Shown: positions 1-64,000 of the stretch, piece by piece
Layout: each line of letters begins with the position of its first letter
How positions within the stretch are numbered: the first letter of the stretch is position 1
Source: a virus
Taxonomy: Duplodnaviria > Heunggongvirae > Uroviricota > Caudoviricetes
Virus record (IMG/VR): IMGVR_UViG_3300031873_001030
DNA: 64,000 nucleotides
Direction: 5' to 3' (one strand)
Program-made: the position numbers and the translations under genes
The notes under the pieces: generated by a model
The model's input: the letters and a program-made list of their open reading frames with translations, nothing else
The model's database searches: none
Told to the model about the DNA's origin: nothing

Positions 1-73
1 GAAGAATTTGAAGACGGAGAATGGAGAGAATACTATAATGACGATAGTGAAGACATAATGGAGATGATAGATA

Positions 74-295
74 ATGGGAAATGAAGATGAATGGGATAAG
101 GTAAGGACAATATGTAAGGATTTGCTATACTTGGCTAAGATGAATGGATATGAGAAAGAATCCTTCTTTACATCTATGATTATACTGACAAACTTGAGGA
201 AGTCTTTGGATAGTGAAGATAATGTATGTATGCTTGAGGAAATGGAAAAGGAATTGAGGGAAGAGATACGTAGAAGGATAGGTGGATTTTCTTGA
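74..295 (+). CDS. hypothetical small acidic protein
   Basis: ORF track; co-oriented small-gene block; no recognisable motif. Confidence 0.4.
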   Translation: MGNEDEWDKVRTICKDLLYLAKMNGYEKESFFTSMIILTNLRKSLDSEDNVCMLEEMEKELREEIRRRIGGFS

Positions 296-371
296 GAGAG
301 GGATTTTGTAAAATAAAGAATGAGTATGCCTTCTGTTATTATTTTTCATTTGGACAGACTTATAATAGTCT

Positions 372-695
372 TTGTGGAAAGTTCAAGATAACTCCCACGA
401 AGAATGGATTTATAGTCAGAGAGAGGTGATACACGTATGTTTGAGGAAGAGGAAGAGATTGAAGAGAATGAGGAAGAAGAAGATGAAAAAGTGGAATGAC
501 AAGAAGTTAGTGAAAAATATAATGAAATACGAAGAAGGACTTATGGAAGACAAAGAAGTTGTGCTATTCTTTCAGTATCTTGTTGATATAGGAATGGCTT
601 GGACTTTACAAGGACACTATGGAAGGACTGCCCAATATCTTATTGACAGAGGATTTGTTGAAGACAAAAGAGGTAGGACGAATGTTGAACATTAA
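372..695 (+). CDS. small protein with C-terminal LVDIGMAWTLQGHYGRTAQYLIDRGF motif; start uncertain (in-frame ATGs at 468, 483, 522)
   Basis: ORF track. The C-terminal AW.LQG.YGR-type motif looks like a conserved phage/plasmid small-protein family (from memory, unverified). Basic low-complexity N-terminus. Confidence 0.5.
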   Translation: MWKVQDNSHEEWIYSQREVIHVCLRKRKRLKRMRKKKMKKWNDKKLVKNIMKYEEGLMEDKEVVLFFQYLVDIGMAWTLQGHYGRTAQYLIDRGFVEDKRGRTNVEH

Positions 696-697
696 AT

Positions 698-715
698 CAT
701 TAACATATGTTAATG
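698..715. repeat. 18-bp perfect palindrome CATTAACATATGTTAATG (core TTAACATATGTTAA at 700-713)
   Basis: Read directly; 5 nt after the stop of 372..695 and 25 nt before ATG 739. Confidence 0.95.
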
Positions 716-738
716 TAAAAAATATGGGATTGGTGTGA

Positions 739-975
739 ATGTTTGACGAGAAATGGATAGCTCATTTGGAGAAGGAACACAACGAGAGATGTTCTGATAG
801 GGATTTGAGAAAGAAGAATAAGATATATGAAGTTTCTAAAAAGTATGCTAAGGATTGTATCAAGTGTCAATATATCTGTGAGAGAAGCAATAATTTTCAA
901 TCCACGTTGAAAGAGTTGAAGAGAATGGGTTGGAAGATATATTTTCCTAAAGTGAGACAAACCAGAGGAGATTGA
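739..975 (+). CDS. hypothetical protein
   Basis: ORF track; bracketed by two copies of the TTAACATATGTTAA palindrome. Confidence 0.5.
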   Translation: MFDEKWIAHLEKEHNERCSDRDLRKKNKIYEVSKKYAKDCIKCQYICERSNNFQSTLKELKRMGWKIYFPKVRQTRGD

Positions 976-987
976 AATCTTATGTCA

Positions 988-1001
988 TTAACATATGTTA
1001 A
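988..1001. repeat. TTAACATATGTTAA palindrome
   Basis: Read directly; 13 nt after stop 975 and 38 nt before ATG 1040. Confidence 0.95.
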
Positions 1002-1039
1002 ACATTTTTTTTCTAGCGAACCAAACAGGAAGGTGTAGA

Positions 1040-1195
1040 ATGAAAAAGAAAAAAACATATTGGATAATTGATTGGTGTAATGTGGAAAATTGTAAAGTAG
1101 CATATACATTAACAGAAGCAAGAAAATTTGCGAAAGAATTATATGAAGATAGTTCTCGCGTAATCATATTTCAATATATAGAAGAAAAGAGTTAG
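1040..1195 (+). CDS. hypothetical small protein (track start 995 lies inside the palindrome; ATG 1040 preferred)
   Basis: AGGTG at 1031-1035 precedes ATG 1040; in frame with track ORF 995..1195. Confidence 0.45.
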   Translation: MKKKKTYWIIDWCNVENCKVAYTLTEARKFAKELYEDSSRVIIFQYIEEKS

Positions 1196-1206
1196 AGGTG
1201 TAGAAA

Positions 1207-1578
1207 ATGGGAATGTATAGTTCTACTGATTGGTGTGAATTGAAAGTGAAAAGGGGAAAGGAAATAGAATTTTTTGATTGGCTTAAGAGGAATGAAGATT
1301 GGAAAGAAGCGATAGAAGTATTGAATGGCGAAGTAGAGATACAAGTCAGTTGGAAGATTATAAGTTATTGGTATGACAGCTTCCTTGACGAACTTGAACA
1401 GCTTGCTGAATATATTACAGGAAAATGGATATTGCTTTATGAGACAGGAGAAAGCAAAGCCATAATAACATTTACAGAAGATGACGAAGTGAAGATAGAA
1501 GTTGGGGAAATGGATTATCACAAAATTGATATAGATGATTTGAGAAAGGAAAATATGAAAATGGAAAGGAGTGATTAA
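1207..1578 (+). CDS. hypothetical acidic protein
   Basis: ORF track; stop codon TAA lies inside palindrome 1575-1588. Confidence 0.55.
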   Translation: MGMYSSTDWCELKVKRGKEIEFFDWLKRNEDWKEAIEVLNGEVEIQVSWKIISYWYDSFLDELEQLAEYITGKWILLYETGESKAIITFTEDDEVKIEVGEMDYHKIDIDDLRKENMKMERSD

Positions 1579-1626
1579 CATATGTTAAGAGAGTCGGCGG
1601 ACCCTGAGTTGCTTAACATATGTTAA
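1575..1626. repeat. pair of TTAACATATGTTAA palindromes (1575-1588, 1613-1626) enclosing a 24-bp GC-rich insert
   Basis: Read directly; insert gagagtcggcggaccctgagttgc is 16/24 G+C. Confidence 0.95.
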
Positions 1627-1796
1627 GAAGCTTCATCCCGTTTCCATAGTAAATTTAAATACTATGGAAACTAATATTACATATGGTTAGATGGAAAAAA
1701 GATAGCCATATGATATTTGACAGCAACAATATCTATAATGATTTAGGTAATTGTTGGATTGACTTGAAAGCAAAGAAAAAAATGAGGTGATATGAA

Positions 1797-1886
1797 ATGC
1801 CTGTTGGAAGACCTAAAGGTTATAGTCCTAAGAGAGATAATCAGAAGTGGAACTATTGCCCAAATTGTGGGAAGAAAGTAAATTGA
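1797..1886 (+). CDS. 29-aa AT-hook (GRPKG) plus CxxC mini-protein
   Basis: GAGGTGA at 1784-1790 precedes ATG 1797; translation MPVGRPKGYSPKRDNQKWNYCPNCGKKVN; below the ORF-track size cutoff. Confidence 0.35.
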   Translation: MPVGRPKGYSPKRDNQKWNYCPNCGKKVN

Positions 1887-1905
1887 ACTAAAGAGGTAAT
1901 GAATT

Positions 1906-2094
1906 GTGAATTTGGAGAAGATTGTAAAGAAGATACAATTCCATAAAGAGATATTGATAAAGTTGAAGAATGATATGATTAAGAAGCATAGTCCTTTAGC
2001 TCCTGCGTATATAACTCATATACGTAGTTTGGAAGGTTTCTTGGCATATCTTGAAAAGGAGTTCAAAGCTATTGGAGAACAGAAAGAAGATTGA
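1906..2094 (+). CDS. hypothetical small protein
   Basis: ORF track; AGAGGT upstream. Confidence 0.45.
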   Translation: MNLEKIVKKIQFHKEILIKLKNDMIKKHSPLAPAYITHIRSLEGFLAYLEKEFKAIGEQKED

Positions 2095-2313
2095 TATGCT
2101 GAAAGGAAGTCTTTATAGATATTTCTTTTGTAAGGAAAAGAAAGAAAAAGAATATAGGTGTCCAAAATGCGATTGTATTTTGGAGATAGAGATAAAATGT
2201 GGACCCAAGTGATATTGATGAATAAATTACACGTAGATATATTTGGTATGGATATGGATTTTGTTAAATGTAATTCTATAAAAAATTCTCAGACAAGCGC
2301 TTCTGAAGACAAC

Positions 2314-2504
2314 TTAACATATGTTAAGAATTCAGCAGTACCTGCAGCAAGCAACTCATTAACATATGTTAAGTATCTCCATCGAATCATCCTTGGCAAA
2401 CGCCAGACCCAGGAACACAAGTCTTTAACATATGTTAATGTAATCATTGGCCGCATTGCCTCAAACAAGAAAGAAAATCCCAGTCGCCCATTAACATATG
2501 TTAA
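2314..2504. repeat. four-copy TTAACATATGTTAA array (2314, 2359, 2425, 2491) with unique 31-, 52- and 52-bp spacers
   Basis: Read directly. It produces mirror-image artefact ORFs 2158..2559(+) and 2289..2564(-) with repeated LTYV(N/K). Confidence 0.95.
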
Positions 2505-2641
2505 TAAGTTGGTGCCAGCAATTGCTTGGCAACCAACAGCATACAAAGTGATATTATGAATCATATTCCTTTCATATGAAGCAGATATGTGGAAAATATT
2601 TGATACAATAATAGAAGGGAGAAAAAATGAGTTAAAAAGAG

Positions 2642-2854
2642 ATGCGAATAATGAAAATATTTAATTACAACGTGAGCATAACAATAAAGAAAGATTATCC
2701 TAATTGTAAAGCTCCTATTCAAAAGAGATATAGAGAAAAAAAGAGGATGCGTGGTTTTTGTATAAATGGTGGATGTTGGAACAAAGTTGAAAATAACCGT
2801 TCCAAATGTCCAATCTGTATGGAAAAAGATAGGAAGAGATGGAAAGTGAGATAG
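2642..2854 (+). CDS. small Cys-rich (zinc-ribbon-like) basic protein
   Basis: ORF track; CKAP...CINGGC...CPIC cysteine pairs. Confidence 0.5.
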   Translation: MRIMKIFNYNVSITIKKDYPNCKAPIQKRYREKKRMRGFCINGGCWNKVENNRSKCPICMEKDRKRWKVR

Positions 2855-2867
2855 TTAGTGATTATTT

Positions 2868-3089
2868 GTGGACATAATAATTTCAACATTGATAGCATTT
2901 GGCTCTTTGGTATTGGCGATATTTTTCATACTTATTGCGAGGTGGGACGCAAACAAAGTGATAGATAAGTTGTATAGAGAGGAATATAAAGAGAGAAATA
3001 GGATTGATGCGAATGTTGTCAAATCACTTGTAGGGAACTTGAAACAGAAAAGAGATGATGAAATATCTAGTTCGGAATATACAAAATGA
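2868..3089 (+). CDS. small membrane-anchored protein
   Basis: ORF track; N-terminal hydrophobic helix IISTLIAFGSLVLAIFFILIA. Confidence 0.5.
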   Translation: MDIIISTLIAFGSLVLAIFFILIARWDANKVIDKLYREEYKERNRIDANVVKSLVGNLKQKRDDEISSSEYTK

Positions 3090-3209
3090 TTTTTAAGTAG
3101 CAACGTGTAATTATTAGATTAGTTAGATATAGAGGAGTGAAGGAAGTAACTAAAGAATCTCGTTTCTTTGGATATTTTCTTTAAGAATAAAGTATAATGG
3201 AGGTGGCAA

Positions 3210-3296
3210 ATGTCATTCTACGAAAGATTGGAGAGGAGAGCAAAAGCACTTAATGATATAATGTGGGGTTCAGACGATGAGACTGAAAGTGAATAA
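3210..3296 (+). CDS. 28-aa hypothetical peptide
   Basis: GGAGGTG at 3199-3205 precedes ATG 3210; weak. Confidence 0.3.
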   Translation: MSFYERLERRAKALNDIMWGSDDETESE

Positions 3297-3365
3297 CTCT
3301 ACTATTAATACTTTAGCAATTAATTATACTATAGGGACTTTAGGAGTTCCTATGGTATAAAAAAT

Positions 3366-3409
3366 CTAGGGGCTTTGTTCCTAGTTAGAAAGGGATATTC
3401 TTCCTTTCT
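3366..3409 (+). promoter_or_regulatory. two adjacent short hairpins (CTAGG..CCTAG; AGAAAGG..CCTTTCT) upstream of the 3441 operon
   Basis: Inverted repeats read directly. The second resembles hairpin 7673-7699 (GAAAGGG..CCCTTTC followed by ATAAAA). Confidence 0.5.
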
Positions 3410-3440
3410 AAAAATATGGTAAAAATAAGGTGATATATAA

Positions 3441-4010
3441 ATGAAGACAATAGAAGTAGAAATAAAAGGTCCTATTTTGCTGATGCATAATCCGAAGTCT
3501 ATGCTAGACCCACAGACTACTGGAACGAAATCATCAACTGCGAAATATGACTATAATGTCGAAGCAGAGAAGTCTGCTTACAAGACGAAAAAAAATGAAT
3601 TATATATTCCTGCCCAAGCTATGTTCAGTTCCACATTGAATGGAGCTTCTTTCAAGAAAGTAGGAAAATATACTGCCAAGAGCATTATAGCTGGCAATAT
3701 GAGAATAGAGCCAGAAGAAATCCTGATTCTAGATAGCAAAGGGAAAGTCATGACAAAATATGAGATAGACTTGAGGACTGTGGTTATTGCTCAAGGTAAG
3801 AAAAGAAACCGAATAGTCAGGGCAAGAGCTATGGTAAAGGATTGGAGTGCTAGATTCAGAATAGTCTATAACGACCAATTCATAGGCGACCCTGCTATAA
3901 TAGAAGATTGCTTGAAGGATGCAGGTTCAAGGATAGGTCTGTTGGAATACAGACCACAGACAAGTGGAAGCTACGGAACATTTGAGATAGTGAAATTCAA
4001 GGTGATATAA
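3441..4010 (+). CDS. hypothetical protein, translationally coupled to the ParB-like gene
   Basis: ORF track; AAGGTGA upstream; stop abuts ATG 4011. Confidence 0.65.
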   Translation: MKTIEVEIKGPILLMHNPKSMLDPQTTGTKSSTAKYDYNVEAEKSAYKTKKNELYIPAQAMFSSTLNGASFKKVGKYTAKSIIAGNMRIEPEEILILDSKGKVMTKYEIDLRTVVIAQGKKRNRIVRARAMVKDWSARFRIVYNDQFIGDPAIIEDCLKDAGSRIGLLEYRPQTSGSYGTFEIVKFKVI

Positions 4011-4895
4011 ATGGCACTATGGGATAGGGAAGAAAGAAAGCATACGGAAAATAAAGTATTGCCACTCAAGGATATAGTATTTGATGAGAACATATATCCA
4101 AGACAAAGTTCATGGTGGCAAACTTCGTATAAATATGCCGAAGAGATGAAAGCAGGCGCAAGGTTTCCTCCAATCACAGTAGGTTTTGTGAATGGAAGAT
4201 ACGTGCTTGTGGATGGGAAGCATAGGAATGACGCACTTCTGATGAATAAGGAGACACATACATCAGTAGTAGTTCTCTATGGTTACACTTTGGATGAACT
4301 CTATATTGAAGCTGTAAAACTCAATAGGGCTCACGGTGTAGGACTTACTTCTTTCGACAAGGTCAAGATAATCAAGAGACTTGAAGATATGAAATATTCA
4401 TTGGGAGACATAGCCACGATAGTCCAGATTCCTTTGGGAAGCATAGAGAAATTTGTAGCACAGAGGATTACGTTAAATCCATTAGGACAAGTCACAGTAT
4501 TGAAATCTCCTCTCAAGTTTATGGCAGGAGGAACTATAACGATGACTGACGAAGAGCAAGATACTCTAAGTGTGAGGAGTGAGATAAGTCTGGTAAATCA
4601 GATGACACAGATATTCTCAAATCCGAAGATGCTAAGGGTTGATATAACATTCGTTGATGCTATCGAGAAGCTTTACCAACTGATTCAAGATTTCCTCAAA
4701 GAACAGAAAATTTTGAATGGAGCTGGAAATACAATAGAAGAAGTTCCAAAAGAGAAAATATACAAGAAAAGAGGAAGACCTAAGAAAATCAAGACTGAAA
4801 GTGAGACTTCAGAACCAAAGAAAAAGGGAAGACCTAAAGGTTCTAAGAACAAGCTTAAAGAACTTGATGTCAGTAACGTCAAAGAACAAGCATAA
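4011..4895 (+). CDS. ParB/Srx-fold (ParB-like nuclease domain) protein with two C-terminal AT-hooks
   Basis: N-terminal LPLKDIVFDENIYPR ... RFPPITV ... YVLVDGKHR matches the ParB N-domain pattern (DGxHR). C-terminal KKRGRPKK and KKKGRPKGSK are AT-hook cores. Confidence 0.7.
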   Translation: MALWDREERKHTENKVLPLKDIVFDENIYPRQSSWWQTSYKYAEEMKAGARFPPITVGFVNGRYVLVDGKHRNDALLMNKETHTSVVVLYGYTLDELYIEAVKLNRAHGVGLTSFDKVKIIKRLEDMKYSLGDIATIVQIPLGSIEKFVAQRITLNPLGQVTVLKSPLKFMAGGTITMTDEEQDTLSVRSEISLVNQMTQIFSNPKMLRVDITFVDAIEKLYQLIQDFLKEQKILNGAGNTIEEVPKEKIYKKRGRPKKIKTESETSEPKKKGRPKGSKNKLKELDVSNVKEQA

Positions 4896-4944
4896 ATAGT
4901 TAATCAGTTAGACTTTATTTGGAAAGAATGAAGCAGGGTTTAGT

Positions 4945-5015
4945 GACAACGAACCTCAGAGATAGAACTTACTGATTCTTAGAATCAGTTGGTTCTTACT
5001 GCGAGGTTCGTTGTC
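4945..5015 (+). repeat. 71-nt imperfect-hairpin element, copy 1 (candidate structured RNA or DNA cruciform site)
   Basis: Outer 13-bp stem GACAACGAACCTC/GAGGTTCGTTGTC, inner stems AGAAC/GTTCT and ACTGATTCT/AGAATCAGT; 50 nt after the ParB-like stop. Confidence 0.8.
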
Positions 5016-5431
5016 ATAGTTCCTTCCCTCTTCATACTTTCTTTAATATTAGGGAATTTATAAAAACTGTAGGTTTTTATTATGAGATAAGGTTCGGTTG
5101 GGTCAGTTGGGGTGGGTTCCGTTCCGATATGGTATGGTAAGATTATATTTATTGGACGTGGTAGGATAGGGTAGGATGCGATATGGTATTGTTACTTGTT
5201 CCGATATGGTTCGGTGATTTGGGGTTAGGTTAGGTCTGTTCCGATAGGGCAAGGTATGGTATTTTATTTATTCGATACGGTTCGGTTTGGTGGGTTTGGG
5301 TTAGGCAAGATAAGATAGGGTTAGACAAGGTATCTTACTTTTGTATCCGATTGGGTAAGGTCTGGTAGTATTCGGTCCGTTGTGGTTAGGCACGATATGG
5401 TGTGGTAAGGTTTGACATTTATAGTCAGTCA

Positions 5432-5491
5432 TTAACATATGATAAAGAGTTGGACCCAGTGCACGGGTGGCATTCCATTAACATATGTTAA
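5432..5491. repeat. palindrome pair (5432-5445 TTAACATATGATAA with 1 mismatch; 5478-5491 perfect) enclosing a 32-bp GC-rich insert
   Basis: Read directly; insert agagttggacccagtgcacgggtggcattcca is 19/32 G+C. Confidence 0.9.
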
Positions 5492-5525
5492 TGAGAAAAG
5501 ATAAGAAATAATGTAAAATGATAAT

Positions 5526-5798
5526 ATGAAGAAGATAAAGGAAGAATTTTGCTTTCGCAGGAATGATACTAGAACTTCATATGATATGCAGAAAGGCTAT
5601 CTGATATATGGCAAGATTGATGACATTTATAATATCATCACTTACAATCTATTTGAGATGTGGAATACTACAAAGTGTTTTAAAAGGTTTAGGAAATTGT
5701 TCGTCACTACTTCAAATCACGAATGGATACATTATCTTGTTCCAGATATAAAAGATGGAAGTCTGATGAAGAAGATTGAAAATTGGTTTAACTGGTAA
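5526..5798 (+). CDS. hypothetical protein embedded in the GGTNN tract
   Basis: ORF track; bracketed by a 42-bp perfect direct repeat that contains the palindrome. Confidence 0.45.
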   Translation: MKKIKEEFCFRRNDTRTSYDMQKGYLIYGKIDDIYNIITYNLFEMWNTTKCFKRFRKLFVTTSNHEWIHYLVPDIKDGSLMKKIENWFNW

Positions 5799-5822
5799 AA
5801 TGTATCGTTAACCAAAATTCCA

Positions 5823-5836
5823 TTAACATATGTTAA
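5823..5836. repeat. TTAACATATGTTAA palindrome (within the 42-bp direct repeat 5817-5858 = 5472-5513)
   Basis: Read directly. Confidence 0.95.
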
Positions 5837-5881
5837 TGAGAAAAGATAAGAAATAATGAAAATCAAAAAGAGGTAAAAAAA

Positions 5882-5989
5882 ATGAGATACTATTGCCGAG
5901 AACATAAGGAAAGTTTTGAGACTACTGTCTGCTTTCTTCAACATGTTCTTAAGGAACACCATAGCATATTTGACATCACAAGTGAATAG
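5882..5989 (+). CDS. 35-aa Cys/His-containing peptide
   Basis: ATG 5882 lies 45 nt after the palindrome; translation MRYYCREHKESFETTVCFLQHVLKEHHSIFDITSE; below the track cutoff. Confidence 0.3.
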   Translation: MRYYCREHKESFETTVCFLQHVLKEHHSIFDITSE

Positions 5990-6151
5990 ATATTTATGTG
6001 ATGAGGTGGGGTCAAGTCAGGTCGGTTCTGGTTGCGATACTGACCTTATCACACCAAACCTCACCTTACCAGGGTTCGATAAGTTGTGATTTGGTAGGAT
6101 AGGGTAAAGTTATTTATATTTGAAACACGTAATTATATGTCAAGGAAGTCT

Positions 6152-6223
6152 GACAACAAACCTCAGAGTTGGAACTTTCTGGTTCTAAAAAATCACTTAG
6201 TTCTTTCTGCGAGGTTTGTTGTC
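6152..6223 (+). repeat. imperfect-hairpin element, copy 2
   Basis: Outer stem GACAACAAACCTC/GAGGTTTGTTGTC. Confidence 0.8.
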
Positions 6224-6949
6224 TTTGTATCGACTTTATCATTCGGTCAGGTAAGGCGGGTTCAGGTGGGGTATAGTTTCGGTTCGGTATGGTAGTTTGA
6301 CATTTATACGATACGGTAAGGTGAGGTTTGGAAGATAGTCTTTATGATTCGGTAAGGTGGGGTCAGTTGCGATTGTGTGAGGTTTGATTTGGTTTGGTCT
6401 GATTTGGTAGTTTGAGGCAAGGTAAAGTTAATTCCTTTTATATGATAAGGTATGGTCTAATTCGGTCTGGTTTGGTTGGATGGGCTACGTTCCGATAAGG
6501 TTCGGTATGGTAATATGACACTTATACGATTAGGTTCGGTCAGGTAAGGTTGGGTCAAATGCGATTAGGTAAGATGAGGTTCGGTCAGATACGGCAAGAT
6601 ATGGTATAATATTTATTCGGTTAGGTGAGGTCAGTTTAGGTCTGGTCTGATGTAGTTTGGCATGGTAGTATAACACTTATCGGTTTGGTTCGGTATGATG
6701 CGATATGGTCAGATTCGGTTTGATATGGTAGTATGACACTTATTGGTCAGGTTTAGTAGAATATGGTAAGGTTCGGTTCGATACGGTGGGATATGGTCAG
6801 TTAGGATTTGGAAAAGGAGAGAATAGTTTCAAGAAAGAATCAGCCCTTGGGTGAGTCCCTTGAAATGAAAAATGCCGCACCAGAGATGGTGATATTAGGT
6901 AAACTAATATAAATCAAGGTTCGAACCGTCCGTTAGGCAACGGTTCTCT

Positions 6950-7020
6950 GACAACAAACCTCAGAGTTAGAACTTACTGGTTCTTGAAATCAGTTGGTTC
7001 TTTCTGCGAGGTTTGTTGTC
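6950..7020 (+). repeat. imperfect-hairpin element, copy 3
   Basis: Outer stem GACAACAAACCTC/GAGGTTTGTTGTC; preceded by hairpin GAACCGT..ACGGTTC (6923-6946). Confidence 0.8.
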
Positions 7021-7201
7021 TTCCTCCAAAAAATTACTTATTCGATAGGGTAAGGATAGGTATGCTATGTCAGGGTCAGGTTTGGTTAGGTTTGATATGG
7101 TATGGTAAGGTAATTTAATACTTTTGCTTTGGTGCAATATGGTAATATTCGGTAGGGTATAATTCGGTGGGTTCCGTTAAGGTATGGTAAGGATTATATT
7201 T

Positions 7202-7321
7202 ATGAAATACGTATATAGGAATAGAGATGATGAAAGGGAACTTAAATTTGAAGTTCCAGATAGTATGTCAATAGCTGAAGCATTTGAATTTGCAGAAAGG
7301 AAATGCGCCAGCATGGAGTGA
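7202..7321 (+). CDS. 39-aa hypothetical peptide inside the GGTNN tract
   Basis: Only non-repetitive, protein-like composition in this part of the tract (MKYVYRNRDDERELKFEVPDSMSIAEAFEFAERKCASME); weak. Confidence 0.3.
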   Translation: MKYVYRNRDDERELKFEVPDSMSIAEAFEFAERKCASME

Positions 7322-7672
7322 TTATAATTTTTGGTCTGGTAGGGTGCGATTAGGTACGATTGGGTTTGGTCAGATAGGATATGATATGGACTATTGTAAT
7401 TTTCGGTTAGGTGCGGTTAGGTCTGGTTTGGTGCGTTCGAGGTGTGGTCAGATAGGATATGGAACTTTCATTCGTACTTTTCGGTAGGGCATTATTCGGT
7501 CCGATATGGTCTGGTCAATTCCGCTCTGGTTCGGTTAGATAGTGTATGGTGATATATGTTAAGTCGTGGTTTGGTTCGGTCTGGTAGAATGAGGTTTATC
7601 TTTTTTGATAGGCTATCGTTCGGTCTGGTGAGGTATGGTTCGGTAGGGTTCGGCAAGGTTTAATCCTTTTAG

Positions 7673-7787
7673 GAAAGGGTCTTTGATTCATTCCCTTTCT
7701 ATAAAAGATTTATCCCACGTCTTCGGGATTTATCCCTTCTTTCAGAAGGGATTTATATATCACCGAATCTCGTTTTAAACGAGATTC
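7673..7787 (+). promoter_or_regulatory. cluster of four hairpins (7673-7699; 7707-7758 double ATCCC/GGGAT unit; 7765-7787 GAATCTCGTTT/AAACGAGATTC)
   Basis: Inverted repeats read directly. The GATTTATCCC-N6-8-GGGATTTAT unit recurs at 25703 and 43483. Confidence 0.6.
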
Positions 7788-7963
7788 ACAAAGAACTTGT
7801 GGTCGGGTCTGATACGGCAAGGTGTGATACGGTAAGATAAGATTGGGTTATGGTCTGGCAAGGAACTTTTTACTTATATGGTTTGGCACGGTCCATTCCG
7901 TTGCGTTTAGGTGTGGTAAGGCTTGGTATGGTTACGATTTATTTGGCGTAACATATGTAATAC

Positions 7964-8632
7964 GTGTATTTAAGGTTTCTTATGTATAGTTATGCTATGG
8001 CAAAAGATGAGAATAGGGAAATAAACGTCAGTGGAAAGACAATTGCCTTAATCCTTATGGTAATCATTACAATATTTTCAGTAGGCAGTCTGATAGTAGC
8101 CATAAATGATAAAGGTCAAGCTTCCTCAGATTCAACTAGCTGGCAGAACAAATATACAACTTGCAGTTCTGGATTAAGCTCTTGCAACTCTCAACTAAGC
8201 TCTTCTCAATCAAGCTCCTCTTCATGCGCTTCACAACTCAATACTTGCAATAGCAACCTTGATTATTATCAGAACACAGGAGGAACTTGCAGTTCAGATT
8301 TGAGCAATTGCAATGCCAATTATAATACCTGCAATGCCAATCTTAACAATTATAAGACACTTTATTCTAATTGCGGTGGCAGTCTGACTAACTATCAGAC
8401 ACTTTATTCTAACTGCCAGTCAAGCTATTCTACTTGTAATTCTAATTTCAATACTCTGACTTCCACTTACAATTCTCTGAAGTCAAATTCTGATGTCATG
8501 GCACAGAATTATGCCAGTATGAAATGCTGTCCAAGCTGGCCATCCACCAAATACAGCTATTACTATACAAGCAATGGAAATGTCTATTGCACTGATACAG
8601 CAACAGCAAGCACAAAACTTACAGGATGCTAA
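7964..8632 (+). CDS. membrane-anchored Ser/Asn/Cys-rich low-complexity protein
   Basis: ORF track; TM helix TIALILMVIITIFSVGSLIVAI followed by recurring C-N-S/A-N-(L/Y/F) motifs; start may be ATG 7982. Confidence 0.6.
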   Translation: MYLRFLMYSYAMAKDENREINVSGKTIALILMVIITIFSVGSLIVAINDKGQASSDSTSWQNKYTTCSSGLSSCNSQLSSSQSSSSSCASQLNTCNSNLDYYQNTGGTCSSDLSNCNANYNTCNANLNNYKTLYSNCGGSLTNYQTLYSNCQSSYSTCNSNFNTLTSTYNSLKSNSDVMAQNYASMKCCPSWPSTKYSYYYTSNGNVYCTDTATASTKLTGC

Positions 8633-8635
8633 ATC

Positions 8636-8761
8636 ATGAGAAAATATACATCCGACAAATGGTTGAAACCTGGTGAAAAATATATCAGCACTGCAGAGAA
8701 AGAACCTGTTCCTAAAAAGAAATATGGTCATGTAGAAATTCCAGATATAGAAGACGATTGA
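8636..8761 (+). CDS. 41-aa hypothetical peptide
   Basis: ATG 4 nt after the previous stop; below the track cutoff. Confidence 0.35.
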   Translation: MRKYTSDKWLKPGEKYISTAEKEPVPKKKYGHVEIPDIEDD

Positions 8762-8793
8762 TAACTAATATTATAATAGTTTTTAAGTGGTAA

Positions 8794-9276
8794 GTGATGA
8801 GTTACGACGAGACAAGTGATTTAGCATATCTGATATTATTCGTCGGTTGTATAATTGGATTGCTCATACTTATCGTTGGCTTAGTCGGATTTTTCAATCT
8901 TGTCCAAGGATTATATTTTTGGGATTGGTTCATACTATTTATCTTGACATTCCTAGCTTCAGAAGTTTTCTTCCTTCTTGTATTCAAGAAAAAACCGACA
9001 GGAAATGTATTCTGGAAGACATTTGGAAATAAGATTTTATCTTGGATGTCAGGTTCGTTGATAATCGCAGAATTTACTTCTTTCTATTATTACATTATTC
9101 TGAACATAATCAGAGATTGGCTTACCGTATTGGAAGTATTGACTACTATAGGAAAAATAATTGGAATAGGTGTGATGATTGCATCACTTATTGCTTTTTA
9201 CGTATGGTTCAACACTTTGAGATATAAAAATATCAAAGAACCTAAAGGGAAACTTAAAAAAGTATACAAGAGGTGA
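8794..9276 (+). CDS. polytopic membrane protein
   Basis: ORF track; four to five hydrophobic helices. Confidence 0.65.
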   Translation: MMSYDETSDLAYLILFVGCIIGLLILIVGLVGFFNLVQGLYFWDWFILFILTFLASEVFFLLVFKKKPTGNVFWKTFGNKILSWMSGSLIIAEFTSFYYYIILNIIRDWLTVLEVLTTIGKIIGIGVMIASLIAFYVWFNTLRYKNIKEPKGKLKKVYKR

Positions 9277-9280
9277 TTAG

Positions 9281-9610
9281 TTTCTGATAATTACTCAGAC
9301 ATTCACATTCGGACATAGTGAAAATCTTCTGGCAAGGATATTCTCCTCAAGCACAACACTTGCAAGATGCACATTTGTTTTCAATGAAAGACGCATAATA
9401 GAATATTATATCCGTGAAGAATGGGGTGGAAAAATTGCTGATACAAAAACTATTAATGGTTTCATAGACAGATTATGTAGAGACACCACGCATGAATTTG
9501 TTCATGCTCTTGGAAATTGCCATGTGGAATGGGTACCAAAGATGATGGATAGATGGATGAAAAAACGAATCATATATGCACATTCTGTGGGACAAAGGAA
9601 GGACCTATGA
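9281..9610 (+). CDS. HExxH (HEFVH) putative metallopeptidase-like ORF with no ATG/GTG/TTG near its 5' end
   Basis: Open frame from the stop at 9278-9280 to TGA 9608-9610. Its stop overlaps the next ATG (ATGA at 9607-9610). First canonical start is 87 codons in (GTG 9542); first ATG is 93 codons in (9560). Confidence 0.35.
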   Translation, partial: FLIITQTFTFGHSENLLARIFSSSTTLARCTFVFNERRIIEYYIREEWGGKIADTKTINGFIDRLCRDTTHEFVHALGNCHVEWVPKMMDRWMKKRIIYAHSVGQRKDL

Positions 9611-9681
9611 TACAGTTTGACTATGACGACTGGGAATGTGAAAAATGCCATAGGATGGGAAGACACATATCACGTAAATAA
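9607..9681 (+). CDS. 24-aa CxxC peptide
   Basis: ATGA overlap with the preceding ORF; MIQFDYDDWECEKCHRMGRHISRK. Confidence 0.3.
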   Translation: MIQFDYDDWECEKCHRMGRHISRK

Positions 9682-9702
9682 ATATGAATATCAAAATCAG
9701 AA

Positions 9703-10209
9703 TTGAAATATATGGAAGGATATAGTGTAAAGATTGGAAAGTGTTGTAATTGTAAAAAGGATATAACTAAAATGGGATTGAAAATAATAAAAGCAGAAGT
9801 TTTCACGAAAGAAGTATTTGACAAGATAATGAAAGGTGATTATATCGAAAATGCTAAGAAAGAGTATGAAAGCTTTTCCAATCAAAATCAGAGAAAAGGC
9901 CAATGGTTGTGGAATAAAATATGGGATAAAGTAGTTGATAAAGCAAAGAGACCAGAGAGTGAAAAAGATATTCTTGAAAATGAACAATTAGTTTCACATC
10001 ATCTATGGACTATGAAAGATTCTGAATTTGATGAGATGATGTCAAAGAGGGTAGATTGTTCTAAAATCTTGAAACTGATTGACGAATTTAGTAAAAAGTT
10101 TGATGTTAAGACTTTAGAATTATGTGGAGAAACTATAGAATATATTCCTATAACAATTGCAGACTGGAACAACTTTAAGGAAAAACTCAAGCAAGAGATT
10201 TTGAAATGA
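9703..10209 (+). CDS. hypothetical protein
   Basis: ORF track. Confidence 0.55.
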   Translation: MKYMEGYSVKIGKCCNCKKDITKMGLKIIKAEVFTKEVFDKIMKGDYIENAKKEYESFSNQNQRKGQWLWNKIWDKVVDKAKRPESEKDILENEQLVSHHLWTMKDSEFDEMMSKRVDCSKILKLIDEFSKKFDVKTLELCGETIEYIPITIADWNNFKEKLKQEILK

Positions 10210-10343
10210 TGATAACAACAGCAATATTCATATTACTGAAACTTTTTGTAGAGAATAATAGTGTATCTTGGTGGTGGATGTTACTTTTCATACTCTTTGA
10301 TTTGATGATGGTTCTTACTATCAGAGTAGATTTTGGAAGATGA
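10206..10343 (+). CDS. 45-aa small membrane protein
   Basis: ATGA overlap with the 9703..10209 stop; two hydrophobic helices (MMITTAIFILLKLF...WWWMLLFILFDLMMVLTI). Confidence 0.4.
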   Translation: MMITTAIFILLKLFVENNSVSWWWMLLFILFDLMMVLTIRVDFGR

Positions 10344-10347
10344 AATT

Positions 10348-10524
10348 ATGAGTTATAAATGTGAAAATTGTAAAGGAACAGTTCCAAACTGTATGCCACA
10401 AATAAAGATAATTGTAGAAAAGAGAGATAAGACATATCCGAATGGAAGCATTGGTTGGGAAACAGTCAAAGAGAAAGTATTGTGCAGTTCATGCAATAAG
10501 GATAAAGAGGTCAAAAAATCATAG
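10348..10524 (+). CDS. small zinc-ribbon protein (CENC...CSSC)
   Basis: ORF track (track start TTG 10333; ATG 10348 preferred). Confidence 0.5.
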   Translation: MSYKCENCKGTVPNCMPQIKIIVEKRDKTYPNGSIGWETVKEKVLCSSCNKDKEVKKS

Positions 10525-10649
10525 ATTTCAATCAGATAATTGACAAGTATCTGGATAGGGAAAGGAGAGAAAGAAAGATAGGGGAATATTATGTTAGCGA
10601 GATTCCATATTGTTTAAGATTAACTTGGTTTAGATTCAAACAGCCTAAA

Positions 10650-11186
10650 GTGACATCCAAAAAAACACTCAGGCTATTCGAGAGGGGCAATGTGATTCAT
10701 CAATTCATATCAAAAGTCCTATTGAGTTCGGAAGCAGTAAGGGAAGTAAAAAGTGAACAGTCACTAAGGATACCAAGGATATCTGACAACCCTAAGGAAA
10801 ATTTTCTAATCACAGGCAGATTTGATAACTTTATTGAATTAGTAGAAGGGGAAAATGTGCTGATTGAAGTGAAGACGACAAGAAATCTGGATTATCAGAA
10901 ATCAGCTTCATTGCATCATATCATGCAACTGACACCATATCTTTTATACAAGCAAGGTCTGAAAGGTGCCATATTGTATATAGACATGAACTTCCAGACA
11001 AAAGTATTTGAAGTGATTTATGACCCTAAATTGATGCTGGAAATAATGAAAAGGGCAGAAAATTTGCATATGTATTTAGTGGAAGACAAAATGCCGCTAC
11101 CAGAAGCCAAAGACATACCAGAAAAAAATTGGGAATGCAAATACATATGCAATTATAAAGAGGAATGTGATAAATGTGTTACCTAA
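10650..11186 (+). CDS. Cas4-like / RecB-family PD-(D/E)xK nuclease with Fe-S cysteines; the real N-terminus lies upstream of the track start
   Basis: GNVIH, GRFDNF...LIEVKT (D..ExK), QLTPY (QxxxY) and C-terminal CKYICNYKEEC. The conserved N-terminal SEIPYCLR with the fourth Cys is in frame upstream (10587-10610), where no canonical start exists. Confidence 0.7.
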   Translation: MTSKKTLRLFERGNVIHQFISKVLLSSEAVREVKSEQSLRIPRISDNPKENFLITGRFDNFIELVEGENVLIEVKTTRNLDYQKSASLHHIMQLTPYLLYKQGLKGAILYIDMNFQTKVFEVIYDPKLMLEIMKRAENLHMYLVEDKMPLPEAKDIPEKNWECKYICNYKEECDKCVT

Positions 11187-12039
11187 AGTCACATTTGCAG
11201 TCTGCGCATACAATGAGGAAAAGATTATCGCAGAATGTCTGAGACACATAAAGAACGTCGATTATCCTAACAAGGAGATAATAGTCGGAAGCGATGGGAC
11301 TGACAGGACAACTGAGATAGCACAAAATATTGGTGGTGTGGAAGTCATATCATCTGGAGAGAGGCTTGGAAAGACTCAGATGCTGATGAAGATAATAGAG
11401 CAAGCCAAAGGAGATATAATAATCATAAATGATGCTGAATTTTTCCTATTTCCAAATGACGCTGTCTACAAGATTGTAGAAAGTTTTGAGAACGAAAGGA
11501 TAGGAGGATTGTCATTTGGCTCTTCAGCTCCTCATGAGATTGACTTCACAAATTGGTGGGGACTCGTGGAACACGTGATACAGGACATATTCAGATATCA
11601 TAGGATGAAAAAGAACCCACTCACGTCATTGAAAGATGCTAATTTTATCATCGTAGCAAATGCTTTCAGAAAGGATATCATAACAAAGCTTGAGACGATA
11701 AATGATGATGCTGAGATAGGATATCAATTACTGTCTAAAAATCATTATCTGCTATATGTCCCTTCAGTCAGTTTCTATACACCTGGAGGTTCTGCAAAGA
11801 ACATAAAGGATAATATAAACCAGAGGTCAAGGACTGCAGTAGGATGGATACAGATAGGAAAGTTGTATAAGATAAACTTCTTGAGATTCTATATAATCTC
11901 TTTCTGGATGATTGTCAAACTGATATTCAGCCTGATAATCTGGACTGGAGTATTCATATTCAGCTACCTGAAAGGAAGATTCCTCTACATCATAGGCAGA
12001 AGGTCTTCAAAGCAAGTATGGACAAAGGTAAGAAGATGA
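11167..12039 (+). CDS. family-2 glycosyltransferase with C-terminal membrane helices
   Basis: VTFAVCAYNEEKII...YPNKEIIVGSDGTDRT and IIINDAEF (DxD-like) match the GT2 pattern. Confidence 0.8.
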   Translation: MINVLPKVTFAVCAYNEEKIIAECLRHIKNVDYPNKEIIVGSDGTDRTTEIAQNIGGVEVISSGERLGKTQMLMKIIEQAKGDIIIINDAEFFLFPNDAVYKIVESFENERIGGLSFGSSAPHEIDFTNWWGLVEHVIQDIFRYHRMKKNPLTSLKDANFIIVANAFRKDIITKLETINDDAEIGYQLLSKNHYLLYVPSVSFYTPGGSAKNIKDNINQRSRTAVGWIQIGKLYKINFLRFYIISFWMIVKLIFSLIIWTGVFIFSYLKGRFLYIIGRRSSKQVWTKVRR

Positions 12040-12374
12040 GAAAAAAATTCAATTATGAAAACTATTACAAGAAATATTATGAAAGTCATAAGGATAAGCA
12101 CTTGTATTATGTCAATGAATGGAAGAAGAAGCATAAAGATAGTGTAAGAATTTATTCCAAACGTTATTCCAAAAGTTGGAGATTGAGAAACAAAGAAAGA
12201 TTGAAGAAAACTTCAAAAAGATATTATGACAGGCATATCAGAAGTTCTTGGTTCGATAGGATATTTGGTTTCAAATGCAAAGTATGCGGCAAGAGATATA
12301 AAGATAAAAAGGCTTTGGGTGGGCATACCACATATTGTAAAAGAAAAAGGATTGAACTTATTAACATATGTTAA
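12018..12374 (+). CDS. basic Tyr/Lys-rich protein with C-terminal CxxC...HxxxC zinc finger
   Basis: ORF track; stop codon inside palindrome 12361-12374. Confidence 0.5.
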   Translation: MDKGKKMRKKFNYENYYKKYYESHKDKHLYYVNEWKKKHKDSVRIYSKRYSKSWRLRNKERLKKTSKRYYDRHIRSSWFDRIFGFKCKVCGKRYKDKKALGGHTTYCKRKRIELINIC

Positions 12375-12411
12375 AAAGATTGCATGCAGATAACTTCTTA
12401 ACATATGTTAA
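12361..12411. repeat. palindrome pair (12361-12374, 12398-12411) enclosing a 23-bp insert
   Basis: Read directly; insert aaagattgcatgcagataacttc. Confidence 0.95.
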
Positions 12412-12446
12412 TTGCTCGGAAATTCCGAAAAGCAGAAGGTAATGAC

Positions 12447-12995
12447 ATGGACCCATTGTGGAACAAGAAATTAGAGATAATAAAGAAGCATGGTATAGAC
12501 AATGCTATTTTGGATTTAGGATGCAACATAGGTGACTTCTCCTCATATTTCGTGAGAAATGGATATGATGTGACTGGCGTCGACATAGACAATGAAAATT
12601 TGCTCATAGCAAACAGCAGAGGGATACATACGAAAAAATGCAATCTGAATCTGAAATTGCCTATGAAAAGCAATTCATATCCTACCATCTTCGCATTGGA
12701 GATAATAGAGCATCTCATCAATCCAGACAATGTCATAAAGGAAGCGCATAGACTGCTCAAAGATGGCGGGAAGTTTTATGTGTCAGTCCCATACTTCGGA
12801 CTAGTAAAAAGAACAGCGATATCGCTGTTCTTTTTTGATGATGTCTTTCTATATAATGGTCCGCATATAAGATTTTTCTCTGAAAAATCTTTCCGTAATA
12901 TATTGACAAAAAATGGATTCAAGATTCTCAAGATTTATAAACTTGGAAGATTCTATCCAGTCTATATGGACATGCTTGCCGTATGCTCTAAATAA
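12447..12995 (+). CDS. class I SAM-dependent methyltransferase (Methyltransf_11-like)
   Basis: ILDLGCNIGDF motif I, LEIIEHL, LKDGGKFYVSVP. Track start 12405 is the ATG inside the palindrome; ATG 12447 preferred. Confidence 0.75.
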   Translation: MDPLWNKKLEIIKKHGIDNAILDLGCNIGDFSSYFVRNGYDVTGVDIDNENLLIANSRGIHTKKCNLNLKLPMKSNSYPTIFALEIIEHLINPDNVIKEAHRLLKDGGKFYVSVPYFGLVKRTAISLFFFDDVFLYNGPHIRFFSEKSFRNILTKNGFKILKIYKLGRFYPVYMDMLAVCSK

Positions 12996-13353
12996 GCAAT
13001 ATGCCTACTACAATCAATAACGAAAGCATTACGAAATTTATAAATCTCGAAGAATCAAATGAGATATTCTTCCCATTATACCAAAGGAATACAAAAGGTG
13101 ACATCCAGAAAAAATGTTTGTGCTTCAGTATGAACAGAGTATCTTCAAGAGTAAATTTGCTATGCCTCAAATCTTCTTTATAATCCTTTATGAAACTTTT
13201 TTCTACCAGATGCTTTTCCTCATGCTTTCTGAGCCTTAAGAACAAGCTTCTATTTTTTTTTAGAAATGGTTCCATGTAGATATTGCCATCTTCGACATAG
13301 GCTATGTTGAACGGGTCAAGCTTCTTATAGATAATCTGGTATTTCAAAGTCAT
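12988..13353 (-). CDS. hypothetical protein with C-terminal TM helix
   Basis: ORF track; start of the minus-strand block. Confidence 0.5.
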   Translation of the reverse strand: MTLKYQIIYKKLDPFNIAYVEDGNIYMEPFLKKNRSLFLRLRKHEEKHLVEKSFIKDYKEDLRHSKFTLEDTLFILKHKHFFWMSPFVFLWYNGKNISFDSSRFINFVMLSLLIVVGILLI

Positions 13354-13583
13354 TTATCATCATCAGAATCTTTTGTAAACAGAATTCCCAGATATTTCAA
13401 TCTATCTTCCTCTATTCTTTCAAATCTCAATCTTGTATTTCCAAGCCTGTATACTTCATGGTTGGTGCTATAGTTGTAAAACATGAACCTCAATTGGAAT
13501 TGTTCCAAATCTTTTTTCCCATATAATCTTCCTATCTCAAGTTCATTGTCATCCATCATTTCCTTTCTCCTATACATGAGCAA
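13350..13583 (-). CDS. hypothetical protein
   Basis: ORF track; 4-nt overlap with the downstream gene. Confidence 0.45.
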   Translation of the reverse strand: MLMYRRKEMMDDNELEIGRLYGKKDLEQFQLRFMFYNYSTNHEVYRLGNTRLRFERIEEDRLKYLGILFTKDSDDDK

Positions 13584-13723
13584 TTTTCACAAATCCAATA
13601 CATTGAATTTTTCATTTTGTCATGCCTTATTTTTATGCATTTATTTATGCAGGCAGACTTCCCACAGATGACACATGCTGCCAAAGCTGTCCTTTCGGCT
13701 CTACATATTTCACATGCCATTTA

Positions 13724-14488
13724 TTATCCTTTCCAATTATAATAATTTTTGCAATCATCTTTTGATTCGCACTGTTGGCATGATGTATCATCCTTATCAA
13801 AAAGTGTGAAGCAGTCATGAAAAGGTGGTCTCTTTATTATTTTTTTATTGCCCATGAACAATCCTAATTCGACCAATCTATCTGAACATTCGCTATCTTT
13901 AGCAGATATCACTTCTTCTAATTTGATTTTAAATAGCGCTAGCAAGACCATCGCTTGTCCTCTTTCTTTGCTCTCTCCTTTTGGAAAGTGCTTGTCCAGT
14001 TCATCAATAAGTTCTTCTATTACATTTGCAGACAAGATTTCAGAACAAGGATGCTGTTCTGTCCCTCTTGTTTTACAGGATGAATTGTTTGGGTTATCTG
14101 ACTTGCCTTTCAAAAAATTATTACGAACCTTTTTGAAATCATTAATCTCACCTTCAAGAGCTATGCCTCCGCTCCAATGTAATTGCTTCAGTTTTCTCAT
14201 GTTTTCCAATCTCTTGATTTCACTGTCCAGAATCTTAATTACATTGTCTTTTGCAATTCTTTTTTCATATCTGCTTGGATTGAATGAACACTTTTCCCAG
14301 CTCCTTACTTTCCCATCATTATATTCTCCATCCTCAGAAGTTCCGCATATCAAATCACAATGCAGGGCGACTAATCCCAAATCATTATCAGCATGTTTGC
14401 AACTGCCACAAGTCATCAGTTCTTCTTTGTTGCAACTTTTTATTATTATTTTTTTCATATTCATTTTCATTTTTTCATCTTCTGTCAT
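13724..14488 (-). CDS. Cys-rich hypothetical protein
   Basis: ORF track; preferred over the low-complexity antisense ORF 13848..14588. Confidence 0.55.
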   Translation of the reverse strand: MTEDEKMKMNMKKIIIKSCNKEELMTCGSCKHADNDLGLVALHCDLICGTSEDGEYNDGKVRSWEKCSFNPSRYEKRIAKDNVIKILDSEIKRLENMRKLKQLHWSGGIALEGEINDFKKVRNNFLKGKSDNPNNSSCKTRGTEQHPCSEILSANVIEELIDELDKHFPKGESKERGQAMVLLALFKIKLEEVISAKDSECSDRLVELGLFMGNKKIIKRPPFHDCFTLFDKDDTSCQQCESKDDCKNYYNWKG

Positions 14489-14822
14489 ATTTCACTACAA
14501 CAACTGTTTTGTTTTTCATAACGGCAGTAGCGATAGTATGTGCTGTTCCATAACTCCAACCATCCCAGAACGCAATGACAATATTTGAATCATTTACCAT
14601 TTCAATATTCCTTTTGAGATAATTGCCACTATCAGCAGGGAAATGTTCTATTTCAATATTATTCTCTCTTGCATATTCTTCTGCATATTCGTCAGCACTA
14701 TTCTTACAACAACCTTCAATAATTATGTCATCTTTATGCAAATGACATTTCAATGTATCAAATACTAATTCCTTATAAGATTCTTTCGTTCTTGTTCCAC
14801 ATATCAAGACTTTATTCATCAT
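14475..14822 (-). CDS. SLOG-fold / DUF2493-like protein
   Basis: VLICGTR...IIIEGCCKNSADEYAEEYA...AFWDGWSYGTAHTI matches the DUF2493 pattern (G.R...G...GaD...FWdG.S.GT) from memory. Confidence 0.55.
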   Translation of the reverse strand: MMNKVLICGTRTKESYKELVFDTLKCHLHKDDIIIEGCCKNSADEYAEEYARENNIEIEHFPADSGNYLKRNIEMVNDSNIVIAFWDGWSYGTAHTIATAVMKNKTVVVVKYDRR

Positions 14823-15055
14823 TTCACCTTTCTTTTTTTCTTATTCAAAGGCATCAAGTCATTCGTACCAATAGCAAAATAACCCATCTTTATCATAGGC
14901 GTGCTGTCTCGCAATATCTTTTTGGGATTATTCTTGTCAGCATAGATTGTAGTATTTCCAAATTGCCCTACTATCATGTCTTCACTTTCAAATGTCTCTA
15001 TCCTTGTATTTTTCACCCTCTCTATGAAATCCTTTAATTCTAATTTTATATCCAA
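14819..15055 (-). CDS. hypothetical protein
   Basis: ORF track; overlapping stop/start chain. Confidence 0.45.
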   Translation of the reverse strand: MDIKLELKDFIERVKNTRIETFESEDMIVGQFGNTTIYADKNNPKKILRDSTPMIKMGYFAIGTNDLMPLNKKKRKVK

Positions 15056-15059
15056 ATCA

Positions 15060-15419
15060 TTACCTCTTTAATTTCTTTTTTCGAAAGAAGGCATTGTCAT
15101 AAGTGCAATTCCATTCTGGTTTTCCAACGAGATAAAATCGTTCCTTGCTCAACTTGCCTCTTTTATATTTCTTCTTTTCAATCTTTCCGTAATGATAGCA
15201 TTTGCCTTCATCAAGGACATCATTGACCACATGCCAGAATTTCCTGAACATCAGATTTGCAGGCTTGTCCATATAATTAATCTTCAACCAATGCTGCATA
15301 TTCTTGTTCATCATGAAGAATCCCATGTCAAACATGGCTCTCAATTCATCTTCAGATATCGGTATCTGCAACCAATCCATATTTTTGTCATCAACTATGT
15401 TAATCGTCACTCTCTTCAT
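15060..15419 (-). CDS. hypothetical protein
   Basis: ORF track. Confidence 0.5.
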   Translation of the reverse strand: MKRVTINIVDDKNMDWLQIPISEDELRAMFDMGFFMMNKNMQHWLKINYMDKPANLMFRKFWHVVNDVLDEGKCYHYGKIEKKKYKRGKLSKERFYLVGKPEWNCTYDNAFFRKKKLKR

Positions 15420-15682
15420 AAGATATTCGCTCCTAGATTTCCTATGTTGAGTGCAAGTTTTTCACATCGCAGCCCATCATCAGTCACATCTATCACTTTA
15501 TATAATACTCCATTTTTATCCATGATTACTTTTCCGATATAGTTCTGCTTGTTGACTCTCATGTCTTTCAGCACTTCTGAAGTTATCGAACTCATGTCAA
15601 GAAATCCTCTTATATCATTTTTTTCTGTCCTTGCTCCAAAAATAATCCTTATGTCTCCCATATCATTCATCCTCCAACTCAT
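15416..15682 (-). CDS. hypothetical protein
   Basis: ORF track; 4-nt overlap. Confidence 0.45.
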   Translation of the reverse strand: MSWRMNDMGDIRIIFGARTEKNDIRGFLDMSSITSEVLKDMRVNKQNYIGKVIMDKNGVLYKVIDVTDDGLRCEKLALNIGNLGANIL

Positions 15683-15765
15683 TCAAATCCTTGTCAAATT
15701 CATATATGGCATTCTCATCTTCTGGCATGCACCATTTTTTCAAGAACTTTTTTAATTTCATTTAA

Positions 15766-15984
15766 TCAACCCTGGCAATAATGTCTTGTTCTCTTCTCAC
15801 CTTTGAAAATCCTTCTCGCTTTCCATATTTCCCGATTCTTGTTTACGACGAAGTTCAGGTATTCGCCATCATTATCCATCTTCTCCAAGTCAGCACAAAG
15901 CATGTTCTCATGATATGGACATGGATAATAGTTTCCTCCGCTTGTCCTGCATCCGCAGGCAAAGTCTGTTCCGATTTGAATCAC
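15766..15984 (-). CDS. small Cys-rich protein
   Basis: ORF track. Confidence 0.45.
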   Translation of the reverse strand: MIQIGTDFACGCRTSGGNYYPCPYHENMLCADLEKMDNDGEYLNFVVNKNREIWKARRIFKGEKRTRHYCQG

Positions 15985-16499
15985 CTAAGCTTTCGTATCT
16001 TGACTTCGATGAATGTCTCGGCATCGAAAAACTTTCCAAACTTCAGAGGAATCCATATTATCTTCCCTCTTTTTCCCATCTGACCCACCTTACATCTAAA
16101 ACTTATTTCATTTATCATAAAATATATTAGTTTCATTAGAATATAAAGTTTTAAATTCAATTATAATACAGCAAATAGAAGTGACAATTATACCAAACCC
16201 AAGTTGAGTCACTGAAATGAGGATTTATAGTTCAATCCAATCTTTACAATTTCCACAGAAGTCTCCACCACTCTTACAGCTTCCATCATAAAAATTTTTA
16301 CAACTACTGCAGCATCTCAAGTTTTAACCTATTTTTAGCTTCTTCTTCCAACTTACATATTTCATTTATCGTATACATCACAATAACCTCCACATCTTCA
16401 ATCTGACAGCGAGTTTATACATATTATGCCAAAACCAACTGCCTTCATTCTTTCTCGCAAACATATATATTCCAACATATGTTATCAATGACATAATTG

Positions 16500-16775
16500 T
16501 AAACCACAGATTACCAGACCATACCCGAACCTATAAGACCACATCACACCTGAGCGAAAAGTGTTAACCATACCACATCAGACTTTATCATGCCTTACCA
16601 GTCCTTAACATATCGTAACTTACCACAACGTAGCATAAATGACAATCCATATCTTACCACACACCAACATATCTTACCAAAACCCACCCTAACCCATCTA
16701 ACCCAATCATAAATATAATCCCTATCTTACCAAATCCCATCACAACGGACCCTACCAAATCAGACCCCGTTAAAT
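16500..16775 (-). repeat. GGTNN pentanucleotide tract on the minus strand (NNACC on +)
   Basis: 5-nt reading ttacc agacc atacc ... accaa aaccc accct aaccc; lies downstream (sense) of minus-strand gene 16869..17171. Confidence 0.8.
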
Positions 16776-16803
16776 AATTATAAGTTTCCCTTTAAAGAAA
16801 CAT

Positions 16804-16826
16804 GGAAGAGGACTTGTTCCTCTTCC
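16804..16826 (-). terminator. hairpin GGAAGAGGA-cttgt-TCCTCTTCC, 43 nt downstream of the 16869..17171 stop
   Basis: 9-bp perfect stem read directly, followed on the minus strand by a T-rich stretch. Confidence 0.5.
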
Positions 16827-16868
16827 CAACCAAATAATACCTTCTTGCCCTCTAAGTCAGTTACTTCT

Positions 16869-17171
16869 TTATCGAATAAAAACGTCGAAAGCTTTTGCCT
16901 TTCGTCCGCTTTTAGTTGAAACTAGACCCTTGAAGACAATTTTCAGTTCCTGACCAATTTTCACTGAACCCATCTGTCTCTCTAAAATCATAGAACCAAA
17001 GACAGTTCTGACTTTTCCAGTGTTGTCTTTGATGTCGTAGACTCTGGACTTACTTCCATCTGGCCTGAAGTAATTTCCATCTCGAATTTGCATGAGAGTT
17101 CCTTCCAGTGAGTCGTCTTCATTTTCGAATCTGAATATTTCTCCACTTGTAGATTGCCAATTTCCTGGCAT
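16869..17171 (-). CDS. hypothetical beta-rich protein (possible OB-like fold; speculative)
   Basis: ORF track; first gene of the minus-strand block. Confidence 0.55.
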   Translation of the reverse strand: MPGNWQSTSGEIFRFENEDDSLEGTLMQIRDGNYFRPDGSKSRVYDIKDNTGKVRTVFGSMILERQMGSVKIGQELKIVFKGLVSTKSGRKAKAFDVFIR

Positions 17172-17440
17172 GAATTATCAACTCCATTATTAATTAATAG
17201 AAACTATCAGTCTCTATCTAGATTATTTCATAACTTGGGAATAGTCTAGAATACAGACAAGCTCTTCAGTCTATATAAACATAATTGAAATCTGTGAGAT
17301 AAACTTCAGAAACTTTATCTCATGACTTATATCTTTCAAGATAAAGTTTCCCTGATAGAAAAGAGTATTTATAATCAAACATCAATATAATGACCGATAG
17401 CTTTTTAAAGCTATGCTTTATGTGATAAAGGAGAATAGGA

Positions 17441-17638
17441 ATGATAATAGACTATGGCAAGTTGAAAGGAAAGAAAGTGAAATTGTTATGCGTATTTGAA
17501 GGTCTGAGTCAGACTATCTATTACGATGGCATAATACTAGATTCATCTGAAGTCAATAAGGTTGTGACCATATCAGATAGATTTAGCAAGACAGTTCACA
17601 TTGATATGGATAGTATAAAACAAGTGGTAGAGTTATGA
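17441..17638 (+). CDS. small beta-rich protein (possibly Sm/KOW-like; speculative)
   Basis: ORF track; AAGGAG upstream. Confidence 0.45.
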   Translation: MIIDYGKLKGKKVKLLCVFEGLSQTIYYDGIILDSSEVNKVVTISDRFSKTVHIDMDSIKQVVEL

Positions 17639-17742
17639 TTGAGAGAAAGAAAGACAGAACAAAGGTGGATAACCATTAGTCCTGCCCTTCATCTGTATAA
17701 GATATTGCTTTTTCTAGTATATAAGTCTTACTTGGTGGTATT

Positions 17743-18933
17743 ATGACGTTGAAGAATCTTGTAACGCCATTGGAACTTAAGACTCTCTGGGATTCTGAAT
17801 ATTACAAATCAATATTGACAGCTACAGCTAGCAGCTGCCAATTTGGAAGGATAAGAGAACACCAACGTAATAATACATTCAAAGAAATCAGAGCCAATCT
17901 GAATGCTCTGATAGTTGGAGAATATGGAATTGGGAAATCCACAATGTTGGACATTAAGAATGTCCCAATAGTCAGGGCTAATACAGTTTCAGTTGCTGGA
18001 CTAGCTGGAACTACGACAAGAAGTGGGGAACACGTTATTGGAGCTGCATATAAAGCTAATAATAAATTACTAATTATAGATGACGTTGGTAGTGGTGAAA
18101 ATTCTTATATAGATAATTCTGTAAAACGATGCATGAATCTGCTATTGGAACCTCCGCATACTTTTTCACGAATGTTAGGATTTAAGATGAACATTCCTGT
18201 GAAAGAGAAGAAGGGTGGAGCTTGGGTGAAAGGAAGTGAGAATCAGTTTACATTGCGTTCTAAGTTCAGTTGCATCGTAGCTACAACATCAGTTGTAATT
18301 CGAAATACTGATGACAAAGCTTGGATGTCAAGATTCGTACCAGTAAAACTACATGGTAGTGTGGATTACATGTTTGAATTTTTATCTGGTTCTAATCCAT
18401 TTACAATTACTGGTTTGAATCGGAAAGTCAAGTTATTTGAATTTCCAGATTATCTGGAATTCTTGGAATTCTATGAAGAACATTTTCGTGGAAGTCTGTG
18501 GGAGAAAAGCATAATAGAAAAGGAAGATGAAGTCGGTTCTATAGCGAGAAATACTGGTGACTTGGTAAGATTGGCTGCTTTCAATTGCGCTGTCGATGAT
18601 AGAATAAATATAGAATTTGAAGATGCCAAGAAAGTTTTTGATAGGTTCTACAATCAGATATGGTTCAATATCCAAGTTGGACCACTGACTCATGAACAAT
18701 ATAGAGTTCTATTACTTCTCAATAAGAAGTTGACTGAAGATGAGATAGCAGAAACTATACAAAGGTCACAGCCTTACGTATCTAAGATGATAGAGAAATT
18801 TGAAAGTAAGGGAATACTTGTAGACAGAAAAGTTGCGAAAGAAGTTGAAAACTTTAAACAAACTTCATGGGAAAAACTCGAACCACAGCAGACTTTATCA
18901 GAATCTGTAAAGTTAGATGGTAGTCATGAGTGA
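17743..18933 (+). CDS. MCM-like AAA+ ATPase with C-terminal winged helix-turn-helix
   Basis: Walker A VGEYGIGKST, Walker B LLIIDDVG, sensor-1-like CIVATTS, Arg-finger-like MSRF (MCM SRFD), and C-terminal LTEDEIAETIQRSQPYVSKMIEKFESKGIL. Confidence 0.65.
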   Translation: MTLKNLVTPLELKTLWDSEYYKSILTATASSCQFGRIREHQRNNTFKEIRANLNALIVGEYGIGKSTMLDIKNVPIVRANTVSVAGLAGTTTRSGEHVIGAAYKANNKLLIIDDVGSGENSYIDNSVKRCMNLLLEPPHTFSRMLGFKMNIPVKEKKGGAWVKGSENQFTLRSKFSCIVATTSVVIRNTDDKAWMSRFVPVKLHGSVDYMFEFLSGSNPFTITGLNRKVKLFEFPDYLEFLEFYEEHFRGSLWEKSIIEKEDEVGSIARNTGDLVRLAAFNCAVDDRINIEFEDAKKVFDRFYNQIWFNIQVGPLTHEQYRVLLLLNKKLTEDEIAETIQRSQPYVSKMIEKFESKGILVDRKVAKEVENFKQTSWEKLEPQQTLSESVKLDGSHE

Positions 18934-19090
18934 TTATAAAGATAAATTGCATTATAGTGAACGTGATGATAGATATTACACAATGAGTGACTATGAAAAA
19001 AAATATCGACAAACTAAAAAGTACAAGGAATATAGAAAAAAATATCGGAAAAAACTGAAAGAGAAAAGGTTGATGAGAAGTTACAAATGA
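18926..19090 (+). CDS. 54-aa basic Tyr/Lys-rich peptide
   Basis: Overlaps the ATPase stop by 8 nt; YEKKYRQTKKYKEYRKKYRKK; below the track cutoff. Confidence 0.4.
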   Translation: MSDYKDKLHYSERDDRYYTMSDYEKKYRQTKKYKEYRKKYRKKLKEKRLMRSYK

Positions 19091-19236
19091 TATTACAAAA
19101 TCGGCGCGCGCAAGTTTAACTAAAGCTATTAGCTGATGTGATGAGACTACTATGTAGGAGTAATGCTATATGAAGAACTCTAAGTAGTAAAAATAAAAAA
19201 ATTATATAATATATATATTAGAGTATATGAATGAAA

Positions 19237-19452
19237 TCGTTGTTGGAGTTAAGGCGTAGAATGTCTCCGTTGGGGTAATTCATCTAGTCTGTATAGAGTA
19301 GAGGAAGAATATTCCAAATCGCAGAACATAGAGAGAGAGAGAGAGAAAATCTTGACTTCTTGTTTTGCCAAATGGAATATTTTGCTAGTAGTCTATAAAG
19401 ACTAGATGAACAAGGCTAACGGAGACAATTTACGCCTTCTTTCCAATAACGA
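19237..19452. repeat. 216-bp imperfect palindrome (~66-bp arms) centred on a (GA)8 microsatellite
   Basis: Left arm 19237-19304 aligns to the reverse complement of 19385-19452 at roughly three quarters identity by eye. Inner inverted pair AATATTCCA/TGGAATATT. (GA)8 at 19331-19346. Confidence 0.8.
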
Positions 19453-19672
19453 AAAACGCAGTTTTTTTGCCAAAAATGATATTGAAAAAAGCCACTTTTT
19501 CGTTGTTTTTTGAAACAGCACTAAATTCATAGACTAGTAGTAAAAAAAACTCAAATTAAGTATATGCTTCAAAACATACTTCATATGATATAATTTAACG
19601 AAGGATGACATTTCATGCATTGAAGATATTTAAACTTGAAAAACGAAAGTTATCATTAGTTTAAGTGATAAG

Positions 19673-20074
19673 ATGTTGGAAGAAAAACATAAAGGTTCTT
19701 CAAGTTTTTTACTGATTTTGCTTGGAATTTTTATTGGTGTAGCTATTATGTTTTTGATTGGTTTCATTTCAGATTCAAATCCAGATTTTGATTCACCTTC
19801 AGTCAAACTTTTGGGAACTTGGCAGACTTTCATACCAATCAATGGTGTTCAGAATTTATTCACATTCAGTTTTGACAAGAACGCTAGCACAATCATAGCT
19901 TCAGAAACTGCATCAGTCAGTGGAAAATATGAGATTAAAGGTTCAAGTCTGACTATCTTCGATTCCAGCAATCAGACAATTTCAGTTTATACTTATCAAT
20001 TTATTACAGATAACTCTTTGAGTCTGATTCAGTCTGGACAAAATTTAGGAATTATTCTGACTAGATTGGCATAA
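19673..20074 (+). CDS. signal-anchored secreted/membrane protein
   Basis: ORF track; N-terminal hydrophobic FLLILLGIFIGVAIMFLIGFI. Confidence 0.55.
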   Translation: MLEEKHKGSSSFLLILLGIFIGVAIMFLIGFISDSNPDFDSPSVKLLGTWQTFIPINGVQNLFTFSFDKNASTIIASETASVSGKYEIKGSSLTIFDSSNQTISVYTYQFITDNSLSLIQSGQNLGIILTRLA

Positions 20075-20128
20075 AAATTTTAAAACTTTATAAAGAATGA
20101 TTCCTAAATGAATTGTAGGAAATTTTAA

Positions 20129-20344
20129 TTGGTAAATATGGATTTTATACCTGGAAAATTTTACAGTGTTAAGGAAATAGATGAAGGACTTACAGATTTG
20201 AGAGTCATACACAAGATTAAGGGTGTCGATTATCATCTTTTTAGGAATAAATCACATGATGATGGGAATAGGTATTATCTTATGTATGTTTCAAAAGCGT
20301 ATTGGTTGAAAGAAATACGGGAACGAGGTTTGTTGAAAATATGA
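20129..20344 (+). CDS. hypothetical protein
   Basis: ORF track. Confidence 0.4.
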   Translation: MVNMDFIPGKFYSVKEIDEGLTDLRVIHKIKGVDYHLFRNKSHDDGNRYYLMYVSKAYWLKEIRERGLLKI

Positions 20345-20502
20345 CAAGAGAAGATAGAAGAAACAAAGTCGCACCAGGATGGAAATTTCTCCATAGCAAG
20401 AATAAGACCCTGCTGTTGAGATACGACAATGAAAATAAATAAAATCAGGAAAGTGAAAAATAGATGACTCACCAAATATAAAGAATAATGAAAGTGAAAT
20501 AG

Positions 20503-21249
20503 ATGAGTATCATAGAAGTCAGAAAAGATGCTGCTTATAGAGCTATGAAAGATATTATTTCGCTGATTAATAATGTTAATACAGTTTATGATGTGGGTGG
20601 GAGGAATGGTTGTGACAAACTTTTGAAGAAAGTGAAAAATGTTATCATTTTGGATAGGAATAAAGAGATGCTTGCAAGAGCACGGAGGAAAGGATTCAGA
20701 ACTATCTGTTGTGATTTGAATTACAAGCTTCCATTGAAAAGCAATTCTATAGAAGCATATTTTTGTGCTAATCTAGTGGAGCACATAGTAAATATAGATA
20801 TACTCATATCTGAGATGTGGAGGACTTTGAAACCAGGTGGAACTTTATTTATTCTGACGCCGAATTTGGTCTCGCTGCATAATCGGTTCTTGTTCTTATT
20901 TGGAAAATTACCGACTTGTTGCTGTGTATCTGATTTGTTCTATGTTGGAAGTTCTGGAGAAGAGGGGATATCCCATCGGCATATAAGAATGCATACATTC
21001 TCGTCTCTTGCGAGACTATTTGAACTTCATGGTTTTGATTCTGTGCTTATGAAGGGTTCTGGGTTCTATCCAAGTTTCCTCAATTTCATGTCAGGTGTAG
21101 TGCCTACATTCTCGGTGTATATAATAGCGGTATTTAGAAAGGGAAAAGTTCCAAAAGATGATGTCAGGAGACTTTTGTATAGGAAGCTATATGATGATGA
21201 TATGGAACTGTTAAAAAGAAAATTGTTAGATAGCAGATATGATTTATAG
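20503..21249 (+). CDS. class I SAM-dependent methyltransferase
   Basis: VYDVGGRNG, LVEHIVN, LKPGGTLFILTPN. Confidence 0.7.
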   Translation: MSIIEVRKDAAYRAMKDIISLINNVNTVYDVGGRNGCDKLLKKVKNVIILDRNKEMLARARRKGFRTICCDLNYKLPLKSNSIEAYFCANLVEHIVNIDILISEMWRTLKPGGTLFILTPNLVSLHNRFLFLFGKLPTCCCVSDLFYVGSSGEEGISHRHIRMHTFSSLARLFELHGFDSVLMKGSGFYPSFLNFMSGVVPTFSVYIIAVFRKGKVPKDDVRRLLYRKLYDDDMELLKRKLLDSRYDL

Positions 21250-21672
21250 AGACTATGTTTTGGATGTCGGTTGTGGAAAAGGAAATCTTGAAGTGATATT
21301 GGAAAGAAGGGGATTTGAAAATCTTTTTGCATTGGACAGTTCCAAAATGGCATTGGCAGAACTTAAATTGAGAACAAGAAAAAGCAAGACATCCAAAATC
21401 CTATGCAAGTCATAAAGGAATGCATGAGAGTTGGCAGACAAGCTATCATAGCCGTTCCTAATGGATTTTGGGTCGAACTGATACCTAAGAATTGGACTAT
21501 GCCAATTCCAAATTACTATGCACCTACAAAGAAATTGTTGAAATCTGCTGTGCATTGGTTGGGAGGAGAGATAATAGAATGGAATTATTACTATTCAGAT
21601 TTCAGATTCATAAGAAAATTCTTTCCAAGATGGTTCAGTACTAGCTTCATAGTAAGAGTAAAAAAACGATAA
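21239..21672 (+). pseudogene. decayed methyltransferase: N-fragment 21239..21415 (motif I VLDVGCGKGN) and C-fragment 21403..21672 (RVGRQAIIAVPN) in different frames, middle missing
   Basis: Translated by hand. Premature TAA at 21413-21415. The C-part is open in another frame from 21367. The motif II region is absent. Confidence 0.5.
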
Positions 21673-21728
21673 GTTTATATACTTTCACAAACAATATATA
21701 ATATGCTTCAGAGACATGAAGTTAACTA

Positions 21729-22961
21729 TTGGAGATGAAAGTGATGAACATAGGTGAAGTTGAAATTGGAAAACCTTGGCAATATAAGGAAAATTCTATT
21801 GGAATTGTTGTTCCACTTTTAAGGAAGAATCAAGTCAAAAGAAATTATAAGACAGTTGAGGAAGTTAAGGAGATGATGAATATCAAGGATACTGGAAATA
21901 TAGACAGTGTTGAAATTTCCTCAAAAGTCAATGAACCAGTTTTTATCAGGAGCGGGACGATGTTTGAAGGGGTTGGAACTCAGAGCAGGACGCCAACAAC
22001 TAGCATTGTCATAATTCCAAATCAACAGCCTATGAAAGTTCCTGTAAAATGCATACATGCTTCTCATCACATATCTTCTGGAAGCAACTTTAAAGTCGCA
22101 GGTAGTATTCCCCACTATATTGGTTATGCAGCTTTTGGACCAAGGGCTAGTCAATCTCGTGTGTGGTCTTCTGTAAGCATGCAAGCAAGTTCTGTAAGCC
22201 ATCATGCTATGCATCTTTCTGACAATCTTATCGATAACGTAAGAAAAATAGAAACTTTTAAGAAAGATATTGGCGAAGCAGTTAAAAACTATCCGATATT
22301 GAAAAATCAAGTTGGTATAGTTGTTCTTGATTTTAACGGGGTTGTTGGTCTTGAGATGTTTGATAATTCTGAATCTTGGGCAGCAGTATGTAAAGACATA
22401 ATCAATAAGTATTCTGACACAATAACACAGCTTGTTGACAGTCCTTTATTTTCATTGAATGAAGAAAGCATAAAACCAAAGATATTGGAATTCTTGAAGA
22501 AGCTGACAGAAGCAAAAGAAGAGATTATCTTTCAAGCAGATGTGATGAAAACAATCTTATTGGAAAATGGAGATATCATTGGAGAATGTACGAGTATTGA
22601 TGGCAGGATGATACATCTCATGGGAATGAAAAAGAAGGATGAGGAAAGGACATATGGTTCAGTTGCTCCAAATAATTTACCATTTACACCACAAAATTGG
22701 ACAACCAGAGGTTCTAACTATTCTGTGCTATCTGCACTTGGAGATGGAAGTAGGAGATTTTCAGAAATAGAGAAAACAACTAAATTATCCCCAGCTACAG
22801 TAAGCAAAAATTTAAGCAAGTTCCATTCTCTTGGATTTATTGACAAGTCAGCAGAAATAATAAACAACAAGGCCCGTGAAGTTTATAGCCTTACAAGCAA
22901 CGGTAAAAATGCATTTTTTACTATGCATGATGTCAGGAAGAAATTGATGAAGCTTGGATAA
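21729..22961 (+). CDS. uncharacterised N-domain fused to a C-terminal wHTH (ArsR/TrmB-like)
   Basis: C-terminal YSVLSALGDGSRRFSEIEKTTKLSPATVSKNLSKFHSLGFI. Confidence 0.6.
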   Translation: MEMKVMNIGEVEIGKPWQYKENSIGIVVPLLRKNQVKRNYKTVEEVKEMMNIKDTGNIDSVEISSKVNEPVFIRSGTMFEGVGTQSRTPTTSIVIIPNQQPMKVPVKCIHASHHISSGSNFKVAGSIPHYIGYAAFGPRASQSRVWSSVSMQASSVSHHAMHLSDNLIDNVRKIETFKKDIGEAVKNYPILKNQVGIVVLDFNGVVGLEMFDNSESWAAVCKDIINKYSDTITQLVDSPLFSLNEESIKPKILEFLKKLTEAKEEIIFQADVMKTILLENGDIIGECTSIDGRMIHLMGMKKKDEERTYGSVAPNNLPFTPQNWTTRGSNYSVLSALGDGSRRFSEIEKTTKLSPATVSKNLSKFHSLGFIDKSAEIINNKAREVYSLTSNGKNAFFTMHDVRKKLMKLG

Positions 22962-23109
22962 GCCTTAAATACTTTAACAGCCAATATTTTTTAGATATCA
23001 AATGAGAATCTACGATAATGTCACGATATAAGTTACACATTATGTGTAACCTCTCTATCTTTGCCTAGCAAGTGAAGACAGGGACATAAAAGAAAAAGAG
23101 GTAGATTCA

Positions 23110-23427
23110 ATGGTATTAATGTATAGGCAGGGAGACTTGCTTTTCAGAAAAGTAGAGAAGATTCCTTCTAATGCAGATGTCGTTAAAAATGGCGTTATTC
23201 TAAAAGGTGAAGCGACTGGACATGCTCACAAGCTTGTAGGCGGTACAGTATTTTCACAGTCAACTGGATTCATGGGAAATGGTCCAAGACAAATGTTCCT
23301 TCAAGTTGAAAAGAGCGGAAGAGTTGTTCATGAAGAACATAAAACAATTGAACTTGAAATTGGGTTCTACATCGTAATCCGTCAACGTGAATATAACCCA
23401 TACAGAATCTCATTAGTCGGGGATTAG
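23110..23427 (+). CDS. hypothetical protein (QGDLLF...GEATGHAH motif)
   Basis: ORF track. The motif resembles a small family seen in phage genomes (memory only). Confidence 0.55.
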   Translation: MVLMYRQGDLLFRKVEKIPSNADVVKNGVILKGEATGHAHKLVGGTVFSQSTGFMGNGPRQMFLQVEKSGRVVHEEHKTIELEIGFYIVIRQREYNPYRISLVGD

Positions 23428-24054
23428 ATGATGGACGAATTCAAGAACACAATGAAAGGATTCTTTCACAGTTTTGATTATCTTCCTGAAGTGTTCAAGA
23501 CTCTTCATATCATAAGGCTAGTTCCAGGAAAGTTCGAGGTCAAGATGAAGCAGCCAATGATAATCCTTGGAAACCTGAGATTCCTGAATGAGACAAAACA
23601 TAGATGGCAGGAATACAATTTCGAAACTTTCTTCCTCAAAAAGAGAATTCCAGATTGCCAATGCAAAGAAGTCATGGATGCTGCAAAGGAATACATCCTA
23701 TTCAAAAGACTGCATGAGAACCAGAAAATCAGTGCAAGAGAAATAATGAATTGCAAAAATCTCGAATTGAGGAGAGCATTACTTGAAAGGTTTGGTTATG
23801 AGAAAATGTTGAATGAGCTTGGTGGACATATGATAGATGCAGAAGGAAATTACATTCTTTTCAAAATGGATTTCAGGGAAGTAAATGAATCTGTAAAATT
23901 AAATGAGGATGTAAAACTTTTGAAGATGAAGGATTCCTCAACAGAAAGATGGTATGTATTAAGGGTTCCTCCAAATGTAAAAAATTGCACTGAAGCTGTG
24001 TCATGGTCTTTCAATACGCCAGTTGAAGAATACAAATTAGAAGTGGAAACATAG
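23428..24054 (+). CDS. hypothetical protein
   Basis: ORF track; abuts the previous stop. Confidence 0.55.
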   Translation: MMDEFKNTMKGFFHSFDYLPEVFKTLHIIRLVPGKFEVKMKQPMIILGNLRFLNETKHRWQEYNFETFFLKKRIPDCQCKEVMDAAKEYILFKRLHENQKISAREIMNCKNLELRRALLERFGYEKMLNELGGHMIDAEGNYILFKMDFREVNESVKLNEDVKLLKMKDSSTERWYVLRVPPNVKNCTEAVSWSFNTPVEEYKLEVET

Positions 24055-24110
24055 TGCGTGTGACAGGATTTGAACCTGTAAGGCACTAAGCAACGGATAT
24101 CCAAGTCCTA
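24055..24110 (-). other. tRNA 3'-part-like fragment (T-arm ACAGG-TTCAAAT-CCTGT plus acceptor strand CACACGC plus A); no matching 5' acceptor strand found
   Basis: Read on the minus strand. The complementary GCGTGTG occurs once (31075-31081), inside ORF 31056..31520 and about 7 kb away, so it cannot be the 5' acceptor strand. Confidence 0.35.
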
Positions 24111-24415
24111 ATCGTTTAAGTTTACTCTTGGTTTGAGCCTTTGAGTTTGGGCCTCTAAGTCCGCCTATCTTTTAAATAATTATATATGCTGTAATATATA
24201 TTATGAAAAAGCGAAAACTAATTTAACTGTTGAAATTAAAGTTATTGGATATGTCTTACTGTAAAGCATGCAGAATATGCCTTCCTTTCTTAATTCATCA
24301 TGCAATTTTATAATTAAGAAGGTTATAATGTTGACTTTGATACTCTTCTTTCCAGCACAAGCTCATATCTTTTTAATACCTTCCTTATTGCAGCAATGAT
24401 ACTTATCTTTTTCTC

Positions 24416-24479
24416 TTAACATATGTTAATCAGTGATGCAGCATAATGCAAAATTCCTTCAGTCTTTAACATATGTTAA
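24416..24479. repeat. palindrome pair (24416-24429, 24466-24479) enclosing a 36-bp insert
   Basis: Read directly; lies between the tRNA fragment and tRNA-Tyr. Confidence 0.95.
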
Positions 24480-24527
24480 TGTCAAATTAGAAATGCAATA
24501 CGATTGTTAACAAGAAAGTTAACAAAG

Positions 24528-24598
24528 TCTCACCTGCCAGAATTGCACCAGCATCTACGAGGCTACAGCTCGTTGTTCTACTGTTGAACTAAGGCGAG
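24528..24598 (-). tRNA. tRNA-Tyr (GTA)
   Basis: Hand fold CTCGCCT-TA-GTTC-AACAGTA-GAAC-A-ACGAG-CTGTAGC-CTCGT-AGAT-GCTGG-TGCAATT-CTGGC-AGGTGAG-A; C1-G72 as in archaeal/eukaryal tRNA-Tyr. Confidence 0.75.
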
Positions 24599-24601
24599 TT
24601 G

Positions 24602-24674
24602 TGGGGATGCTGAGATTTGAACTCAGATTATTCGCTTCCAGAGCGAAGGTTCTAACAAGTTATACTACATCCCC
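24602..24674 (-). tRNA. tRNA-Pro (TGG)
   Basis: Acceptor GGGGATG/CATCCCC, anticodon arm TTCGC-TCTGGAA-GCGAA, T arm CTGAG-TTCAAAT-CTCAG. Confidence 0.85.
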
Positions 24675-24677
24675 AAG

Positions 24678-24751
24678 GGAGAATAGAGGGATTTGAACCC
24701 TCTCTAACAAGTTCACAGCTTGACGTGCTCGCCTACTACACCATATTCTCC
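24678..24751 (-). tRNA. tRNA-His (GTG) with genomically encoded G-1
   Basis: G-GAGAATA...TATTCTC-C, D stem GTGT/GCAC, anticodon loop CTGTGAA, T arm GAGGG-TTCAAAT-CCCTC. Confidence 0.8.
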
Positions 24752-25212
24752 ATTTTATTATGTTCTTCTCTATGGCAATTTGCACATAGAAGTTTGCATT
24801 TCTGCAATTCTTTTCGTATCACCTCGAGACTATTATGCCATATTCTGGATATTTCATATTTCTTTTCTCCGTTCATATGATGAAATTCAAGTGCTGCGAA
24901 ACATTTGTTATATCCACATTTTTGACATTTACCTCCAAATTCCATTTTCATAATTTTTGTTTTTTCTTGGTTTTTACGCTTTTGTGCTATATACCACAAA
25001 TGTCTCTGAGGGAGAGATGATTTTTGTTTATGTTGTTTTATATATTTTCTCATATATTCTCTATGATATTTTTTCCTTTTTTCTCTGTTTTCAGGGTTTG
25101 ACAACCAAATTTTCCATCGTTCTTTTTCTTGCTCACGGTGTGATTTTCTATATAATCTATTTATTTCACACAATCGTTCTTTGTTTTTTTCATAATATTT
25201 TTTACTGGTCAT
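24736..25212 (-). CDS. HNH endonuclease with N-terminal basic Tyr/Lys-rich region, inserted in the tRNA cluster
   Basis: CQKCGY...LEFHH...N...CANCHREEH; its 3' end overlaps tRNA-His by 16 nt. Confidence 0.8.
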   Translation of the reverse strand: MTSKKYYEKNKERLCEINRLYRKSHREQEKERWKIWLSNPENREKRKKYHREYMRKYIKQHKQKSSLPQRHLWYIAQKRKNQEKTKIMKMEFGGKCQKCGYNKCFAALEFHHMNGEKKYEISRIWHNSLEVIRKELQKCKLLCANCHREEHNKMENMV

Positions 25213-25255
25213 ATAATGTAATTGTTTAATACCATTTATATTTGTTGTTGAACTA

Positions 25256-25330
25256 CGCTCTGGGCAAGACTCGAACTTGCAATTTCTCCGTTAACAGCGG
25301 AGCGCTTGTACCTGTTTAAGCTGCCAGAGC
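25256..25330 (-). tRNA. tRNA-Asn (GTT)
   Basis: GCTCTGG-CA-GCTT-AAACAGGTAC-AAGC-G-CTCCG-CTGTTAA-CGGAG-AAATT-GCAAG-TTCGAGT-CTTGC-CCAGAGC-G. Confidence 0.85.
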
Positions 25331-25333
25331 AAG

Positions 25334-25437
25334 TACTCCCCGAATGATTCGAACATTCGTCTCTTGGTTTCTCCAAGTTTCAGATTCTTGTTGAAATTAT
25401 CAAAGCCAAGCATCTTTGTCCACTGGACGAGGGGAGT
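25334..25437 (-). tRNA. tRNA-Gln (TTG) with a ~31-nt intron after position 37
   Basis: Acceptor ACTCCCC/GGGGAGT (A1-U72); anticodon stem CTTGG/CCAAG enclosing CTTTGA-[intron]-A; T arm GAATG-TTCGAAT-CATTC. Confidence 0.65.
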
Positions 25438-25466
25438 ATATTGATTGTAGTTCTTTTTAAAAACTA

Positions 25467-25538
25467 TGGACACAAGCGGGAATCGAACTCGCATCTCTTT
25501 CTTGCAAGGGAAGTATCCTACCATTAAACGATTGGCCC
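25467..25538 (-). ncRNA. degenerate tRNA-like element (Ala TGC-like anticodon loop CTTGCAA) with mismatches in the acceptor, anticodon and T stems
   Basis: GGGCCAA...TTGTGTCCA pairs at only 5 of 7 acceptor positions (2 mismatches). Anticodon stem CTTCC/GAAAG and T stem GCGAG/CCCGC each carry an A-C mismatch. Confidence 0.35.
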
Positions 25539-25702
25539 GTCATTGAAGAAAAAAGAACTAGCTCTATTGATTTGCCTTATGGGCGGGCTGTTGATTATAT
25601 GCTTCAATAGACATATTAGAAAATTTAGTCTTGATGATTGATTTGATTTTGTATTATGTGATATATAGAATGCAATATATATTTTAGAAGCATTATTTTC
25701 TA

Positions 25703-25729
25703 GATTTATCCCTCTAACGGGATTTATAT
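25703..25729. promoter_or_regulatory. GATTTATCCC-tctaac-GGGATTTATAT hairpin unit overlapping the XPF stop codon
   Basis: Read directly; same unit as 7707-7758 and 43483-43508. Confidence 0.5.
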
Positions 25730-26358
25730 TTTTCAGTCAATATCTTCTTGATTCTAGTTGAAAGTACGTCTCCTATTCCCTTTGCTTTCTGCAAGTCTTC
25801 CTCACTGGCTAAAAGTACTTTTTCAACAGAACCGAGATTTTCCAACAGCCTTTTGGATATTGTCGAATTTACTCCAGGAATGGAGGAGACTATCTGCTCT
25901 TGTATCTTTGACATTTCTGTCGGCACCTTTTCAAATTTGTATGATACAGTTCTTTTGCTTTCAACTTGCTCTTTTTTCGCAAGATGATATATCATTCTGG
26001 CAGTGTCCATTTTGTCCTTAGTATTTACTATGGAAATGTTGAATCTGATGATTAGACTTGCCATAGCGGCTTTCACAATGTTCACATCTATGCGTTCATT
26101 TGGAAATCCTTCTATGATTATGATGACAATCTTAAAATTGTCCTTCATCCTAGTTGTCTGTTCAAATAACCTTCCATCAAATATTGACGCTACAAAATCT
26201 TGATATGTCTTCCTTTCAATCACTGTCCTATCCGAAACTATGAAGTCTCCAACTTCCAAGAAAGATTCATTCAAGTTGACGTTGGCAAAATTTCTCAGAA
26301 AGTATATCAGCTCTTTTTCCCTGGAATCTGCTGATATCGTGATTTTAAATTCTTCCAT
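25714..26358 (-). CDS. short-form XPF/Hef-type ERCC4 nuclease with C-terminal (HhH)2
   Basis: DSRE...VGDFIV...VIERKTYQDFVASIFDGRLFEQ...IIIIEG; C-terminal IPGVNSTISKRLLENLGS...AKGIGDVLSTRI. Confidence 0.85.
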   Translation of the reverse strand: MEEFKITISADSREKELIYFLRNFANVNLNESFLEVGDFIVSDRTVIERKTYQDFVASIFDGRLFEQTTRMKDNFKIVIIIIEGFPNERIDVNIVKAAMASLIIRFNISIVNTKDKMDTARMIYHLAKKEQVESKRTVSYKFEKVPTEMSKIQEQIVSSIPGVNSTISKRLLENLGSVEKVLLASEEDLQKAKGIGDVLSTRIKKILTEKYKSR

Positions 26359-26598
26359 AGTATTATCAGTAATTGCAAAAATATATCTCCGAAATCGGGA
26401 AGGTTACAGATTCACTGGAAACCAGCGAAGCATTGTCGATGCTATGAAATCCTTCCCAGTAGGAGATAAATTTATTTGTGCAGATAATCTTAAATACTTT
26501 AACAACCGATATAATTGTATCTCTCATACAGCTATGGGATTCATAATACAACAACAGGATGTAGTACAGTTTCCGTAGCGATTTTGGAGGGTACATTT

Positions 26599-26859
26599 AT
26601 GGATACCATCACGCTATATATACTTAGAACAAAGCCAGAGACACATTTCTATGTTGGAATTACTAAAGACCTTGATAAGAGATTAGAACAGCATAAAAAT
26701 AATCCAAATGTCTCTTGGGTAAAAAGAAGAAACTTTAAATTTGATTTAGTATGGAGAGAGAAATTTCCTGATTTGAAATCTGCAAGGAAAAAGGAGAAAT
26801 ATTATAAGAAAATGGAAAGGAAAAGACTCTTAAAAATCATTGGGATAAAAGGAGTGTGA
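26599..26859 (+). CDS. GIY-YIG nuclease-domain protein (paralog 1)
   Basis: LYILRTKPETHFYVGITKDLDKRLEQH...RKKEKYYKK; GGAGGG precedes ATG 26599 (track start 26515 is less likely). Confidence 0.8.
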   Translation: MDTITLYILRTKPETHFYVGITKDLDKRLEQHKNNPNVSWVKRRNFKFDLVWREKFPDLKSARKKEKYYKKMERKRLLKIIGIKGV

Positions 26860-26863
26860 TGGT

Positions 26864-28279
26864 ATGGAACTAAACAAAGGTTCAAAAAGAACGAGAAAAG
26901 TAATTAATCCTGAAGGTTCTATAGTATTGAAACGTTCAGATGAAATCCAGCTATATCTTGAAGCAAGCAATCTCAACATAAAGGAAGATAAGTTCTATCA
27001 GAGTGCTAAGGACAAGCTGGCAAGCTTGATAAAGATGGCTAGGGAAGCCAATCAGGCATACGTCTTTGGTCTTGGAAGATTCTTAACTGACAACGGATTG
27101 AAACTTTCTCCAGTTGTGTTATATTCAGTACTGTCTGACAGACATGTTCCAATTAATGCAAGTGCAATAAAGACATTCAACACTCCTCAAAGAATAGCAG
27201 AAGCTGTATCATTGCAGAATCTTAAGATAGTTAAATTGAACAACCAATTCAAGAAAAAGATTCTTAAGAAAGCCTTGGAAAACATGTCAGAATTTACTTT
27301 GAGAAAGAACAAGATGCTTAAGAGAAAAGTCAAGGAAAAGGACTTGATTAAACTTTTGAGGCCTAAGCCAGCAAATGCAGAAATGGCAAAGCTATACAAG
27401 GCAATTATAGAAGATGACAAGCTTTCAAAGATGAAGGAGACTGAAACATTTGTAAGAGTGAAGTCTTCAAAAGAAATGAACACTAAAGATAAGCTTGATT
27501 ATTTGACAAATAACGTAGACAGGCTTCCAATAAATGAATTGATAAGAAATCTTAAGTTCATCTCTGAAAATGCAGACTTCAGGAAAGACTTTGAATTGAA
27601 GAGCAAAGTGATAGCAAAATTGCAGAATATAAAGGACATGAGGTTCTTGAACGTTTTTGATTTGATAACCACTGTGGTTTATGTTCCAGACTTCAGCAAG
27701 GCACTGTCAGAAGTTGTAAAGAAATTTTGCGATGATGTTAAAGCTAAGTTTGACTACAATGAAAGTGCAACTGTATTATTTGACTTGTCTGGAAGTATGG
27801 AAGGGGAGGGAATAGAAAAAGGTTTTAAGTACTTGGTACTGTTTGCAAATATATTTGGCAATTTGAAATTGAGATGCTTTAGTGAAGAATTGCTTAAGGA
27901 CACTTACCAGAATGTCATCACTGACATAAATAAAGGAAATTACAAGATTGCATTGAACAAGCTTGACACTATCGGTGGAACTGCATTGCTTGATTCTTTG
28001 GACAAACTTATAGATGAGGGAAAGACTGAATCTAATATAATCATTATAAGCGATGAAGTGAGCTGGCTTGAAGGAGATGACTTGAGTGTGAGAATAAAGG
28101 AAATTTCAGACAAGCTTAAGGGAAAGAAAGTGATACTGGTAAATCCTGTAGTTTATAAGGGAACAGTATTCAGGGACAATATAATTGCATTTGCAAGCCT
28201 TACCTCAAATGTCATTTACAATCTGATGATAGGAACAAAGCCAGAAGCATTTGTAAAGATGATAAAAGAATATAAGTGA
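26864..28279 (+). CDS. Ro60-like TROVE domain plus vWA (MIDAS) protein
   Basis: NPEGS...FYQS, KDLIKLLRPKP (compare Ro60 KDLLRLSHLKP), LIRNLKF; vWA MIDAS residues DLSGSM, GGT, SDE. Confidence 0.65.
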   Translation: MELNKGSKRTRKVINPEGSIVLKRSDEIQLYLEASNLNIKEDKFYQSAKDKLASLIKMAREANQAYVFGLGRFLTDNGLKLSPVVLYSVLSDRHVPINASAIKTFNTPQRIAEAVSLQNLKIVKLNNQFKKKILKKALENMSEFTLRKNKMLKRKVKEKDLIKLLRPKPANAEMAKLYKAIIEDDKLSKMKETETFVRVKSSKEMNTKDKLDYLTNNVDRLPINELIRNLKFISENADFRKDFELKSKVIAKLQNIKDMRFLNVFDLITTVVYVPDFSKALSEVVKKFCDDVKAKFDYNESATVLFDLSGSMEGEGIEKGFKYLVLFANIFGNLKLRCFSEELLKDTYQNVITDINKGNYKIALNKLDTIGGTALLDSLDKLIDEGKTESNIIIISDEVSWLEGDDLSVRIKEISDKLKGKKVILVNPVVYKGTVFRDNIIAFASLTSNVIYNLMIGTKPEAFVKMIKEYK

Positions 28280-28299
28280 TAAAAAAGGAAGTGAAATAA

Positions 28300-28599
28300 A
28301 TGGGAATGTTTGATTATGTATTGGCAGATTTCAAATGTCCTTACTGCAAATTTATTGTTGCACAAGAAAGCATGCAGAAAAGTGTAAACACTGGGGAATA
28401 TGACACATGGCAAACAAAAGATTTGAGTTGCGGTTTGAGGATAATAAAGGTTGGTGACAAGATAAAATTAAGTGGGATGCATATCGGAAAAGGATTCCTA
28501 AACATTCATCACATATGCCCAAAATGCGACAAGCTTGTCGAAGCAAGAATCAAAATAAAGAATTACAAGCTTACAAACAAAAAGAGATACATAATATGA
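28300..28599 (+). CDS. zinc-ribbon protein (CPYC...CPKC)
   Basis: ORF track. Confidence 0.55.
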   Translation: MGMFDYVLADFKCPYCKFIVAQESMQKSVNTGEYDTWQTKDLSCGLRIIKVGDKIKLSGMHIGKGFLNIHHICPKCDKLVEARIKIKNYKLTNKKRYII

Positions 28600-28844
28600 A
28601 CTTTGAAGACTCATCAAGAGAAAGGATAGAATCCATGAAGAAATTAAAGGACGAATTTTTAGAGGAAGTATTCAAGAAATTTGGAATGTCCAAAACTGGA
28701 AGTAATGATATCTATAAGGTGAAGGACATGTCAATAGGTATCGTTAGAGATGAACTATATCAAGTGTTCAGAAAATTGGCAAAGCAGGAATTGCGAAATA
28801 CCTTTACTAAATTATGCAAGGAAATAGATGGTGATGAAGATTAA
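28596..28844 (+). CDS. hypothetical protein (ATG 28596 overlaps the previous stop; track start 28515 is less likely)
   Basis: ATATGA overlap; in frame with the track ORF. Confidence 0.45.
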   Translation: MNFEDSSRERIESMKKLKDEFLEEVFKKFGMSKTGSNDIYKVKDMSIGIVRDELYQVFRKLAKQELRNTFTKLCKEIDGDED

Positions 28845-29322
28845 GCAATACAAGATAGTCTATCCAAAAGAGTTTGAGGTCAACGAAACTTGGGGAAAAT
28901 CATTTGTTTTTCCATTTGAACCATTGGATTTGTCAAATAAGCCAGATAGCTTGGGAAGAATTGAGTGGCATATAGAACTTGTAATGGATAAGAAAAAGAG
29001 CAAGGTCAGCAAATCATTTTCAAAATATTACATAAAGGAATTGTGGGTATTTGCCACACAGACAAAAGATAAGAGGTACATAGGTAAAATATTCAAGATA
29101 CCGTGCCATACAGAAACTCTTACTGCTTCTTCTTTCCATCCTGAGGACTATTTGAACAACTTATGGAAATTCACATTCTGCGATGAGCACAAGAACCCAC
29201 TCTTTTCTGCATATCCAAAAGATGAGCACAAATATTTTGTGATTGATGCATCAAGTTCCATTTCAATAGAACCAAAATTCATGTCAAAATTACCTGTTAA
29301 AGATGTACTGCATAAGAGTTAG
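28828..29322 (+). CDS. hypothetical protein
   Basis: ORF track. Confidence 0.5.
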   Translation: MVMKIKQYKIVYPKEFEVNETWGKSFVFPFEPLDLSNKPDSLGRIEWHIELVMDKKKSKVSKSFSKYYIKELWVFATQTKDKRYIGKIFKIPCHTETLTASSFHPEDYLNNLWKFTFCDEHKNPLFSAYPKDEHKYFVIDASSSISIEPKFMSKLPVKDVLHKS

Positions 29323-29483
29323 AATAAAGTAATGATGTAAAATGTATGTTGCGATATATAATTTCTGAAATCTAAAACAATATTAATCATCTTTCATAAA
29401 TTTTATTCTGCTCCTAAAAGTTTGTCTTAATAAGCTAGCTTTACGGAGTATTTGATAAGTAAGTAAGTAACTAGGTAATAATA

Positions 29484-29903
29484 ATGGATAAGCCTAAATC
29501 AAATGAAGAGGAAAAGTTTGAGAAGGGAGCAGAGGCTAGTTCATCTACCCTTGCTCCTTCTTCAAAATTAAAAGAAGAGAGAAAAATTCCTGAGGCGACT
29601 TTTGTGGTTCCTACTTCTACTATTGGGACTTTTGTGAAGAAGGATGATAAAGACGTTTCATTTCCAGAATGGGAGGGACGGTATAGGAAACGGGCTAGGA
29701 GGCTTGGGATTATTTTCACGGTCTGCTGTATTTTGGCTGTCATTTGGTTGTTATACATTTACATTGCTGGAAACAAGGATGTCCTTAGTACGATAACATA
29801 TACTCTTCTGATGTGGATACTTGTGATAGTGTTCCTGAAGTTTGCTGTGAATAGGAGAGTAAAGCAGAAAGAGAATTCCTATAGAAAGAAAGCGGAGGGC
29901 TAG
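29484..29903 (+). CDS. membrane protein (two TM helices, acidic/basic N-tail)
   Basis: ORF track. Confidence 0.55.
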   Translation: MDKPKSNEEEKFEKGAEASSSTLAPSSKLKEERKIPEATFVVPTSTIGTFVKKDDKDVSFPEWEGRYRKRARRLGIIFTVCCILAVIWLLYIYIAGNKDVLSTITYTLLMWILVIVFLKFAVNRRVKQKENSYRKKAEG

Positions 29904-29905
29904 TT

Positions 29906-30238
29906 GTGGGAAATTACAGATTTCTTATAACTCTTGAGCTCCTTGGGAGATTAGTCTTGGGTGTGAGCTGGCTTATTTTCGTCAGCGCTTTTGTGCGGTT
30001 TGGTGAATATTTTTCGGCTTTTGCGTTTGTAGTTTTTGGATTGTCATCTATCGCAATGGTTTACTGGATGTTCGTTCCATTCTTCATTCCTGTTGCTTTA
30101 TTGACCCCACTGATGGGGTTGACAAGAAAGAAAGATGAGAAACTGGATAGCAGAAGGAAACCAGAGGAATTTTCTGGAATGATACTTTTCAACTTGGCCT
30201 ATGAAAGATTAAAACAGAGAGTAGAGCGAGGTTCATAA
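29906..30238 (+). CDS. membrane protein (three TM helices)
   Basis: ORF track. Confidence 0.5.
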   Translation: MGNYRFLITLELLGRLVLGVSWLIFVSAFVRFGEYFSAFAFVVFGLSSIAMVYWMFVPFFIPVALLTPLMGLTRKKDEKLDSRRKPEEFSGMILFNLAYERLKQRVERGS

Positions 30239-30241
30239 TCA

Positions 30242-31066
30242 ATGGCTAAACTTACTGCTACTGTAAATGATGTTGTCATGTTCAAGTCTCTTTTTGGTCT
30301 GTTGTGCAGGAATTCTGATATGCTAAAATTTAAAGTCGATAAGGAAGGTATAAGTTCTGTTACTATGCCTGCGGATATGGCGACTTTTCTTAGTGTTTTG
30401 ATAAAGCCAAATTTCTTTGAGGAATGGAATTTTGAAGGTTCGTTCATGTATTGCTATTTTGACCCGCAGCAATTTTCTCGGATGATGAAGAATCTTACCT
30501 CGAAGAAGATTGAGATGGTGCTTGATGAGAATTATATAAATTTCAGTCTTGAGAACGAGGGAAGAAAGAAACATATCTCATTGGTACAGATTACTGGAGA
30601 ATTGTCAGAGCTTCCTGGGAATTTGGGAACTGATTTTGATTTTTCATGGATTATTGAGATAGAGACTTTGAAAAGCATTGTGGATGATATTGTCAATGTC
30701 GATGACAATGCGGATTTGTCTTCCATCTATTTCACATGGGAAAAAGACAGTCTGAAAGTTGAAGCAAGGGAGAGTAAGGTCATGAAGTTTGAGACTATTA
30801 TTGGCCCACCTTTTGTGAAATGTGGTAGCGGGCATTCTTCTTTTAGGACCAATTATTTTTCAAAGATAGTCTGGGCTGGTCTTGGTAAGATTAGATTTTC
30901 AATCTTGAATACTGACGGTCCAGCTTTTATGGAGACTTGTGATGATAGCAAGTTCTCATTGAAATTTATTGTGGCGCCTTTTGTGGCAAGTAATCCTGAT
31001 ATGGATATCACGTCCGAGAATGACGGTAAAAGTTCACAAGATAGTGAGGTGGTAAGTGATGGGTAA
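30242..31066 (+). CDS. divergent PCNA-like sliding clamp with acidic C-terminal tail
   Basis: Colinear resemblance to archaeal PCNA recalled from memory: FKVDKEGISSVTMPADMATFLSV vs FKVTEDGISMRAMDPSRVVLIDL, and terminal LKFIVAPFV vs LTFLLAPRV; ~250-aa core. Confidence 0.65.
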   Translation: MAKLTATVNDVVMFKSLFGLLCRNSDMLKFKVDKEGISSVTMPADMATFLSVLIKPNFFEEWNFEGSFMYCYFDPQQFSRMMKNLTSKKIEMVLDENYINFSLENEGRKKHISLVQITGELSELPGNLGTDFDFSWIIEIETLKSIVDDIVNVDDNADLSSIYFTWEKDSLKVEARESKVMKFETIIGPPFVKCGSGHSSFRTNYFSKIVWAGLGKIRFSILNTDGPAFMETCDDSKFSLKFIVAPFVASNPDMDITSENDGKSSQDSEVVSDG

Positions 31067-31520
31067 ATGTACAGCGTGTGGAAAAAACATAGGAATGTTT
31101 GGTAGCAGCAAGTCTTGCGATGCTGAAGATTGTAAAGTTGAAGGTCTGTGCAAGGAATGTTCGTCTGCCAAATTGTCAGACTGCGAAAAATGCGGATATA
31201 CATTCTGCATTGCTCACATAAAAAATCATGAATGCGAAGAGGAAAGTGATAAGGAAGAGAGTGAGGATTCTGAAGATGGAGAAGAGGAGGAAGAGCCTGT
31301 TGAATTGTCTGAAGATGATGTCCATATCTCAAAGGATAAGAAATTTAAGATGCTTCTTTTGGAAGATTACTATAATGAAGATATTGTAAACTTCCTTGAA
31401 GAGACGGAAAAGGAAGGGTATGTGCTTATCGGCACCGATATGGGCAATAGCATGTACTTATTCAAGAACTTTTCTTTAGAAAAGAAAAGTTCACAAAAGA
31501 AAGAAGGAGAAAGTGCATGA
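31056..31520 (+). CDS. Cys-rich zinc-finger (AN1-like second half CxxCx4CxxHx3HxC) protein with an acidic linker
   Basis: CEKCGYTFCIAHIKNHEC; Glu/Asp-rich run. Confidence 0.5.
   Translation: MMGKCTACGKNIGMFGSSKSCDAEDCKVEGLCKECSSAKLSDCEKCGYTFCIAHIKNHECEEESDKEESEDSEDGEEEEEPVELSEDDVHISKDKKFKMLLLEDYYNEDIVNFLEETEKEGYVLIGTDMGNSMYLFKNFSLEKKSSQKKEGESA
31466..31492. repeat. GAACTTTTCTT-tagaa-AAGAAAAGTTC palindrome plus ACAAAAGAAA tail, inside the 3' end of ORF 31056..31520
   Basis: Read directly. Confidence 0.9.
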
Positions 31521-31547
31521 AGAATCAAGAATCAGAAAATTCTTTGT

Positions 31548-31569
31548 ATACTTTCTTTGAAGAAAGTAT
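31548..31569. promoter_or_regulatory. ATACTTTCTT-tg-AAGAAAGTAT palindrome upstream of the SPFH gene
   Basis: Part of the 29-bp block TTCTTTGTATACTTTCTTTGAAGAAAGTA (31541-31569), repeated exactly at 33876-33904; followed by GGAGGT and ATG 31587. Confidence 0.85.
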
Positions 31570-31586
31570 TTGGAGGTTATAAAGAA

Positions 31587-32483
31587 ATGATAATGACAAC
31601 AGGAAGTTGGATATTGGCAGGATTAGGTGCCTTCATATTCATAATGTTTCTTTCTGGAATAAGGATAGTAAGGCCTTTGGAAAGGGGTTTGGTTGAAAGG
31701 TTTGGTAAGTATCATAGGTTTGCCATGCCAGGTTTCAATTGGATAATCCCAGTATTTGACAGCATGTACAGAATCAACATCACCGAGACTATGGTGAATG
31801 CTGAACCTCAGCAGATTATTACTATGGATAAACTGAATGCCACAGTTGATGCGCAGGTTTATTTCAAGGTAAAAGATGATGAGACTTCTGTGAAGGCTTC
31901 TCAATATAACGTCTACAACTACAGGTACCAGATTGTAAATCTTGCGAGGACTACTCTGAGAAACATCATAGGTACGATGTCCCTTACTGATGCAAATAGC
32001 AAGAGGGATGTGATAAACAAGGATTTGATGGATACTCTCAGTGTCGAGACAAAGAATTGGGGTATACAAGTTGTGAGGACTGAATTGAAGGAGATAGACC
32101 CGCCAGAAGATGTACAAGCTACAATGAACAGGGTAGTGAAAGCGGAGAATGAAAAGATGGCTGCCATAGACTTTGCAACAGCTGCAGAGACTCAGGCAGA
32201 TGGTCTTAAGAGAGCGAAGATAAAGGAAGCGGAAGGTCTGAGGCAATTTGAGATATTGCGTGCAGAAGGTAATAAGCAGGCGACTATACTTGAAGCTGAC
32301 GGAAGAGCTCAGGCTATCAAGCTTGTGAATGAGGCTGCAGAAAAGTATTTCATTGGAAATGCCCAGAAATTGAAGACTCTCGAAGTCACTCAGAGTTCAT
32401 TGGAAAGCAATACAAAAATAATAGTTCCGAACGACCAGAAAATCATAAATGTGATAGGAAACTTAATCGGCGAAAAATTATAG
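31587..32483 (+). CDS. SPFH/band-7 (stomatin/prohibitin-like) membrane protein
   Basis: N-terminal TM, then IRIVRPLERGLVERFGKY...GFNWIIPVFD...VDAQVYFKV and a C-terminal coiled Ala/Glu-rich region. Confidence 0.85.
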   Translation: MIMTTGSWILAGLGAFIFIMFLSGIRIVRPLERGLVERFGKYHRFAMPGFNWIIPVFDSMYRINITETMVNAEPQQIITMDKLNATVDAQVYFKVKDDETSVKASQYNVYNYRYQIVNLARTTLRNIIGTMSLTDANSKRDVINKDLMDTLSVETKNWGIQVVRTELKEIDPPEDVQATMNRVVKAENEKMAAIDFATAAETQADGLKRAKIKEAEGLRQFEILRAEGNKQATILEADGRAQAIKLVNEAAEKYFIGNAQKLKTLEVTQSSLESNTKIIVPNDQKIINVIGNLIGEKL

Positions 32484-32484
32484 A

Positions 32485-32506
32485 GAAACTTTTTCAAAAA
32501 AGTTTC
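32485..32506. repeat. GAAACTTTTT-ca-AAAAAGTTTC palindrome 1 nt after the SPFH stop
   Basis: Read directly. Confidence 0.85.
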
Positions 32507-32564
32507 ATCAAAAAATCTGTGGTAGGGTTTGGTATATTGATTTTGTTAGTGAGGAGTATATAAA

Positions 32565-32807
32565 ATGACGAAAACAATAGTTGAGGAAAGTGTGATGCCG
32601 CATAAAAATGATTTCAGTTTTGACGAAGGAAAATCTTTTCTTGTAGAGGAATTTAAGATTAATGATAATCTTAGAAGAAGATATGTGAAGCTTATTGACC
32701 AGCATGGAAAATTCGAATTGTCTTTGTCACAGTTCAAATGGATTGTTGAAAAAGTCAATTGCATAGAATCTGAAGTAAATGTATATGAAAAACAATTGAG
32801 ATTGTGA
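32565..32807 (+). CDS. hypothetical protein
   Basis: ORF track. Confidence 0.45.
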   Translation: MTKTIVEESVMPHKNDFSFDEGKSFLVEEFKINDNLRRRYVKLIDQHGKFELSLSQFKWIVEKVNCIESEVNVYEKQLRL

Positions 32808-33193
32808 ATATGAAAAATATAAAGATAACGACAAAAATTTGTGACAAGCATTTTGCAATTTTGAGATATGAAAGTGATGATATGATTAGTGCGAAGAAGG
32901 TTTTCAATAAGCTGAATTGTAAGTTTAATTTCAAAGAGACTTGGTTCGTATCTGTTGATGGGATGATTTTTTCCATATCTTTCTGCCTTTATACTTGGTC
33001 GAAATACAAGTCGATGATTTATGCAAAAGGTATTTCAAAGAATTTCCGTGAAGGATGTTTGAAGGATAGGTGCGGTTGTCTTGTGTTGAAACCTGGCTGC
33101 AAGTTTAAAGTATTGTACAAATTCAATCAGGAGCGTTCGAATCAGGAACTTAAGAATAGCATTCAAGATATATTAACTAGGAAAGAATTATAA
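32804..33193 (+). CDS. hypothetical protein
   Basis: ORF track; 4-nt overlap. Confidence 0.45.
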   Translation: MNMKNIKITTKICDKHFAILRYESDDMISAKKVFNKLNCKFNFKETWFVSVDGMIFSISFCLYTWSKYKSMIYAKGISKNFREGCLKDRCGCLVLKPGCKFKVLYKFNQERSNQELKNSIQDILTRKEL

Positions 33194-33200
33194 TTATGGA

Positions 33201-33222
33201 GAACTTTCTTCAAAGAAAGTTC
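33201..33222. promoter_or_regulatory. GAACTTTCTT-ca-AAGAAAGTTC palindrome plus ACAAAGAAA tail
   Basis: Read directly; followed by GGAGGT and ATG 33247. Confidence 0.85.
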
Positions 33223-33246
33223 ACAAAGAAATTGGAGGTAACTGGT

Positions 33247-33501
33247 ATGAGTAAAGAAGCTGCAAGTAAGGAAGATGGTAGAGGAAGAAACGCAGTTTCT
33301 TCCCTAATGCATAAGCTGAAGATGGAAAAAAGATATAAAGGTAAGAAGATTGTTTCGATGAAGGAACGGTTCCTTAAGACTGCGCATCAGAGAGGGAAGA
33401 TGAAAAAAGGAATGACTAAATCCCAGATGAAGAAAGAAATCAAGCAAAGATTAAAAGATAAAAAACCAATATATCAATCAAGGCTTACCGATTATGTTTA
33501 A
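33247..33501 (+). CDS. small basic Lys-rich protein (track start 33196 lies before the palindrome)
   Basis: GGAGGT 8 nt before ATG 33247; in frame with the track ORF. Confidence 0.45.
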   Translation: MSKEAASKEDGRGRNAVSSLMHKLKMEKRYKGKKIVSMKERFLKTAHQRGKMKKGMTKSQMKKEIKQRLKDKKPIYQSRLTDYV

Positions 33502-33829
33502 GAAGAAAAAAGTTTCGGCGAGACAGGAAGTAGAAGATATACGGAATAAAGTACATCAATCTGTACATTCTAAAGATAGGATGTCTTTAAAGGAAGAGCT
33601 TGATGAACTTCATGCACAGATACATGAGTCTGGAAAAGTTCGGATGCCTACTAGGGGGGAGATATATGGACATCCAACAAAGCCGATTGGAATCTGCTTG
33701 AAATGCAAAAAGATGTTTCCGACTGAGCAGCTTCAACGTTATTATATAAATCCAGAAGAGTGTTATTGGTTGTGTCCAAAGTGCGGTTTCAAGAAAAGAA
33801 TGAGAGAAAAGTTTTCATCGAGATTATAA
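33494..33829 (+). CDS. protein with C-terminal zinc ribbon (CLKC...CPKC)
   Basis: ORF track. Confidence 0.5.
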   Translation: MFKKKKVSARQEVEDIRNKVHQSVHSKDRMSLKEELDELHAQIHESGKVRMPTRGEIYGHPTKPIGICLKCKKMFPTEQLQRYYINPEECYWLCPKCGFKKRMREKFSSRL

Positions 33830-33882
33830 TTAAGTGATAAGAGGCAATAGAAAGTGAAAGAAGAAATCATTAATTTCTTTGT

Positions 33883-33904
33883 ATACTTTCTTTGAAGAAA
33901 GTAT
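33883..33904. promoter_or_regulatory. ATACTTTCTT-tg-AAGAAAGTAT palindrome abutting the PrimPol-like start
   Basis: Identical to 31548-31569. Confidence 0.85.
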
Positions 33905-33905
33905 T

Positions 33906-34622
33906 ATGATAGAAGATGAAATTATAAGCGGGAGAATTTCTATTGGTCGGGTTGGTATTTATCTTAATGCTAAGACTAAAGGTGGTTACAATATAGGATT
34001 TAATTTTCTTAATAGTCCAGAGCTGAGGACTGCGGGCGTGTGCAATATCACGAAGGACCAGATGTTTATAATGTTTGCTGATTTTGACAATATAGGTTAT
34101 GAAAAACTTAAAGACCAGTTGGATTTCATAAATAGGAATCATGATGTGAGCAATTTTCTTGTTCTTACGACTGGAAAGAATCGATATCATGTGATAAGTT
34201 TTGAAAAATTCTGGAAACAGGAATTAGTTGACATATTGAAGAATACTTTCTGCGATTATACGTATAAAAGTTTTGTTCCGTTGAAAGTTGACAAGGGCTG
34301 GATACTTAGGGTGACTGAAAAGAGGGATTTGGATAATAATGTTGTGAAGGACAGGCCTGAATATGTAGAATCGTTTTCTTATTCTGAAGTCCCTAAGAGG
34401 AGATTGTCGCGTGCTCACGTAGAATTTTTTTCGAGAATGTATCCTGAATTCAGGAAATTTGCAGAGGAGAAGCTTGATAAAAATTATTGGGATGAGTTTA
34501 CTGTGATTCAGCTGCTGAAATATGGGACAAGCCATGAGAATCTTATTGCAAAATTTGACTTGAAGGATTTGATAGATTCCAAGAAGCTTGAAATAGTGTG
34601 GAAGGACAATATATTTGATTAG
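33906..34622 (+). CDS. archaeo-eukaryotic primase (AEP)/PrimPol-like replication protein (tentative)
   Basis: FIMFADFDNI (hhhDxD) and LTTGKNRYHVISF (sGxxxH) occur in the order and spacing of AEP motifs I and II; motif III is unclear. Confidence 0.5.
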   Translation: MIEDEIISGRISIGRVGIYLNAKTKGGYNIGFNFLNSPELRTAGVCNITKDQMFIMFADFDNIGYEKLKDQLDFINRNHDVSNFLVLTTGKNRYHVISFEKFWKQELVDILKNTFCDYTYKSFVPLKVDKGWILRVTEKRDLDNNVVKDRPEYVESFSYSEVPKRRLSRAHVEFFSRMYPEFRKFAEEKLDKNYWDEFTVIQLLKYGTSHENLIAKFDLKDLIDSKKLEIVWKDNIFD

Positions 34623-34623
34623 T

Positions 34624-34694
34624 GACAATGAACCTCAGAGTAGGAACCAACTGGAAAGTGGAATCAGCAAGTCATAACTGCGAGGTTCATTGTC
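34624..34694 (+). repeat. imperfect-hairpin element, copy 4
   Basis: Outer stem GACAATGAACCTC/GAGGTTCATTGTC; starts 2 nt after the stop of 33906..34622. Confidence 0.75.
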
Positions 34695-34739
34695 AGGCTT
34701 TTATTGTACAAAAACGAAGATTAATATTGAGGACCTTTT

Positions 34740-35402
34740 ATGACCGATATCGATGCCGAAAAAGTTTGGAGCTCTCTTAGAAGGGAAAAGACATTGGATT
34801 TGTTAGGGCTTACTGACAGTGAATTGAGGGATATTGTTGATTCGCTTATTGATGAGGCTGGATTTCCTGCGACTAATTTGGGAGATGAAGCTAGGGAATT
34901 GCTGACAGATGAGGCTAGAAAGGAAGCTGGTCCTGAGGAGGAAGTTGAAAGAGAAAAAGAGATAGAGGAAGCAGAAGAAGTCACTGAAGAAGAGCTTGAA
35001 GCTGCTAGGGAAGGAAGAGCTGAAGAGAGAAGGGAAGAGCGTCTTGAACGTCTTGGAGAAAGGAGACCAAGAAGGGAAAGAGGAGTTGGAATTGAGCCTA
35101 TGGAATTGCCTAAAGTGAAGATTCCAGAAGAGAGGATTCCAGAAATAAGAGTTCCTCCTGGAGTTGAACTTCCAGTTATTCGGGAATTTGAAACTCCATC
35201 TAAGCGCATGGAAAGGGTCATAGGTGAAGTTGAGGGTGGTGTAGAGAAGAGAATAAAAGAGACTGATGAAAAGACAAAAGAGATTAGTAAAGGTCCAGTT
35301 AGTTTTGGCCAGAGAGTTGCCGATACTGCAAGAAATGTGAGGGATACTGTTATTAATGTTTCAAAGCGTATAATTGATAGAATAAGGCAATTAGGTAGAT
35401 AA
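34740..35402 (+). CDS. Glu/Arg-rich acidic protein
   Basis: ORF track; preferred over the Ser-rich antisense ORF 34721..35221. Confidence 0.55.
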   Translation: MTDIDAEKVWSSLRREKTLDLLGLTDSELRDIVDSLIDEAGFPATNLGDEARELLTDEARKEAGPEEEVEREKEIEEAEEVTEEELEAAREGRAEERREERLERLGERRPRRERGVGIEPMELPKVKIPEERIPEIRVPPGVELPVIREFETPSKRMERVIGEVEGGVEKRIKETDEKTKEISKGPVSFGQRVADTARNVRDTVINVSKRIIDRIRQLGR

Positions 35403-35408
35403 TCTTTA

Positions 35409-35490
35409 TGTGATGAGTTAGGGTCCGATGGGGTAAGTTAGGATATTGTGAGGTCGGATGTGGTATGTTTGGTGAGGTAAGGTATGGTCC
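35409..35490 (+). repeat. short GGTNN tract filling the intergenic gap
   Basis: gttag ggtcc gatgg ggtaa gttag ... ggtga ggtaa ggtat ggtcc gatat ggttt. Confidence 0.7.
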
Positions 35491-35502
35491 GATATGGTTT
35501 AA

Positions 35503-35982
35503 GTGATTGATATGAAAATTGAAGTAAGGATGCACCATCTTAGCGAACTTAAGAGAAAGTTGCTTGATTCTGATATGAATCATACCAAGTATATTTTACT
35601 GGATGAGATGAGAGCGACGATAGATAAGTTGAAGGGTGACAGGAATCTCATGTTCAAGATTGTTGCTATGATGTCGAAAGTGACTACTGCTTCTCGGTTG
35701 ACTACTGAAGGGATGATAATGGCTTTGGAAAATATGGTTTTGTTTGATATAATGCAATATGATATTTTACAGGATGGTGATGTGACTGTTTTGAATCTGA
35801 ATGTTGATGATAATTATTTTGAGATTTTTAACAAGATTCCTCTGATTGGCAGGTTTATCTCAACTCTTTCTGGAGGAAGAAAAAGATATTTGGAAGAGGT
35901 GAGAAAAACTATAGAGGAGGATTATACAAAAGATTATACACTGAAAATAATCATGGATGATACAAAGGAGGTTCATGAATAA
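35503..35982 (+). CDS. hypothetical protein
   Basis: ORF track. Confidence 0.5.
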   Translation: MIDMKIEVRMHHLSELKRKLLDSDMNHTKYILLDEMRATIDKLKGDRNLMFKIVAMMSKVTTASRLTTEGMIMALENMVLFDIMQYDILQDGDVTVLNLNVDDNYFEIFNKIPLIGRFISTLSGGRKRYLEEVRKTIEEDYTKDYTLKIIMDDTKEVHE

Positions 35983-36239
35983 TGAATCGCGTCACATTGT
36001 ACATATTAAAATGCGATAATGGAATGTTTTATACTGGTATTACTAGAGATTTAAAAAAGAGACTTTTTCAGCATAGAAATTGTAAAAGTTCTTCATTTGT
36101 AAAAAGAAGAAATTTAAATTTTGATGTTGTTTATACTGAAACTTTTGGGAATTGGACACTTGCTAGAAAAAAGGAAAAATATTATAAGAAGATGAATAGG
36201 GAAAAATTAAAAAAAATTATAAAGAGTGTGACGCGATGA
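35982..36239 (+). CDS. GIY-YIG nuclease-domain protein (paralog 2)
   Basis: LYILKCDNGMFYTGITRDLKKRLFQH...RKKEKYYKKM; colinear with 26599..26859. Confidence 0.8.
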   Translation: MNRVTLYILKCDNGMFYTGITRDLKKRLFQHRNCKSSSFVKRRNLNFDVVYTETFGNWTLARKKEKYYKKMNREKLKKIIKSVTR

Positions 36240-36646
36240 ATTCACTTGTGTGGATTTTGTTGATACTTTATGTTCTGATAGGTGTTGGAGTAGCTGTCAG
36301 CAAGAAATGGATAACGAATAGCACGGGTGAGATAAACTTGCAGAATGTGTTGAGGCTGCAGACTTGGACAAGATTGTTTTTCAATCCATGGACTGTTTTG
36401 ATTTTAGCGGTCTCTATAGGATTGTTCGGAGTTTCTATGTGGGTGTTTTCTCTTGAGAAAGCTAACAGTATAATTTTAGTGAGCATGGTTCTTGGATTAC
36501 CAGCTACGTTGTTCAACGTATTCTTGAATAAGAGGATTCTTGGTGAGATTGTGTCATCTTCACAGTACGTTCCAATTTCTATGACTGTTGTCGGTTATAT
36601 GCTGATGATTGCTGGAGTCTGGTATTTCGTTGGAGGGATAAAGTGA
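36236..36646 (+). CDS. four-TM small transporter-like protein (EamA/SMR-like; possible lipid-sugar flippase subunit)
   Basis: Four hydrophobic helices; function inferred only from the glycan-cluster context. Confidence 0.5.
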   Translation: MNSLVWILLILYVLIGVGVAVSKKWITNSTGEINLQNVLRLQTWTRLFFNPWTVLILAVSIGLFGVSMWVFSLEKANSIILVSMVLGLPATLFNVFLNKRILGEIVSSSQYVPISMTVVGYMLMIAGVWYFVGGIK

Positions 36647-36771
36647 AATTGTCAGATGAAGATAAAAAAGTCTTGAAGGATAAGAAATGGTGGGTTCTTT
36701 TAGCGTTTTCTTTGCTGCTTCTTGGAGTTTTTATATGGTTTGTTAGTTCTCACAGTGGAGCAGGTTTATGA
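36643..36771 (+). CDS. 42-aa single-TM peptide
   Basis: GTGA and ATGA overlaps with both neighbours. Confidence 0.35.
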   Translation: MKLSDEDKKVLKDKKWWVLLAFSLLLLGVFIWFVSSHSGAGL

Positions 36772-37862
36772 AGATAGCAATTCTATTTGATTTCATAGAA
36801 GGATGTGCGGGTGGAGAGAAGTTGTTAAAATTCCTAGCTCAAAAATATGATGCTGATATTTATACTGGCTATGTGGATTGGGACAATACTTATCCAGAAT
36901 TTAAGAATATGCGTATAACTGTCATAGGAAAAATATCAAAGATTCAGATATTGAAGCAGGAGATGCTGATAAGAAGTTTCAGGAAATTGGATTTGTCTGG
37001 ATATGATAAGATAATATGTCTTGGATTGTATTCAATCTACGCAGCGGAGAACTTTTCTTTGAAGAAAAGTTCACAAAAGAAATCAGAGATAATTTGGTAT
37101 CCTTATGGAGTGAGTCCTTTCTACAAAAAGAGAGCCAATATGGATGATAGTTTTGCTAATCAGAGTTTGATTTGGAAGATAGGTGCTTGGATATTGACGC
37201 AAAGGACTAAAGGATATAATAAAAAGATTGTTCAAAATAATATTGACAGGATAGTGACGATATCCACGTATTCAAGGAAATCTTTCAGGGAATATTATGG
37301 AAGGGATTCTGCTGTGATATCGCCGCCAGTGGATATGGATAAACATTATTGGAAACAAAACAAAGGATACTATCTGATTGTATCAAGGTTGCTTGCTGGA
37401 AAGAGAGTTGACTTGGTGATAGAGGCTTTCAAAAAAATGCCAGACAAGATTCTTTATATCGAAGGGATAGGTCATATGGAAAATAAATTGAAGGAGCTTG
37501 CAAATGGATATGATAATATAAAATTTCTTGGAAGGATTCAGTCTGACAAGCTTCCAGAACTTTATTCTGAATGCATAGCTTTTGTGGGAACTGCTCTATA
37601 TGATGATTGGAGCATGCCTATGGTGGAAGCTTTGGCATCAGGGAAACCTTGCATAGCTGTGAATAAGGGGGCATATCCTGAAATCATAAATGACAGGGTT
37701 GGCATATTGGTTGAAGGGACGCCAGAAGGGATAATTGCAGGTGTGAATAAGATTACTCCAGGAATCGCTGAGAGCATGAAGGATGAGTGCATCAAAAGGG
37801 CAAGAAGATGGGGCATGGTAGAATTTGGAAATAAATGGGATAAGATATGCGAAGTATATTAA
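36768..37862 (+). CDS. GT-B glycosyltransferase (GT4-like)
   Basis: C-terminal WSMPMVEALASGKPCIAVNKGAYPEII (E-x7-E type motif). Confidence 0.8.
   Translation: MKIAILFDFIEGCAGGEKLLKFLAQKYDADIYTGYVDWDNTYPEFKNMRITVIGKISKIQILKQEMLIRSFRKLDLSGYDKIICLGLYSIYAAENFSLKKSSQKKSEIIWYPYGVSPFYKKRANMDDSFANQSLIWKIGAWILTQRTKGYNKKIVQNNIDRIVTISTYSRKSFREYYGRDSAVISPPVDMDKHYWKQNKGYYLIVSRLLAGKRVDLVIEAFKKMPDKILYIEGIGHMENKLKELANGYDNIKFLGRIQSDKLPELYSECIAFVGTALYDDWSMPMVEALASGKPCIAVNKGAYPEIINDRVGILVEGTPEGIIAGVNKITPGIAESMKDECIKRARRWGMVEFGNKWDKICEVY
37049..37072. repeat. GAACTTTTCTT-tg-AAGAAAAGTTC palindrome plus ACAAAAGAAA tail, in frame inside the GT4 gene
   Basis: Read directly; encodes ENFSLKKSSQKK. Confidence 0.9.
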
Positions 37863-39082
37863 AATGCAGGTCATGTGGTAGTAAAAAATTGATTCCTTTA
37901 CTGTCATTGGGAAATCAATACATATCTAATTTTGTAAAAAAATCTGAAGAGAGGGGAAAGAAGATACCTCTGACTCTTCTGTTGTGTGAAAATTGCAAAT
38001 TGGTGCAGTCGAAATATACAGCGCCTCGGGAATTGCTATATTCAAAGTATTGGTACAAATCTGGGATAAGTTCTACAATCAGGGATGACTTGAAAGATAT
38101 AGTAGATAGTGTGAAAAAATTTGTTGCTTTGGAGAGGAATGACAAAGTGATTGACATAGGTTGCAATGATGGGACTTTGCTGCGGTATTATAAGAATGAT
38201 GTGGTCAAGATAGGATTTGAACCGTCGGATTTGTATAAGGAAGCTGAAGATGGAAATGATTGGATAGTCCATGATTATTTCAGTCTGCATCCCAAAGGGT
38301 TGGGATATGAAAATTTCTTTGATGTCAGGGCAAAAGTTGTGACTGCAATCTCGATGTTCTATGACTTGGATGACCCGAACCAATTTCTTGAGGATGTGAA
38401 AAATATTCTGCATGAGGATGGCATATTTGTCATACAGCAGAATTATCTTGTGTCCATGATGGAGCAGAATGCTTTTGATAACATTGTACATGAGCATCTG
38501 GAATATTATTCATTGTATTCTTTGGAGAAACTTTTGGACAGGCATGGCATGGAAATTTTTGATGTCAAGATAAGCGGCATAAATGGCGGAAGTTTTAGGA
38601 CATACATAAGATTGAAGAAAGGAAATAAAATCCCGTCAAGACGGGATAAATGTTCTTCTTATTCTCTAAAGTCAATGAGAAAAAAAGAAAAACTTTTGAA
38701 GTTGGACAAAAAAGAAATTTATATGAGATTTGGAAAAAGGGTAAAAAAAATAAGAAGAGATTTGAAATCATTGCTGCTAAAGCTGAAAAAACAGAAGAAG
38801 AGCATAGGGATATATGGGGCATCGACAAGGGGAAATACGATTCTCCAATATTGCGGCATAGACAAATCCATAGTTGATTTTGCGACAGACAAGAATCCAG
38901 ATAAATGGGGCAAGCATACAATCACGATGATACCGATAATATCAATAGAAGAATATAGGAAAAGAAAACCAGATGTCCTTCTTGTGATGACTTGGCATTT
39001 CTTTGACGAGATAAAAAAACAGGAAAAAGATTATGAAGGTGTATTCATAATTCCAATGCCTAAGGTGAGGCTAGTAGCATGA
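37847..39082 (+). CDS. sugar C-methyltransferase-type SAM enzyme (N-terminal Zn-ribbon, SAM domain, C-terminal C-MT domain)
   Basis: CRSCGS...CENC, VIDIGCNDGTLL; overall architecture of NDP-hexose C-methyltransferases. Confidence 0.75.
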   Translation: MRSILKCRSCGSKKLIPLLSLGNQYISNFVKKSEERGKKIPLTLLLCENCKLVQSKYTAPRELLYSKYWYKSGISSTIRDDLKDIVDSVKKFVALERNDKVIDIGCNDGTLLRYYKNDVVKIGFEPSDLYKEAEDGNDWIVHDYFSLHPKGLGYENFFDVRAKVVTAISMFYDLDDPNQFLEDVKNILHEDGIFVIQQNYLVSMMEQNAFDNIVHEHLEYYSLYSLEKLLDRHGMEIFDVKISGINGGSFRTYIRLKKGNKIPSRRDKCSSYSLKSMRKKEKLLKLDKKEIYMRFGKRVKKIRRDLKSLLLKLKKQKKSIGIYGASTRGNTILQYCGIDKSIVDFATDKNPDKWGKHTITMIPIISIEEYRKRKPDVLLVMTWHFFDEIKKQEKDYEGVFIIPMPKVRLVA

Positions 39083-39213
39083 TGTTATGGATAAAAATTG
39101 TGATTGGAATTGCATCGTTCATAGTTGCTGCATTCATATTTTTGGTGATTTCTTTCTACTTTCTGATGAAAGAGCTTGAGAAACGGGAAAGGGAGATGGG
39201 GGAATCTCAATGA
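39079..39213 (+). CDS. 44-aa single-TM peptide
   Basis: ATGA overlaps at both ends. Confidence 0.35.
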   Translation: MMLWIKIVIGIASFIVAAFIFLVISFYFLMKELEKREREMGESQ

Positions 39214-40823
39214 TGGAAATAAAATTTGACCCATATCTGATTGTTTTTATTATCATCGCTCTCGGTGTTTTGGTATTTGAATTGATTGTGACTGTCGGCA
39301 AGCCTCTGGCTTTCGGTGACGAGGCATATCATGCTTACATCGGAAAATATATTGGAACTACGCATACATTTCCAAAGGACCTTCCAGGATTCGGAGGTCT
39401 TTACACGTATTCTCCATTGTTGCATATCATATTGGGTGTGATATATGTATTGCCTTCTGCGTTATGGGTATTGGCAAAGACTGTAGTGCCATTGACTGTT
39501 CTTGTGATAGGGATGTCGATGTTCATTCTTCTGTCGAAATTATATAATAGCAGGCTGGCATTTGTAGCTTCAGTGATAATAATCGCATTGCCGATATTTG
39601 TGACTTATTCAGTTTTGATTTATACTGACATGCTGATGGTATTGTTTTTCTTCCTTTCATTTGCTTTCACATTATTGGCAGATAAATTTGGTAGTAAAAA
39701 ATATTGGTTTCTTGCTGTCGTATTTGCATCTCTTTCTTACTTGTCAAAAACTCCAGGAATAGTGAGTTTCTTGTTCATCGGTGGGTTGCTGGTATATAAA
39801 TTTGCGAAGAAGGAATTGTCTCTGAAACAATTCTTGGCAATATCATTGATATCTATCGGGATTGTGGCAGCATTAGTCGGTTGGTGGTGGGTGAGGAATT
39901 ATGTTGATTTCAAGACGATTGATTGCAATCTTCCTCTTACATTTTTCAACACCGTTATCGGTGTCAAATCAGAATGTTACAATCTGTCGGATGTGATTAC
40001 TAAGGAGAGTGCTGATAAGTTTGCTGGATATGTTGCACCGACTGGTTCGAATCTGGACGTGCTTCATTTTGGATTGAAAGGATTCATGGAATTTGTGTAT
40101 GGAAAAATGTTGTTGGTTCCACTGTTCGTATTTTGTGGAATAATTCTGATGTTGAGAAGGAGAGAACGGAATGACATTTATTTGCTGGTATTATTGCTGC
40201 TGTCTGTATTGCCAGTGATATTTGTAAGTTCTGCAAGAGTGGAGGATGTTGGAAGGTATATAATTCTGTCAACTGTGACTTTTGCCCTGATGTCTGCAGT
40301 TTTTCTTGAGGAGTTTTTCAAGTCAGTGCAAAAGTTTTGGAAATACATACCTGTGTTAATCATCATTGTGATGCTGATATTGTTTTGGCCTGTGTTTAAG
40401 AGCAGGTTGGATACGATGTCACAAGTGAAGACTTTCTCTCCATTGTTCTTTGATGCGTGCGATTGGATAAAAGGAAATACGCCAAATGATGGGATATTCC
40501 TGTCTTTATGGTCAGCTCCTACTGCATATAATTGCGAAAGGACATCAAAATGGAGCACTAATGATTTGCCTGATATTGTACTGAGTCAGAATGTGACGAT
40601 TGTATTGGATGCGTTGGAAAGTGAAAAAATAAATTATATATTCATCCAGAAATTTGCAATGAGCGGTGCTGCATATATAACCATGGTTCCTTACAATTTT
40701 GTAGTATTTCTAGAGAGTAATCCAAATAACTTTCAGAAGGTTTATGAGAATGGACCTTCCTTGAATGATTGTGCGAGTGCTGGCGGATGTGACGGAACTA
40801 TAGTTTATAAAGTGATAAAATGA
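39210..40823 (+). CDS. GT-C family glycosyltransferase (PMT/ArnT-like)
   Basis: ~12 TM helices, a first-loop FGDEAYHAY acidic motif, and a C-terminal soluble domain. Confidence 0.7.
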   Translation: MMEIKFDPYLIVFIIIALGVLVFELIVTVGKPLAFGDEAYHAYIGKYIGTTHTFPKDLPGFGGLYTYSPLLHIILGVIYVLPSALWVLAKTVVPLTVLVIGMSMFILLSKLYNSRLAFVASVIIIALPIFVTYSVLIYTDMLMVLFFFLSFAFTLLADKFGSKKYWFLAVVFASLSYLSKTPGIVSFLFIGGLLVYKFAKKELSLKQFLAISLISIGIVAALVGWWWVRNYVDFKTIDCNLPLTFFNTVIGVKSECYNLSDVITKESADKFAGYVAPTGSNLDVLHFGLKGFMEFVYGKMLLVPLFVFCGIILMLRRRERNDIYLLVLLLLSVLPVIFVSSARVEDVGRYIILSTVTFALMSAVFLEEFFKSVQKFWKYIPVLIIIVMLILFWPVFKSRLDTMSQVKTFSPLFFDACDWIKGNTPNDGIFLSLWSAPTAYNCERTSKWSTNDLPDIVLSQNVTIVLDALESEKINYIFIQKFAMSGAAYITMVPYNFVVFLESNPNNFQKVYENGPSLNDCASAGGCDGTIVYKVIK

Positions 40824-40978
40824 AATCAAAGGAACGGAGATTGCTATTGGCATGTGAAAAGCTGTCTAAGTTAAAACAAGAGGAAAGAGAATTGGAAGAT
40901 AAGTTATATCATGTAAGGATAAAAATTGAAGAATTGTATTATGGGAAGAGGCAAGCAAATGAAATCAGTAAATATTAG
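40820..40978 (+). CDS. 52-aa coiled-coil peptide
   Basis: ATGA overlap with the GT-C stop. Confidence 0.35.
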   Translation: MKSKERRLLLACEKLSKLKQEERELEDKLYHVRIKIEELYYGKRQANEISKY

Positions 40979-41090
40979 GACAGAATCAAAATCAGTGACT
41001 TATGTTTCTTATGAGGATAATCCAGATGAAAAGGAAATGAGAGACTATATTTTGAAGACATTGAACTTTAGAGGTGACTTTCTTTTATGA
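40959..41090 (+). CDS. 43-aa peptide
   Basis: Overlaps both neighbours (ATGA at 41087). Confidence 0.3.
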   Translation: MKSVNIRTESKSVTYVSYEDNPDEKEMRDYILKTLNFRGDFLL

Positions 41091-41671
41091 CAGATTTGAG
41101 CAGAGTGATAGAAAATAGCGGGGTAGTGTTGAAATATTGCGAGGGGATTAAGAATCCGAAGATAATAGAATTTGGCGGTGGAAACAATAGGTTGGTGCTT
41201 CCATACAAAGTTGATGAATTGGATTACATAAGATTGAAGAAAGGCGATATGATTGCGGATTTGGAAAAGAGACTTCCGATAAAGAGCAATTCTTATGATA
41301 TCATATTCTCATCATCAGTCTTCGAACATGTGTTCAACATCAAGCAGCTTTTCAATGAATGCCATAGGATACTCAGACCAGAAGGGAAATTGATATGTTT
41401 CATTCCGCATTTTGCATCGTTATCGTCTATACACTTTCTGCATCAGAAATTCTTTTCAACAACATCTTTTGGAGTTCTGACCGAAATTGATACTGATTTC
41501 AATTATGAGTTTAGAGGAAAGTTGTGGAAGATAGTTGAGATGAGAATAACTTGTCCGTTGAAATTCTTGGAGCCATTGATAAACTTGAACCAGAGATTTT
41601 ATGAAGGTACGATACTGAAAAATATAGTTCCTCCACGATTCTTGGTTGTTGTGCTGGAAAAGGTTTTATAA
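41087..41671 (+). CDS. class I SAM-dependent methyltransferase
   Basis: IIEFGGGNN, LPIKSNSYDIIFSSSVFEHV, LRPEGKLICFIPH. Confidence 0.7.
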   Translation: MTDLSRVIENSGVVLKYCEGIKNPKIIEFGGGNNRLVLPYKVDELDYIRLKKGDMIADLEKRLPIKSNSYDIIFSSSVFEHVFNIKQLFNECHRILRPEGKLICFIPHFASLSSIHFLHQKFFSTTSFGVLTEIDTDFNYEFRGKLWKIVEMRITCPLKFLEPLINLNQRFYEGTILKNIVPPRFLVVVLEKVL

Positions 41672-41696
41672 ACTTTGATTACCAATTATTATGACA

Positions 41697-41745
41697 GCGT
41701 ATGGTTAGGTCTGGTTGGATGTGATAAGATAAGGTTTGGTAAGAT
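41697..41745 (+). repeat. short GGTNN tract in the intergenic gap
   Basis: gcgtatggttaggtctggttggatgtgataagataaggtttggtaagat. Confidence 0.65.
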
Positions 41746-41763
41746 AATAAAGAGGTAATGTAA

Positions 41764-42054
41764 ATGGGAATACTTGATATGTTTACGCAATCTGACAGAC
41801 TGAAAAATGTTTTGTTGGGAATTATTAATATGTTGCTTCTTTTGGGAATTTTTCTTCTTGGCCATAATTCTGCGATATGGACAAATGAACAAATACAAAC
41901 ATATTGTTCCATAGATTGGTGCAATGCTTATCGCATGAATACAGGAATTTTCAATACTTCTATCATAACTGGTGTGAATGATACTTTTAATATTTCAGAT
42001 TTAGGTCTGAATCCGAAATTGAATTTTACATTGGTGAATGTAAGTGGTAGCTAG
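41764..42054 (+). CDS. small signal-anchored protein with N-x-S/T sequons
   Basis: ORF track. Confidence 0.45.
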   Translation: MGILDMFTQSDRLKNVLLGIINMLLLLGIFLLGHNSAIWTNEQIQTYCSIDWCNAYRMNTGIFNTSIITGVNDTFNISDLGLNPKLNFTLVNVSGS

Positions 42055-42583
42055 AATCTTGAATGTCGGTTGTGGTAATGATACCTATGGAACGGATTTT
42101 ATAGACATGTATCCGATGAGAAAGGAAGTAAGAAGATGCGATATTGAGAATGAGAAGCTTCCATTCAAGGATAATACTTTTGACGAAGTGTATTCTGAAA
42201 ACTTTTTTGAGCATCTGAAAAATCCAAGCAATGTGTTGAAGGAAATGAGAAGAGTGTTGAAGCATGGAGGCAAGCTTGTAGTCATAACAGATAATGCTGG
42301 ATTCTGGGCATTTCATATTGCTGGTGCTACTACTCACTATGGAGGATATGAGAAGAAAAGTTTTGGAAAATTGGACAGGCATTTCGGATTGTTCACCCCT
42401 TGGCATCTGAAAAATCATTTTGAAGATATCGGACTGAAAAATATCATGTATAAATATAGGTTATTGAGAAAGAAAAATCCTTATTGGTATGTGAGAATAA
42501 TTTCAAATGTCATAAGTGTTGTGACTAAGAGAATGGGACAATCGCAGATAAGGATTGAAGGTATTAAACAATTTACCAAATAA
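42044..42583 (+). CDS. class I SAM-dependent methyltransferase
   Basis: ILNVGCGND, LPFKDNTFDEVYSENFFEHL, LKHGGKLVVITDN. Confidence 0.8.
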   Translation: MVARILNVGCGNDTYGTDFIDMYPMRKEVRRCDIENEKLPFKDNTFDEVYSENFFEHLKNPSNVLKEMRRVLKHGGKLVVITDNAGFWAFHIAGATTHYGGYEKKSFGKLDRHFGLFTPWHLKNHFEDIGLKNIMYKYRLLRKKNPYWYVRIISNVISVVTKRMGQSQIRIEGIKQFTK

Positions 42584-43328
42584 TTTGGTACAATTCAATT
42601 GTTCTATTTGGAAAACCAAAAGAATTTGATGTGTTTACTTCTTCATCATTTTGAGGTTCGATGAAAATTCTACCTTTGTCTGTAGTGTTGAATATTATTA
42701 TTGCATGCCCTATTGTGTAATTTTTCCATTCAATATATACTAAGCCAATACTGATGTGTTGTTTAAGAGAATTTAATATGATGTCTCGACTAAAGTCCCA
42801 ACAATTATAAGTTTCATTATATGTGTTTTCATTTGTCTTATCAGTAGCTATGAAATTTTTCATATCATTATATGTTGGGTCTTGAGAATTTTCATAGAAA
42901 AGGTAGTCATTTAAATTCCACGTATTACGATAGAATGTTGTCAAGTTAGTTGTGTTAAAGACTGATATATTTGTTATGTTCAATACTGTCAAATTAGTTG
43001 TGTTAAAGACTGATATATTTGTTATGTTCAATACTGTCAAATTAGTTGTGTTAAAGACTGATATATTTGTTATGTTCAATGTTGTCAATTCTGTTATGTT
43101 CGTTACGTTTAATACTGTGATATTAGTTATGTTAAGAATTTTGATGTTTGATATCGAACTGTTGACTAAATTTATCTTATCGTCTAAAAGAGTTTTTACA
43201 CTGCTTAGTTCATTTTGTGTGGAAGTTAGACTTTTTTGTATTTCAGATGTTTTTTGAATCTGAAAAATTATTGTAATCAAGGTTGCAATAAAAATTGTGG
43301 AAAAGACGAAGATTGTCTTTGAATCCAT
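42573..43328 (-). CDS. membrane-anchored protein: NIT/NTT 16-aa repeats plus a C-terminal Cys-His domain (possible thiol-peptidase/transglutaminase-like core)
   Basis: TM helix near the N-terminus; NITNISVFNTTNLTVL x3; YNCWDF...IGHAIIIF...IEPQNDE. Confidence 0.65.
   Translation of the reverse strand: MDSKTIFVFSTIFIATLITIIFQIQKTSEIQKSLTSTQNELSSVKTLLDDKINLVNSSISNIKILNITNITVLNVTNITELTTLNITNISVFNTTNLTVLNITNISVFNTTNLTVLNITNISVFNTTNLTTFYRNTWNLNDYLFYENSQDPTYNDMKNFIATDKTNENTYNETYNCWDFSRDIILNSLKQHISIGLVYIEWKNYTIGHAIIIFNTTDKGRIFIEPQNDEEVNTSNSFGFPNRTIELYQIIW
42939..43082 (-). repeat. 48-bp tandem repeat x3 (near perfect), with degenerate copies to ~43140, inside CDS 42573..43328
   Basis: Units start at 42939, 42987 and 43035. 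Confidence 0.9.
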
Positions 43329-43482
43329 AATTTATCATAGTGTTCGTTGAACTTAAGACAATCGCAGATTCTGCAACATACAGGTTGAGTCTTGTATATA
43401 CGTAGAATCATGTCCTAAACTATATGATTAAGCTTATATATTTCCAAAGCTTAATTACTAATTGTGACCAAATTACATAAAA

Positions 43483-43508
43483 CTTTTATCCCGAAGACGG
43501 GATTTAAG
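43483..43508. promoter_or_regulatory. CTTTTATCCC-gaagac-GGGATTTAAG hairpin unit upstream of the RHH gene
   Basis: Near reverse complement of the 7711-7730 unit (ATCCCGAAGACG(T)GGGAT). Confidence 0.5.
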
Positions 43509-43538
43509 AGAAATTTGTTGAATCCTATTTCACAGAGG

Positions 43539-43721
43539 ATGAGTTTTGTATTTCCTGTTTCTTTTTACAGATTGTTGGGAGGCATCAGTATGAAGTACAA
43601 TCGTGATATGACATATATCATGATGGAAGCTGTGAATGAATGGACGATGAAGAGGGAAGGAATAAATCTTGCAGAACTTTCAAACAATGGAAGAAAAATA
43701 AAAATAGGAGGTAGATTGTAA
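43539..43721 (+). CDS. ribbon-helix-helix (CopG/MetJ-like) DNA-binding protein
   Basis: FVFPVS (strand), FYRLLGGISMKYN (helix), RDMTYIMMEAVNEW (helix); first gene of the plus-strand surface module; start uncertain (43464/43539/43590). Confidence 0.5.
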   Translation: MSFVFPVSFYRLLGGISMKYNRDMTYIMMEAVNEWTMKREGINLAELSNNGRKIKIGGRL

Positions 43722-43919
43722 ATGGGCGGTGAATCGATAGAAGATAAGATTGCAGGTACGATACCATTAGTCATAACTACTGGAGTTGCTATGAATGTCT
43801 ATGAGAGGACTTTGGGCAGTAGCGGAAAGAAACCGAAGAAAAAGATGGTGAATAAAGTATTTGGTGCGAAGAAAATTTCTTTCGGGAATTCAAAGAAAAA
43901 TGGATTGTATGACTTGTGA
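43722..43919 (+). CDS. hypothetical small protein
   Basis: ORF track. Confidence 0.4.
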   Translation: MGGESIEDKIAGTIPLVITTGVAMNVYERTLGSSGKKPKKKMVNKVFGAKKISFGNSKKNGLYDL

Positions 43920-44162
43920 TGTGAGTTGAAGAAAACATGTCACATGGGGAAAAAAGACAGAGAAGGAAAAAAACTAAGAAGCAAAGGCAAAGAAAAAGGA
44001 TGAAAGAGAGGAGAGACAAAGGGAGGTAATCTATGAATGAGATTGACATCCATGAAATGAATTATTTCATCGACATGGTGTCACCAGCTTATCAAGATGA
44101 GTTGTGAAAAAAATGAGATGCGAAAACAATAGGGGTAATTGCCCAATTTGGAGGGTTTTGTA

Positions 44163-47100
44163 ATGGCAAATAGTATTTTTGGTCAGCCTCAGCCAAATCC
44201 ATTTTCACCAGGCACGACATTGCCGTCATCAAATGTAAGTGTGACGCCAAGTATGCCCATTGGTGGATTGACTGTAGGATTAGGAGGAAGTGGAAATGTT
44301 TATTATGGAGGAGCGCCTGCTGGAGGAGTTGGTCAGACTACAACAACAACTGGAGGTCCTGCGATTTATATTCCTCCACAGGAGACTGCAAAAGCAGCAG
44401 AAAAAACAATAACTCCTGCTTTGATTCCTGAAATAAAACCGCCAACTTTAAAAGTTGGTGTCGGCGGATTGGTAGAAGGTTTGGGAAAATCTGGTAATGT
44501 ATATGAAGGTGGTGTGCTTGTTGGAGGTACTACTCCATGGGGTCCTGTAGTTAAGGAAGGTGGTGTCAGTTATGTCCCAACTGGAAGGACAGCTGAAACT
44601 GGAGAGACAATTTATTCTGGAACTCAGATAAGTTCTGCAACACCTATTGGAACTTTTGTGCCTGCAAAGAGAATTGAAATAACTCCACTGATGCCAGAGA
44701 TTAGTGTACAACCAGCTACAGCTGGTGCTATAGGTCTTTCATTTCCTGCAGGTGTTTTGTCTGTAAAATCTGGTCCAGTTGATGTGAGCAAACTTTCTCC
44801 AGATGTGCAGACTGCGTTGGGAAATCTTCAAGGAAAGGTGCAGGCTGAATATCCAGGATTCAAGCTTGCAAGTTGGACTCGTGAAGGTGATGAGCTGAAA
44901 GGTGTTTTGGAACCTGTGAAGTATGTCTCACTTGGAACTGATGTTACGAAAGCGACTGCTGCCATAAAGGATTTGGGATTGAAAGAAGGTGATTATAAAT
45001 TATATACTGGAATTGGTGGGGATTATCAGCTTGTGACTGATAAGGTGTCAAGCCAGAAATACGTGAGTGGTCTTCTTTCCAGTTATTCAGTTATTCCTAT
45101 AACTGGGTATGGACAGTATAGAGGGTCTGATGAGAGGATTGCATTGAAGTTTCTTGATAAGGAAGGTTATATCAAAGATGGTGTGATAAGCAAAGATGTT
45201 CAAGTGATAGGGGATATAGGAGTAGGAGGAACTGGTGCGATGATAGTTTTAAAGGGAAGTACAAAGAGTTCTGAAGATTTGTCAAAGACTTATTTTTCTT
45301 CCTTGACTGAAGTGCAGAAGGAAGATACTGCGATGGCAAGAGGAGAGTTGCAGATTGCTCAGGAAAAGGAACTTTTGAGACAACCTGGTATGAGTGTTGA
45401 AAAGGGAGCTGCTTGGTGGAATTTGAATGTTGGTCCTTATATGCTTTCTCCAAAGGACCCTCTTGGTCTGAGGAGTGCTTACATAGGAGTTGAAGGTTTG
45501 GTAAAAGGAACTCCTGTCAGTGTCATACAAAAGGACATAGAAGCTAGCAGGCTTTCTGCAGAACAGGAATTTCTTCAGAGAAAATATATGGGAGAGTCTT
45601 GGACTAAATCATTATGGGAAGCTCCTGCAACGCAGCCTTTGAAAGTTGCTGCTACTTGGTATGGCGGTGGTCTTTTGTTGGGAGGTGCTGCTGGAGTTCT
45701 TAAAACTGCTGAAGTAGGTGCTGGTATAGTATCAAAAGCTCCATGGCTTGCAACTACAGGAAGAGTTATTTCAACTGCTGGAAAAGTTGCGACAAGTGTT
45801 CCAGGACAAGTTGTAATTGGTTCAGGATTGTATGGTTTTACTGAAAGAGGAAATATAATGGCACTTGCAAAAGGAGGTGTTCCAAGAGACATTGTTCCTG
45901 GAATGATTTTTGACGCATCACAATTTGGATTTGCATATGGCGGTGCAGCTGCAGGTTTTCCAGTTGGTTATTCTAGAGGTGCTGGATTGGGTTATGCTTT
46001 CAAGCCTGGTGCATTGCCTCCATCTGAAACATTCGTGGCAGAAATCAGAGGGACTGGAGTATCTGGAATTCCAGGTGAATTGCAAGGATTGAAACTTGGG
46101 ACAAGGGTTGCTGGAGAAGTTCCAAAGGGTTTTGTTCCAAAAGGATTTAGTGAAGGTGTTCCTTATAGGGCGTTCTTGCAGGAGGGTGTGACAGTTACAA
46201 GAGCTGGAGAAGTTGTACCTTCTGGGACTTTGATGCCAACTATTGCAGAAATGGAACCTGCAAAACCTTTGATGCAGAGGATTGCCACTGCAATGACAAA
46301 GCCAAGCGAATTGATTCCTAAGATGCTTCCTGGAGGACCTACTGTTGAAGCTCCTTTTCTTGAATCAATCAGATATGGTGAAGAAAAGATAGCGAAAGGA
46401 GGAACTAAGGATATTTATGCTGCAGGTTATCAGCCAGGAACTACAATATGGTCAAGATTGAAGATGCCTGTTGAAGGAGCGCAGTATGGGATTGCTGAAG
46501 GTTTTAAGACTGTTACAGCTGAGAGTCCTCTTGCTTCGTTGACAGAAAAATACACTACAAGGATGGCATTGAGAGCTACTGGCGCTCCTATTGAAGCGGG
46601 AGATGTTGTTCCAGTGAAAATAATGGCAAAGACAGATTTTATTGTAAATGATGAAGGGATAGCTGCGATGTTGAAATCTGGAAAGAATCTTGCAGATATT
46701 GAAAAATTGAAAGGTGCTGATATAATACAGCGTGATATTGAATTTGCAGATAAGCCTGCTGTAAGGTACACTAGATTTATTGATAAGGAAACTGGAAAAT
46801 CTTTGGTTGTGTTGAAGCAGACTGCAGCTCCTACAATAGAGGAAGTTGTTGCTTTGGCAGAGGAAGGAAAGACTTTGATAAAACCTGAATATGTTGGAGG
46901 AAAGGTTGCAGGCTATAGTATAAGAGGTACTGAAATAGTTGGAGAGGGGAAAGAATTTGCAGGAGGAGTGCGTTATAAAAAGGGTGTTGAAGTAGTTGGT
47001 AAGGAACAAGTGACAGGAATAGCTCTTGATGATAAGACATTTAACGCATTGATGGATAAATATGGAAACAAGATATTGAGGGTTTCATCTCCGACAACTG

Positions 47101-48161
47101 CAAGAGATATAGCAGCTCTTGAGGCAAGTGCTGAAGGCGGTGTCACAAGAGGGACAAGCGAGCTTTCTGTCATCAGATACGTCTCAAGGGGACAATTTGA
47201 AGATTATCTGAAATCAAGAACTGGAGTAAGTAGTGTGAAGGGTGGTGAATATCCTCCTACTGAAGCTGGAACTTTTGGAACTGTTTCAATTGAAAGGCCT
47301 GAAGTTCCTAGACTTCCTAAGGTACCAGAAGAAAAAATAGTTCCACCTGAAGCTGGAGTTTCAAAAGGAGGTCTTATGTCTGAAGGCGAGAGAGTGATGT
47401 CAATTGCTCTTTCAGAAGAAGTTGGAAGACCAGCAGTCGGATTGGAAGAACGTCCTTTGAGATTCACTGAAAAGTATTTTGGGATGCAAACTCCATCCTT
47501 TGGAGTGACATCTGTTGAAGGTGCAGGGATAATAAGTTCTGACATAGCCATTGCTACAAAGTCTGCTGTTGGAATGCGTGAACAATTAGTTGCAGCTCCA
47601 GAGATTAGTGTTAGAACTATGTTGAAACCATCTGCAATTATGACTAGTGTAAATATTGAGGATGTGTTGCTTAAGATTTCTGAAAGTATTTTAGGCAAGT
47701 TGCAGCCAAGGATAAGTACTGATATCACTGATGTAGGAATGAGGATTGAACCGATAACTTCTCCTATTGTTACAACTAAGGTTACAACTGCTGTTGATAT
47801 AACACCTATACCTATGAATTTGATAGCTCCTATTACAACTTTTAAAGGACCAATTGTGACTGTCAGACCTCCAATAATACCTCCTGGTGGTGGGGGCGGT
47901 GGTGGAGAAGGTAAAAAACCTGAAAGAGAATATTTTGGATATTTCGGTCGTAAAAAAGCAGGAAAGAGAATTTTAAGTTCTGATTTGTTTTCTGTTGCTG
48001 TGTCTCAGGCTGCGTATGGAAAAGCCACTACTCCAAAGTTTAGTAGGAAAGAAGTTTCTGAACTTGAGAGCAGAGGTTTGATAAGAGTTCCTACAGCTGA
48101 GATATCTGGAATCCCAAGTTCTGGAGAATTATTGAAAAGATTGTTAGGAGGTAGAAAATGA
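44163..48161 (+). CDS. 1332-aa Gly/Val/Ala/Pro/Thr-rich protein of unknown function
   Basis: Uninterrupted ORF; GGAGGG precedes ATG 44163; no TM helix seen; G7 run and basic tail near the C-terminus. Confidence 0.8.
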   Translation: MANSIFGQPQPNPFSPGTTLPSSNVSVTPSMPIGGLTVGLGGSGNVYYGGAPAGGVGQTTTTTGGPAIYIPPQETAKAAEKTITPALIPEIKPPTLKVGVGGLVEGLGKSGNVYEGGVLVGGTTPWGPVVKEGGVSYVPTGRTAETGETIYSGTQISSATPIGTFVPAKRIEITPLMPEISVQPATAGAIGLSFPAGVLSVKSGPVDVSKLSPDVQTALGNLQGKVQAEYPGFKLASWTREGDELKGVLEPVKYVSLGTDVTKATAAIKDLGLKEGDYKLYTGIGGDYQLVTDKVSSQKYVSGLLSSYSVIPITGYGQYRGSDERIALKFLDKEGYIKDGVISKDVQVIGDIGVGGTGAMIVLKGSTKSSEDLSKTYFSSLTEVQKEDTAMARGELQIAQEKELLRQPGMSVEKGAAWWNLNVGPYMLSPKDPLGLRSAYIGVEGLVKGTPVSVIQKDIEASRLSAEQEFLQRKYMGESWTKSLWEAPATQPLKVAATWYGGGLLLGGAAGVLKTAEVGAGIVSKAPWLATTGRVISTAGKVATSVPGQVVIGSGLYGFTERGNIMALAKGGVPRDIVPGMIFDASQFGFAYGGAAAGFPVGYSRGAGLGYAFKPGALPPSETFVAEIRGTGVSGIPGELQGLKLGTRVAGEVPKGFVPKGFSEGVPYRAFLQEGVTVTRAGEVVPSGTLMPTIAEMEPAKPLMQRIATAMTKPSELIPKMLPGGPTVEAPFLESIRYGEEKIAKGGTKDIYAAGYQPGTTIWSRLKMPVEGAQYGIAEGFKTVTAESPLASLTEKYTTRMALRATGAPIEAGDVVPVKIMAKTDFIVNDEGIAAMLKSGKNLADIEKLKGADIIQRDIEFADKPAVRYTRFIDKETGKSLVVLKQTAAPTIEEVVALAEEGKTLIKPEYVGGKVAGYSIRGTEIVGEGKEFAGGVRYKKGVEVVGKEQVTGIALDDKTFNALMDKYGNKILRVSSPTTARDIAALEASAEGGVTRGTSELSVIRYVSRGQFEDYLKSRTGVSSVKGGEYPPTEAGTFGTVSIERPEVPRLPKVPEEKIVPPEAGVSKGGLMSEGERVMSIALSEEVGRPAVGLEERPLRFTEKYFGMQTPSFGVTSVEGAGIISSDIAIATKSAVGMREQLVAAPEISVRTMLKPSAIMTSVNIEDVLLKISESILGKLQPRISTDITDVGMRIEPITSPIVTTKVTTAVDITPIPMNLIAPITTFKGPIVTVRPPIIPPGGGGGGGEGKKPEREYFGYFGRKKAGKRILSSDLFSVAVSQAAYGKATTPKFSRKEVSELESRGLIRVPTAEISGIPSSGELLKRLLGGRK

Positions 48162-48304
48162 AACTTACAAAGGAAAAGATAGCGTATTTCATCAAGGACG
48201 AGAAGAAAGCTGTGAAGGAATATCACAAGTATGGCCTGCACAATCTTGAAAAGGACGAGCGCAAGCATAAGAAATTCCTGCTTAAAAAATTAGGGGGAAA
48301 GTAA
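48158..48304 (+). CDS. 48-aa basic peptide
   Basis: ATGA overlap with the previous stop; abuts ATG 48305. Confidence 0.4.
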   Translation: MKLTKEKIAYFIKDEKKAVKEYHKYGLHNLEKDERKHKKFLLKKLGGK

Positions 48305-48928
48305 ATGCCAGAAGAAAAATGGAGGAAAAGATTAACATTTCAACCTTCTCCTGGAGCTTCTATAATGGATGCTTTTAAGATTGCAGAAGATTTGCCGCAA
48401 CTGACTACAGGAAAATTGCCATTGGGAGAAACAGAAAGAGAAATCAAGTCAAAAGAATGGTATGGGGCGACACGTCCAGAGGAATATGAGGAAAGGGAAC
48501 GGATAAAGAGAGAGGCTATGGTAAGGGAAGGAGTTAGGAGAAATCCGAAGTTGCCTGAACCTGAGATGGTTGGTGGGAAGGAAGGAATTGAAATTTTTAG
48601 TCCTGCTAAATCCTCGCTAACTTATGGTAGTCAGCCTCAAATAAGGGAAGCTGAAGATGTTCTCTCAAGGAAAGAAAAACTTAGAGCTAGGGCGCAAGTA
48701 TTGTCTGAAAAGGTTGAAGCAGAAAGTTTAAGAAGAAGAGAATTTGAAGAATGGAGAAGTTCTCCGAAAGGTGCTCCATTGAGATTTGCAGAGACTGTTG
48801 GTGCAAGATTTCTTAATCCAAGAGAGCTTCGTAGGATTCCCGCAATACCAAAAATGCCATTTGGCGGGTATAAAAAATATGGAAGGGGAATTGAAAGGAG
48901 AAAAGCTAAATTGCTTTTCAGCAGGTAA
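48305..48928 (+). CDS. Arg/Glu/Lys-rich protein
   Basis: ORF track. Confidence 0.55.
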   Translation: MPEEKWRKRLTFQPSPGASIMDAFKIAEDLPQLTTGKLPLGETEREIKSKEWYGATRPEEYEERERIKREAMVREGVRRNPKLPEPEMVGGKEGIEIFSPAKSSLTYGSQPQIREAEDVLSRKEKLRARAQVLSEKVEAESLRRREFEEWRSSPKGAPLRFAETVGARFLNPRELRRIPAIPKMPFGGYKKYGRGIERRKAKLLFSR

Positions 48929-49089
48929 AATAAAAATGGGAGATTCAAGATGAAATTAGTTAAAAGGAATGGTCAGTTCTTGGAGGAATGAACTAAGATG
49001 AATATCACTAGACAATTGTGGTTAGAAAAAAATAGAGATATGATTAGTGATTATAATAAAAATTATTATCTGAAGGAGGAAAAAAAATA

Positions 49090-49320
49090 ATGAGATTAAA
49101 AAAAGTCAAAGGTCAGTTTCTCATAGTTTCCATGATTGCCACATTTATGACAGTGACGGCATTCATCGTAATCTATCCGATATTGAGCAGCCAGATAAAT
49201 TCAGCAGTTGGAGATATGGATGTTTATTCTGCAACTATGCTGAAACTGACTCCGTTCTTCATATTGGTTAGCATAATACTGACGATAGTGTTCGCATCAA
49301 TGCCTATGAGAGAAGGTTGA
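49090..49320 (+). CDS. type IV pilin-like small protein (class III signal peptide)
   Basis: MRLKKVKG/QFLIVSMIATFMTVTAFIV: basic N-terminus, KG-Q junction, then a hydrophobic helix. Confidence 0.55.
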   Translation: MRLKKVKGQFLIVSMIATFMTVTAFIVIYPILSSQINSAVGDMDVYSATMLKLTPFFILVSIILTIVFASMPMREG

Positions 49321-49388
49321 ACACCGATAACGGTGTTGAAGAACTTTTTCAAATTAGGAGGAACTGACATGAAAGTAAAGAGTACAAT

Positions 49389-52300
49389 ATGCATTGGAAA
49401 CATTTACTTACTCATAAGTCTCTTTTTCTGGAGGGGATTCGAATCAGTATAAGATTGTCAAAGGCAACTGTAAAGATTACAAGCTTGATATTCGCATTGG
49501 CTCTGATTGGAACTTTTGGCTATCTTTTTATCTCCAATGTCAGCAACAAAGTGAGTGGAGATTCTTATAATGACATAAATATGAGTGATATAGTCAATAA
49601 TACTATAGTGACAGCATCTAGTTATTCGAATTATGAATATGAGGTGACTAAAAATGTATACAAGACTTATTTCCAAGACAATATCAATTCAGGTGAAGCT
49701 GTAAGGTTTGAGAAGGATGGATATTATTTCATATATGATTTGAGTGGTGGAAAGATTCAGTGGGCAGAACAAGATGGAAACCCTACGAAGACAAAGTCCA
49801 TAGGAGCAATATTATCTTCTCCGATAAGTCTTGCTGGTGATAAAGTTTATTACAATGATGCTTTTGCATATACAAATGTGAGTTATCTTATCTTGAATGA
49901 CATGCTCAAAGAGAATTTCATATTGTCATCATCGTTGCCGATAGATGACACATACTTGTATTTGGAATATACTGGTGAGATAAAGCATTCGGATAGTCTG
50001 ATGATTTATGCAAATGATAAGAATCAGACTGAAAAGAATTTTGTAACTCAAGGTAAGATAGAATTCAAGGATGTAAATGGAACTACGATATTTTTCTTAC
50101 CAGCACCTACAGTAACTGATTCGAATGGAAAGTCGGAATATGGTTTTTATGATATAAAAATTTCCAGTGGAAAGATTGCATTCAATCTTAGAGTGAACAG
50201 CACTTTCTTGAAAAATGCCGCTTACCCAGTGTATATAGACCCAACTATTAGAACTTTCAATGATACATTATCATCAAAAAACTTGACATTTATATGGAAT
50301 CAGAATCAGACACTTTATATATCAATACCAAAAAATGCTATAGTTACAAATGCTTACTTGAATTTGAGTGGATTCCCGGCACAGAATAATGTAAATTTCT
50401 TTGACCCCTTAGACAATGGAAATTATATTAGTTCAACCAATGCTATAGTAAGTGGCGGGCAAATAACATTAAATCGTCAAAACAATACAGGGGAAAGTTT
50501 TACTTCACCTCCCTGCAGTGAAATACAATATATAGGCGGTACCGTACCAGGTACTTATGCAACTGCACAATCCTTTAGAGCATCGGGTGTGTATCTTTCA
50601 TATATTAAAGTCAAGTTCTTCAATCAAGTCACCGCAACATTATCAATAAGGTCGAGTTTAGCTGGAGCCAATCTTGTTTCTACAAGTGTTGCAAGCGGAG
50701 ATGAGAGATATTATGAATGGTATATCACAAACCCACCAGCGCTCACTGTTGGTAATACTTACTACATAGTTCTTACATGGAGTTCTGACGGAAGCAATTA
50801 TGGAGGCTTGAGACAGGCTTGCTACAATTATTTGTATCCGAACGGAACTTATTATGCTTACTTGTTAAGTTCCTGGAACACTGAACCGAATGGGGCTTAC
50901 TATGACCATGCTTTTGAAACAAAATACTGGGAGTATGATACAAGCAATTATGTTAATTCAGTTGCAATAGACACCACATCATATTATTTGAATGCAACCT
51001 TAACAAAATCAGATAACATACCAGCAGGAACATCAATAACTTATTATTTAAGTTCAAATGGTGGCGCGTCTTGGGAACAAGTCACCTCAGGCATAAATCA
51101 TACATTCTCTAATATCGGGCAAGATATCAGATGGAGAGGAGTATTGACAACAAATTCTGATAGGTCATCAACACCAACACTTTATAACATGACTGTGAAT
51201 GCATCTCAAGGGTATTGGCCAATGAATCCTTATCTTGATATTTCTGGGGATGGAGACGTGGAATGGAATTATACAGGAACATTTAATCAATCAAACAATA
51301 GGACAGCAAACTTATCCTCTGAAATAAACACATATTTGTCGACTTGTACACCAACAAGTGGGAATTGCACAATGCCATTAGTATTCCATTCAGATACAGC
51401 AGGAATAATTCAGGTTTCAGATATCAACATAACATATAATGTGCCTTTTATATCGGTTTGGAATACTTCAAAGGCAGGAACTAGCAACTCTACACAGATT
51501 GAATTGCCTTTATACAATGGAGGCACTTATGCATTTACAGTGGACTGGGGTGATGGAACAACAGATTACATCACTTCATATCTGAATGATAACCACACTT
51601 ATGCGACAGCAGGGGTTTACGTTGTGAACATAGCTGGGACTATAAATGGATTCAGGTTCAACAATGGTGGCGACAGATTAAAGATTATCAACATCACACA
51701 ATGGGGAGACTTGAATGTAGGAAATTCTGGTAATTATTTTCACGGTTGTGCTAATTTGAATAGCAATGCCACTGATAACTTGAATTTGGCAGGAACTACG
51801 GATTTGTCTAATATGTTTTATTCAGCTACTTCCTTCAATGGAAGTATTTCAGGCTGGGATACAAGTGGTGTCACTTCCATGTATACTATGTTCTATGGCG
51901 CTTCTAATTTTAATTCGAATATTTCAAGCTGGAATACAGGAAATGTAATCAATATGGAATATATGTTTTATACCGCTTCTTCCTTTAATCAGAATATTTC
52001 AAACTGGAATACAGGAAAAGTCACTAGTATGTTAAGTATGTTTCATGGTGCCACTTCTTTCAATCAGAACATAAGCAATTGGGATGTCAGTAAAGTCACT
52101 ACTATGTCTGATATGTTTCATAGTGCTACTTCCTTCAATGGAAATATTTCAGGCTGGAATGTAGTCAATGTCACTACTATGTATGATATGTTCCATAGTG
52201 CCACTTCTTTCAATCAGAGTATGAGTAGTTGGAATACAGGAAATGTTGCTACTATGTTTTCCATGTTTTATGGTGCTACTGCTTTCAATGGCAATATTTC

Positions 52301-55300
52301 AGGCTGGAATACAGGAAATGTCAATAATATGGTAGCTATGTTTTATAATACTCCTTTTAATCAGAATATTGGAAATTGGAATGTCAGCAGTGTCACTACC
52401 ACATATCAGATGTTTTATAGTGCTTCTATTTTCAATCAGAATATCAGTAGTTGGAACACAAGTAAAGTCATTACTATGAGTGAGATGTTTCGTGGTGCTT
52501 CTGCTTTCAATCAGAATATAAGCAATTGGGATACAAGCAAAGTCACTACTATGACCAATATGTTTTATGATGCTACTTCATTCAATGGCAATGTTTCAGG
52601 CTGGAATATAGGAAATGTCACTACTATTGATTATATGTTCCGTGGTGCTACTTCTTTCAACCAGAGTATGAATAATTGGAACACAAGTAAAGTCACTACT
52701 ATGTATGCTATGTTCTATGGCGCTTCTAATTTTAATGGAAATATTTCAAATTGGAATACAAGCAATGTCATTGCCATGGATTATATGTTTTATAATACTG
52801 CTTTCAATCAGAATATTTCAAGCTGGAATACAGGAAAAGTCGCTAGTATGGCAGGTATGTTTCAGAGTGCTGCTTCCTTCAATCAGAATCTTAGTTCTTG
52901 GAATGTCAGTTCAGTGACTAATGCGGCAAATATGTTTTTGTCTGTGACATTATCTACTCCCAATTATGATTCCTTGCTTGTTGGATGGGGCAGCAGGGTT
53001 GAAAAGAATGCTACTGTTTTTTCGGGAGGTAATTCCAAGTATTCTGCTGCTGGTCTTGCTGGCAGGAATAATTTGACTGGTATTTATAATAATTGGACTA
53101 TCACTGATGGTGGTCCTGTGGACATAATTAATCCGACATATACTAACTTCGGTTCAGATTACACGAATAACACAGCAGTAAATGGCGGAAGTATTTTAAC
53201 TTATTATGCGAAATGGATAGATAATATCCAATTAGACAAATGTGTAAACTCAAGCAAGATAAATACCTCAGGCAGCTGGACTAATGGAACTTGGGCATCA
53301 GCAGGAACAGGTAACTGGACTAACTACACAGTAAAATTTCCAGCAGAAGTAGGAAGCAACTATACAGTAAAAATCTATTGTAACGATACTTCTGGATACA
53401 TGAATGTGACTGGAACTTTATTCTGGTGGGCAGAGAGTTTTGTGATAACTCAGAATCATACTTGGCAAGGTACGACATTGGAAGATGACAATACATTCGC
53501 ATATTCTCCAACGTTGAATGTGAGTTTCCAGATGACTGCATTGAATTTTGACAATGGAACATTTGAATTTGACGGAGCTAATTATACAATTTCTACAAAT
53601 CCAAAAGTTTACAACAATACCAATGGAGTTTATTGGATTAATTTTACAAATAAAAAACCAGGAAATTATAATTTCAAATGGTATGCCAGTACGATTAGTG
53701 GAATATGGAAAAATACAAGTCAAGTGACTTTGATAGTTACAAAGGCATATCCTGCATTTTCAAATTCAGTTACAACACCGATAAATTATCTTACTGCATC
53801 TGATTATGCAAGTAATGGAAATAATTTAGGTTGTGATGACTGTACATATTATACAAAAAGGAATGGAACTCAGATATGTGTTGGAGCTTGTTCAGATACG
53901 ACTGTATTAGGAGCAAGTGCATATAATTATACAATCTATACGGCTGGAGGTGAGAATTATACTTCAGGCCAGAGTGAATTGGATTTGACTGTGAATAAAA
54001 TCATATTGTCAGGTACGATAAATTCTCCTGATGTGACTTATCCTACTGGAATGTCAATAACTGGAAGCGAATCAAATACTGGAGATGGAGATGTCGCATA
54101 TCAAACTTGTTTAGATAATGTATGTACATTAGGCAAGGGACCAAATACTTTTAATTATGGTGCGAATACTTACACTTGCAAGTTCAACACCACTGGAGCT
54201 ACTTTTGAAAACTATACGGCAAGTGCAAGCATAGCTATAGACTCATGCACTATAAACAAAGGTACGTCACTTTCGCTGTCGATAAATTCAAATGTGACAT
54301 CACCGATAACATATCCTATACCATCATCGATAAACGGAAGTGGGTGTGTGTTTGGAGCTGGTTATGGGACAGATATAGTTTGTACTTTATACAGAGGAAA
54401 TTCAACTTGGTCAGGAACTGGAAATGATACGGCAATCTTAGGAGCGGGCATCTATGCATATAATTATTCTACTCCAGGAGGAACAAACTGGACTGCAACA
54501 TCTGCAAGCAATTATACACTGATAGTGAACAGGGGAAGTCTTTCTTTATCGATAAATTCCAATGTCACGTCTCCGATAACATATCCTACACCATCATCGG
54601 TAAATGGAAGTGGATGTGCAGGAAGTGATGTAGTCTGCACTTTATACAGAGGAAATTCGTCTTGGTCTGGAACAGGAAATGATTCTGCAGTTTTATCTGC
54701 AGGTGTGTATGCATATAATTATTCCACTCCAGGTGGAACTAACTATTCAGCAGCATCTGCTGTTAATTATACATTGGTAGTGCTTGGTAATACTCCGCCA
54801 ACATATTCGTATTTTGGTGCAACTGTTCCAAATAATACAGTAGTGGTTGGTGGAAGTGTTGTGACTTATTATGCAAAATGGTCAGATGATGTCCAATTGG
54901 ATAAGTGTGCAAATTCTTCGAGAGTGAATAATTCAGCATGGGTTAATGGGACATGGGTATCTCCAGGAACAGGCAATTGGACGAACTATACAGTAGCATT
55001 TCCATCTGAGCGTGGGAGCAACTTGACAATAAGGATTTATTGCAATGATAGTGTCGGGCAGATGGTTGAGACTGGAACTTTGTTCTGGATTATAGATTAT
55101 TATCCATATTCAAATTCTACAGGACAAGCAAGCAATTCGATACCTTCAGGGACTAACAACACGTTATTTTCTAAATTATTTGCTGGTGGCGGAGGCACTA
55201 CACTTAGTTGGGCATGGCTATCTACAAATGAAACAGGAGCGTGGAAAAATTATACAATTACTAATTATACGTATTATAGTGTAATCTTAAATGAATCAAA

Positions 55301-58300
55301 TAGTGGTAATATTGGTGATACTTTTGAGGCAGGTAGTAGTAATCCTAATATAAATAATGGTATATATCCAAGTCTGGAAGTCTATGCATTTTATGGTATG
55401 CGAACATTTTTGTTGTGGAATTTGTCAATAATACCAACAGGTGCTACAATAGTTAGTGCTAATTTGTCTTTATATGGGTATGATATTGCACATGGTGGAC
55501 TTGGTTCAAGATTGTATAATGCATATAATACATCTACATATACTCTCAATGATTGTGGGCAGCAATGGATAGAAGGAACAAGGAACCAGTCAGCTAATGT
55601 GACCTGTAATGAATTGGTATATAACAATCAGCCATCTTTGAATATTTTACAGGATTCTATTTGGACTGGAACTACAAGTAATGTTTGGTTATCTTGGAAT
55701 GTGACAAACGCCACTATATCAACTTATTCAAATACAACCAATAAAAATATGAGCATAGTAATAAAAGAAAATACTGAAGTTGACAATATTTATTCACTTT
55801 TCTTCTCAAAAGAATATACAGGTAACATAGCATTAAGGCCACAATTGAATATAACATATGCATTGCCTTCTCCTTATATTGCTGGAAGTTTATTCAATTG
55901 GGTTAATTTCACGTGGCAGAACAATTCCATAATTGCTGGAAACATAATAGGTTGGAAGATATATTTCAATGATTCTTTAGGGCATGAAAATGTGACTGAG
56001 ACATATAACTTTACTATTGAGAGTAGCAAACCGATAATATCCCAGAATCATACTTGGCAAGGTACGACATTGGAAGATGATAATACATTTACATATTCTC
56101 CAACTTTGAATGTCAGTTTCCAGATTACTGCATGGGCTTATGATTTGAACATTCTTACTGCGACATTTGAATTTAACGGAGTCAATTATACAAATTCAAC
56201 AACAACTAGGGTCTATAATAATACAAATAATGTGTTCTGGATTAACTTCACTTCGATGAAAGCTGGCAATTATAATTTCAGGTGGTATGTCAATGATACT
56301 GTAGGTGGATGGAGCAATACAAGTCAAGTTGTATTGGCAATAGGTAAAGCTACATTGGTTGGAACAATATCCTCTCCAGATGTGTATTTTCCTGCTGACA
56401 TGTCACTGACTGGTTTGGAAAGCAATGCAGGAGATGTGGATGTTGCATATCAGACTTGTCTAGGTGATGCATGTAAACCTGGATTAGGACCAAATCTTTT
56501 TGGTTCATGTTGTGAATATCCTGCAGATACTTACACTTGCAAATTCAATACGACTGGAGCTGTCTTTGAGAATTATACTTCAAATGCCAACATAGCTACA
56601 GATTCTTGTACAATCAATAAAGGAGGACTTGTAGGAACAATAACAAGTCCAGATGTAACTTATCCAGCTGACTTATTTTTAACTGGTTCAGAGAGCAATG
56701 TAGGTGATACAGATGTCACATATCAGACTTGTGTCAGCAACATATGTAAGGCAGGTTTGGGTGCGAATAGTTTTGATATTGGAGGAGGAACATATAATTG
56801 CATATTCAATACTACAGGAGCTACTTTTGCAAATTGGACGGCAAGTGCAAGCATGCAGACTGACAGTTGCACTGTAAACAAAGGAATATTGACAGGAAGT
56901 TCTTCATCACCAGCAGTGACTTATCCTGCTGGATTGACAGCGACAGGAACTGAAACTAACACAGTGGATACTGATGTCGCATACAGGGAATATTGTGAAT
57001 TAGGAACAAAAGGAGTTTTGATGGGTTCTGCCTTAGGTGGAAATCCTTCAGGAACTGTTGTGCTTGATGTAGGGACATGGACATGCAAGCTTAACACCAC
57101 AGGCGGACCATTTGCCAATTGGACTGCATCCGCAAGCATAGGAACATCTGTTGGAATAGTAAGCATAGGAACATTGACTGGGACTATATCATCTCCAGAT
57201 GTCACTTATCCGACTGATATGACAATCACTGGAATTGAGACTAATACTGGTGATAGTGATGTTGCTTATAGGACTTGTTTAAGTGGCAGTGGTGAATGCA
57301 AGTCAGGAAAGGGACCAAATACTTTTGATTATCCTCCTGGAACTTATAGTTGCGTATTTAACACTACAGGTGCGGCATTTGCAAATTGGACGTCATCATC
57401 AAATATTGCTACGGATGTGTGTGTCATAAACAATGGAACGCTTACAATACAATTGTCAACACCAACTCCTATAACTTATGAAGCTGTAGCTGGTATCGAA
57501 GGATGGATTACTAATAACGCTGGAGATGGTGGATGTACTTATATCTTATTGAGGAATGGCACTCAAATCAATACCAGTATTCATGTCACTGATAACACAA
57601 TACTAGGTGCTGGATATTACAACTATACTTATTATACAGCAGGTTGTGCAAATTATACTATCAATAGGCTTGCTGATGTGCCATTGACTGTGAATCAGAA
57701 AAATGCATTTGTAAGAGTCTATCCATGGACAGGTCCTATAACATATGAGACAAGTGTATTTCAATATTGTACATCCTTATCTACATTGGTAAATTGTACG
57801 ATGTACAGGAATGGAACTACAGTTACGAATGGAACGAATATAGTATTAGGAGTTGGAGCTTATCTTTTCAAGGCTAACATATCAGATGCTGCCAATTATA
57901 CAAATTATGATGACTTGAATATTCTGACTGTCGATAAAAAACAGTTGGCAGCAAATTTATGGATTAATGGTCACTTGAATCAGAATACAACTGTGGTTCA
58001 AACATTCCCATACATTCCTAAATATGCGACTTCAAATGCGACGAATATCAATGGATTGAGTGGTTCTCTATATAGAGATGATGCACCTGTTGCAGGTGAT
58101 ACTGATACAATTCCACCTGTGCAAGGAACATATAAATACAAGGCCAATGCGACTGGAAATGTAAATTATACAAGCGATTCTGTAGGGCAGACATTTTATG
58201 CAAGTGTCATCTCAGCTCACAACATAACAATCTCAAGTCCAGTAAATGGAAGTTCGATTGGGATATTGCCAAATACAAATAAGAGTGTCCAAATAAATTA

Positions 58301-60647
58301 TACGGTTGGAAATCCAGTTTCAATTGTTTGCGCATATGCGATAGATGCTGGAATCAATACATCATATCGTGTAAATATGCTGACATGTGAGAATGTGACT
58401 TCTATTGGCATAAGTCAGATTGGGAGCCATAACTTGACAGTAGCTGTTTGGGATACGTTCTTCACTACATATAATGAAAGCAGTGTCTTCTTTGACATAG
58501 ATTTTGTCAATCAGTGGATTGTGACTAATGGCGGTGGTGTTGTGCTGACTGATGGAAATGTATCATTTTCAAATGGAACGTATAGCTTTAACTTGTCTAC
58601 AACTAATGGAACGTTTTCGACAAATACATCTCTGCTTCCGAAAGGTAATGTGTCAGCTACATTCAAAGATTTTGTGACGTATGCAGATAAAACTGTATAC
58701 TACAATGTGACTAATGAGACTCAAATTTCTACAACTATTGTTCTTTCATTTTCTGGAGTCACTATAAGGGTATTTGGAGAAGATTCGCTTTCTCCGATAA
58801 ATTGGTATAAAGTGACGATGACAAATGGGACTGCAAGCACTGGAGCGTATACTACGCAATTGACAGTTGGAAAGGGAAATCCTGGGGGTTACTTGATAAA
58901 TTTCCTTGATGATGATATCAATACTTATGAGAGCAATCTGAATGCCTTGTTCACTTATGAATTTGGATTTACAAATGCGACATTTGCATTGACATATAAT
59001 ATATCTGATGCTGTTGGAAATAGCACCAATCTTACATTGAAGATTTATAACAATACAGTAGGTGCATGGGATACTGTCTTCAATCTGACAAATTCTGGAA
59101 ATAGTGGAGGAATCACGACAAGATATTTCACGATAGACAATAGTCCGTCGATATATGCAAATTATGGGGACATATTCACAAGCTGTCTTGGAACATATTG
59201 CCCATTGTTCATGATGAACATGACACCAGCTGGTTCTGCAGTGATAAAAGTTTATGAGATGAGATTGACAGAACCATATACTTATGATACAAACGGATTT
59301 GCACAGATTAATTTCACAAAGTTCCCGATTACTAGCGGAACTAGCAGATTCATGTTTCAATCTCCTGTATATGCTTCATCATTGAATAATTATGGACTGA
59401 GGACTTATTTCATAAATCCATCTGCGATGGCTACGATAAATTTGGATGCATATCTTAGTAACTTATGTTATATACAGCAGTTCCAAACTGTCCAATCTAG
59501 TTTGGCTACTACAAATCCTATTCCAGTTCCTGATGTGTTGCTTACATTGATGAAGGTATTTGGAACTGAATTGAAGATAGTCGACCAGCAGAAGAGCGAT
59601 TATTCTGGCATTGCAAGATTGTGTGTGGAAGCTGGTTATCCATATACTATGACTTTTGTGAAGAGTGGATATCAGACACAGACTGCTTATGATGAAGTGT
59701 TTTCAAACGCTGGTCCTTATTATGTCAACATGTTTACAGTGAACGCAAGCGATTACTTTTCAAACCCATATTCTACAAACATTTCGATAACTCCTGCAGA
59801 TAATTATATACACAATTCTACAACAATCTATACATGTGCTGTACTGGCTCCATATAATCCATGGGGACCTTCTGGAAATGTATTACTCTCATCTTTCCTT
59901 AGAATATATCATTCTTATGAGTTTGCTGCATATCCTCCAAACATATCTTCAGCGTTATATCCACCAAGTTCTGGATTCTGTAATGGTACTGCTCCATTTT
60001 GCACTAACTATTATACAAATACGACTTGTGCAGCAGTTGTAGGATGTAATTGGGTAAATTGGATTGTTACTGGTGCTTGTAATGGACCACCAACTTGCCT
60101 TAGTCATCTGAAAGAATCAACTTGTTTGAATGAGACTGGATGTGATTGGACACGTTTTGGACCATTTGGAATATCAACATTGCATAATTCGACATTGGTA
60201 TCTAATCAGACTTCAACAAATCCGCTTGGAGCTATATTCACTTATGGATTGAATGAGTCTGGAACTTACAACATAACTTGTGGAGGATATTTTCGTGTAG
60301 TGAATGATACTTCAATCTTCAATGCGACTGGGAGTATTATCGAAATTTCTAAGCAGAGGGTAATATGGGTAGAACCTACTGGAGGTGGAATAGCTGGTGC
60401 TGGAAAAGACTTGATAGGAAACATAAGCGAATCTGCGTTATATTTTGTAGTGCTGATATTGGATATGATTATAACAAGTTTCTTTGTCCGTCACTTTGGT
60501 ATGAAAAGTGCGTTTATATTCCTTGTAGTATGGGCTATGGCAATGGTGATATTAGGAGGTTGGGGTTTCAATGCACAGACTGGAGTATTCTCAGTTGGAT
60601 TTTTGTTATGGATAGCACTCATGTTCTATCCATATAGGAGGGAATAA
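49389..60647 (+). CDS. 3752-aa giant surface protein with DUF285/BspA-type repeats, duplicated modules, a Cys-rich region and C-terminal TM helices
   Basis: Uninterrupted ORF; N-terminal TM; ~15 x 25-aa MFxxAxxFNxNISxWNTxxVxxMxx repeats; very dense N-x-S/T sequons; DNRLRE-like segment (LLWNLSIIPTGATIVSANLSLYGY). Confidence 0.9.
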   Translation: MHWKHLLTHKSLFLEGIRISIRLSKATVKITSLIFALALIGTFGYLFISNVSNKVSGDSYNDINMSDIVNNTIVTASSYSNYEYEVTKNVYKTYFQDNINSGEAVRFEKDGYYFIYDLSGGKIQWAEQDGNPTKTKSIGAILSSPISLAGDKVYYNDAFAYTNVSYLILNDMLKENFILSSSLPIDDTYLYLEYTGEIKHSDSLMIYANDKNQTEKNFVTQGKIEFKDVNGTTIFFLPAPTVTDSNGKSEYGFYDIKISSGKIAFNLRVNSTFLKNAAYPVYIDPTIRTFNDTLSSKNLTFIWNQNQTLYISIPKNAIVTNAYLNLSGFPAQNNVNFFDPLDNGNYISSTNAIVSGGQITLNRQNNTGESFTSPPCSEIQYIGGTVPGTYATAQSFRASGVYLSYIKVKFFNQVTATLSIRSSLAGANLVSTSVASGDERYYEWYITNPPALTVGNTYYIVLTWSSDGSNYGGLRQACYNYLYPNGTYYAYLLSSWNTEPNGAYYDHAFETKYWEYDTSNYVNSVAIDTTSYYLNATLTKSDNIPAGTSITYYLSSNGGASWEQVTSGINHTFSNIGQDIRWRGVLTTNSDRSSTPTLYNMTVNASQGYWPMNPYLDISGDGDVEWNYTGTFNQSNNRTANLSSEINTYLSTCTPTSGNCTMPLVFHSDTAGIIQVSDINITYNVPFISVWNTSKAGTSNSTQIELPLYNGGTYAFTVDWGDGTTDYITSYLNDNHTYATAGVYVVNIAGTINGFRFNNGGDRLKIINITQWGDLNVGNSGNYFHGCANLNSNATDNLNLAGTTDLSNMFYSATSFNGSISGWDTSGVTSMYTMFYGASNFNSNISSWNTGNVINMEYMFYTASSFNQNISNWNTGKVTSMLSMFHGATSFNQNISNWDVSKVTTMSDMFHSATSFNGNISGWNVVNVTTMYDMFHSATSFNQSMSSWNTGNVATMFSMFYGATAFNGNISGWNTGNVNNMVAMFYNTPFNQNIGNWNVSSVTTTYQMFYSASIFNQNISSWNTSKVITMSEMFRGASAFNQNISNWDTSKVTTMTNMFYDATSFNGNVSGWNIGNVTTIDYMFRGATSFNQSMNNWNTSKVTTMYAMFYGASNFNGNISNWNTSNVIAMDYMFYNTAFNQNISSWNTGKVASMAGMFQSAASFNQNLSSWNVSSVTNAANMFLSVTLSTPNYDSLLVGWGSRVEKNATVFSGGNSKYSAAGLAGRNNLTGIYNNWTITDGGPVDIINPTYTNFGSDYTNNTAVNGGSILTYYAKWIDNIQLDKCVNSSKINTSGSWTNGTWASAGTGNWTNYTVKFPAEVGSNYTVKIYCNDTSGYMNVTGTLFWWAESFVITQNHTWQGTTLEDDNTFAYSPTLNVSFQMTALNFDNGTFEFDGANYTISTNPKVYNNTNGVYWINFTNKKPGNYNFKWYASTISGIWKNTSQVTLIVTKAYPAFSNSVTTPINYLTASDYASNGNNLGCDDCTYYTKRNGTQICVGACSDTTVLGASAYNYTIYTAGGENYTSGQSELDLTVNKIILSGTINSPDVTYPTGMSITGSESNTGDGDVAYQTCLDNVCTLGKGPNTFNYGANTYTCKFNTTGATFENYTASASIAIDSCTINKGTSLSLSINSNVTSPITYPIPSSINGSGCVFGAGYGTDIVCTLYRGNSTWSGTGNDTAILGAGIYAYNYSTPGGTNWTATSASNYTLIVNRGSLSLSINSNVTSPITYPTPSSVNGSGCAGSDVVCTLYRGNSSWSGTGNDSAVLSAGVYAYNYSTPGGTNYSAASAVNYTLVVLGNTPPTYSYFGATVPNNTVVVGGSVVTYYAKWSDDVQLDKCANSSRVNNSAWVNGTWVSPGTGNWTNYTVAFPSERGSNLTIRIYCNDSVGQMVETGTLFWIIDYYPYSNSTGQASNSIPSGTNNTLFSKLFAGGGGTTLSWAWLSTNETGAWKNYTITNYTYYSVILNESNSGNIGDTFEAGSSNPNINNGIYPSLEVYAFYGMRTFLLWNLSIIPTGATIVSANLSLYGYDIAHGGLGSRLYNAYNTSTYTLNDCGQQWIEGTRNQSANVTCNELVYNNQPSLNILQDSIWTGTTSNVWLSWNVTNATISTYSNTTNKNMSIVIKENTEVDNIYSLFFSKEYTGNIALRPQLNITYALPSPYIAGSLFNWVNFTWQNNSIIAGNIIGWKIYFNDSLGHENVTETYNFTIESSKPIISQNHTWQGTTLEDDNTFTYSPTLNVSFQITAWAYDLNILTATFEFNGVNYTNSTTTRVYNNTNNVFWINFTSMKAGNYNFRWYVNDTVGGWSNTSQVVLAIGKATLVGTISSPDVYFPADMSLTGLESNAGDVDVAYQTCLGDACKPGLGPNLFGSCCEYPADTYTCKFNTTGAVFENYTSNANIATDSCTINKGGLVGTITSPDVTYPADLFLTGSESNVGDTDVTYQTCVSNICKAGLGANSFDIGGGTYNCIFNTTGATFANWTASASMQTDSCTVNKGILTGSSSSPAVTYPAGLTATGTETNTVDTDVAYREYCELGTKGVLMGSALGGNPSGTVVLDVGTWTCKLNTTGGPFANWTASASIGTSVGIVSIGTLTGTISSPDVTYPTDMTITGIETNTGDSDVAYRTCLSGSGECKSGKGPNTFDYPPGTYSCVFNTTGAAFANWTSSSNIATDVCVINNGTLTIQLSTPTPITYEAVAGIEGWITNNAGDGGCTYILLRNGTQINTSIHVTDNTILGAGYYNYTYYTAGCANYTINRLADVPLTVNQKNAFVRVYPWTGPITYETSVFQYCTSLSTLVNCTMYRNGTTVTNGTNIVLGVGAYLFKANISDAANYTNYDDLNILTVDKKQLAANLWINGHLNQNTTVVQTFPYIPKYATSNATNINGLSGSLYRDDAPVAGDTDTIPPVQGTYKYKANATGNVNYTSDSVGQTFYASVISAHNITISSPVNGSSIGILPNTNKSVQINYTVGNPVSIVCAYAIDAGINTSYRVNMLTCENVTSIGISQIGSHNLTVAVWDTFFTTYNESSVFFDIDFVNQWIVTNGGGVVLTDGNVSFSNGTYSFNLSTTNGTFSTNTSLLPKGNVSATFKDFVTYADKTVYYNVTNETQISTTIVLSFSGVTIRVFGEDSLSPINWYKVTMTNGTASTGAYTTQLTVGKGNPGGYLINFLDDDINTYESNLNALFTYEFGFTNATFALTYNISDAVGNSTNLTLKIYNNTVGAWDTVFNLTNSGNSGGITTRYFTIDNSPSIYANYGDIFTSCLGTYCPLFMMNMTPAGSAVIKVYEMRLTEPYTYDTNGFAQINFTKFPITSGTSRFMFQSPVYASSLNNYGLRTYFINPSAMATINLDAYLSNLCYIQQFQTVQSSLATTNPIPVPDVLLTLMKVFGTELKIVDQQKSDYSGIARLCVEAGYPYTMTFVKSGYQTQTAYDEVFSNAGPYYVNMFTVNASDYFSNPYSTNISITPADNYIHNSTTIYTCAVLAPYNPWGPSGNVLLSSFLRIYHSYEFAAYPPNISSALYPPSSGFCNGTAPFCTNYYTNTTCAAVVGCNWVNWIVTGACNGPPTCLSHLKESTCLNETGCDWTRFGPFGISTLHNSTLVSNQTSTNPLGAIFTYGLNESGTYNITCGGYFRVVNDTSIFNATGSIIEISKQRVIWVEPTGGGIAGAGKDLIGNISESALYFVVLILDMIITSFFVRHFGMKSAFIFLVVWAMAMVILGGWGFNAQTGVFSVGFLLWIALMFYPYRRE
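51790..52945 (+). repeat. ~15 tandem 75-bp (25-aa) DUF285-type repeats inside the giant ORF
   Basis: Successive ATGTT(T/C) unit starts at 51813 and 51888 are 75 bp apart. Confidence 0.9.
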
Positions 60648-60649
60648 TC

Positions 60650-61099
60650 ATGAAAATGATATATAGGAAAGCAGCATCGTTGACTTTATTATTATCCATA
60701 TGGGCTGGAATAATAGGAGTTGGTGTATTGGCATATCCAAGCGGATATAAATCTACTTGGGACCAGATACAGACAGTATATTCAAATCCAGTTGGTGCAA
60801 TTCCAGTGATAATTAAGAATGCATTTTCAGCAGGGAATCTTGGTATGTTTGGAGGATTGTTAGTTGCTGGAGCAGTATCTGCAGTGATATTTACAACTTC
60901 TGTCTTGGGTGGTGGATTTTCCCAGCTGTTTGCAATTCCACTATTGATTATATTTGCAGTTGTCAATATGTTTGTCTTGCCAACGACTCAGATATTGTCA
61001 GAAAGTGGTGCGCCTTATGCAGTGCAGGTAATCTATACGCTTTTCATAGGGACACTTACTATTTTGACGGCATTGACATTCACTTCAGGTAGACCATAA
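60650..61099 (+). CDS. polytopic membrane protein
   Basis: ORF track; 3 nt after the giant ORF stop. Confidence 0.6.
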   Translation: MKMIYRKAASLTLLLSIWAGIIGVGVLAYPSGYKSTWDQIQTVYSNPVGAIPVIIKNAFSAGNLGMFGGLLVAGAVSAVIFTTSVLGGGFSQLFAIPLLIIFAVVNMFVLPTTQILSESGAPYAVQVIYTLFIGTLTILTALTFTSGRP

Positions 61100-61149
61100 G
61101 AGGCAAATGATATGAAAAAAGAAGATACAGAGAAGGAGGGAATGAGAAA

Positions 61150-61425
61150 ATGGTAGTATCTTTTCCATTCTTATGGGATGAATTGATTCAACAATTGTTA
61201 CTTAGTGTGACAGGTAGCCCATTACTTGTTGGTCTAATCGGAATATTTTTCATCGGAGTGTTAGGATTGGCAATGAGATTGACATTAGAGATACAGCTAA
61301 TTGCGATGTTCTTTTTTATAATGCTAATTGCTGTCGCATATATACCATGGATAAGTGGAGTTGTGCTAATTGTAGCTGGAATATTCGTTGGAATGTTTTT
61401 CTTTTACACGTTTTTCAGAGGATAA
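61150..61425 (+). CDS. small membrane protein (three TM helices)
   Basis: ORF track. Confidence 0.55.
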   Translation: MVVSFPFLWDELIQQLLLSVTGSPLLVGLIGIFFIGVLGLAMRLTLEIQLIAMFFFIMLIAVAYIPWISGVVLIVAGIFVGMFFFYTFFRG

Positions 61426-61426
61426 T

Positions 61427-61615
61427 ATGGAATTTGAAAAAGAATTGCAGTGCCCAAGATGCAGGACAAATTCACTGATAGATATAGGTGATTGGGATGA
61501 TGAGAATCTTTTCAAGTGCGTGTCTTGCAGATATTGGTTTCTGGAATCTTACATAAGAGGAAAAAATAATGATGCGTTGTGTCTGCATGAAGTGCCGATA
61601 GGAGATTTAAAATGA
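61427..61615 (+). CDS. zinc-ribbon protein (CPRC...CVSC)
   Basis: ATG 61427 lies 2 nt after the previous stop; in frame with track ORF 61388..61615. Confidence 0.5.
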   Translation: MEFEKELQCPRCRTNSLIDIGDWDDENLFKCVSCRYWFLESYIRGKNNDALCLHEVPIGDLK

Positions 61616-61830
61616 AATATCTGTACAACAAAGTTTCAGAAAAAATAGATGAGCTGATAAGGAAGAGCCCGAAGAGGGAGTTGGATATGGAATTATTGAA
61701 GAGGAGTCTTCCAAATAAGATAAGGCTTACAAGATTTGACGTATTGAGCATTGTGAGAGAAATGGAAAAAGATGGTTGTTTCGTTATCGATGGCAATAAA
61801 CTCAGAAAGGAGGTGAAAACCGATGGTTGA
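61612..61830 (+). CDS. small wHTH-like protein
   Basis: ORF track; ATGA overlap. Confidence 0.45.
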   Translation: MKYLYNKVSEKIDELIRKSPKRELDMELLKRSLPNKIRLTRFDVLSIVREMEKDGCFVIDGNKLRKEVKTDG

Positions 61831-61942
61831 ATACATTGTGAAAATATATAAAAGGAAAAGAGACGGAACTCTGACTGCTAATCTTGTGAGGCATTCTTAT
61901 AAGAAAGGAAAGGCTATAAAGATGGCTAAAGTCAATATTTGA
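61823..61942 (+). CDS. 39-aa basic peptide
   Basis: Overlaps the previous stop by 8 nt. Confidence 0.3.
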   Translation: MVEYIVKIYKRKRDGTLTANLVRHSYKKGKAIKMAKVNI

Positions 61943-61978
61943 TGAATTAAGATATAAAATAGTGGAGGTGAAAAAGAA

Positions 61979-62053
61979 ATGGCAAAAAAATGTTCAAATA
62001 AAGGAAAATTACTCAAAGTCAAGGGAAAAGTTCCCAAAGGTTGGAAAAAATGA
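61979..62053 (+). CDS. 24-aa basic peptide ending GKVPKGWKK
   Basis: GGAGGTG 8 nt upstream; 3' end lies in the 37-bp repeat 62024-62060. Confidence 0.35.
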   Translation: MAKKCSNKGKLLKVKGKVPKGWKK

Positions 62054-62092
62054 AAGAGTTGAAAAATATAAGATGATGGGGGTGAAAAAGAA

Positions 62093-62206
62093 ATGCAAAA
62101 ATGGAAAATTGAAAAAAGCAAAGTGAAAAAATTGAAAAAAATGAAAGGGAAATTTGATAAGATTGACATATATGAAGGAAAAGTTCCAAAAGGTTGGAAA
62201 AAATGA
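62093..62206 (+). CDS. 37-aa basic peptide ending GKVPKGWKK (paralog)
   Basis: GGGGGTG upstream; 3' end lies in the 37-bp repeat 62177-62213. Confidence 0.35.
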   Translation: MQKWKIEKSKVKKLKKMKGKFDKIDIYEGKVPKGWKK

Positions 62207-62349
62207 AAGAGTTAGGAACTGTGAAAAGAGGCAAGGTGAAGATATATTCAGAGAAACAGATGAAGTATCTTCATTTTAAGGAATTGCCTCACACTCACTA
62301 TAAGTATGTTGGAGGAAAGTTAATAAAAAAGAGGCATATATATACATGA
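62203..62349 (+). CDS. 48-aa basic peptide
   Basis: ATGA overlaps at both ends. Confidence 0.35.
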   Translation: MKELGTVKRGKVKIYSEKQMKYLHFKELPHTHYKYVGGKLIKKRHIYT

Positions 62350-64000
62350 CGCTTAAATTTGGAAAAATCAATAAGTTTAGTATGAGATGGCTTATCCTAT
62401 TAGCTATAGTGCCACTGATATTTTTCTCAGGATGTACTAGTCAACCAGGCATAATTTTATCTGCACCAAGCGGTAATCAGACTATATTTTTGACTCATGT
62501 TAATACGACTGTATTTGCATGGAATGGAACAGCTTTATCAGATTTGAATATGAGCATGTATTCGATAATAAATGCGACTTGGGTTAATACCACAAATATA
62601 AATGTCAGTCAGATTTGTTTCAATGGAACTTGTCTATTGTCATGGCCTATAAATTCATCTGCACAGATTATTGCTGTAATAAATAATTCTGGATATTACA
62701 ATATCACAGCTGCGATAGCTTCATACATAAATAATGCGACTGAGAGAAATCTGTTTACTGCGACATATAACATAACTTACAATACATGGGCATACAACCA
62801 GACATCTCCAGCAGTCAGCTATATAGATTGGTTGATACTTGTTTTTAATTCCACTTGGAATTCTACGTATAATGTTACGTATGATACTTGGGCTTATAAC
62901 CAGACAACACCTGCAGTAAATTATGTAGATTGGATTGTAGATACTTTCAATTCAACTTGGAACACCACTTATAACTCGACGTATGACACATGGGCATATA
63001 ACCAGACCACTCCAGCAGTCAGTTATACAAATTGGATTGTAGATATTTTCAACGCGACTTGGAACACAACTTATAATTCTACTTATGACCAATGGACTTA
63101 TAATCAAACACTTCCTGCTATCACATATGCGAACAGTCAATTCATAAATATGTCAAATGCAACTGTAAACCAATGGTTATACAATCAGACAACTCCTGCT
63201 ATAGACTGGGTTATAGCTCAAGGGTACATTAGCCAAGAATCAGAATATAATTCCAATCCACTTGGTTACATAAATGATACTTCGTGGAACATAACTGCAT
63301 GGAACGGTACTTTAGCTTTCAATAATACTTTATCAACTTATGACACATGGGCATATAACCAGACTACACCAGCTATAGATTGGGTCATAGCTCAAGGATA
63401 TACTGGAAATGCTTCATGGAACCAATCGTTAGCTGATACGTTATATTACAGTATCTTGAATCCGAATAATTTCATAAACAGTAGTTATAATGCAACTTAT
63501 GATACATGGTCATACAATCAGACTACTCCAGCTATTGACTGGGTCACAGCTCAAAATTATACTACTAGTAATTTTACATGGAACCAGTCATTAGCAGATA
63601 CACTTTACTACTGGATAACAAATCCAGATAATTTTGTGAATAATACTTATAATTCTACCTATGATACATGGGCTTATAATCAAACAACTCCAGCTATAGA
63701 TTACATACTGTCAAATCCTTATGGCTGGCTTAATACGAGTTATAACTCAACGTATAACACTTATGCTTATAACCAGACACAGCCAGCAATAGATTGGGTT
63801 ATAGCTCAAGGGTACATTAGTCAAGAGTCAGAGTATAACTCAAATCCACTTGGTTACATAAATGATACAAGTTGGAACATATCAGCTTGGAATGGTACTT
63901 TAGCTTTTAACGACACATTGGCTACATATGATACTTGGGCATATAACCAGACACTTCCAGCAATAGATTATGCAAATAGCCAATTCATAAACATGACTAA
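62347..64000 (+). CDS. lipoprotein-like surface protein with (S/N)TYDTWAYNQTTPAIDW repeats; 3' end beyond the window
   Basis: Hand translation shows the frame open from ATG 62347 to the window end. It is not in the ORF track because no stop is reached. N-terminal MRWLILLAIVPLIFFSGC is lipobox-like. At least 11 W/Y-AYNQT units. Confidence 0.8.

Follow-up and report, generated by a model that had tools for sequence, protein, structure and literature searches.

A local family of short hairpin repeats, possibly mobile, at gene junctions of an archaeal-type replicon

The repetitive extragenic palindromes (REPs) of bacteria are 20-40 bp long, lie within genes in some cases, and are probably mobile (PMC3733652). 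Similar repeats are also reported from archaea (PMC12306157). Rickettsia palindromic elements (RPEs), of ~150 bp, form about ten families, with a conserved peptide ORF and dozens of gene insertions (PMC10969869). MITEs span 70-300 bp and have 15-30-bp terminal inverted repeats, around an internal region, and target-site duplications (PMC3733652). Finally, PeSLs, mobile regulatory cassettes of T4-like phages, are composite terminator/promoter repeats found in hyperplastic regions (PMC2839356, PMC4122927).

Here, we describe a family of hairpin repeats in a 64,000-nucleotide stretch of DNA, hereafter the window. Six perfect palindromes, with arms of 10-12 bp and loops of 2-3 nt, lie within 5.6 kb. 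Our best reading is that the element may be a mobile or recombinogenic hairpin repeat, similar to REPs and BIMEs. We put the probability that these are lineage-specific short interspersed palindromic repeats, of the REP/BIME type, at roughly 55%. As with REPs, BIMEs and REPINs, the repeats are short (20-40 bp), hairpin-forming and have an asymmetric end (PMC3733652, PMC12306157). Most lie outside genes, close to gene ends, but a few are intragenic, and both orientations and inverted doublets are seen. Each genome has its own sequence families, and copies show presence/absence polymorphism. However, the element here lacks a GTAG or CGTC tag, its stems are perfect rather than imperfect, and a RAYT (Y1/HUH) gene is not visible. 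The low and strictly local copy number, six within 5.6 kb of ~80 kb, also argues against a REP-type reading, since true REPs are dispersed genome-wide. Note too that the repeats reside in an uncultivated replicon of archaeal type, which may be extrachromosomal.

The repeat unit

The unit is asymmetric. A perfect hairpin of 22-27 nt carries an A-rich tail on one side, giving a total of ~35-45 nt. The hairpin core is ACTTT(T)CTT-nn-AAG(A)AAAGT and the tail is ACAAA(A)GAAAT[C/T].. Hairpins are at positions 31466-31492 (GAACTTTTCTTT aga AAAGAAAAGTTC, with 12-bp arms), 31548-31569 and 33883-33904 (both ATACTTTCTT tg AAGAAAGTAT), 32485-32506 (GAAACTTTTT ca AAAAAGTTTC), 33201-33222 (GAACTTTCTT ca AAGAAAGTTC) and 37049-37072 (GAACTTTTCTT tg AAGAAAAGTTC). 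An earlier note on this DNA had placed all six copies correctly, but gave arms of 10-11 bp and a single motif for the family. The literal form of that motif occurs only at 33201, and the other copies are self-complementary variants.

The same note separated ‘upstream’ palindromes from those with tails. In fact, reverse-complementing copies 31548 and 33883 yields the tailed form seen at 31466, 33201 and 37049, and in the variant at 32485. The match extends across the hairpin, the loop (CA) and the tail ACAAAGAAAT. What seemed to be two kinds is a single element, which occurs in either orientation. Tails were correctly recognised at 31466 and 37049, but 33201 has one as well. Four copies in the window are forward and two are reverse, and the unit is found both singly and as tail-to-tail doublets. 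Intergenic DNA holds four of the six, in a window with a coding fraction of ~82%, and copies adjoin GGAG-type purine motifs. Forward copies tend to come after stop codons, and reverse copies before start codons. This order could reflect function over neutral survival.

Copies drift in sequence yet keep perfect self-complementarity. The 11 perfect copies, including those of the relative L012 described below, comprise eight distinct stem versions, every one self-complementary. The outer stem pairs are GA..TC or AT..AT, and TTT/AAA versus TTTT/AAAA is a symmetric indel. Stem changes run from C-G to T-A and from T-A to C-G, with G.T pairs in two copies.

The window contains nine perfect hairpins (arms of at least 10, loops of at most 6), six of which belong to this family. 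The expectation, from 200 dinucleotide-preserving shuffles, is 0.74 +/- 0.82, with a maximum of four. Copy number therefore does not match chance, as the earlier note had allowed it might. A covariance model of the hairpin matched exactly these six copies in the window, each with E <=0.005 on at least one strand; the next match had E = 0.15. In a further 16 kb of the source contig, the model detected no copies, and none occurs in the other ~74 kb of the contig sequence read (~80 kb in total). Our sample was this ~80 kb of one genome, with small fragments of relatives. A scan of ~49 of ~80 candidate window ORFs (all those of >=150 aa included), and of precomputed gene annotations of L015 and L016, revealed no transposase, HUH/Y1 enzyme or integrase. 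Neither a target-site duplication nor a fixed cleavage tag is resolvable at 80% divergence.

Insertion sites and relatives

The copies recently entered a single plastic gene module of this archaeal-type replicon, at junctions between its genes. The module runs from a divergent PCNA, through zinc-finger (ZnF), SPFH, small ORFan and AEP-like genes, on to GT4. Sister contigs L007, L010, L014, L018, L019 and L020 (~80% nucleotide identity) carry no copy at any of the six sites. The sites after SPFH, after a 129-aa ORF and before a 238-aa ORF are empty in L010, L014, L018, L019 and L020. These alignments show that the copies are insertions, as the earlier note suspected, and that they are polymorphic between relatives. 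Copying postdates the split of the window genome from its element-free sisters.

Forward copy 1 (31466..31503, plus strand) consists of hairpin 31466-31492 and tail ACAAAAGAAAG. Reverse copy 2 (31536..31569, minus strand) has its tail at 31536-47 (plus strand AAAATTCTTTGT) and its hairpin at 31548-31569. Together, as left and right halves, they form a tail-to-tail doublet of ~104 nt (31466-31569), which separates the zinc-finger ORF from the ribosome-binding site of SPFH. In L010, ZnF and SPFH overlap by 4 nt; the window is ~104 nt longer upstream of the orthologous Shine-Dalgarno and ATG. Reverse copy 2 abuts the SPFH Shine-Dalgarno TTGGAGGT (31570-77). As the earlier note observed, GGAGGT (31572-77) follows this copy and precedes ATG 31587. 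Its description of an upstream element followed by GGAGGT is misleading, however. Judged by orthology to element-free L010, the Shine-Dalgarno sequences beside copies at the SPFH and ZnF junctions belong to the ancestral target and lie outside the element.

Because the doublet inserted at the ZnF/SPFH junction, the zinc-finger protein ends in 17 element-encoded residues. Forward copy 1 is read as a new C-terminal tail, NFSLEKKSSQKKEGESA, with the stop at 31518-20. The peptides KNFSLEKKSSQKK and ENFSLKKSSQKK, singled out previously, are indeed translated in the ZnF and GT4 ORFs respectively. Only the GT4 case is internal; the ZnF copy is a C-terminal replacement, in which the 3' end of the ORF reads into the element. 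None of the zinc-finger homologs carries the tail peptide. The doublet also creates a 21-codon ORF (MKNQESENSLYTFFEESIWRL, then a stop; 31517..31582, plus strand), read directly from the DNA. The ORF begins with an ATG that shares bases with the ZnF stop (ATGA), passes through hairpin 31548-69, and ends 4 nt before the SPFH ATG. Such an ORF could preserve ZnF-SPFH translational coupling.

Forward copy 3, a diverged variant (32485..32522, plus strand), has hairpin 32485-32506 and tail ATCAAAAAATCTGTGG. As previously claimed, it begins 1 nt past the SPFH stop (TAG, 32481-83). A window-specific 80-aa ORFan lies downstream. In L012, a degenerate copy occupies the equivalent place, together with another ORFan, of 56 aa; both copy and ORFan are missing from L010 and L014. 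Forward copy 4 (33201..33233, plus strand; hairpin 33201-33222, tail ACAAAGAAATT) is 7 nt past the stop of ORF 32804-33193. It is directly 5' of the Shine-Dalgarno GGAGGT (33234-39) and ATG 33247, again in line with the earlier note. In L010 and L018/L019, this site holds no copy. Reverse copy 5 (minus strand; tail 33873-82, hairpin 33883-33904) has its hairpin stop 1 nt before ATG 33906, where the AEP-like ORF of 238 aa starts. A forward remnant faces it, with a 3'-arm-like AGAAAGTG (33849-56) and tail AAAGAAGAAATCA (33857-69), so that the whole spans 33849..33904.

Forward copy 6 (37049..37090, plus strand; hairpin 37049-37072, tail ACAAAAGAAATCAGAGAT) is inside GT4 (ORF 36768-37862). Compared to L007, the net gain is 27 nt (37050-37076), which is in frame and encodes 9 aa (residues N95-Q103). 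Flanks on either side are ~80% identical to L007. The earlier note would have been refuted by homologs sharing this peptide, but the segment is absent from 24 of 24 aligned homologs. Among these, one with 77% amino acid and 80% nucleotide identity shows a clean empty site. Here, GCAGAG is joined directly to AAAAAT and neither arm is present. Hence, the whole hairpin and tail were added. This is the only true internal in-frame insertion of the six. In a predicted structure, the segment maps to a helix end, and the loop ahead of a strand, with pLDDT of 73-76 locally compared to a mean of 90. The model suggests that the insertion is tolerable, owing to surface loop placement.

As with RPEs, a palindromic repeat is thus translated in frame inside an ORF, leaving the protein intact (here GT4, with 9 aa). 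The analogy drawn by the earlier note holds as a concept, but the element is probably not a relative of RPEs. At 35-45 nt, compared to ~150 bp, and with one true internal insertion, it is set apart by length and organisation. MITEs are likewise non-autonomous, multicopy and of inverted-repeat structure, and are capable of in-frame fusion to host ORFs (PMC10969869). However, the element here is essentially one hairpin, and a duplication is not resolvable.

In L012 (~74% nucleotide identity) there are five perfect copies and one degenerate copy in 2,978 nt, at partly different junctions; three to four are forward and three are reverse. A doublet lies between PCNA and ZnF, genes that overlap in the window. 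The third cassette is 5'-truncated within an ORF end, for which recombination between cassettes fits better than transposition. A more distant relative, L021, has its own hairpin-plus-tail family (GCCGTCG..CGACGGC-CAGTCAC), in both orientations and with one copy inside an ORF.

Alternative explanations

Tentatively, the copies might instead be regulatory RNA punctuation cassettes, analogous to PeSLs and retained for function. A forward hairpin after a stop would then be a transcript 3'-end or stability element. A reverse copy would be a 5'-UTR stem-loop, with a U-rich flank that masks the Shine-Dalgarno, and homologous recombination would spread cassettes and shuffle the intervening small ORFans. 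Like PeSLs, the units are repeated, composite, intergenic stem-loops in a plastic region of small co-directional ORFans, and they border the indels by which close relatives come to differ in unrelated ORFans (PMC2839356, PMC4122927). For instance, the ORFans after the post-SPFH copy are non-homologous between the window and L012, and the shortened L012 cassette resembles a recombination product. Positions also agree. Forward copies are 1-14 nt past stops (32485, 33201 and L012 1061), and reverse copies are directly before a Shine-Dalgarno or start codon (31548, 33883 and L012 606, 1164 and 2805). For all five reverse copies, sense RNA folds better than antisense, by 1.5-6.6 kcal/mol. The conserved UUUCUUUGU flank is predicted to pair with GGAGG through G.U, and the Shine-Dalgarno is predicted to be paired in three to four of the five, clearly so in three L012 copies. 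However, the supposed two modules are one element in two orientations. Hence, masking, if any, is a by-product of orientation. The SPFH and ZnF Shine-Dalgarno sequences, compared with L010, are ancestral rather than supplied by a cassette. PeSLs have a strong sigma-70 promoter and a working terminator, but no promoter-like or terminator-like signal at the copies exceeds shuffles. Stems are AU-rich (-7 to -12 kcal/mol) and have no U-tract 3'. PeSL recombination leaves both orientations, and the copy within a gene, unexplained. Regulatory logic is absent for that GT4 copy, and the same genes are expressed in sister genomes with no copy at all.

It is unlikely that the palindromes are duplex-DNA sites for a dimeric protein, be they operators, partition sites or origin elements. 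Palindromes with 2-3-nt centres are classic dimer sites. The cluster is near replication-type genes (the divergent PCNA and AEP-like 238-aa protein), there are iteron-like repeats at 35410-35500, and the window encodes a ParB-like protein and several wHTH proteins. These, or the zinc-finger protein encoded nearby, would be candidate binders. Yet half-sites vary (ATAC or GAAC outer bases, TTT or TTTT, C-to-T), as do arm length (10-12 bp) and half-site spacing, and self-complementarity is perfect in each copy. This points to intrastrand pairing or templating, not to one protein's recognition code. Moreover, one copy is within a glycosyltransferase gene, and all sites are missing from sister genomes having the same genes.

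Palindromes could also arise by chance or in situ, with AAGAAAG inverted by template switching at each site and no shared element. The coding strand is purine-rich, and the 3' arm is similar to common Lys/Glu codons and to Shine-Dalgarno-like sequence. Nevertheless, the loop and tail common to the copies extend beyond the palindrome, the excess over shuffles is large, and the empty GT4 site has neither arm. The common non-palindromic tail and the empty sites bring this very improbable reading close to refuted.

Integrons have attC sites of at least ~55 nt, imperfect, with extrahelical bases and RYYYAAC/GTTRRRY cores. Least probable of all, then, is that integron-like attC sites separate gene cassettes here: palindromes after stop codons do lie between same-direction small ORFs, cassette content differs among relatives and AAC...GTT bounds the hairpin, but hairpins are perfect and of 22-27 nt, the flanks GGAGAAC and GTTCACA misfit attC cores, some copies precede starts or lie within a gene, both orientations are represented, and the ~49 of ~80 candidate window ORFs scanned include no integrase.

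A proposed mechanism

For a family of REP/BIME type, the unit may be copied as a folded single strand. Alternatively, copying may proceed between neighbours, via template switching or gene conversion through short homology. Confinement of every copy to 5.6 kb is consistent with local copying. Intrastrand templated correction would maintain perfect arms. Surviving copies would be those that spare genes, such as intergenic ones. Insertions at the last codons of an ORF would survive by providing a new C-terminal tail and stop, and those inside genes by having a length divisible by three and entering a surface loop, as in GT4. Expression is likely to be affected as well, although this would be secondary. 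For example, the doublet may have uncoupled the overlapping ZnF and SPFH genes, while making the bridging 21-codon ORF, and the U-rich tail of a reverse copy could pair with the adjacent Shine-Dalgarno. A role at the RNA level, such as masking of the ribosome-binding site, is possible. The hairpin repeat forms a new family of a known type, that of small repeats which are selfish or regulatory.

Orientation and extent of the element

The element is a perfect hairpin of 22-27 nt with an A-rich tail, about 35-45 nt in all. Across the window and a second carrier, contig L012, its sequence family can be written ACTTTCTT..AAGAAAGT-ACAAAGAAAT. Reading the sequence recovered all six palindromes that the earlier note had listed; here, each is named by its first position. 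The hairpins at 31466-31492 (12-bp arms), 32485-32506 (10 bp), 33201-33222 (10 bp) and 37049-37072 (11 bp) are in forward orientation. Those at 31548-31569 and 33883-33904, both with 10-bp arms, are reversed. All six are confined to 5.6 kb and four are extragenic; copy 37049 lies inside GT4, the glycosyltransferase ORF at 36768-37862. The surroundings are also as first described. Thus, GGAGGT and an ATG follow copies 31548 and 33201, while one nucleotide separates copy 33883 from ATG 33906 of the 238-aa AEP-like ORF. A gap of 1 nt likewise separates copy 32485 from the SPFH stop, and the translated peptides are present in the ORFs.

The palindromes had initially been divided into an upstream type and a tailed type. 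Alignment of reverse complements dissolves that division: there is one element, found in opposite orientations. Hence, the reverse complements of 31548, 33883 and L012 copies 606, 1164 and 2805 align with copies 31466, 33201, 37049, 32485 and L012 521 and 1061. The common alignment spans the hairpin, the CA loop and the tail ACAAA(A)GAAAT(C/T).. and gives four forward and two reverse copies in the window; a single orientation for all copies was therefore dropped. Tail-to-tail doublets occupy 31466-31569 in the window, and 521-627 and 1061-1185 in L012. A remnant doublet is at 33849-33904, with facing half-copy remnants at 33849-33869 and in L012. Read in element orientation, the head is flanked by GGAG, AGAG or CAAG in forward copies, and by CCTCCAA-type sequence in reverse copies; the other end is the ACAAAGAAAT tail. 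Note that heads adjoin GGAG on the + strand whichever way the copy points. Such targets may be preferred, or copies at ribosome-binding sites may be the ones that survive.

With arms of at least 10 bp and loops of at most 6 nt, the window contains nine perfect hairpins, six of which are this element. A covariance model built from six 26-nt copies recovered all six in the window, each with E <=0.005 on at least one strand, and the next-best match had E = 0.15. The remainder of the window contains no further copy, and neither do 16 kb more of the same 92-kb contig (k141_1406800, ERZ27247974), reached via flanking genes (about 74 kb besides the cluster). In viral_contigs, an 18-nt core occurred at five loci; the three with the core on the scanned strand were chance matches with unrelated flanks. 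A 24-base degenerate pattern had no match in metagenome_contigs and a single one in genome_contigs, in an unrelated bacterial sequence (Scatosoma). A blastn search of phage records with 30.5-38 kb returned no match, and neither GT4 nor the AEP-like protein had relatives in IMG/VR. The alignment of the zinc-finger (ZnF) protein was too divergent for seeding a locus search. A family search with the 129-aa ORF gave only two small contigs, both element-free.

Insertions, empty sites and a second carrier

The earlier note proposed that the element had been inserted into reading frames. For GT4, alignment of homologs supports this: the nine-residue segment NFSLKKSSQ (95-103) is present only in the window protein among 25 sequences aligned. 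In the closest relative (P0002 on contig L007, 77% amino acid identity) GCAGAG abuts AAAAAT, whereas in the window 27 nt separate GCGGAG from AAGAAA. The sequences flanking it are each about 80% identical to L007, which identifies a clean insertion and rules out a recombination junction within GT4. An AlphaFold model (mean pLDDT 90) has the added residues lengthening one end of a helix together with the loop that leads into the following strand, with local pLDDT of 73-76; the site is plausibly tolerant.

The second coding copy has a different history. ZnF homologs form 39 clusters, and their alignment stops at about residue 141 of 154, the aligned homologs ending ..YLF(K/R)K(K/L)G.. In the related contig L010, the two genes overlap, with the ZnF stop and the SPFH start sharing ATGA, and the Shine-Dalgarno (SD) sequence AAAGGAG is within the ZnF 3' end. 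The window retains an SD-spacer-ATG of the L010 type (TTGGAGGTTATAAAGAAATGATAA) at 31570-31593. Some 104 nt (31466-31569) now separate ZnF codon K137 from this ancestral SPFH SD. Since the ancestral SD and ATG lie downstream of the extra DNA, copies 31466 and 31548 constitute one inserted doublet. For the same reason, the nucleotide alignment rules out a 30-nt in-frame insertion before 'KKEGESA'. The ZnF ORF reads 17 codons into the doublet and ends at a TGA. This is overlapped by ATG 31517, which keeps the old ATGA arrangement and begins an ORF of 21 codons; this runs through hairpin 31548 and terminates 4 nt short of the SPFH ATG. The NFSL(E)KKSSQKK likeness between GT4 and ZnF is common DNA read in the same frame. 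The copies after SPFH, after the 129-aa ORF and before the 238-aa ORF are absent in L010/L007 (one sample, about 80% nucleotide identity to the window), L014, L018/L019 and L020.

Contig L012 (2,978 nt, about 74% nucleotide identity, gene order PCNA-ZnF-SPFH-...) contains five perfect copies and one degenerate copy, and belongs with L020 to the ZINK19-1 bin. It has two doublets: one at the ZnF/SPFH junction, as in the window, and one at the PCNA/ZnF junction, where the window genes overlap. A third cassette is 5'-truncated and gives a 145-aa ORF a 16-residue C-terminal extension. The ORFan after the post-SPFH copy encodes 80 aa in the window versus 56 aa in L012, the two being dissimilar on inspection; L010 and L014 have no ORFan there. 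The junction before the 238-aa gene is likewise variable among relatives. From the L012 copies and the differing ORFans, we conclude that the element is polymorphic from one genome to another and occupies the variable junctions within a plastic module. Separately, in L018 (800-870) only the last 14 SPFH codons (KLINVIGNMIGEKL, then the stop) remain, immediately behind a PCNA-like gene. ZnF and the bulk of SPFH are deleted, a further instance of module plasticity.

No transposase, HUH enzyme or integrase was detected among about 49 of about 80 candidate window ORFs, including all of at least 150 aa, or in precomputed annotations of the source-contig extensions L015 and L016. In the GT4 copy, similarity to the other copies runs about 15 nt beyond the 27-nt net gain (..AAGAAATCAGAGAT), which suggests patch-like replacement. 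Strict local clustering points in the same direction. Such replacement would use short homology (GAG.. / ..AAGAAAT) rather than cut-and-paste. No target-site duplication accounts for the copies, and a simple one, of AGAA or AA, does not fit the 27-nt net gain.

Folding, expression and known repeat systems

Hairpin formation, anticipated from the palindromes, is supported by predicted folds of -7 to -12 kcal/mol on either strand, with z-scores of -2 to -4.6. For reverse copies, sense RNA is predicted to fold 1.5-6.6 kcal/mol better than antisense. This is due to pairing through G.U between the tail, which then reads UUUCUUUGU, and the GGAGG next to it. In 3 to 4 of 5 reverse copies the predicted fold pairs the SD, most clearly in three L012 copies. 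Such pairing could matter for translation, although it follows from orientation and base composition; comparison with L010 indicates that the SDs at the SPFH and ZnF junctions are ancestral. In a scan of bacterial-type signals only, promoter- and terminator-like sites were not above shuffles and none fell on a copy. An archaeal TATA-like reading of TTTGTATA at reverse copies was rejected: the implied starts would lie within the SD, and a BRE-like run of purines is lacking. At gathering score, the only Rfam 15 matches in the window were tRNAs. Below threshold, the best match in 31000-37500 was the FdoG1 thermometer, with 22 bits against a gathering score of 50.

As a sequence family the element is new, but its class is familiar, and REP/BIME/REPIN sequences are the closest match in architecture. 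REPs are short palindromes of 20-40 bp with a conserved GTAG (or CGTC) tetranucleotide at one end (PMC3733652). Like the element, REP/BIME/REPIN sequences are short, hairpin-forming, asymmetric and genome-specific, occur in both orientations and as doublets, and are mostly extragenic but sometimes intragenic (PMC3733652, PMC12306157). Their short stem-loops correspond to our hairpins of 22-27 nt, and their inverted doublets to the tail-to-tail pairs. Conversely, the GTAG/CGTC tag flanks no copy. Nor was a RAYT (IS200/IS605-like Y1 HUH) gene detected, with no Y1_Tnp/HUH match among the approximately 49 of about 80 window ORFs scanned and the L015/L016 annotations. REP/REPIN sequences are dispersed genome-wide at high copy number and are mainly extragenic; in the part of this contig that was read, four of six copies are extragenic, all six occupy 5.6 kb and none occurs in the other 74 kb or so. 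The suggested likeness to Rickettsia palindromic elements is one of concept only. These are about 100-150 bp, encode a conserved peptide and are inserted in frame in numerous unrelated genes; what the two have in common is no more than the notion of a repeat that lives in frame within genes (PMC10969869). By comparison, the element is 35-45 nt; it has been inserted internally and in frame once, in GT4, and the end of ZnF is read into it.

Our preferred reading, with a probability of roughly 0.55, is a short mobile or recombinogenic palindromic repeat with incidental effects on expression. Second, and unlikely by our estimate, is a regulatory punctuation cassette spread by recombination, like the PeSLs of T4-like phages. 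As with PeSLs, copies border ORFan indels or replacements between close relatives. However, PeSLs contain a promoter and a terminator stem-loop (PMC2839356, PMC4122927), and the bacterial-type signal scan found no promoter plus functional terminator in the cassette. A duplex protein-binding site is improbable. The 11 perfect copies of the window and L012 have eight different stems, every one self-complementary. Outer pairs are either GA..TC or AT..AT, TTT/AAA alternates with TTTT/AAAA, C-G changes to T-A and T-A to C-G, and two L012 copies have a G.T pair. Symmetric stem change within one genome favours intrastrand pairing or templating, and argues against a protein reading a fixed half-site. 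Palindromes that arose in situ or by chance are very improbable: the nine perfect hairpins compare with 0.74 +/- 0.82 (maximum 4) in 200 dinucleotide-preserving shuffles, so the copy number does not match chance, as the earlier note had allowed that it might. Least credible of all are integron attC sites, which are imperfect palindromes of at least about 55 nt with R''/R' cores, extrahelical bases and a nearby IntI integrase, whereas these hairpins are perfect and 22-27 nt, their flanks misfit the cores, and no integrase is among the window ORFs scanned.

The replicon and its other repeats

Nearly all window genes are on the + strand and most ORFs are without family assignment. ORF 30242-31066 (274 aa) is a very divergent PCNA-like sliding clamp, the 3' end of which overlaps the ZnF ORF. 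Its best PDB matches with phmmer are archaeal (Sulfolobus/Aeropyrum PCNAs, E = 0.003) and it has no Pfam match. Other recognisable genes encode an ERCC4-HhH nuclease (25714-26358), a PD-(D/E)XK nuclease (10650-11186) and the SPFH protein, and there is a block of glycosyl- and methyltransferases. PHROGs, applied to ten ORFs, gave only a weak ParB-like match. Upstream of the window, the contig encodes a MoxR/VWA pair as well as a DNA ligase. Blocks related to that of GT4 adjoin STT3/AglB and family-B polymerase genes. We infer that the replicon is of archaeal type; it may be a large plasmid or a virus.

Several further features were seen. Two small GIY-YIG ORFs (26515-26859 and 35982-36239) share about 69% nucleotide identity over 213 nt, and one is 0.8 kb upstream of the insertion-bearing GT4 gene. 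Giant ORFs in a row at 49389-60647 and 44139-48161 encode 3,752 aa, with four DUF285 stretches, and 1,340 aa; others lie beyond the window at L016 11197-20276 (1,736 aa and >1,460 aa). These look like surface or adhesin-type proteins. Five tRNA genes occupy 24527-25538 on the minority (-) strand. Four were identified by ARAGORN, as Tyr, Pro, His and Asn; the fifth, 25468-25538, has an Rfam match only.

Contig L021, a 106-kb NCBI sequence of a distant relative (GCA_964352345.1, CAYGRS010000001.1) with a 50% identical AEP-like gene, has its own, unrelated hairpin and tail family at 1620-20680. This has the form (CAT)GCCGTCG..CGACGGC-CAGTCA(C/A), for example (CAT)GCCGTCGCTATTAGCGACGGC-CAGTCAC. 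Six copies are spread over 20.7 kb, with five on the + strand and the sixth on the - strand; one of the six is inside ORF 10705-10974 and another crosses the stop of that ORF. A different L021 hairpin (GTGAAATCCAAGGGATTTCAC) is 22 nt upstream of the AEP-like gene, the relative position of window copy 33883. Since L021 has a family of the same design, such repeats might be a general, as yet undescribed habit of the whole replicon group, with each genome having its own family. An unrecognised enzyme or replication-linked mechanism would insert them next to GGAG/SD motifs, and the host would use them to rewire translation of neighbours by means of anti-SD tails, bridging uORFs and new C-terminal tails. 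We regard this proposal as a long shot.

Other repeats in the window are of different kinds. Two similar long hairpins (34622-34700 and 4940-5016, about 75% identical) have the form TGACAA[T/C]GAACCTCAGAG ... CTGCGAGGTTC[A/G]TTGTCA. They occupy intergenic gaps, have imperfect stems of 30-36 bp and lack an Rfam match; they could be a structured RNA, an origin or a packaging element. Three direct repeats of about 21 nt at 35410-35500 (GGTCCGATGGGGTAAGT / GGTCGGATGTGGTATGT / GGTCCGATATGGTTTAAGT), in the gap downstream of the AEP-like gene block, look like iterons. Related GGTATGGTATGG-type motifs are in intergenic gaps of L010, L014 and L021. Another palindrome family, (CA)TTAACATATGTTAA(TG), occurs as single sites or as pairs 15-31 nt apart (698-715, 1575-1626, 2312-2374, 5476-5493, 5821-5838, 12360-12412), and upstream of the window at L015 2140-2157. 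This family has the look of an operator to which a dimeric regulator would bind. Finally, Logan contig L001 starts at 33876, just upstream of the copy 33883 hairpin, and ends at 42975, where a 37-nt direct repeat (42940-42975 versus 43035-43071) recurs 60 nt on. In this genome, k-mer assemblies break at repeats of such size.

On a compact scale, this locus shows how a very small repeat reshapes genes in nature, in a poorly known lineage. Two genes that overlapped and were translationally coupled have become, through the doublet, separate cistrons with a 21-codon ORF bridging them. ZnF has gained a new 17-residue tail and GT4 a 9-residue loop, and each gene change has an 'empty site' counterpart in a sister genome. 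The present use is mainly in annotation: odd C-terminal extensions, spurious short ORFs and breaks in assembly, such as the start of L001, are accounted for by the element. A dedicated insertion mechanism or a translational role, if true, would extend REP-type biology to archaeal mobile replicons.

Follow-up and report, generated by a model that had tools for sequence, protein, structure and literature searches.

What does a locus encode in which the gene for a 76-aa hydrophobic protein is followed by an 11.3-kb open reading frame (ORF) and the genes for two small membrane proteins, and to what kind of genetic element does it belong? An initial annotation of the 64,000-nt stretch analysed here (the window) had read the small protein as a pilin with a class III signal peptide and the whole as an attachment apparatus of DPANN archaea or CPR bacteria. 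The sequence features that it described hold up well. The genes of the 76-aa protein, which has two helices, of the 3752-aa giant, a continuous ORF, and of the two small polytopic membrane proteins (~4 and ~3 hydrophobic helices) are tightly packed on the plus strand (Table 1), with 68 nt between the ORFs of the 76-aa protein and the giant and 2 nt between those of the giant and the 149-aa protein. However, the region probably holds the virion-structure genes of an undescribed, large (~92 kb) archaeal virus of spindle shape, which may be free or integrated as a provirus.

Table 1. Features of the locus and its surroundings, in positions of the 64,000-nt window.
Feature	Position	Strand	Basis or remark
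Large non-exported protein, 1340-aa ORF	44139..48161	+	gene call of 1332 aa from 44163
48-aa basic protein, kept in relatives	48158..48304	+	90% identity in L005
207-aa strongly charged basic protein	48305..48928	+	C-terminal half matches L005 gene
13-codon ORF MKLVKRNGQFLEE	48950..48991	+	resembles capsid gene 5' end
76-aa major capsid protein candidate, α-hairpin of SSV1 VP1/His1 VP21 type	49090..49320	+	homology, fold
7-bp hairpin, then T5, just past capsid gene stop	49321..49350	+	dG
28-codon ORF in other frame, conserved ribosome-binding site and start (MKVKSTICIGNIYLLISLFF...)	49369..49452	+	
3752-aa giant exported glycoprotein, proposed tail fibre/tailspike	49389..60647	+	continuous ORF
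N-terminal hydrophobic segment aa 30-48, signal peptide or signal anchor	49476..49532	+	hydropathy
Giant N-terminal domain, aa ~71-288	49599..50252	+	21 homologues
~15 DUF285/PARCEL (BspA-like) 25-aa repeats	51805..52903	+	Pfam, NCBIfam, repeat spacing
~90-aa Cys-containing module, one canonical and two variant copies, aa 1535-1794	53991..54770	+	
Four tandem canonical ~90-aa modules, aa 2318-2680	56340..57428	+	
Conserved C-terminal module aa 3044-3752, β-rich domains, then helical anchor	58518..60644	+	
Cys-rich insertion aa 3529-3591, 8 Cys	59973..60161	+	alignment with two homologues
Three C-terminal hydrophobic helices, end ...FYPYRRE	60435..60635	+	hydropathy; kept in P0072 and P0073
149-aa protein, ~4 hydrophobic helices	60650..61099	+	hydropathy; L017 homologue
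91-aa protein, ~3 hydrophobic helices	61150..61425	+	hydropathy; L017 homologue
62-aa zinc-ribbon protein (CxxC...CxxC)	61427..61615	+	gene call, weak zinc-ribbon matches
72-aa small protein	61612..61830	+	70% identity to L017 76-aa gene
Second giant exported glycoprotein, 1736 aa, start only in window	62346..64000	+	gene calls in L003

Judged from its sequence, the 76-aa protein most likely serves this virus as major capsid protein. In each of three libraries its only match was a spindle-virus capsid protein, namely SSV19 VP1 in the PDB (7xdi_A, E 0.0024), VP1 of Sulfolobus spindle viruses among deposited viruses (tblastn, 33% identity, 97% coverage, E 0.1) and phrog_11172 ‘virion structural protein’ in PHROG. 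For the window protein alone these matches are individually weak (E 0.001-0.1), and it stays below the Pfam threshold, that of His1_capsid included. An exhaustive HMMER search yielded 66 representatives, nearly all of 70-90 aa and matched over near full length. Aligned with hhalign, the family profile was assigned to fusellovirus VP1/VP3 with 95% probability (E 3.6e-8, 46-member alignment) and to SSV19 VP1 alone with 95.3% (E 2.2e-8), while three hydrophobic control proteins all remained below 1%; 10 of the 46 members match Pfam His1_capsid and 7 match phrog_11172. AlphaFold predicts a hairpin of two helices (residues 6-40 and 45-70, pLDDT 89.5) with the fold of the cryo-EM structure 7xdi_A, which is also its top Foldseek match in the PDB (TM 0.59/0.64, rmsd 2.2 Å, E 1.8). 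Like the capsid proteins of Fuselloviridae (VP1/VP3) and Halspiviridae (His1 VP21, PF25665) and phrog_11172, the protein consists of about 75 aa with two hydrophobic helices and a short loop, and shares the motif AT[LM]L.L.P[LF]F.[IL] at the start of helix 2. A variable leader ahead of helix 1 likewise occurs in the 139-aa SSV1 VP1 precursor. In contrast to these proteins, it belongs to a subfamily of its own, marked by a near-invariant [KR]GQ[FYM]T and a conserved C-terminal P.RE, and its loop lacks a sequon. To our knowledge, this capsid family is known solely from archaeal viruses, which makes a bacterial (CPR) origin unlikely; the predicted host is an archaeon.

The earlier assignment as a pilin drew on genuine features, i.e. 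a basic leader, a KG|Q junction with G at -1 and Q at +1, and a hydrophobic helix thereafter, as in archaeal type IV pilins with class III signals. The Q is kept in at least 90% of the 46 family members, whereas the leader varies in length, and Methanococcus pilins cleaved by EppA also carry Q at +1 and can be as small as about 70 aa. Yet the most conserved part of the protein is a second, C-terminal hydrophobic helix that had been given no weight before, the hairpin contains no globular pilin domain, significant homology exists only to capsid proteins of spindle viruses, and some leaders have lengths (40-115 aa) that are untypical of class III signals. The 76-aa protein has no pilin match in Pfam, and no pilin family is found among the 25 Pfam families most often matched by the 46 members. 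Nor do the Pfam results of the larger ORFs scanned or the precomputed Pfam tables contain a pilus ATPase, platform protein, peptidase or other pilus-assembly family, and no assembly genes lie nearby. The capsid homology, the second hydrophobic helix and the missing globular domain argue strongly against the 76-aa protein being a pilin. An attachment apparatus of a DPANN or CPR cell, which would consist of a pilin-like subunit cut by prepilin peptidase, a giant adhesin and two membrane proteins, is also at odds with the virus-like nature of the ~92-kb element, of which ~80 kb were read and found free of housekeeping genes; we consider it extremely improbable.

The surroundings of the capsid gene candidate show further signals. 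GGAGG is located 11 nt upstream of its start, and the hairpin behind its stop codon (dG -11.8 kcal/mol, z -2.7 versus shuffles) could, together with the T5 run, be a partial terminator or attenuator. The truncated pilin-like N-terminus reported just upstream does exist as a 13-codon ORF, shifted by one base to 48950-48991. It matches positions 49090-49122 at 22 of 33 nt, one of only two such non-self matches to the capsid gene start on both strands of the window, and is probably a degenerate duplicate of the capsid gene 5' end.

By analogy with fuselloviruses, the giant protein is most likely a sugar-coated tail fibre for gripping host cells. Its hydrophobic segments, recognized before and recovered by hydropathy, lie at aa 30-48 and, at the C terminus, at aa 3683-3700, 3707-3727 and 3731-3749, and it contains 185 N-X-S/T sequons compared with 91 ± 7-9 in composition-matched shuffles. 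Domain parsing retrieved the DUF285/BspA-type repeats of the initial annotation (Pfam DUF285, E 2.8e-138; NCBIfam PARCEL repeat TIGR02167 in 11 stretches), with 15 motif copies at 25-aa spacing and, at the DNA level, 14.5 copies of a 75-nt period. Its count of about seven ~95-aa modules was fair, as there are five canonical ~90-aa copies (aa 1535-1622, 2318-2409, 2409-2496, 2496-2591 and 2591-2680), two clear variants (aa 1622-1706 and 1713-1794) and weaker ones besides. The DNRLRE-like segment, on the other hand, was not reproduced, the NCBIfam model giving no match at E<=0.05. The C-terminal module shares 42-45% identity with two homologues, P0072 and P0073, both of which lack the previously noted Cys-rich stretch, an insertion unique to the giant; in the related locus L017, the module contains a CarboxypepD_reg-like stretch. 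A structure model of this module is all-β followed by helices, but of low confidence (pLDDT 43), and its fold matches are generic. Sequence searches with the giant found no match in the PDB, and for aa 1190-3752 tblastn found none among deposited viruses.

Long internal repeats in a short-read metagenome assembly raise the question whether the giant ORF results from collapsed or chimeric repeats, or represents a decaying pseudogene. Its 5' end at 49389 is indeed tentative. A conserved Shine-Dalgarno sequence (GGAGG 7 nt upstream) and ATG at 49369 open another frame that stops after 28 codons; both DNA and peptide are kept at the start of the gene following the capsid gene in the related locus L005 (MKIKGTIYIGSICLVISIF), and this is probably the ancestral start of the giant gene. 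As it is out of frame with the long ORF, a 1-nt indel may have occurred near the T5/G4 runs at ~49420-49445. A second assembly confirms only the last 4.6 kb of the ORF, which it reproduces together with the downstream genes at 99.935% identity, with 5 mismatches and no indels. Moreover, 11.3 kb are free of stop codons at 36% GC, the domain order is coherent, the C-terminal module is full-length in relatives, and the repeats have diverged to 39-79% amino-acid identity, which makes a collapse less likely. An artefact or pseudogene is very unlikely.

The fibre assignment is based on topology and gene order. SSV22 VP4 is built in the same way as the giant: behind a signal peptide lies an ectodomain rich in sequons (24 versus 11.8 expected), and the C terminus carries three hydrophobic helices. 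Downstream of its gene come, in turn, two genes for small hydrophobic proteins and those for a regulator, VP1 and VP3. In L017, a homologue of the C-terminal module of the giant (44% identity) precedes homologues of the 149-aa and 91-aa proteins, a zinc ribbon and the 72-aa homologue, a small winged-helix-like protein at the regulator position, and then a VP1-like gene (7xdi_A, E 2.8e-6; His1_capsid, E 9e-6) and a VP3-like gene. The order of large internal protein, small basic protein(s), capsid gene and signal-peptide protein recurs in L005, L013 and L023, and a signal-peptide protein directly 3' of the capsid gene is kept in four lineages. The giant differs from fusellovirus VP4 (SSV1 C792; SSV19 VP4, 7xdi) in several respects: with 3752 aa compared with 797-1236 aa, it has 3 to 5 times the length, its ectodomain consists of PARCEL/DUF285 repeats and ~90-aa modules, it has no sequence similarity to VP4, and the GH76-like α/α6 core of VP4 was not found in it. 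In addition, the window has a single capsid gene rather than a pair of VP1 and VP3, and this gene lies upstream of the giant, whereas the capsid genes of fuselloviruses and L017 lie downstream. VP4 of SSV19 has a Z-shaped bundle of three helices at its C terminus, on which VP1 stacks, and the tail proteins of this virus carry N-glycans at NXT (PMC9351363). We propose that the three C-terminal helices of the giant may similarly anchor it in the capsid lattice.

The centre of the cluster is thus a huge, exported, repeat-rich, adhesin-like glycoprotein, which makes the attachment role suggested before reasonable, even if a cellular attachment organ is not supported. Such a protein could also be displayed on the host cell for partner adhesion or virus exclusion (lysogenic conversion) by a provirus or plasmid with a real capsid protein, its helices being a mere membrane anchor. 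PARCEL/DUF285 repeats are typical of cell-surface proteins, and with 15 of them the giant resembles BspA-like surface proteins as well as giant adhesins from DPANN and CPR organisms. Its N-terminal domain has 21 homologues (39-67% identity), always N-terminal in exported proteins of 600-1300 aa, cellular archaeal surface proteins among them. One of these, P0079, shares several modules as well and is encoded on an archaeal chromosomal contig with nearly the GC content of the element (0.358 versus 0.359), and one weak homologue is labelled Candidatus Pacearchaeota, a DPANN group. The lack of a sequence link to VP4 fits this explanation, too. However, P0079 ends in a single transmembrane helix and a basic tail, so that the three-helix end goes with the capsid-gene context. 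Unlike those adhesins, the giant has a viral capsid gene as its neighbour and is part of a virus-like element, and both its position and topology mirror VP4. Given also the signal-peptide proteins behind the capsid genes of four lineages, display on the host surface instead of the virion is rather unlikely.

As a virion module, the locus could function as follows. After probable removal of the N-terminal leader at the near-invariant KG|Q junction, the 76-aa hairpin would become embedded in the host membrane, and its copies would pack laterally to form a capsid lattice. The N-terminal signal of the giant would send the chain across this membrane, where its ectodomain may become heavily N-glycosylated, possibly with a contribution from the element's own glycosyltransferases. 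The three C-terminal helices would remain embedded in the membrane, docking onto capsid hairpins at one virion pole, and the ectodomain with its PARCEL/DUF285 solenoid, ~90-aa Cys-containing modules and other β-rich domains could bind the host surface. The hydrophobic 149-aa and 91-aa proteins, made along with the giant, may be small virion or tail-base components.

The gene content of the element as a whole, which measures 91,950 and 92,011 bp in two assemblies, is virus-like. It includes five clustered tRNAs, two nucleases of the ERCC4 and GIY-YIG types, a weak match to PD-(D/E)XK, an ATP-dependent DNA ligase, many methyltransferases, a pair of MoxR and VWA proteins, and a P-loop protein of 396 aa that has a winged-helix domain and whose MCM match stays below threshold. 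MoxR-type ATPase and VWA protein also form a pair in the Bicaudaviridae ATV and SMV1 (PMC4124505). [quoted passage not shown] The non-repeat part of the giant and the 1340-aa protein have no tblastn match to any deposited virus. Neither an integrase nor a packaging gene was found in the ~80 kb read. With the patterns used, no relatives were detected in IMG/VR, nor were there any in GTDB representative genomes or, with the 149-aa protein as query, in the metagenome contig collection scanned.

Among the neighbouring genes, the 1340-aa protein has no hydrophobic segment, no Cys and a single N-X-S/T sequon, and no match in Pfam, PHROG or NCBIfam. It shares 48% identity with the ORF that lies upstream of the L005 capsid gene, and its C-terminal motif DL.SVA.SQA.YGKATTPK recurs in L013 and L023. 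As the conserved first gene of the capsid block, it is a candidate for an internal virion or scaffold protein. At the position of the 48-aa basic protein, L013 has a 47-aa gene. The 207-aa protein, without family match in Pfam, PHROG or NCBIfam, may bind nucleic acid; its C-terminal half is 47% identical to a 104-aa gene ahead of the capsid gene in L005. Downstream of the giant, the 149-aa protein (45-49% identity to a 134-aa gene in L017) is a candidate small virion or tail-base protein and is similar neither to the 156-aa protein that SSV22 has in the C131/C166 position nor to any chain in the PDB; the 91-aa protein (49% identity to a 94-aa gene in L017) is a candidate small virion protein. 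The zinc-ribbon gene of L017 occupies the same position as that of the 62-aa protein. The L017 counterpart of the 72-aa protein lies directly ahead of the VP1-like gene, the position of the fuselloviral regulator, and the 72-aa protein is possibly a winged-helix regulator. Further downstream, the second giant has a signal peptide, 168 sequons versus 60 expected and tandem 102- and 162-nt repeats in its gene, and is followed by a third giant exported glycoprotein of at least 1460 aa.

The 76-aa protein encoded upstream of the giant gene is very probably a capsid protein and not a pilin. Three independent libraries each returned one kind of match for it, namely phrog_11172 'virion structural protein' in the PHROG search (E 0.001), Sulfolobus spindle-virus VP1 genes in a tblastn search (33% identity, covering 97% of the query, at E 0.1), and the major capsid protein VP1 of SSV19 (7xdi_A, E 0.0024), which was the only match in the PDB. 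Since these single-sequence matches are individually weak, a family of the protein was assembled. A word-indexed search provided five close homologues, and HMMER run exhaustively over 1.8 billion representatives provided 66 at E<=1e-3, nearly all of them 70-90 aa in length and aligned across almost the entire length. When an alignment of 46 family members was compared by hhalign with 11 fusellovirus VP1/VP3 sequences, the probability was 95% (E 3.6e-8), and with VP1 of SSV19 alone 95.3% (E 2.2e-8), versus less than 1% for the hydrophobic controls (E. coli ATP synthase subunit c, a 79-aa protein of SSV22 and the 91-aa protein of the window). Both groups share a motif that reads SATMLKLTPFFIL in the 76-aa family and NATLLNLVPLFYIL in fuselloviruses. 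The Pfam family His1_capsid is matched by 10 of the 46 members and phrog_11172 by seven; the 76-aa protein alone stays below threshold in Pfam and has no match there. The other Pfam families matched by the 46 members are unrelated membrane-protein and DUF families, which we read as composition-driven.

The predicted two-helix architecture is in line with this assignment. Hydropathy delineates two hydrophobic helices (aa 8-34 and 45-75) instead of one, and AlphaFold, supplied with the family alignment, predicts a hairpin of helices 6-40 and 45-70 (pLDDT 89.5). Searched against 350,542 PDB chains with Foldseek, this model ranks 7xdi_A first (TM 0.59/0.64, rmsd 2.2 A), at an E of 1.8 that is not significant because helical hairpins carry little information. 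Its size and its two helices joined by a short loop are those of the VP1/VP21 family (~70-90 aa when mature), and the setting is that of spindle-virus structural genes, as seen in the gene order of L017, the locus of a relative, and in the topological match to SSV22. Neither IMG/VR nor the GTDB representative genomes yielded relatives with the close capsid alignment.

In the initial annotation, the same protein had been described as pilin-like with a class III signal peptide. The motif is real: the N-terminus MRLKKVKG/QFLIVSMIATF combines a short basic leader, a [KR][GA] site and a hydrophobic helix, as in class III signal peptides. What did not hold is the pilin. Archaeal pilins consist of a single N-terminal helix and a soluble, mostly beta head, while the remainder of the 76-aa protein is its second hydrophobic helix. 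No pilin family occurs among the 25 Pfam families most matched by the 46 relatives, and neither the Pfam scan of the larger ORFs nor the precomputed Pfam tables show a pilus-assembly family (ATPase, platform protein or peptidase). Given the capsid homology and the lack of these families, the proposed pilus and adhesin system was the wrong kind of system, though the underlying description of the sequence was correct. This case calls for caution in genome scanning, as the combination of a small protein (basic leader, glycine, hydrophobic helix) and a neighboring giant adhesin-like gene can represent a viral capsid protein and a fibre.

Across the capsid family, [KR]GQ[FYM]T stands immediately N-terminal to helix 1, with the glutamine kept in at least 90% of members, and the leader ahead of the KGQ junction ranges from 2 to ~115 residues, where some of the long leaders may be start-codon miscalls. 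The KG/Q junction thus looks like a processing site. SSV1 VP1 is made as a precursor of 139 aa, whose mature N-terminus arises by a cut just ahead of E (…KLTKG/EATN). In both the 76-aa family, at its putative site, and SSV1, the cleavage context resembles that of a prepilin peptidase. We know of no protease that matures the capsid proteins of spindle-shaped viruses, and a literature search found no paper tying these proteins to class III signal peptides, their peptidases or prepilin peptidase. Maturation of the capsid protein by a prepilin-type peptidase is a speculative but testable idea.

Coordinates of the features discussed (positions in the window unless a locus is named)
Coordinates	Strand	Feature
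5950-7950		~2-kb gene-free, G+T-rich stretch, degenerate pentanucleotide array (NNGGT)n
6149-6225, 6947-7022		two ~75-nt hairpin-forming elements in the array
24527-25538	-	five tRNA genes (Tyr, Pro, His, Asn and one Rfam-only)
25468-25538		the Rfam-only tRNA gene
36768-42583		sugar-modification cluster
42573-43328	-	251-aa ORF
42939-43133		48-nt tandem repeat in the 251-aa ORF
44139-48161		1340-aa protein
48950-48991		13-codon ORF
49090-49320	+	76-aa protein, candidate major capsid protein
49321-49350		7-bp hairpin and T5 directly 3' of the capsid stop codon
49369-49452		28-codon frame with conserved start, out of frame with the giant ORF
49389-60647	+	giant, 3752 aa
~49420-49445		T5/G4 runs
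60650-61099	+	149-aa protein
61150-61425	+	91-aa protein
62346-64000, continued in L003 (same contig) 11197-20276		two additional giant glycoproteins with signal peptides (1736 aa; at least 1460 aa)
L022 (same contig, 5' of the window) 2893-8207		MoxR-type ATPase, 75-aa gene, VWA protein, DNA ligase
L017 3843-4633		adjoining VP1-like and VP3-like genes
L021 (cellular archaeal contig) 10001-13876		P0079, 1291-aa surface protein

The four consecutive ORFs of the operon described initially are present as annotated and separated by 68, 2 and 50 nt. Most of the architecture assigned to the giant was likewise borne out, i.e. an N-terminal hydrophobic segment (aa 30-48), three C-terminal helices within aa 3683-3749, 15 DUF285 motif copies at 25-aa spacing (Pfam PF03382, E 2.8e-138), seven Cys-containing modules of ~90 aa (five canonical and two clear variant copies), and a Cys-rich stretch at aa 3529-3591, which is an insertion relative to two homologues. 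TIGR02167 (PARCEL) additionally matches 11 stretches (E 1.8e-54), and at the DNA level the DUF285/PARCEL region has a 75-nt period with 14.5 copies. Only the DNRLRE-like segment found no backing, as the NCBIfam DNRLRE model has no match at E<=0.05. The region of aa ~1921-2164 is common to three other proteins that share modules with the giant (P0075, P0079 and P0085). A second assembly reproduces the ORF over its 3'-terminal 4.6 kb only, at 99.935% identity and with zero indels. At the 5' end, a conserved Shine-Dalgarno ribosome-binding site and ATG (49369) open a frame other than that of the giant, and the peptide read from it (MKVKSTICIGNIYLLISLFF) agrees with the N-terminus encoded by the equivalent gene of a relative, which leaves the first ~20 residues of the giant uncertain. 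The mismatch of frames suggests either an indel of 1 nt or a misassembly close to the T5/G4 runs, or else a start that has shifted to 49389 and lacks its own ribosome-binding site.

In its layout, the giant resembles VP4, the tailspike of fuselloviruses. In SSV19, the C-terminus of VP4 forms a Z-shaped bundle of three helices that VP1 hairpins stack on, small helical proteins make up the adaptor and the nozzle, and the tail proteins are N-glycosylated at NXT (PMC9351363). Hydropathy of SSV22 VP4 delineates a signal peptide and three C-terminal hydrophobic helices, with 24 sequons versus 11.8 expected. The giant has the same parts, a signal peptide, a sequon-rich ectodomain and a three-helix hydrophobic anchor at the C-terminus, and its 185 N-X-S/T sequons, compared with 91 expected from shuffles, let us infer glycosylation; it differs from VP4 in being 3-5 times larger. 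Sequence similarity to VP4 was not found, neither with the whole giant against the PDB at E<=0.1, a library that includes the SSV19 tail entry 7xdi in which VP4 is modelled, nor with aa 1190-3752 against deposited viruses by tblastn. As to a GH76-like alpha/alpha6 core, the giant has no glycoside-hydrolase match in Pfam, and the sole modelled part, the C-terminal 709 aa, appears at low confidence as all-beta followed by helices. This model, built from a three-sequence alignment, has a pLDDT of 43 and only generic beta-sandwich arrays as Foldseek matches (TM ~0.1), and hence was used solely for the order of secondary structure. The C-terminal-module alignment retrieved no relatives from IMG/VR or the GTDB representative genomes.

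The same 709 aa are 42-45% identical to two homologues, P0072 and P0073, the former being the end of a larger gene that is cut off by the border of contig L017. There, it is followed by genes for a 134-aa protein (45-49% identity to the 149-aa protein of the window), a 94-aa protein (49% identity to the 91-aa protein), a zinc ribbon, a 76-aa protein (70% identity to the 72-aa protein encoded 3' of the giant), a VP1-like protein of 76 aa (7xdi_A, E 2.8e-6; His1_capsid, E 9e-6), and a VP3-like protein of 152 aa that has a long loop and carries a KGQ junction. Both capsid-type proteins are found by the capsid family profile of the window (E 4e-8 and 8e-5). In SSV22, the genes behind VP4 encode, in order, a three-helix protein of 79 aa, a multi-helix protein of 156 aa, a winged-helix regulator, VP1 and VP3. 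L017 thus parallels the fusellovirus order of VP4, two small hydrophobic proteins, regulator, VP1 and VP3, except for the extra zinc-ribbon gene, and its 76-aa protein takes the regulator's place by position only. The window departs from this order, with a single capsid gene, placed upstream of the giant, and no capsid gene behind the 72-aa gene. That the 149-aa protein might be homologous to the fusellovirus nozzle was considered and rejected: compared with the 156-aa protein of SSV22, which holds the C131/C166 position, hhalign gave 0.4%, and there is no PDB match, so the relation is a positional analogy only. No relatives were found with the 149-aa alignment in the metagenome contig collection. 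Hence, the giant is the positional and topological counterpart of VP4, and, for want of sequence similarity and of a relation between the 149-aa and nozzle-position proteins, it is best said to work like VP4 rather than to be a VP4 homologue. The relative that carries L017 has two further capsid-type genes, the adjoining VP1-like and VP3-like ones, and therefore related elements may combine two or three types of capsid protein.

On balance, we favor the giant as a fibre of the virion. The main rival reading, in which it is displayed on the host cell instead, would fit the domains that it shares with P0079, a cellular archaeal surface protein. The N-terminal domain of the giant (aa ~71-288) is also N-terminal in 21 other exported proteins at 39-67% identity, P0079 among them. 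The VP4-like anchor and the gene order around it point to the virion, and display on the cell is considered unlikely. Beyond the fibre assignment, these domains bear on the host. P0079 carries the N-terminal domain at 48% identity together with other modules of the giant, and ends in a single transmembrane helix with a basic tail. It is encoded on a chromosomal archaeal contig that also holds PheRS and RNase P p30 genes and has a GC content of 0.358 (0.359 in the window); this contig may be a clue to the host lineage. The common domain and modules suggest that ectodomain parts were exchanged between virus and cells within its host range. One weak homologue carries the label Candidatus Pacearchaeota, and a DPANN host is possible.

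The capsid gene itself sits in a neighborhood whose order recurs in four lineages (the window, L005, L013-L016 and L023). A large protein without hydrophobic segment or Cys and with almost no sequons, ending in DL.SVA.SQA.[FY]G[KR]AT.P, is followed by one to three small basic proteins, the capsid protein, and a sequon-rich protein that starts with a signal peptide. In the latter, the N-terminal parts vary among relatives and the C-terminal anchor module is conserved, a pattern that would befit a receptor-binding protein. In the window, the first place is taken by the 1340-aa protein, which has no Cys, no hydrophobic segment, one sequon and a Gly run (GGGGGGGEGKK) near the C-terminus, and no match in any library including deposited viruses by tblastn; its C-terminal motif SQA.YGKATTPK is kept 5' of the capsid gene in three other lineages. 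The truncated pilin-like N-terminus noted initially just upstream of the capsid gene exists as a 13-codon ORF (MKLVKRNGQFLEE), albeit one nucleotide further on than the 48949-48990 first assigned. It is identical to the initial 33 nt of the capsid gene at 22 positions, a level reached by only two non-self matches on both strands of the window, and is probably, from this resemblance, what is left of a second copy of the start of the capsid gene. The relative L005 lacks the 161-nt spacer in which it lies. The hairpin behind the capsid gene (dG -11.8 kcal/mol, z -2.7) might attenuate read-through into the giant gene, by analogy with the SSV1 termination site just 3' of VP1. A promoter and terminator scan showed no enrichment over shuffles, its models being bacterial and thus uninformative for an archaeal element.

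The surroundings are those of a virus-like element of an archaeon. The window lies within the metagenome contig k141_1406800 of ENA ERZ27247974, which has 91,950 bp (92,011 bp in the JGI assembly version), and the ~80 kb of it that were read contain no ribosomal, translation or central-metabolism genes. Contig genes encode a P-loop protein of 396 aa that has a winged-helix domain and matches MCM only below threshold, ERCC4/HhH and GIY-YIG nucleases, a weak PD-(D/E)XK match, many methyltransferases, several glycosyltransferases, a PMT_2-type GT-C enzyme and an SPFH protein, and many ORFs have no family. Upstream of the window, a MoxR-type AAA+ ATPase (475 aa), a 75-aa gene and a VWA protein (540 aa, faint VWA match) are encoded along with an ATP-dependent DNA ligase of 274 aa. 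A MoxR/VWA pair is present in the large spindle viruses ATV and SMV1 and is a virion-associated chaperone pair in ATV (PMC4124505). In large spindle viruses of ANME-1, of up to 72.6 kb, structural and enzymatic genes form separate arms (PMC9894754). Two early ideas were dropped. A Borg-like element of Methanoperedens, considered because of single-strand coding and low GC, was abandoned without any supporting match once the capsid homology emerged, and a tailed phage with a tape-measure protein lost ground as no Pfam or PHROG scan contained a terminase, portal or HK97 family. Megablast of the window from 44 to 64 kb against deposited phages and viruses returned nothing.

Taken together, the region likely encodes the virion structure of a large, new spindle-shaped virus of archaea, comprising a VP1-type capsid protein from a distinct KGQ subfamily, a giant glycosylated tail fibre anchored in the style of VP4, and small hydrophobic virion proteins. 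To our knowledge, spindle-shaped viruses have archaeal hosts only, and nearly all that we know of their attachment comes from small Sulfolobus viruses of 11-24 kb. The element would extend this type to a ~92-kb genome in a low-GC, non-thermophile-looking setting, and the design of capsid and anchored tailspike would scale to a heavily glycosylated 3752-aa fibre, which would rank among the largest archaeal-virus proteins we are aware of. The capsid subfamily with its [KR]GQ junction, at least 66 clusters at 50% identity, offers a marker for finding such viruses in metagenomes. A far bolder combination, improbable as a whole, would make the contig the near-complete genome of a new family-level spindle-virus lineage, the largest with a VP1-type capsid, bearing three fibres made of giant glycoproteins (3752, 1736 and at least 1460 aa) that derive in part from surface-protein domains of the host; the class III (prepilin) signal peptidase of the host would mature the capsid protein at KG/Q, and the lattice would form from membrane-inserted subunits processed in pilin style. 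If true, this would link spindle-virus morphogenesis to the type IV pilin pathway.

Several other features accompany the structural genes. The 1736-aa protein, one of the two further giants 3' of the cluster, has 168 sequons versus 60 expected as well as internal tandem repeats of 102 and 162 nt; neither giant has a Pfam match. Just 5' of the structural genes, the sugar-modification cluster comprises a GT1 glycosyltransferase, a C-methyltransferase, a 537-aa PMT_2-type GT-C enzyme and two SAM methyltransferases, and may decorate the giant glycoproteins. The near-perfect 48-nt tandem repeat (3.1 copies, 97% matches) lies in an ORF without family match. The tRNA cluster is on the strand opposite to most genes and adjoins the ERCC4/HhH nuclease gene. 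The G+T-rich array, which has no Rfam match and was not flagged by Tandem Repeats Finder, contains 136 GGT in 1951 nt versus 14 in a control stretch, with 99 of 113 short GGT-to-GGT spacings being 5, 10, 15 or 20 nt; its two hairpin-forming elements are 91-94% identical, and units of ~64 nt are repeated. Possible roles of this stretch are those of a replication origin, a protein-binding array or a non-coding RNA.
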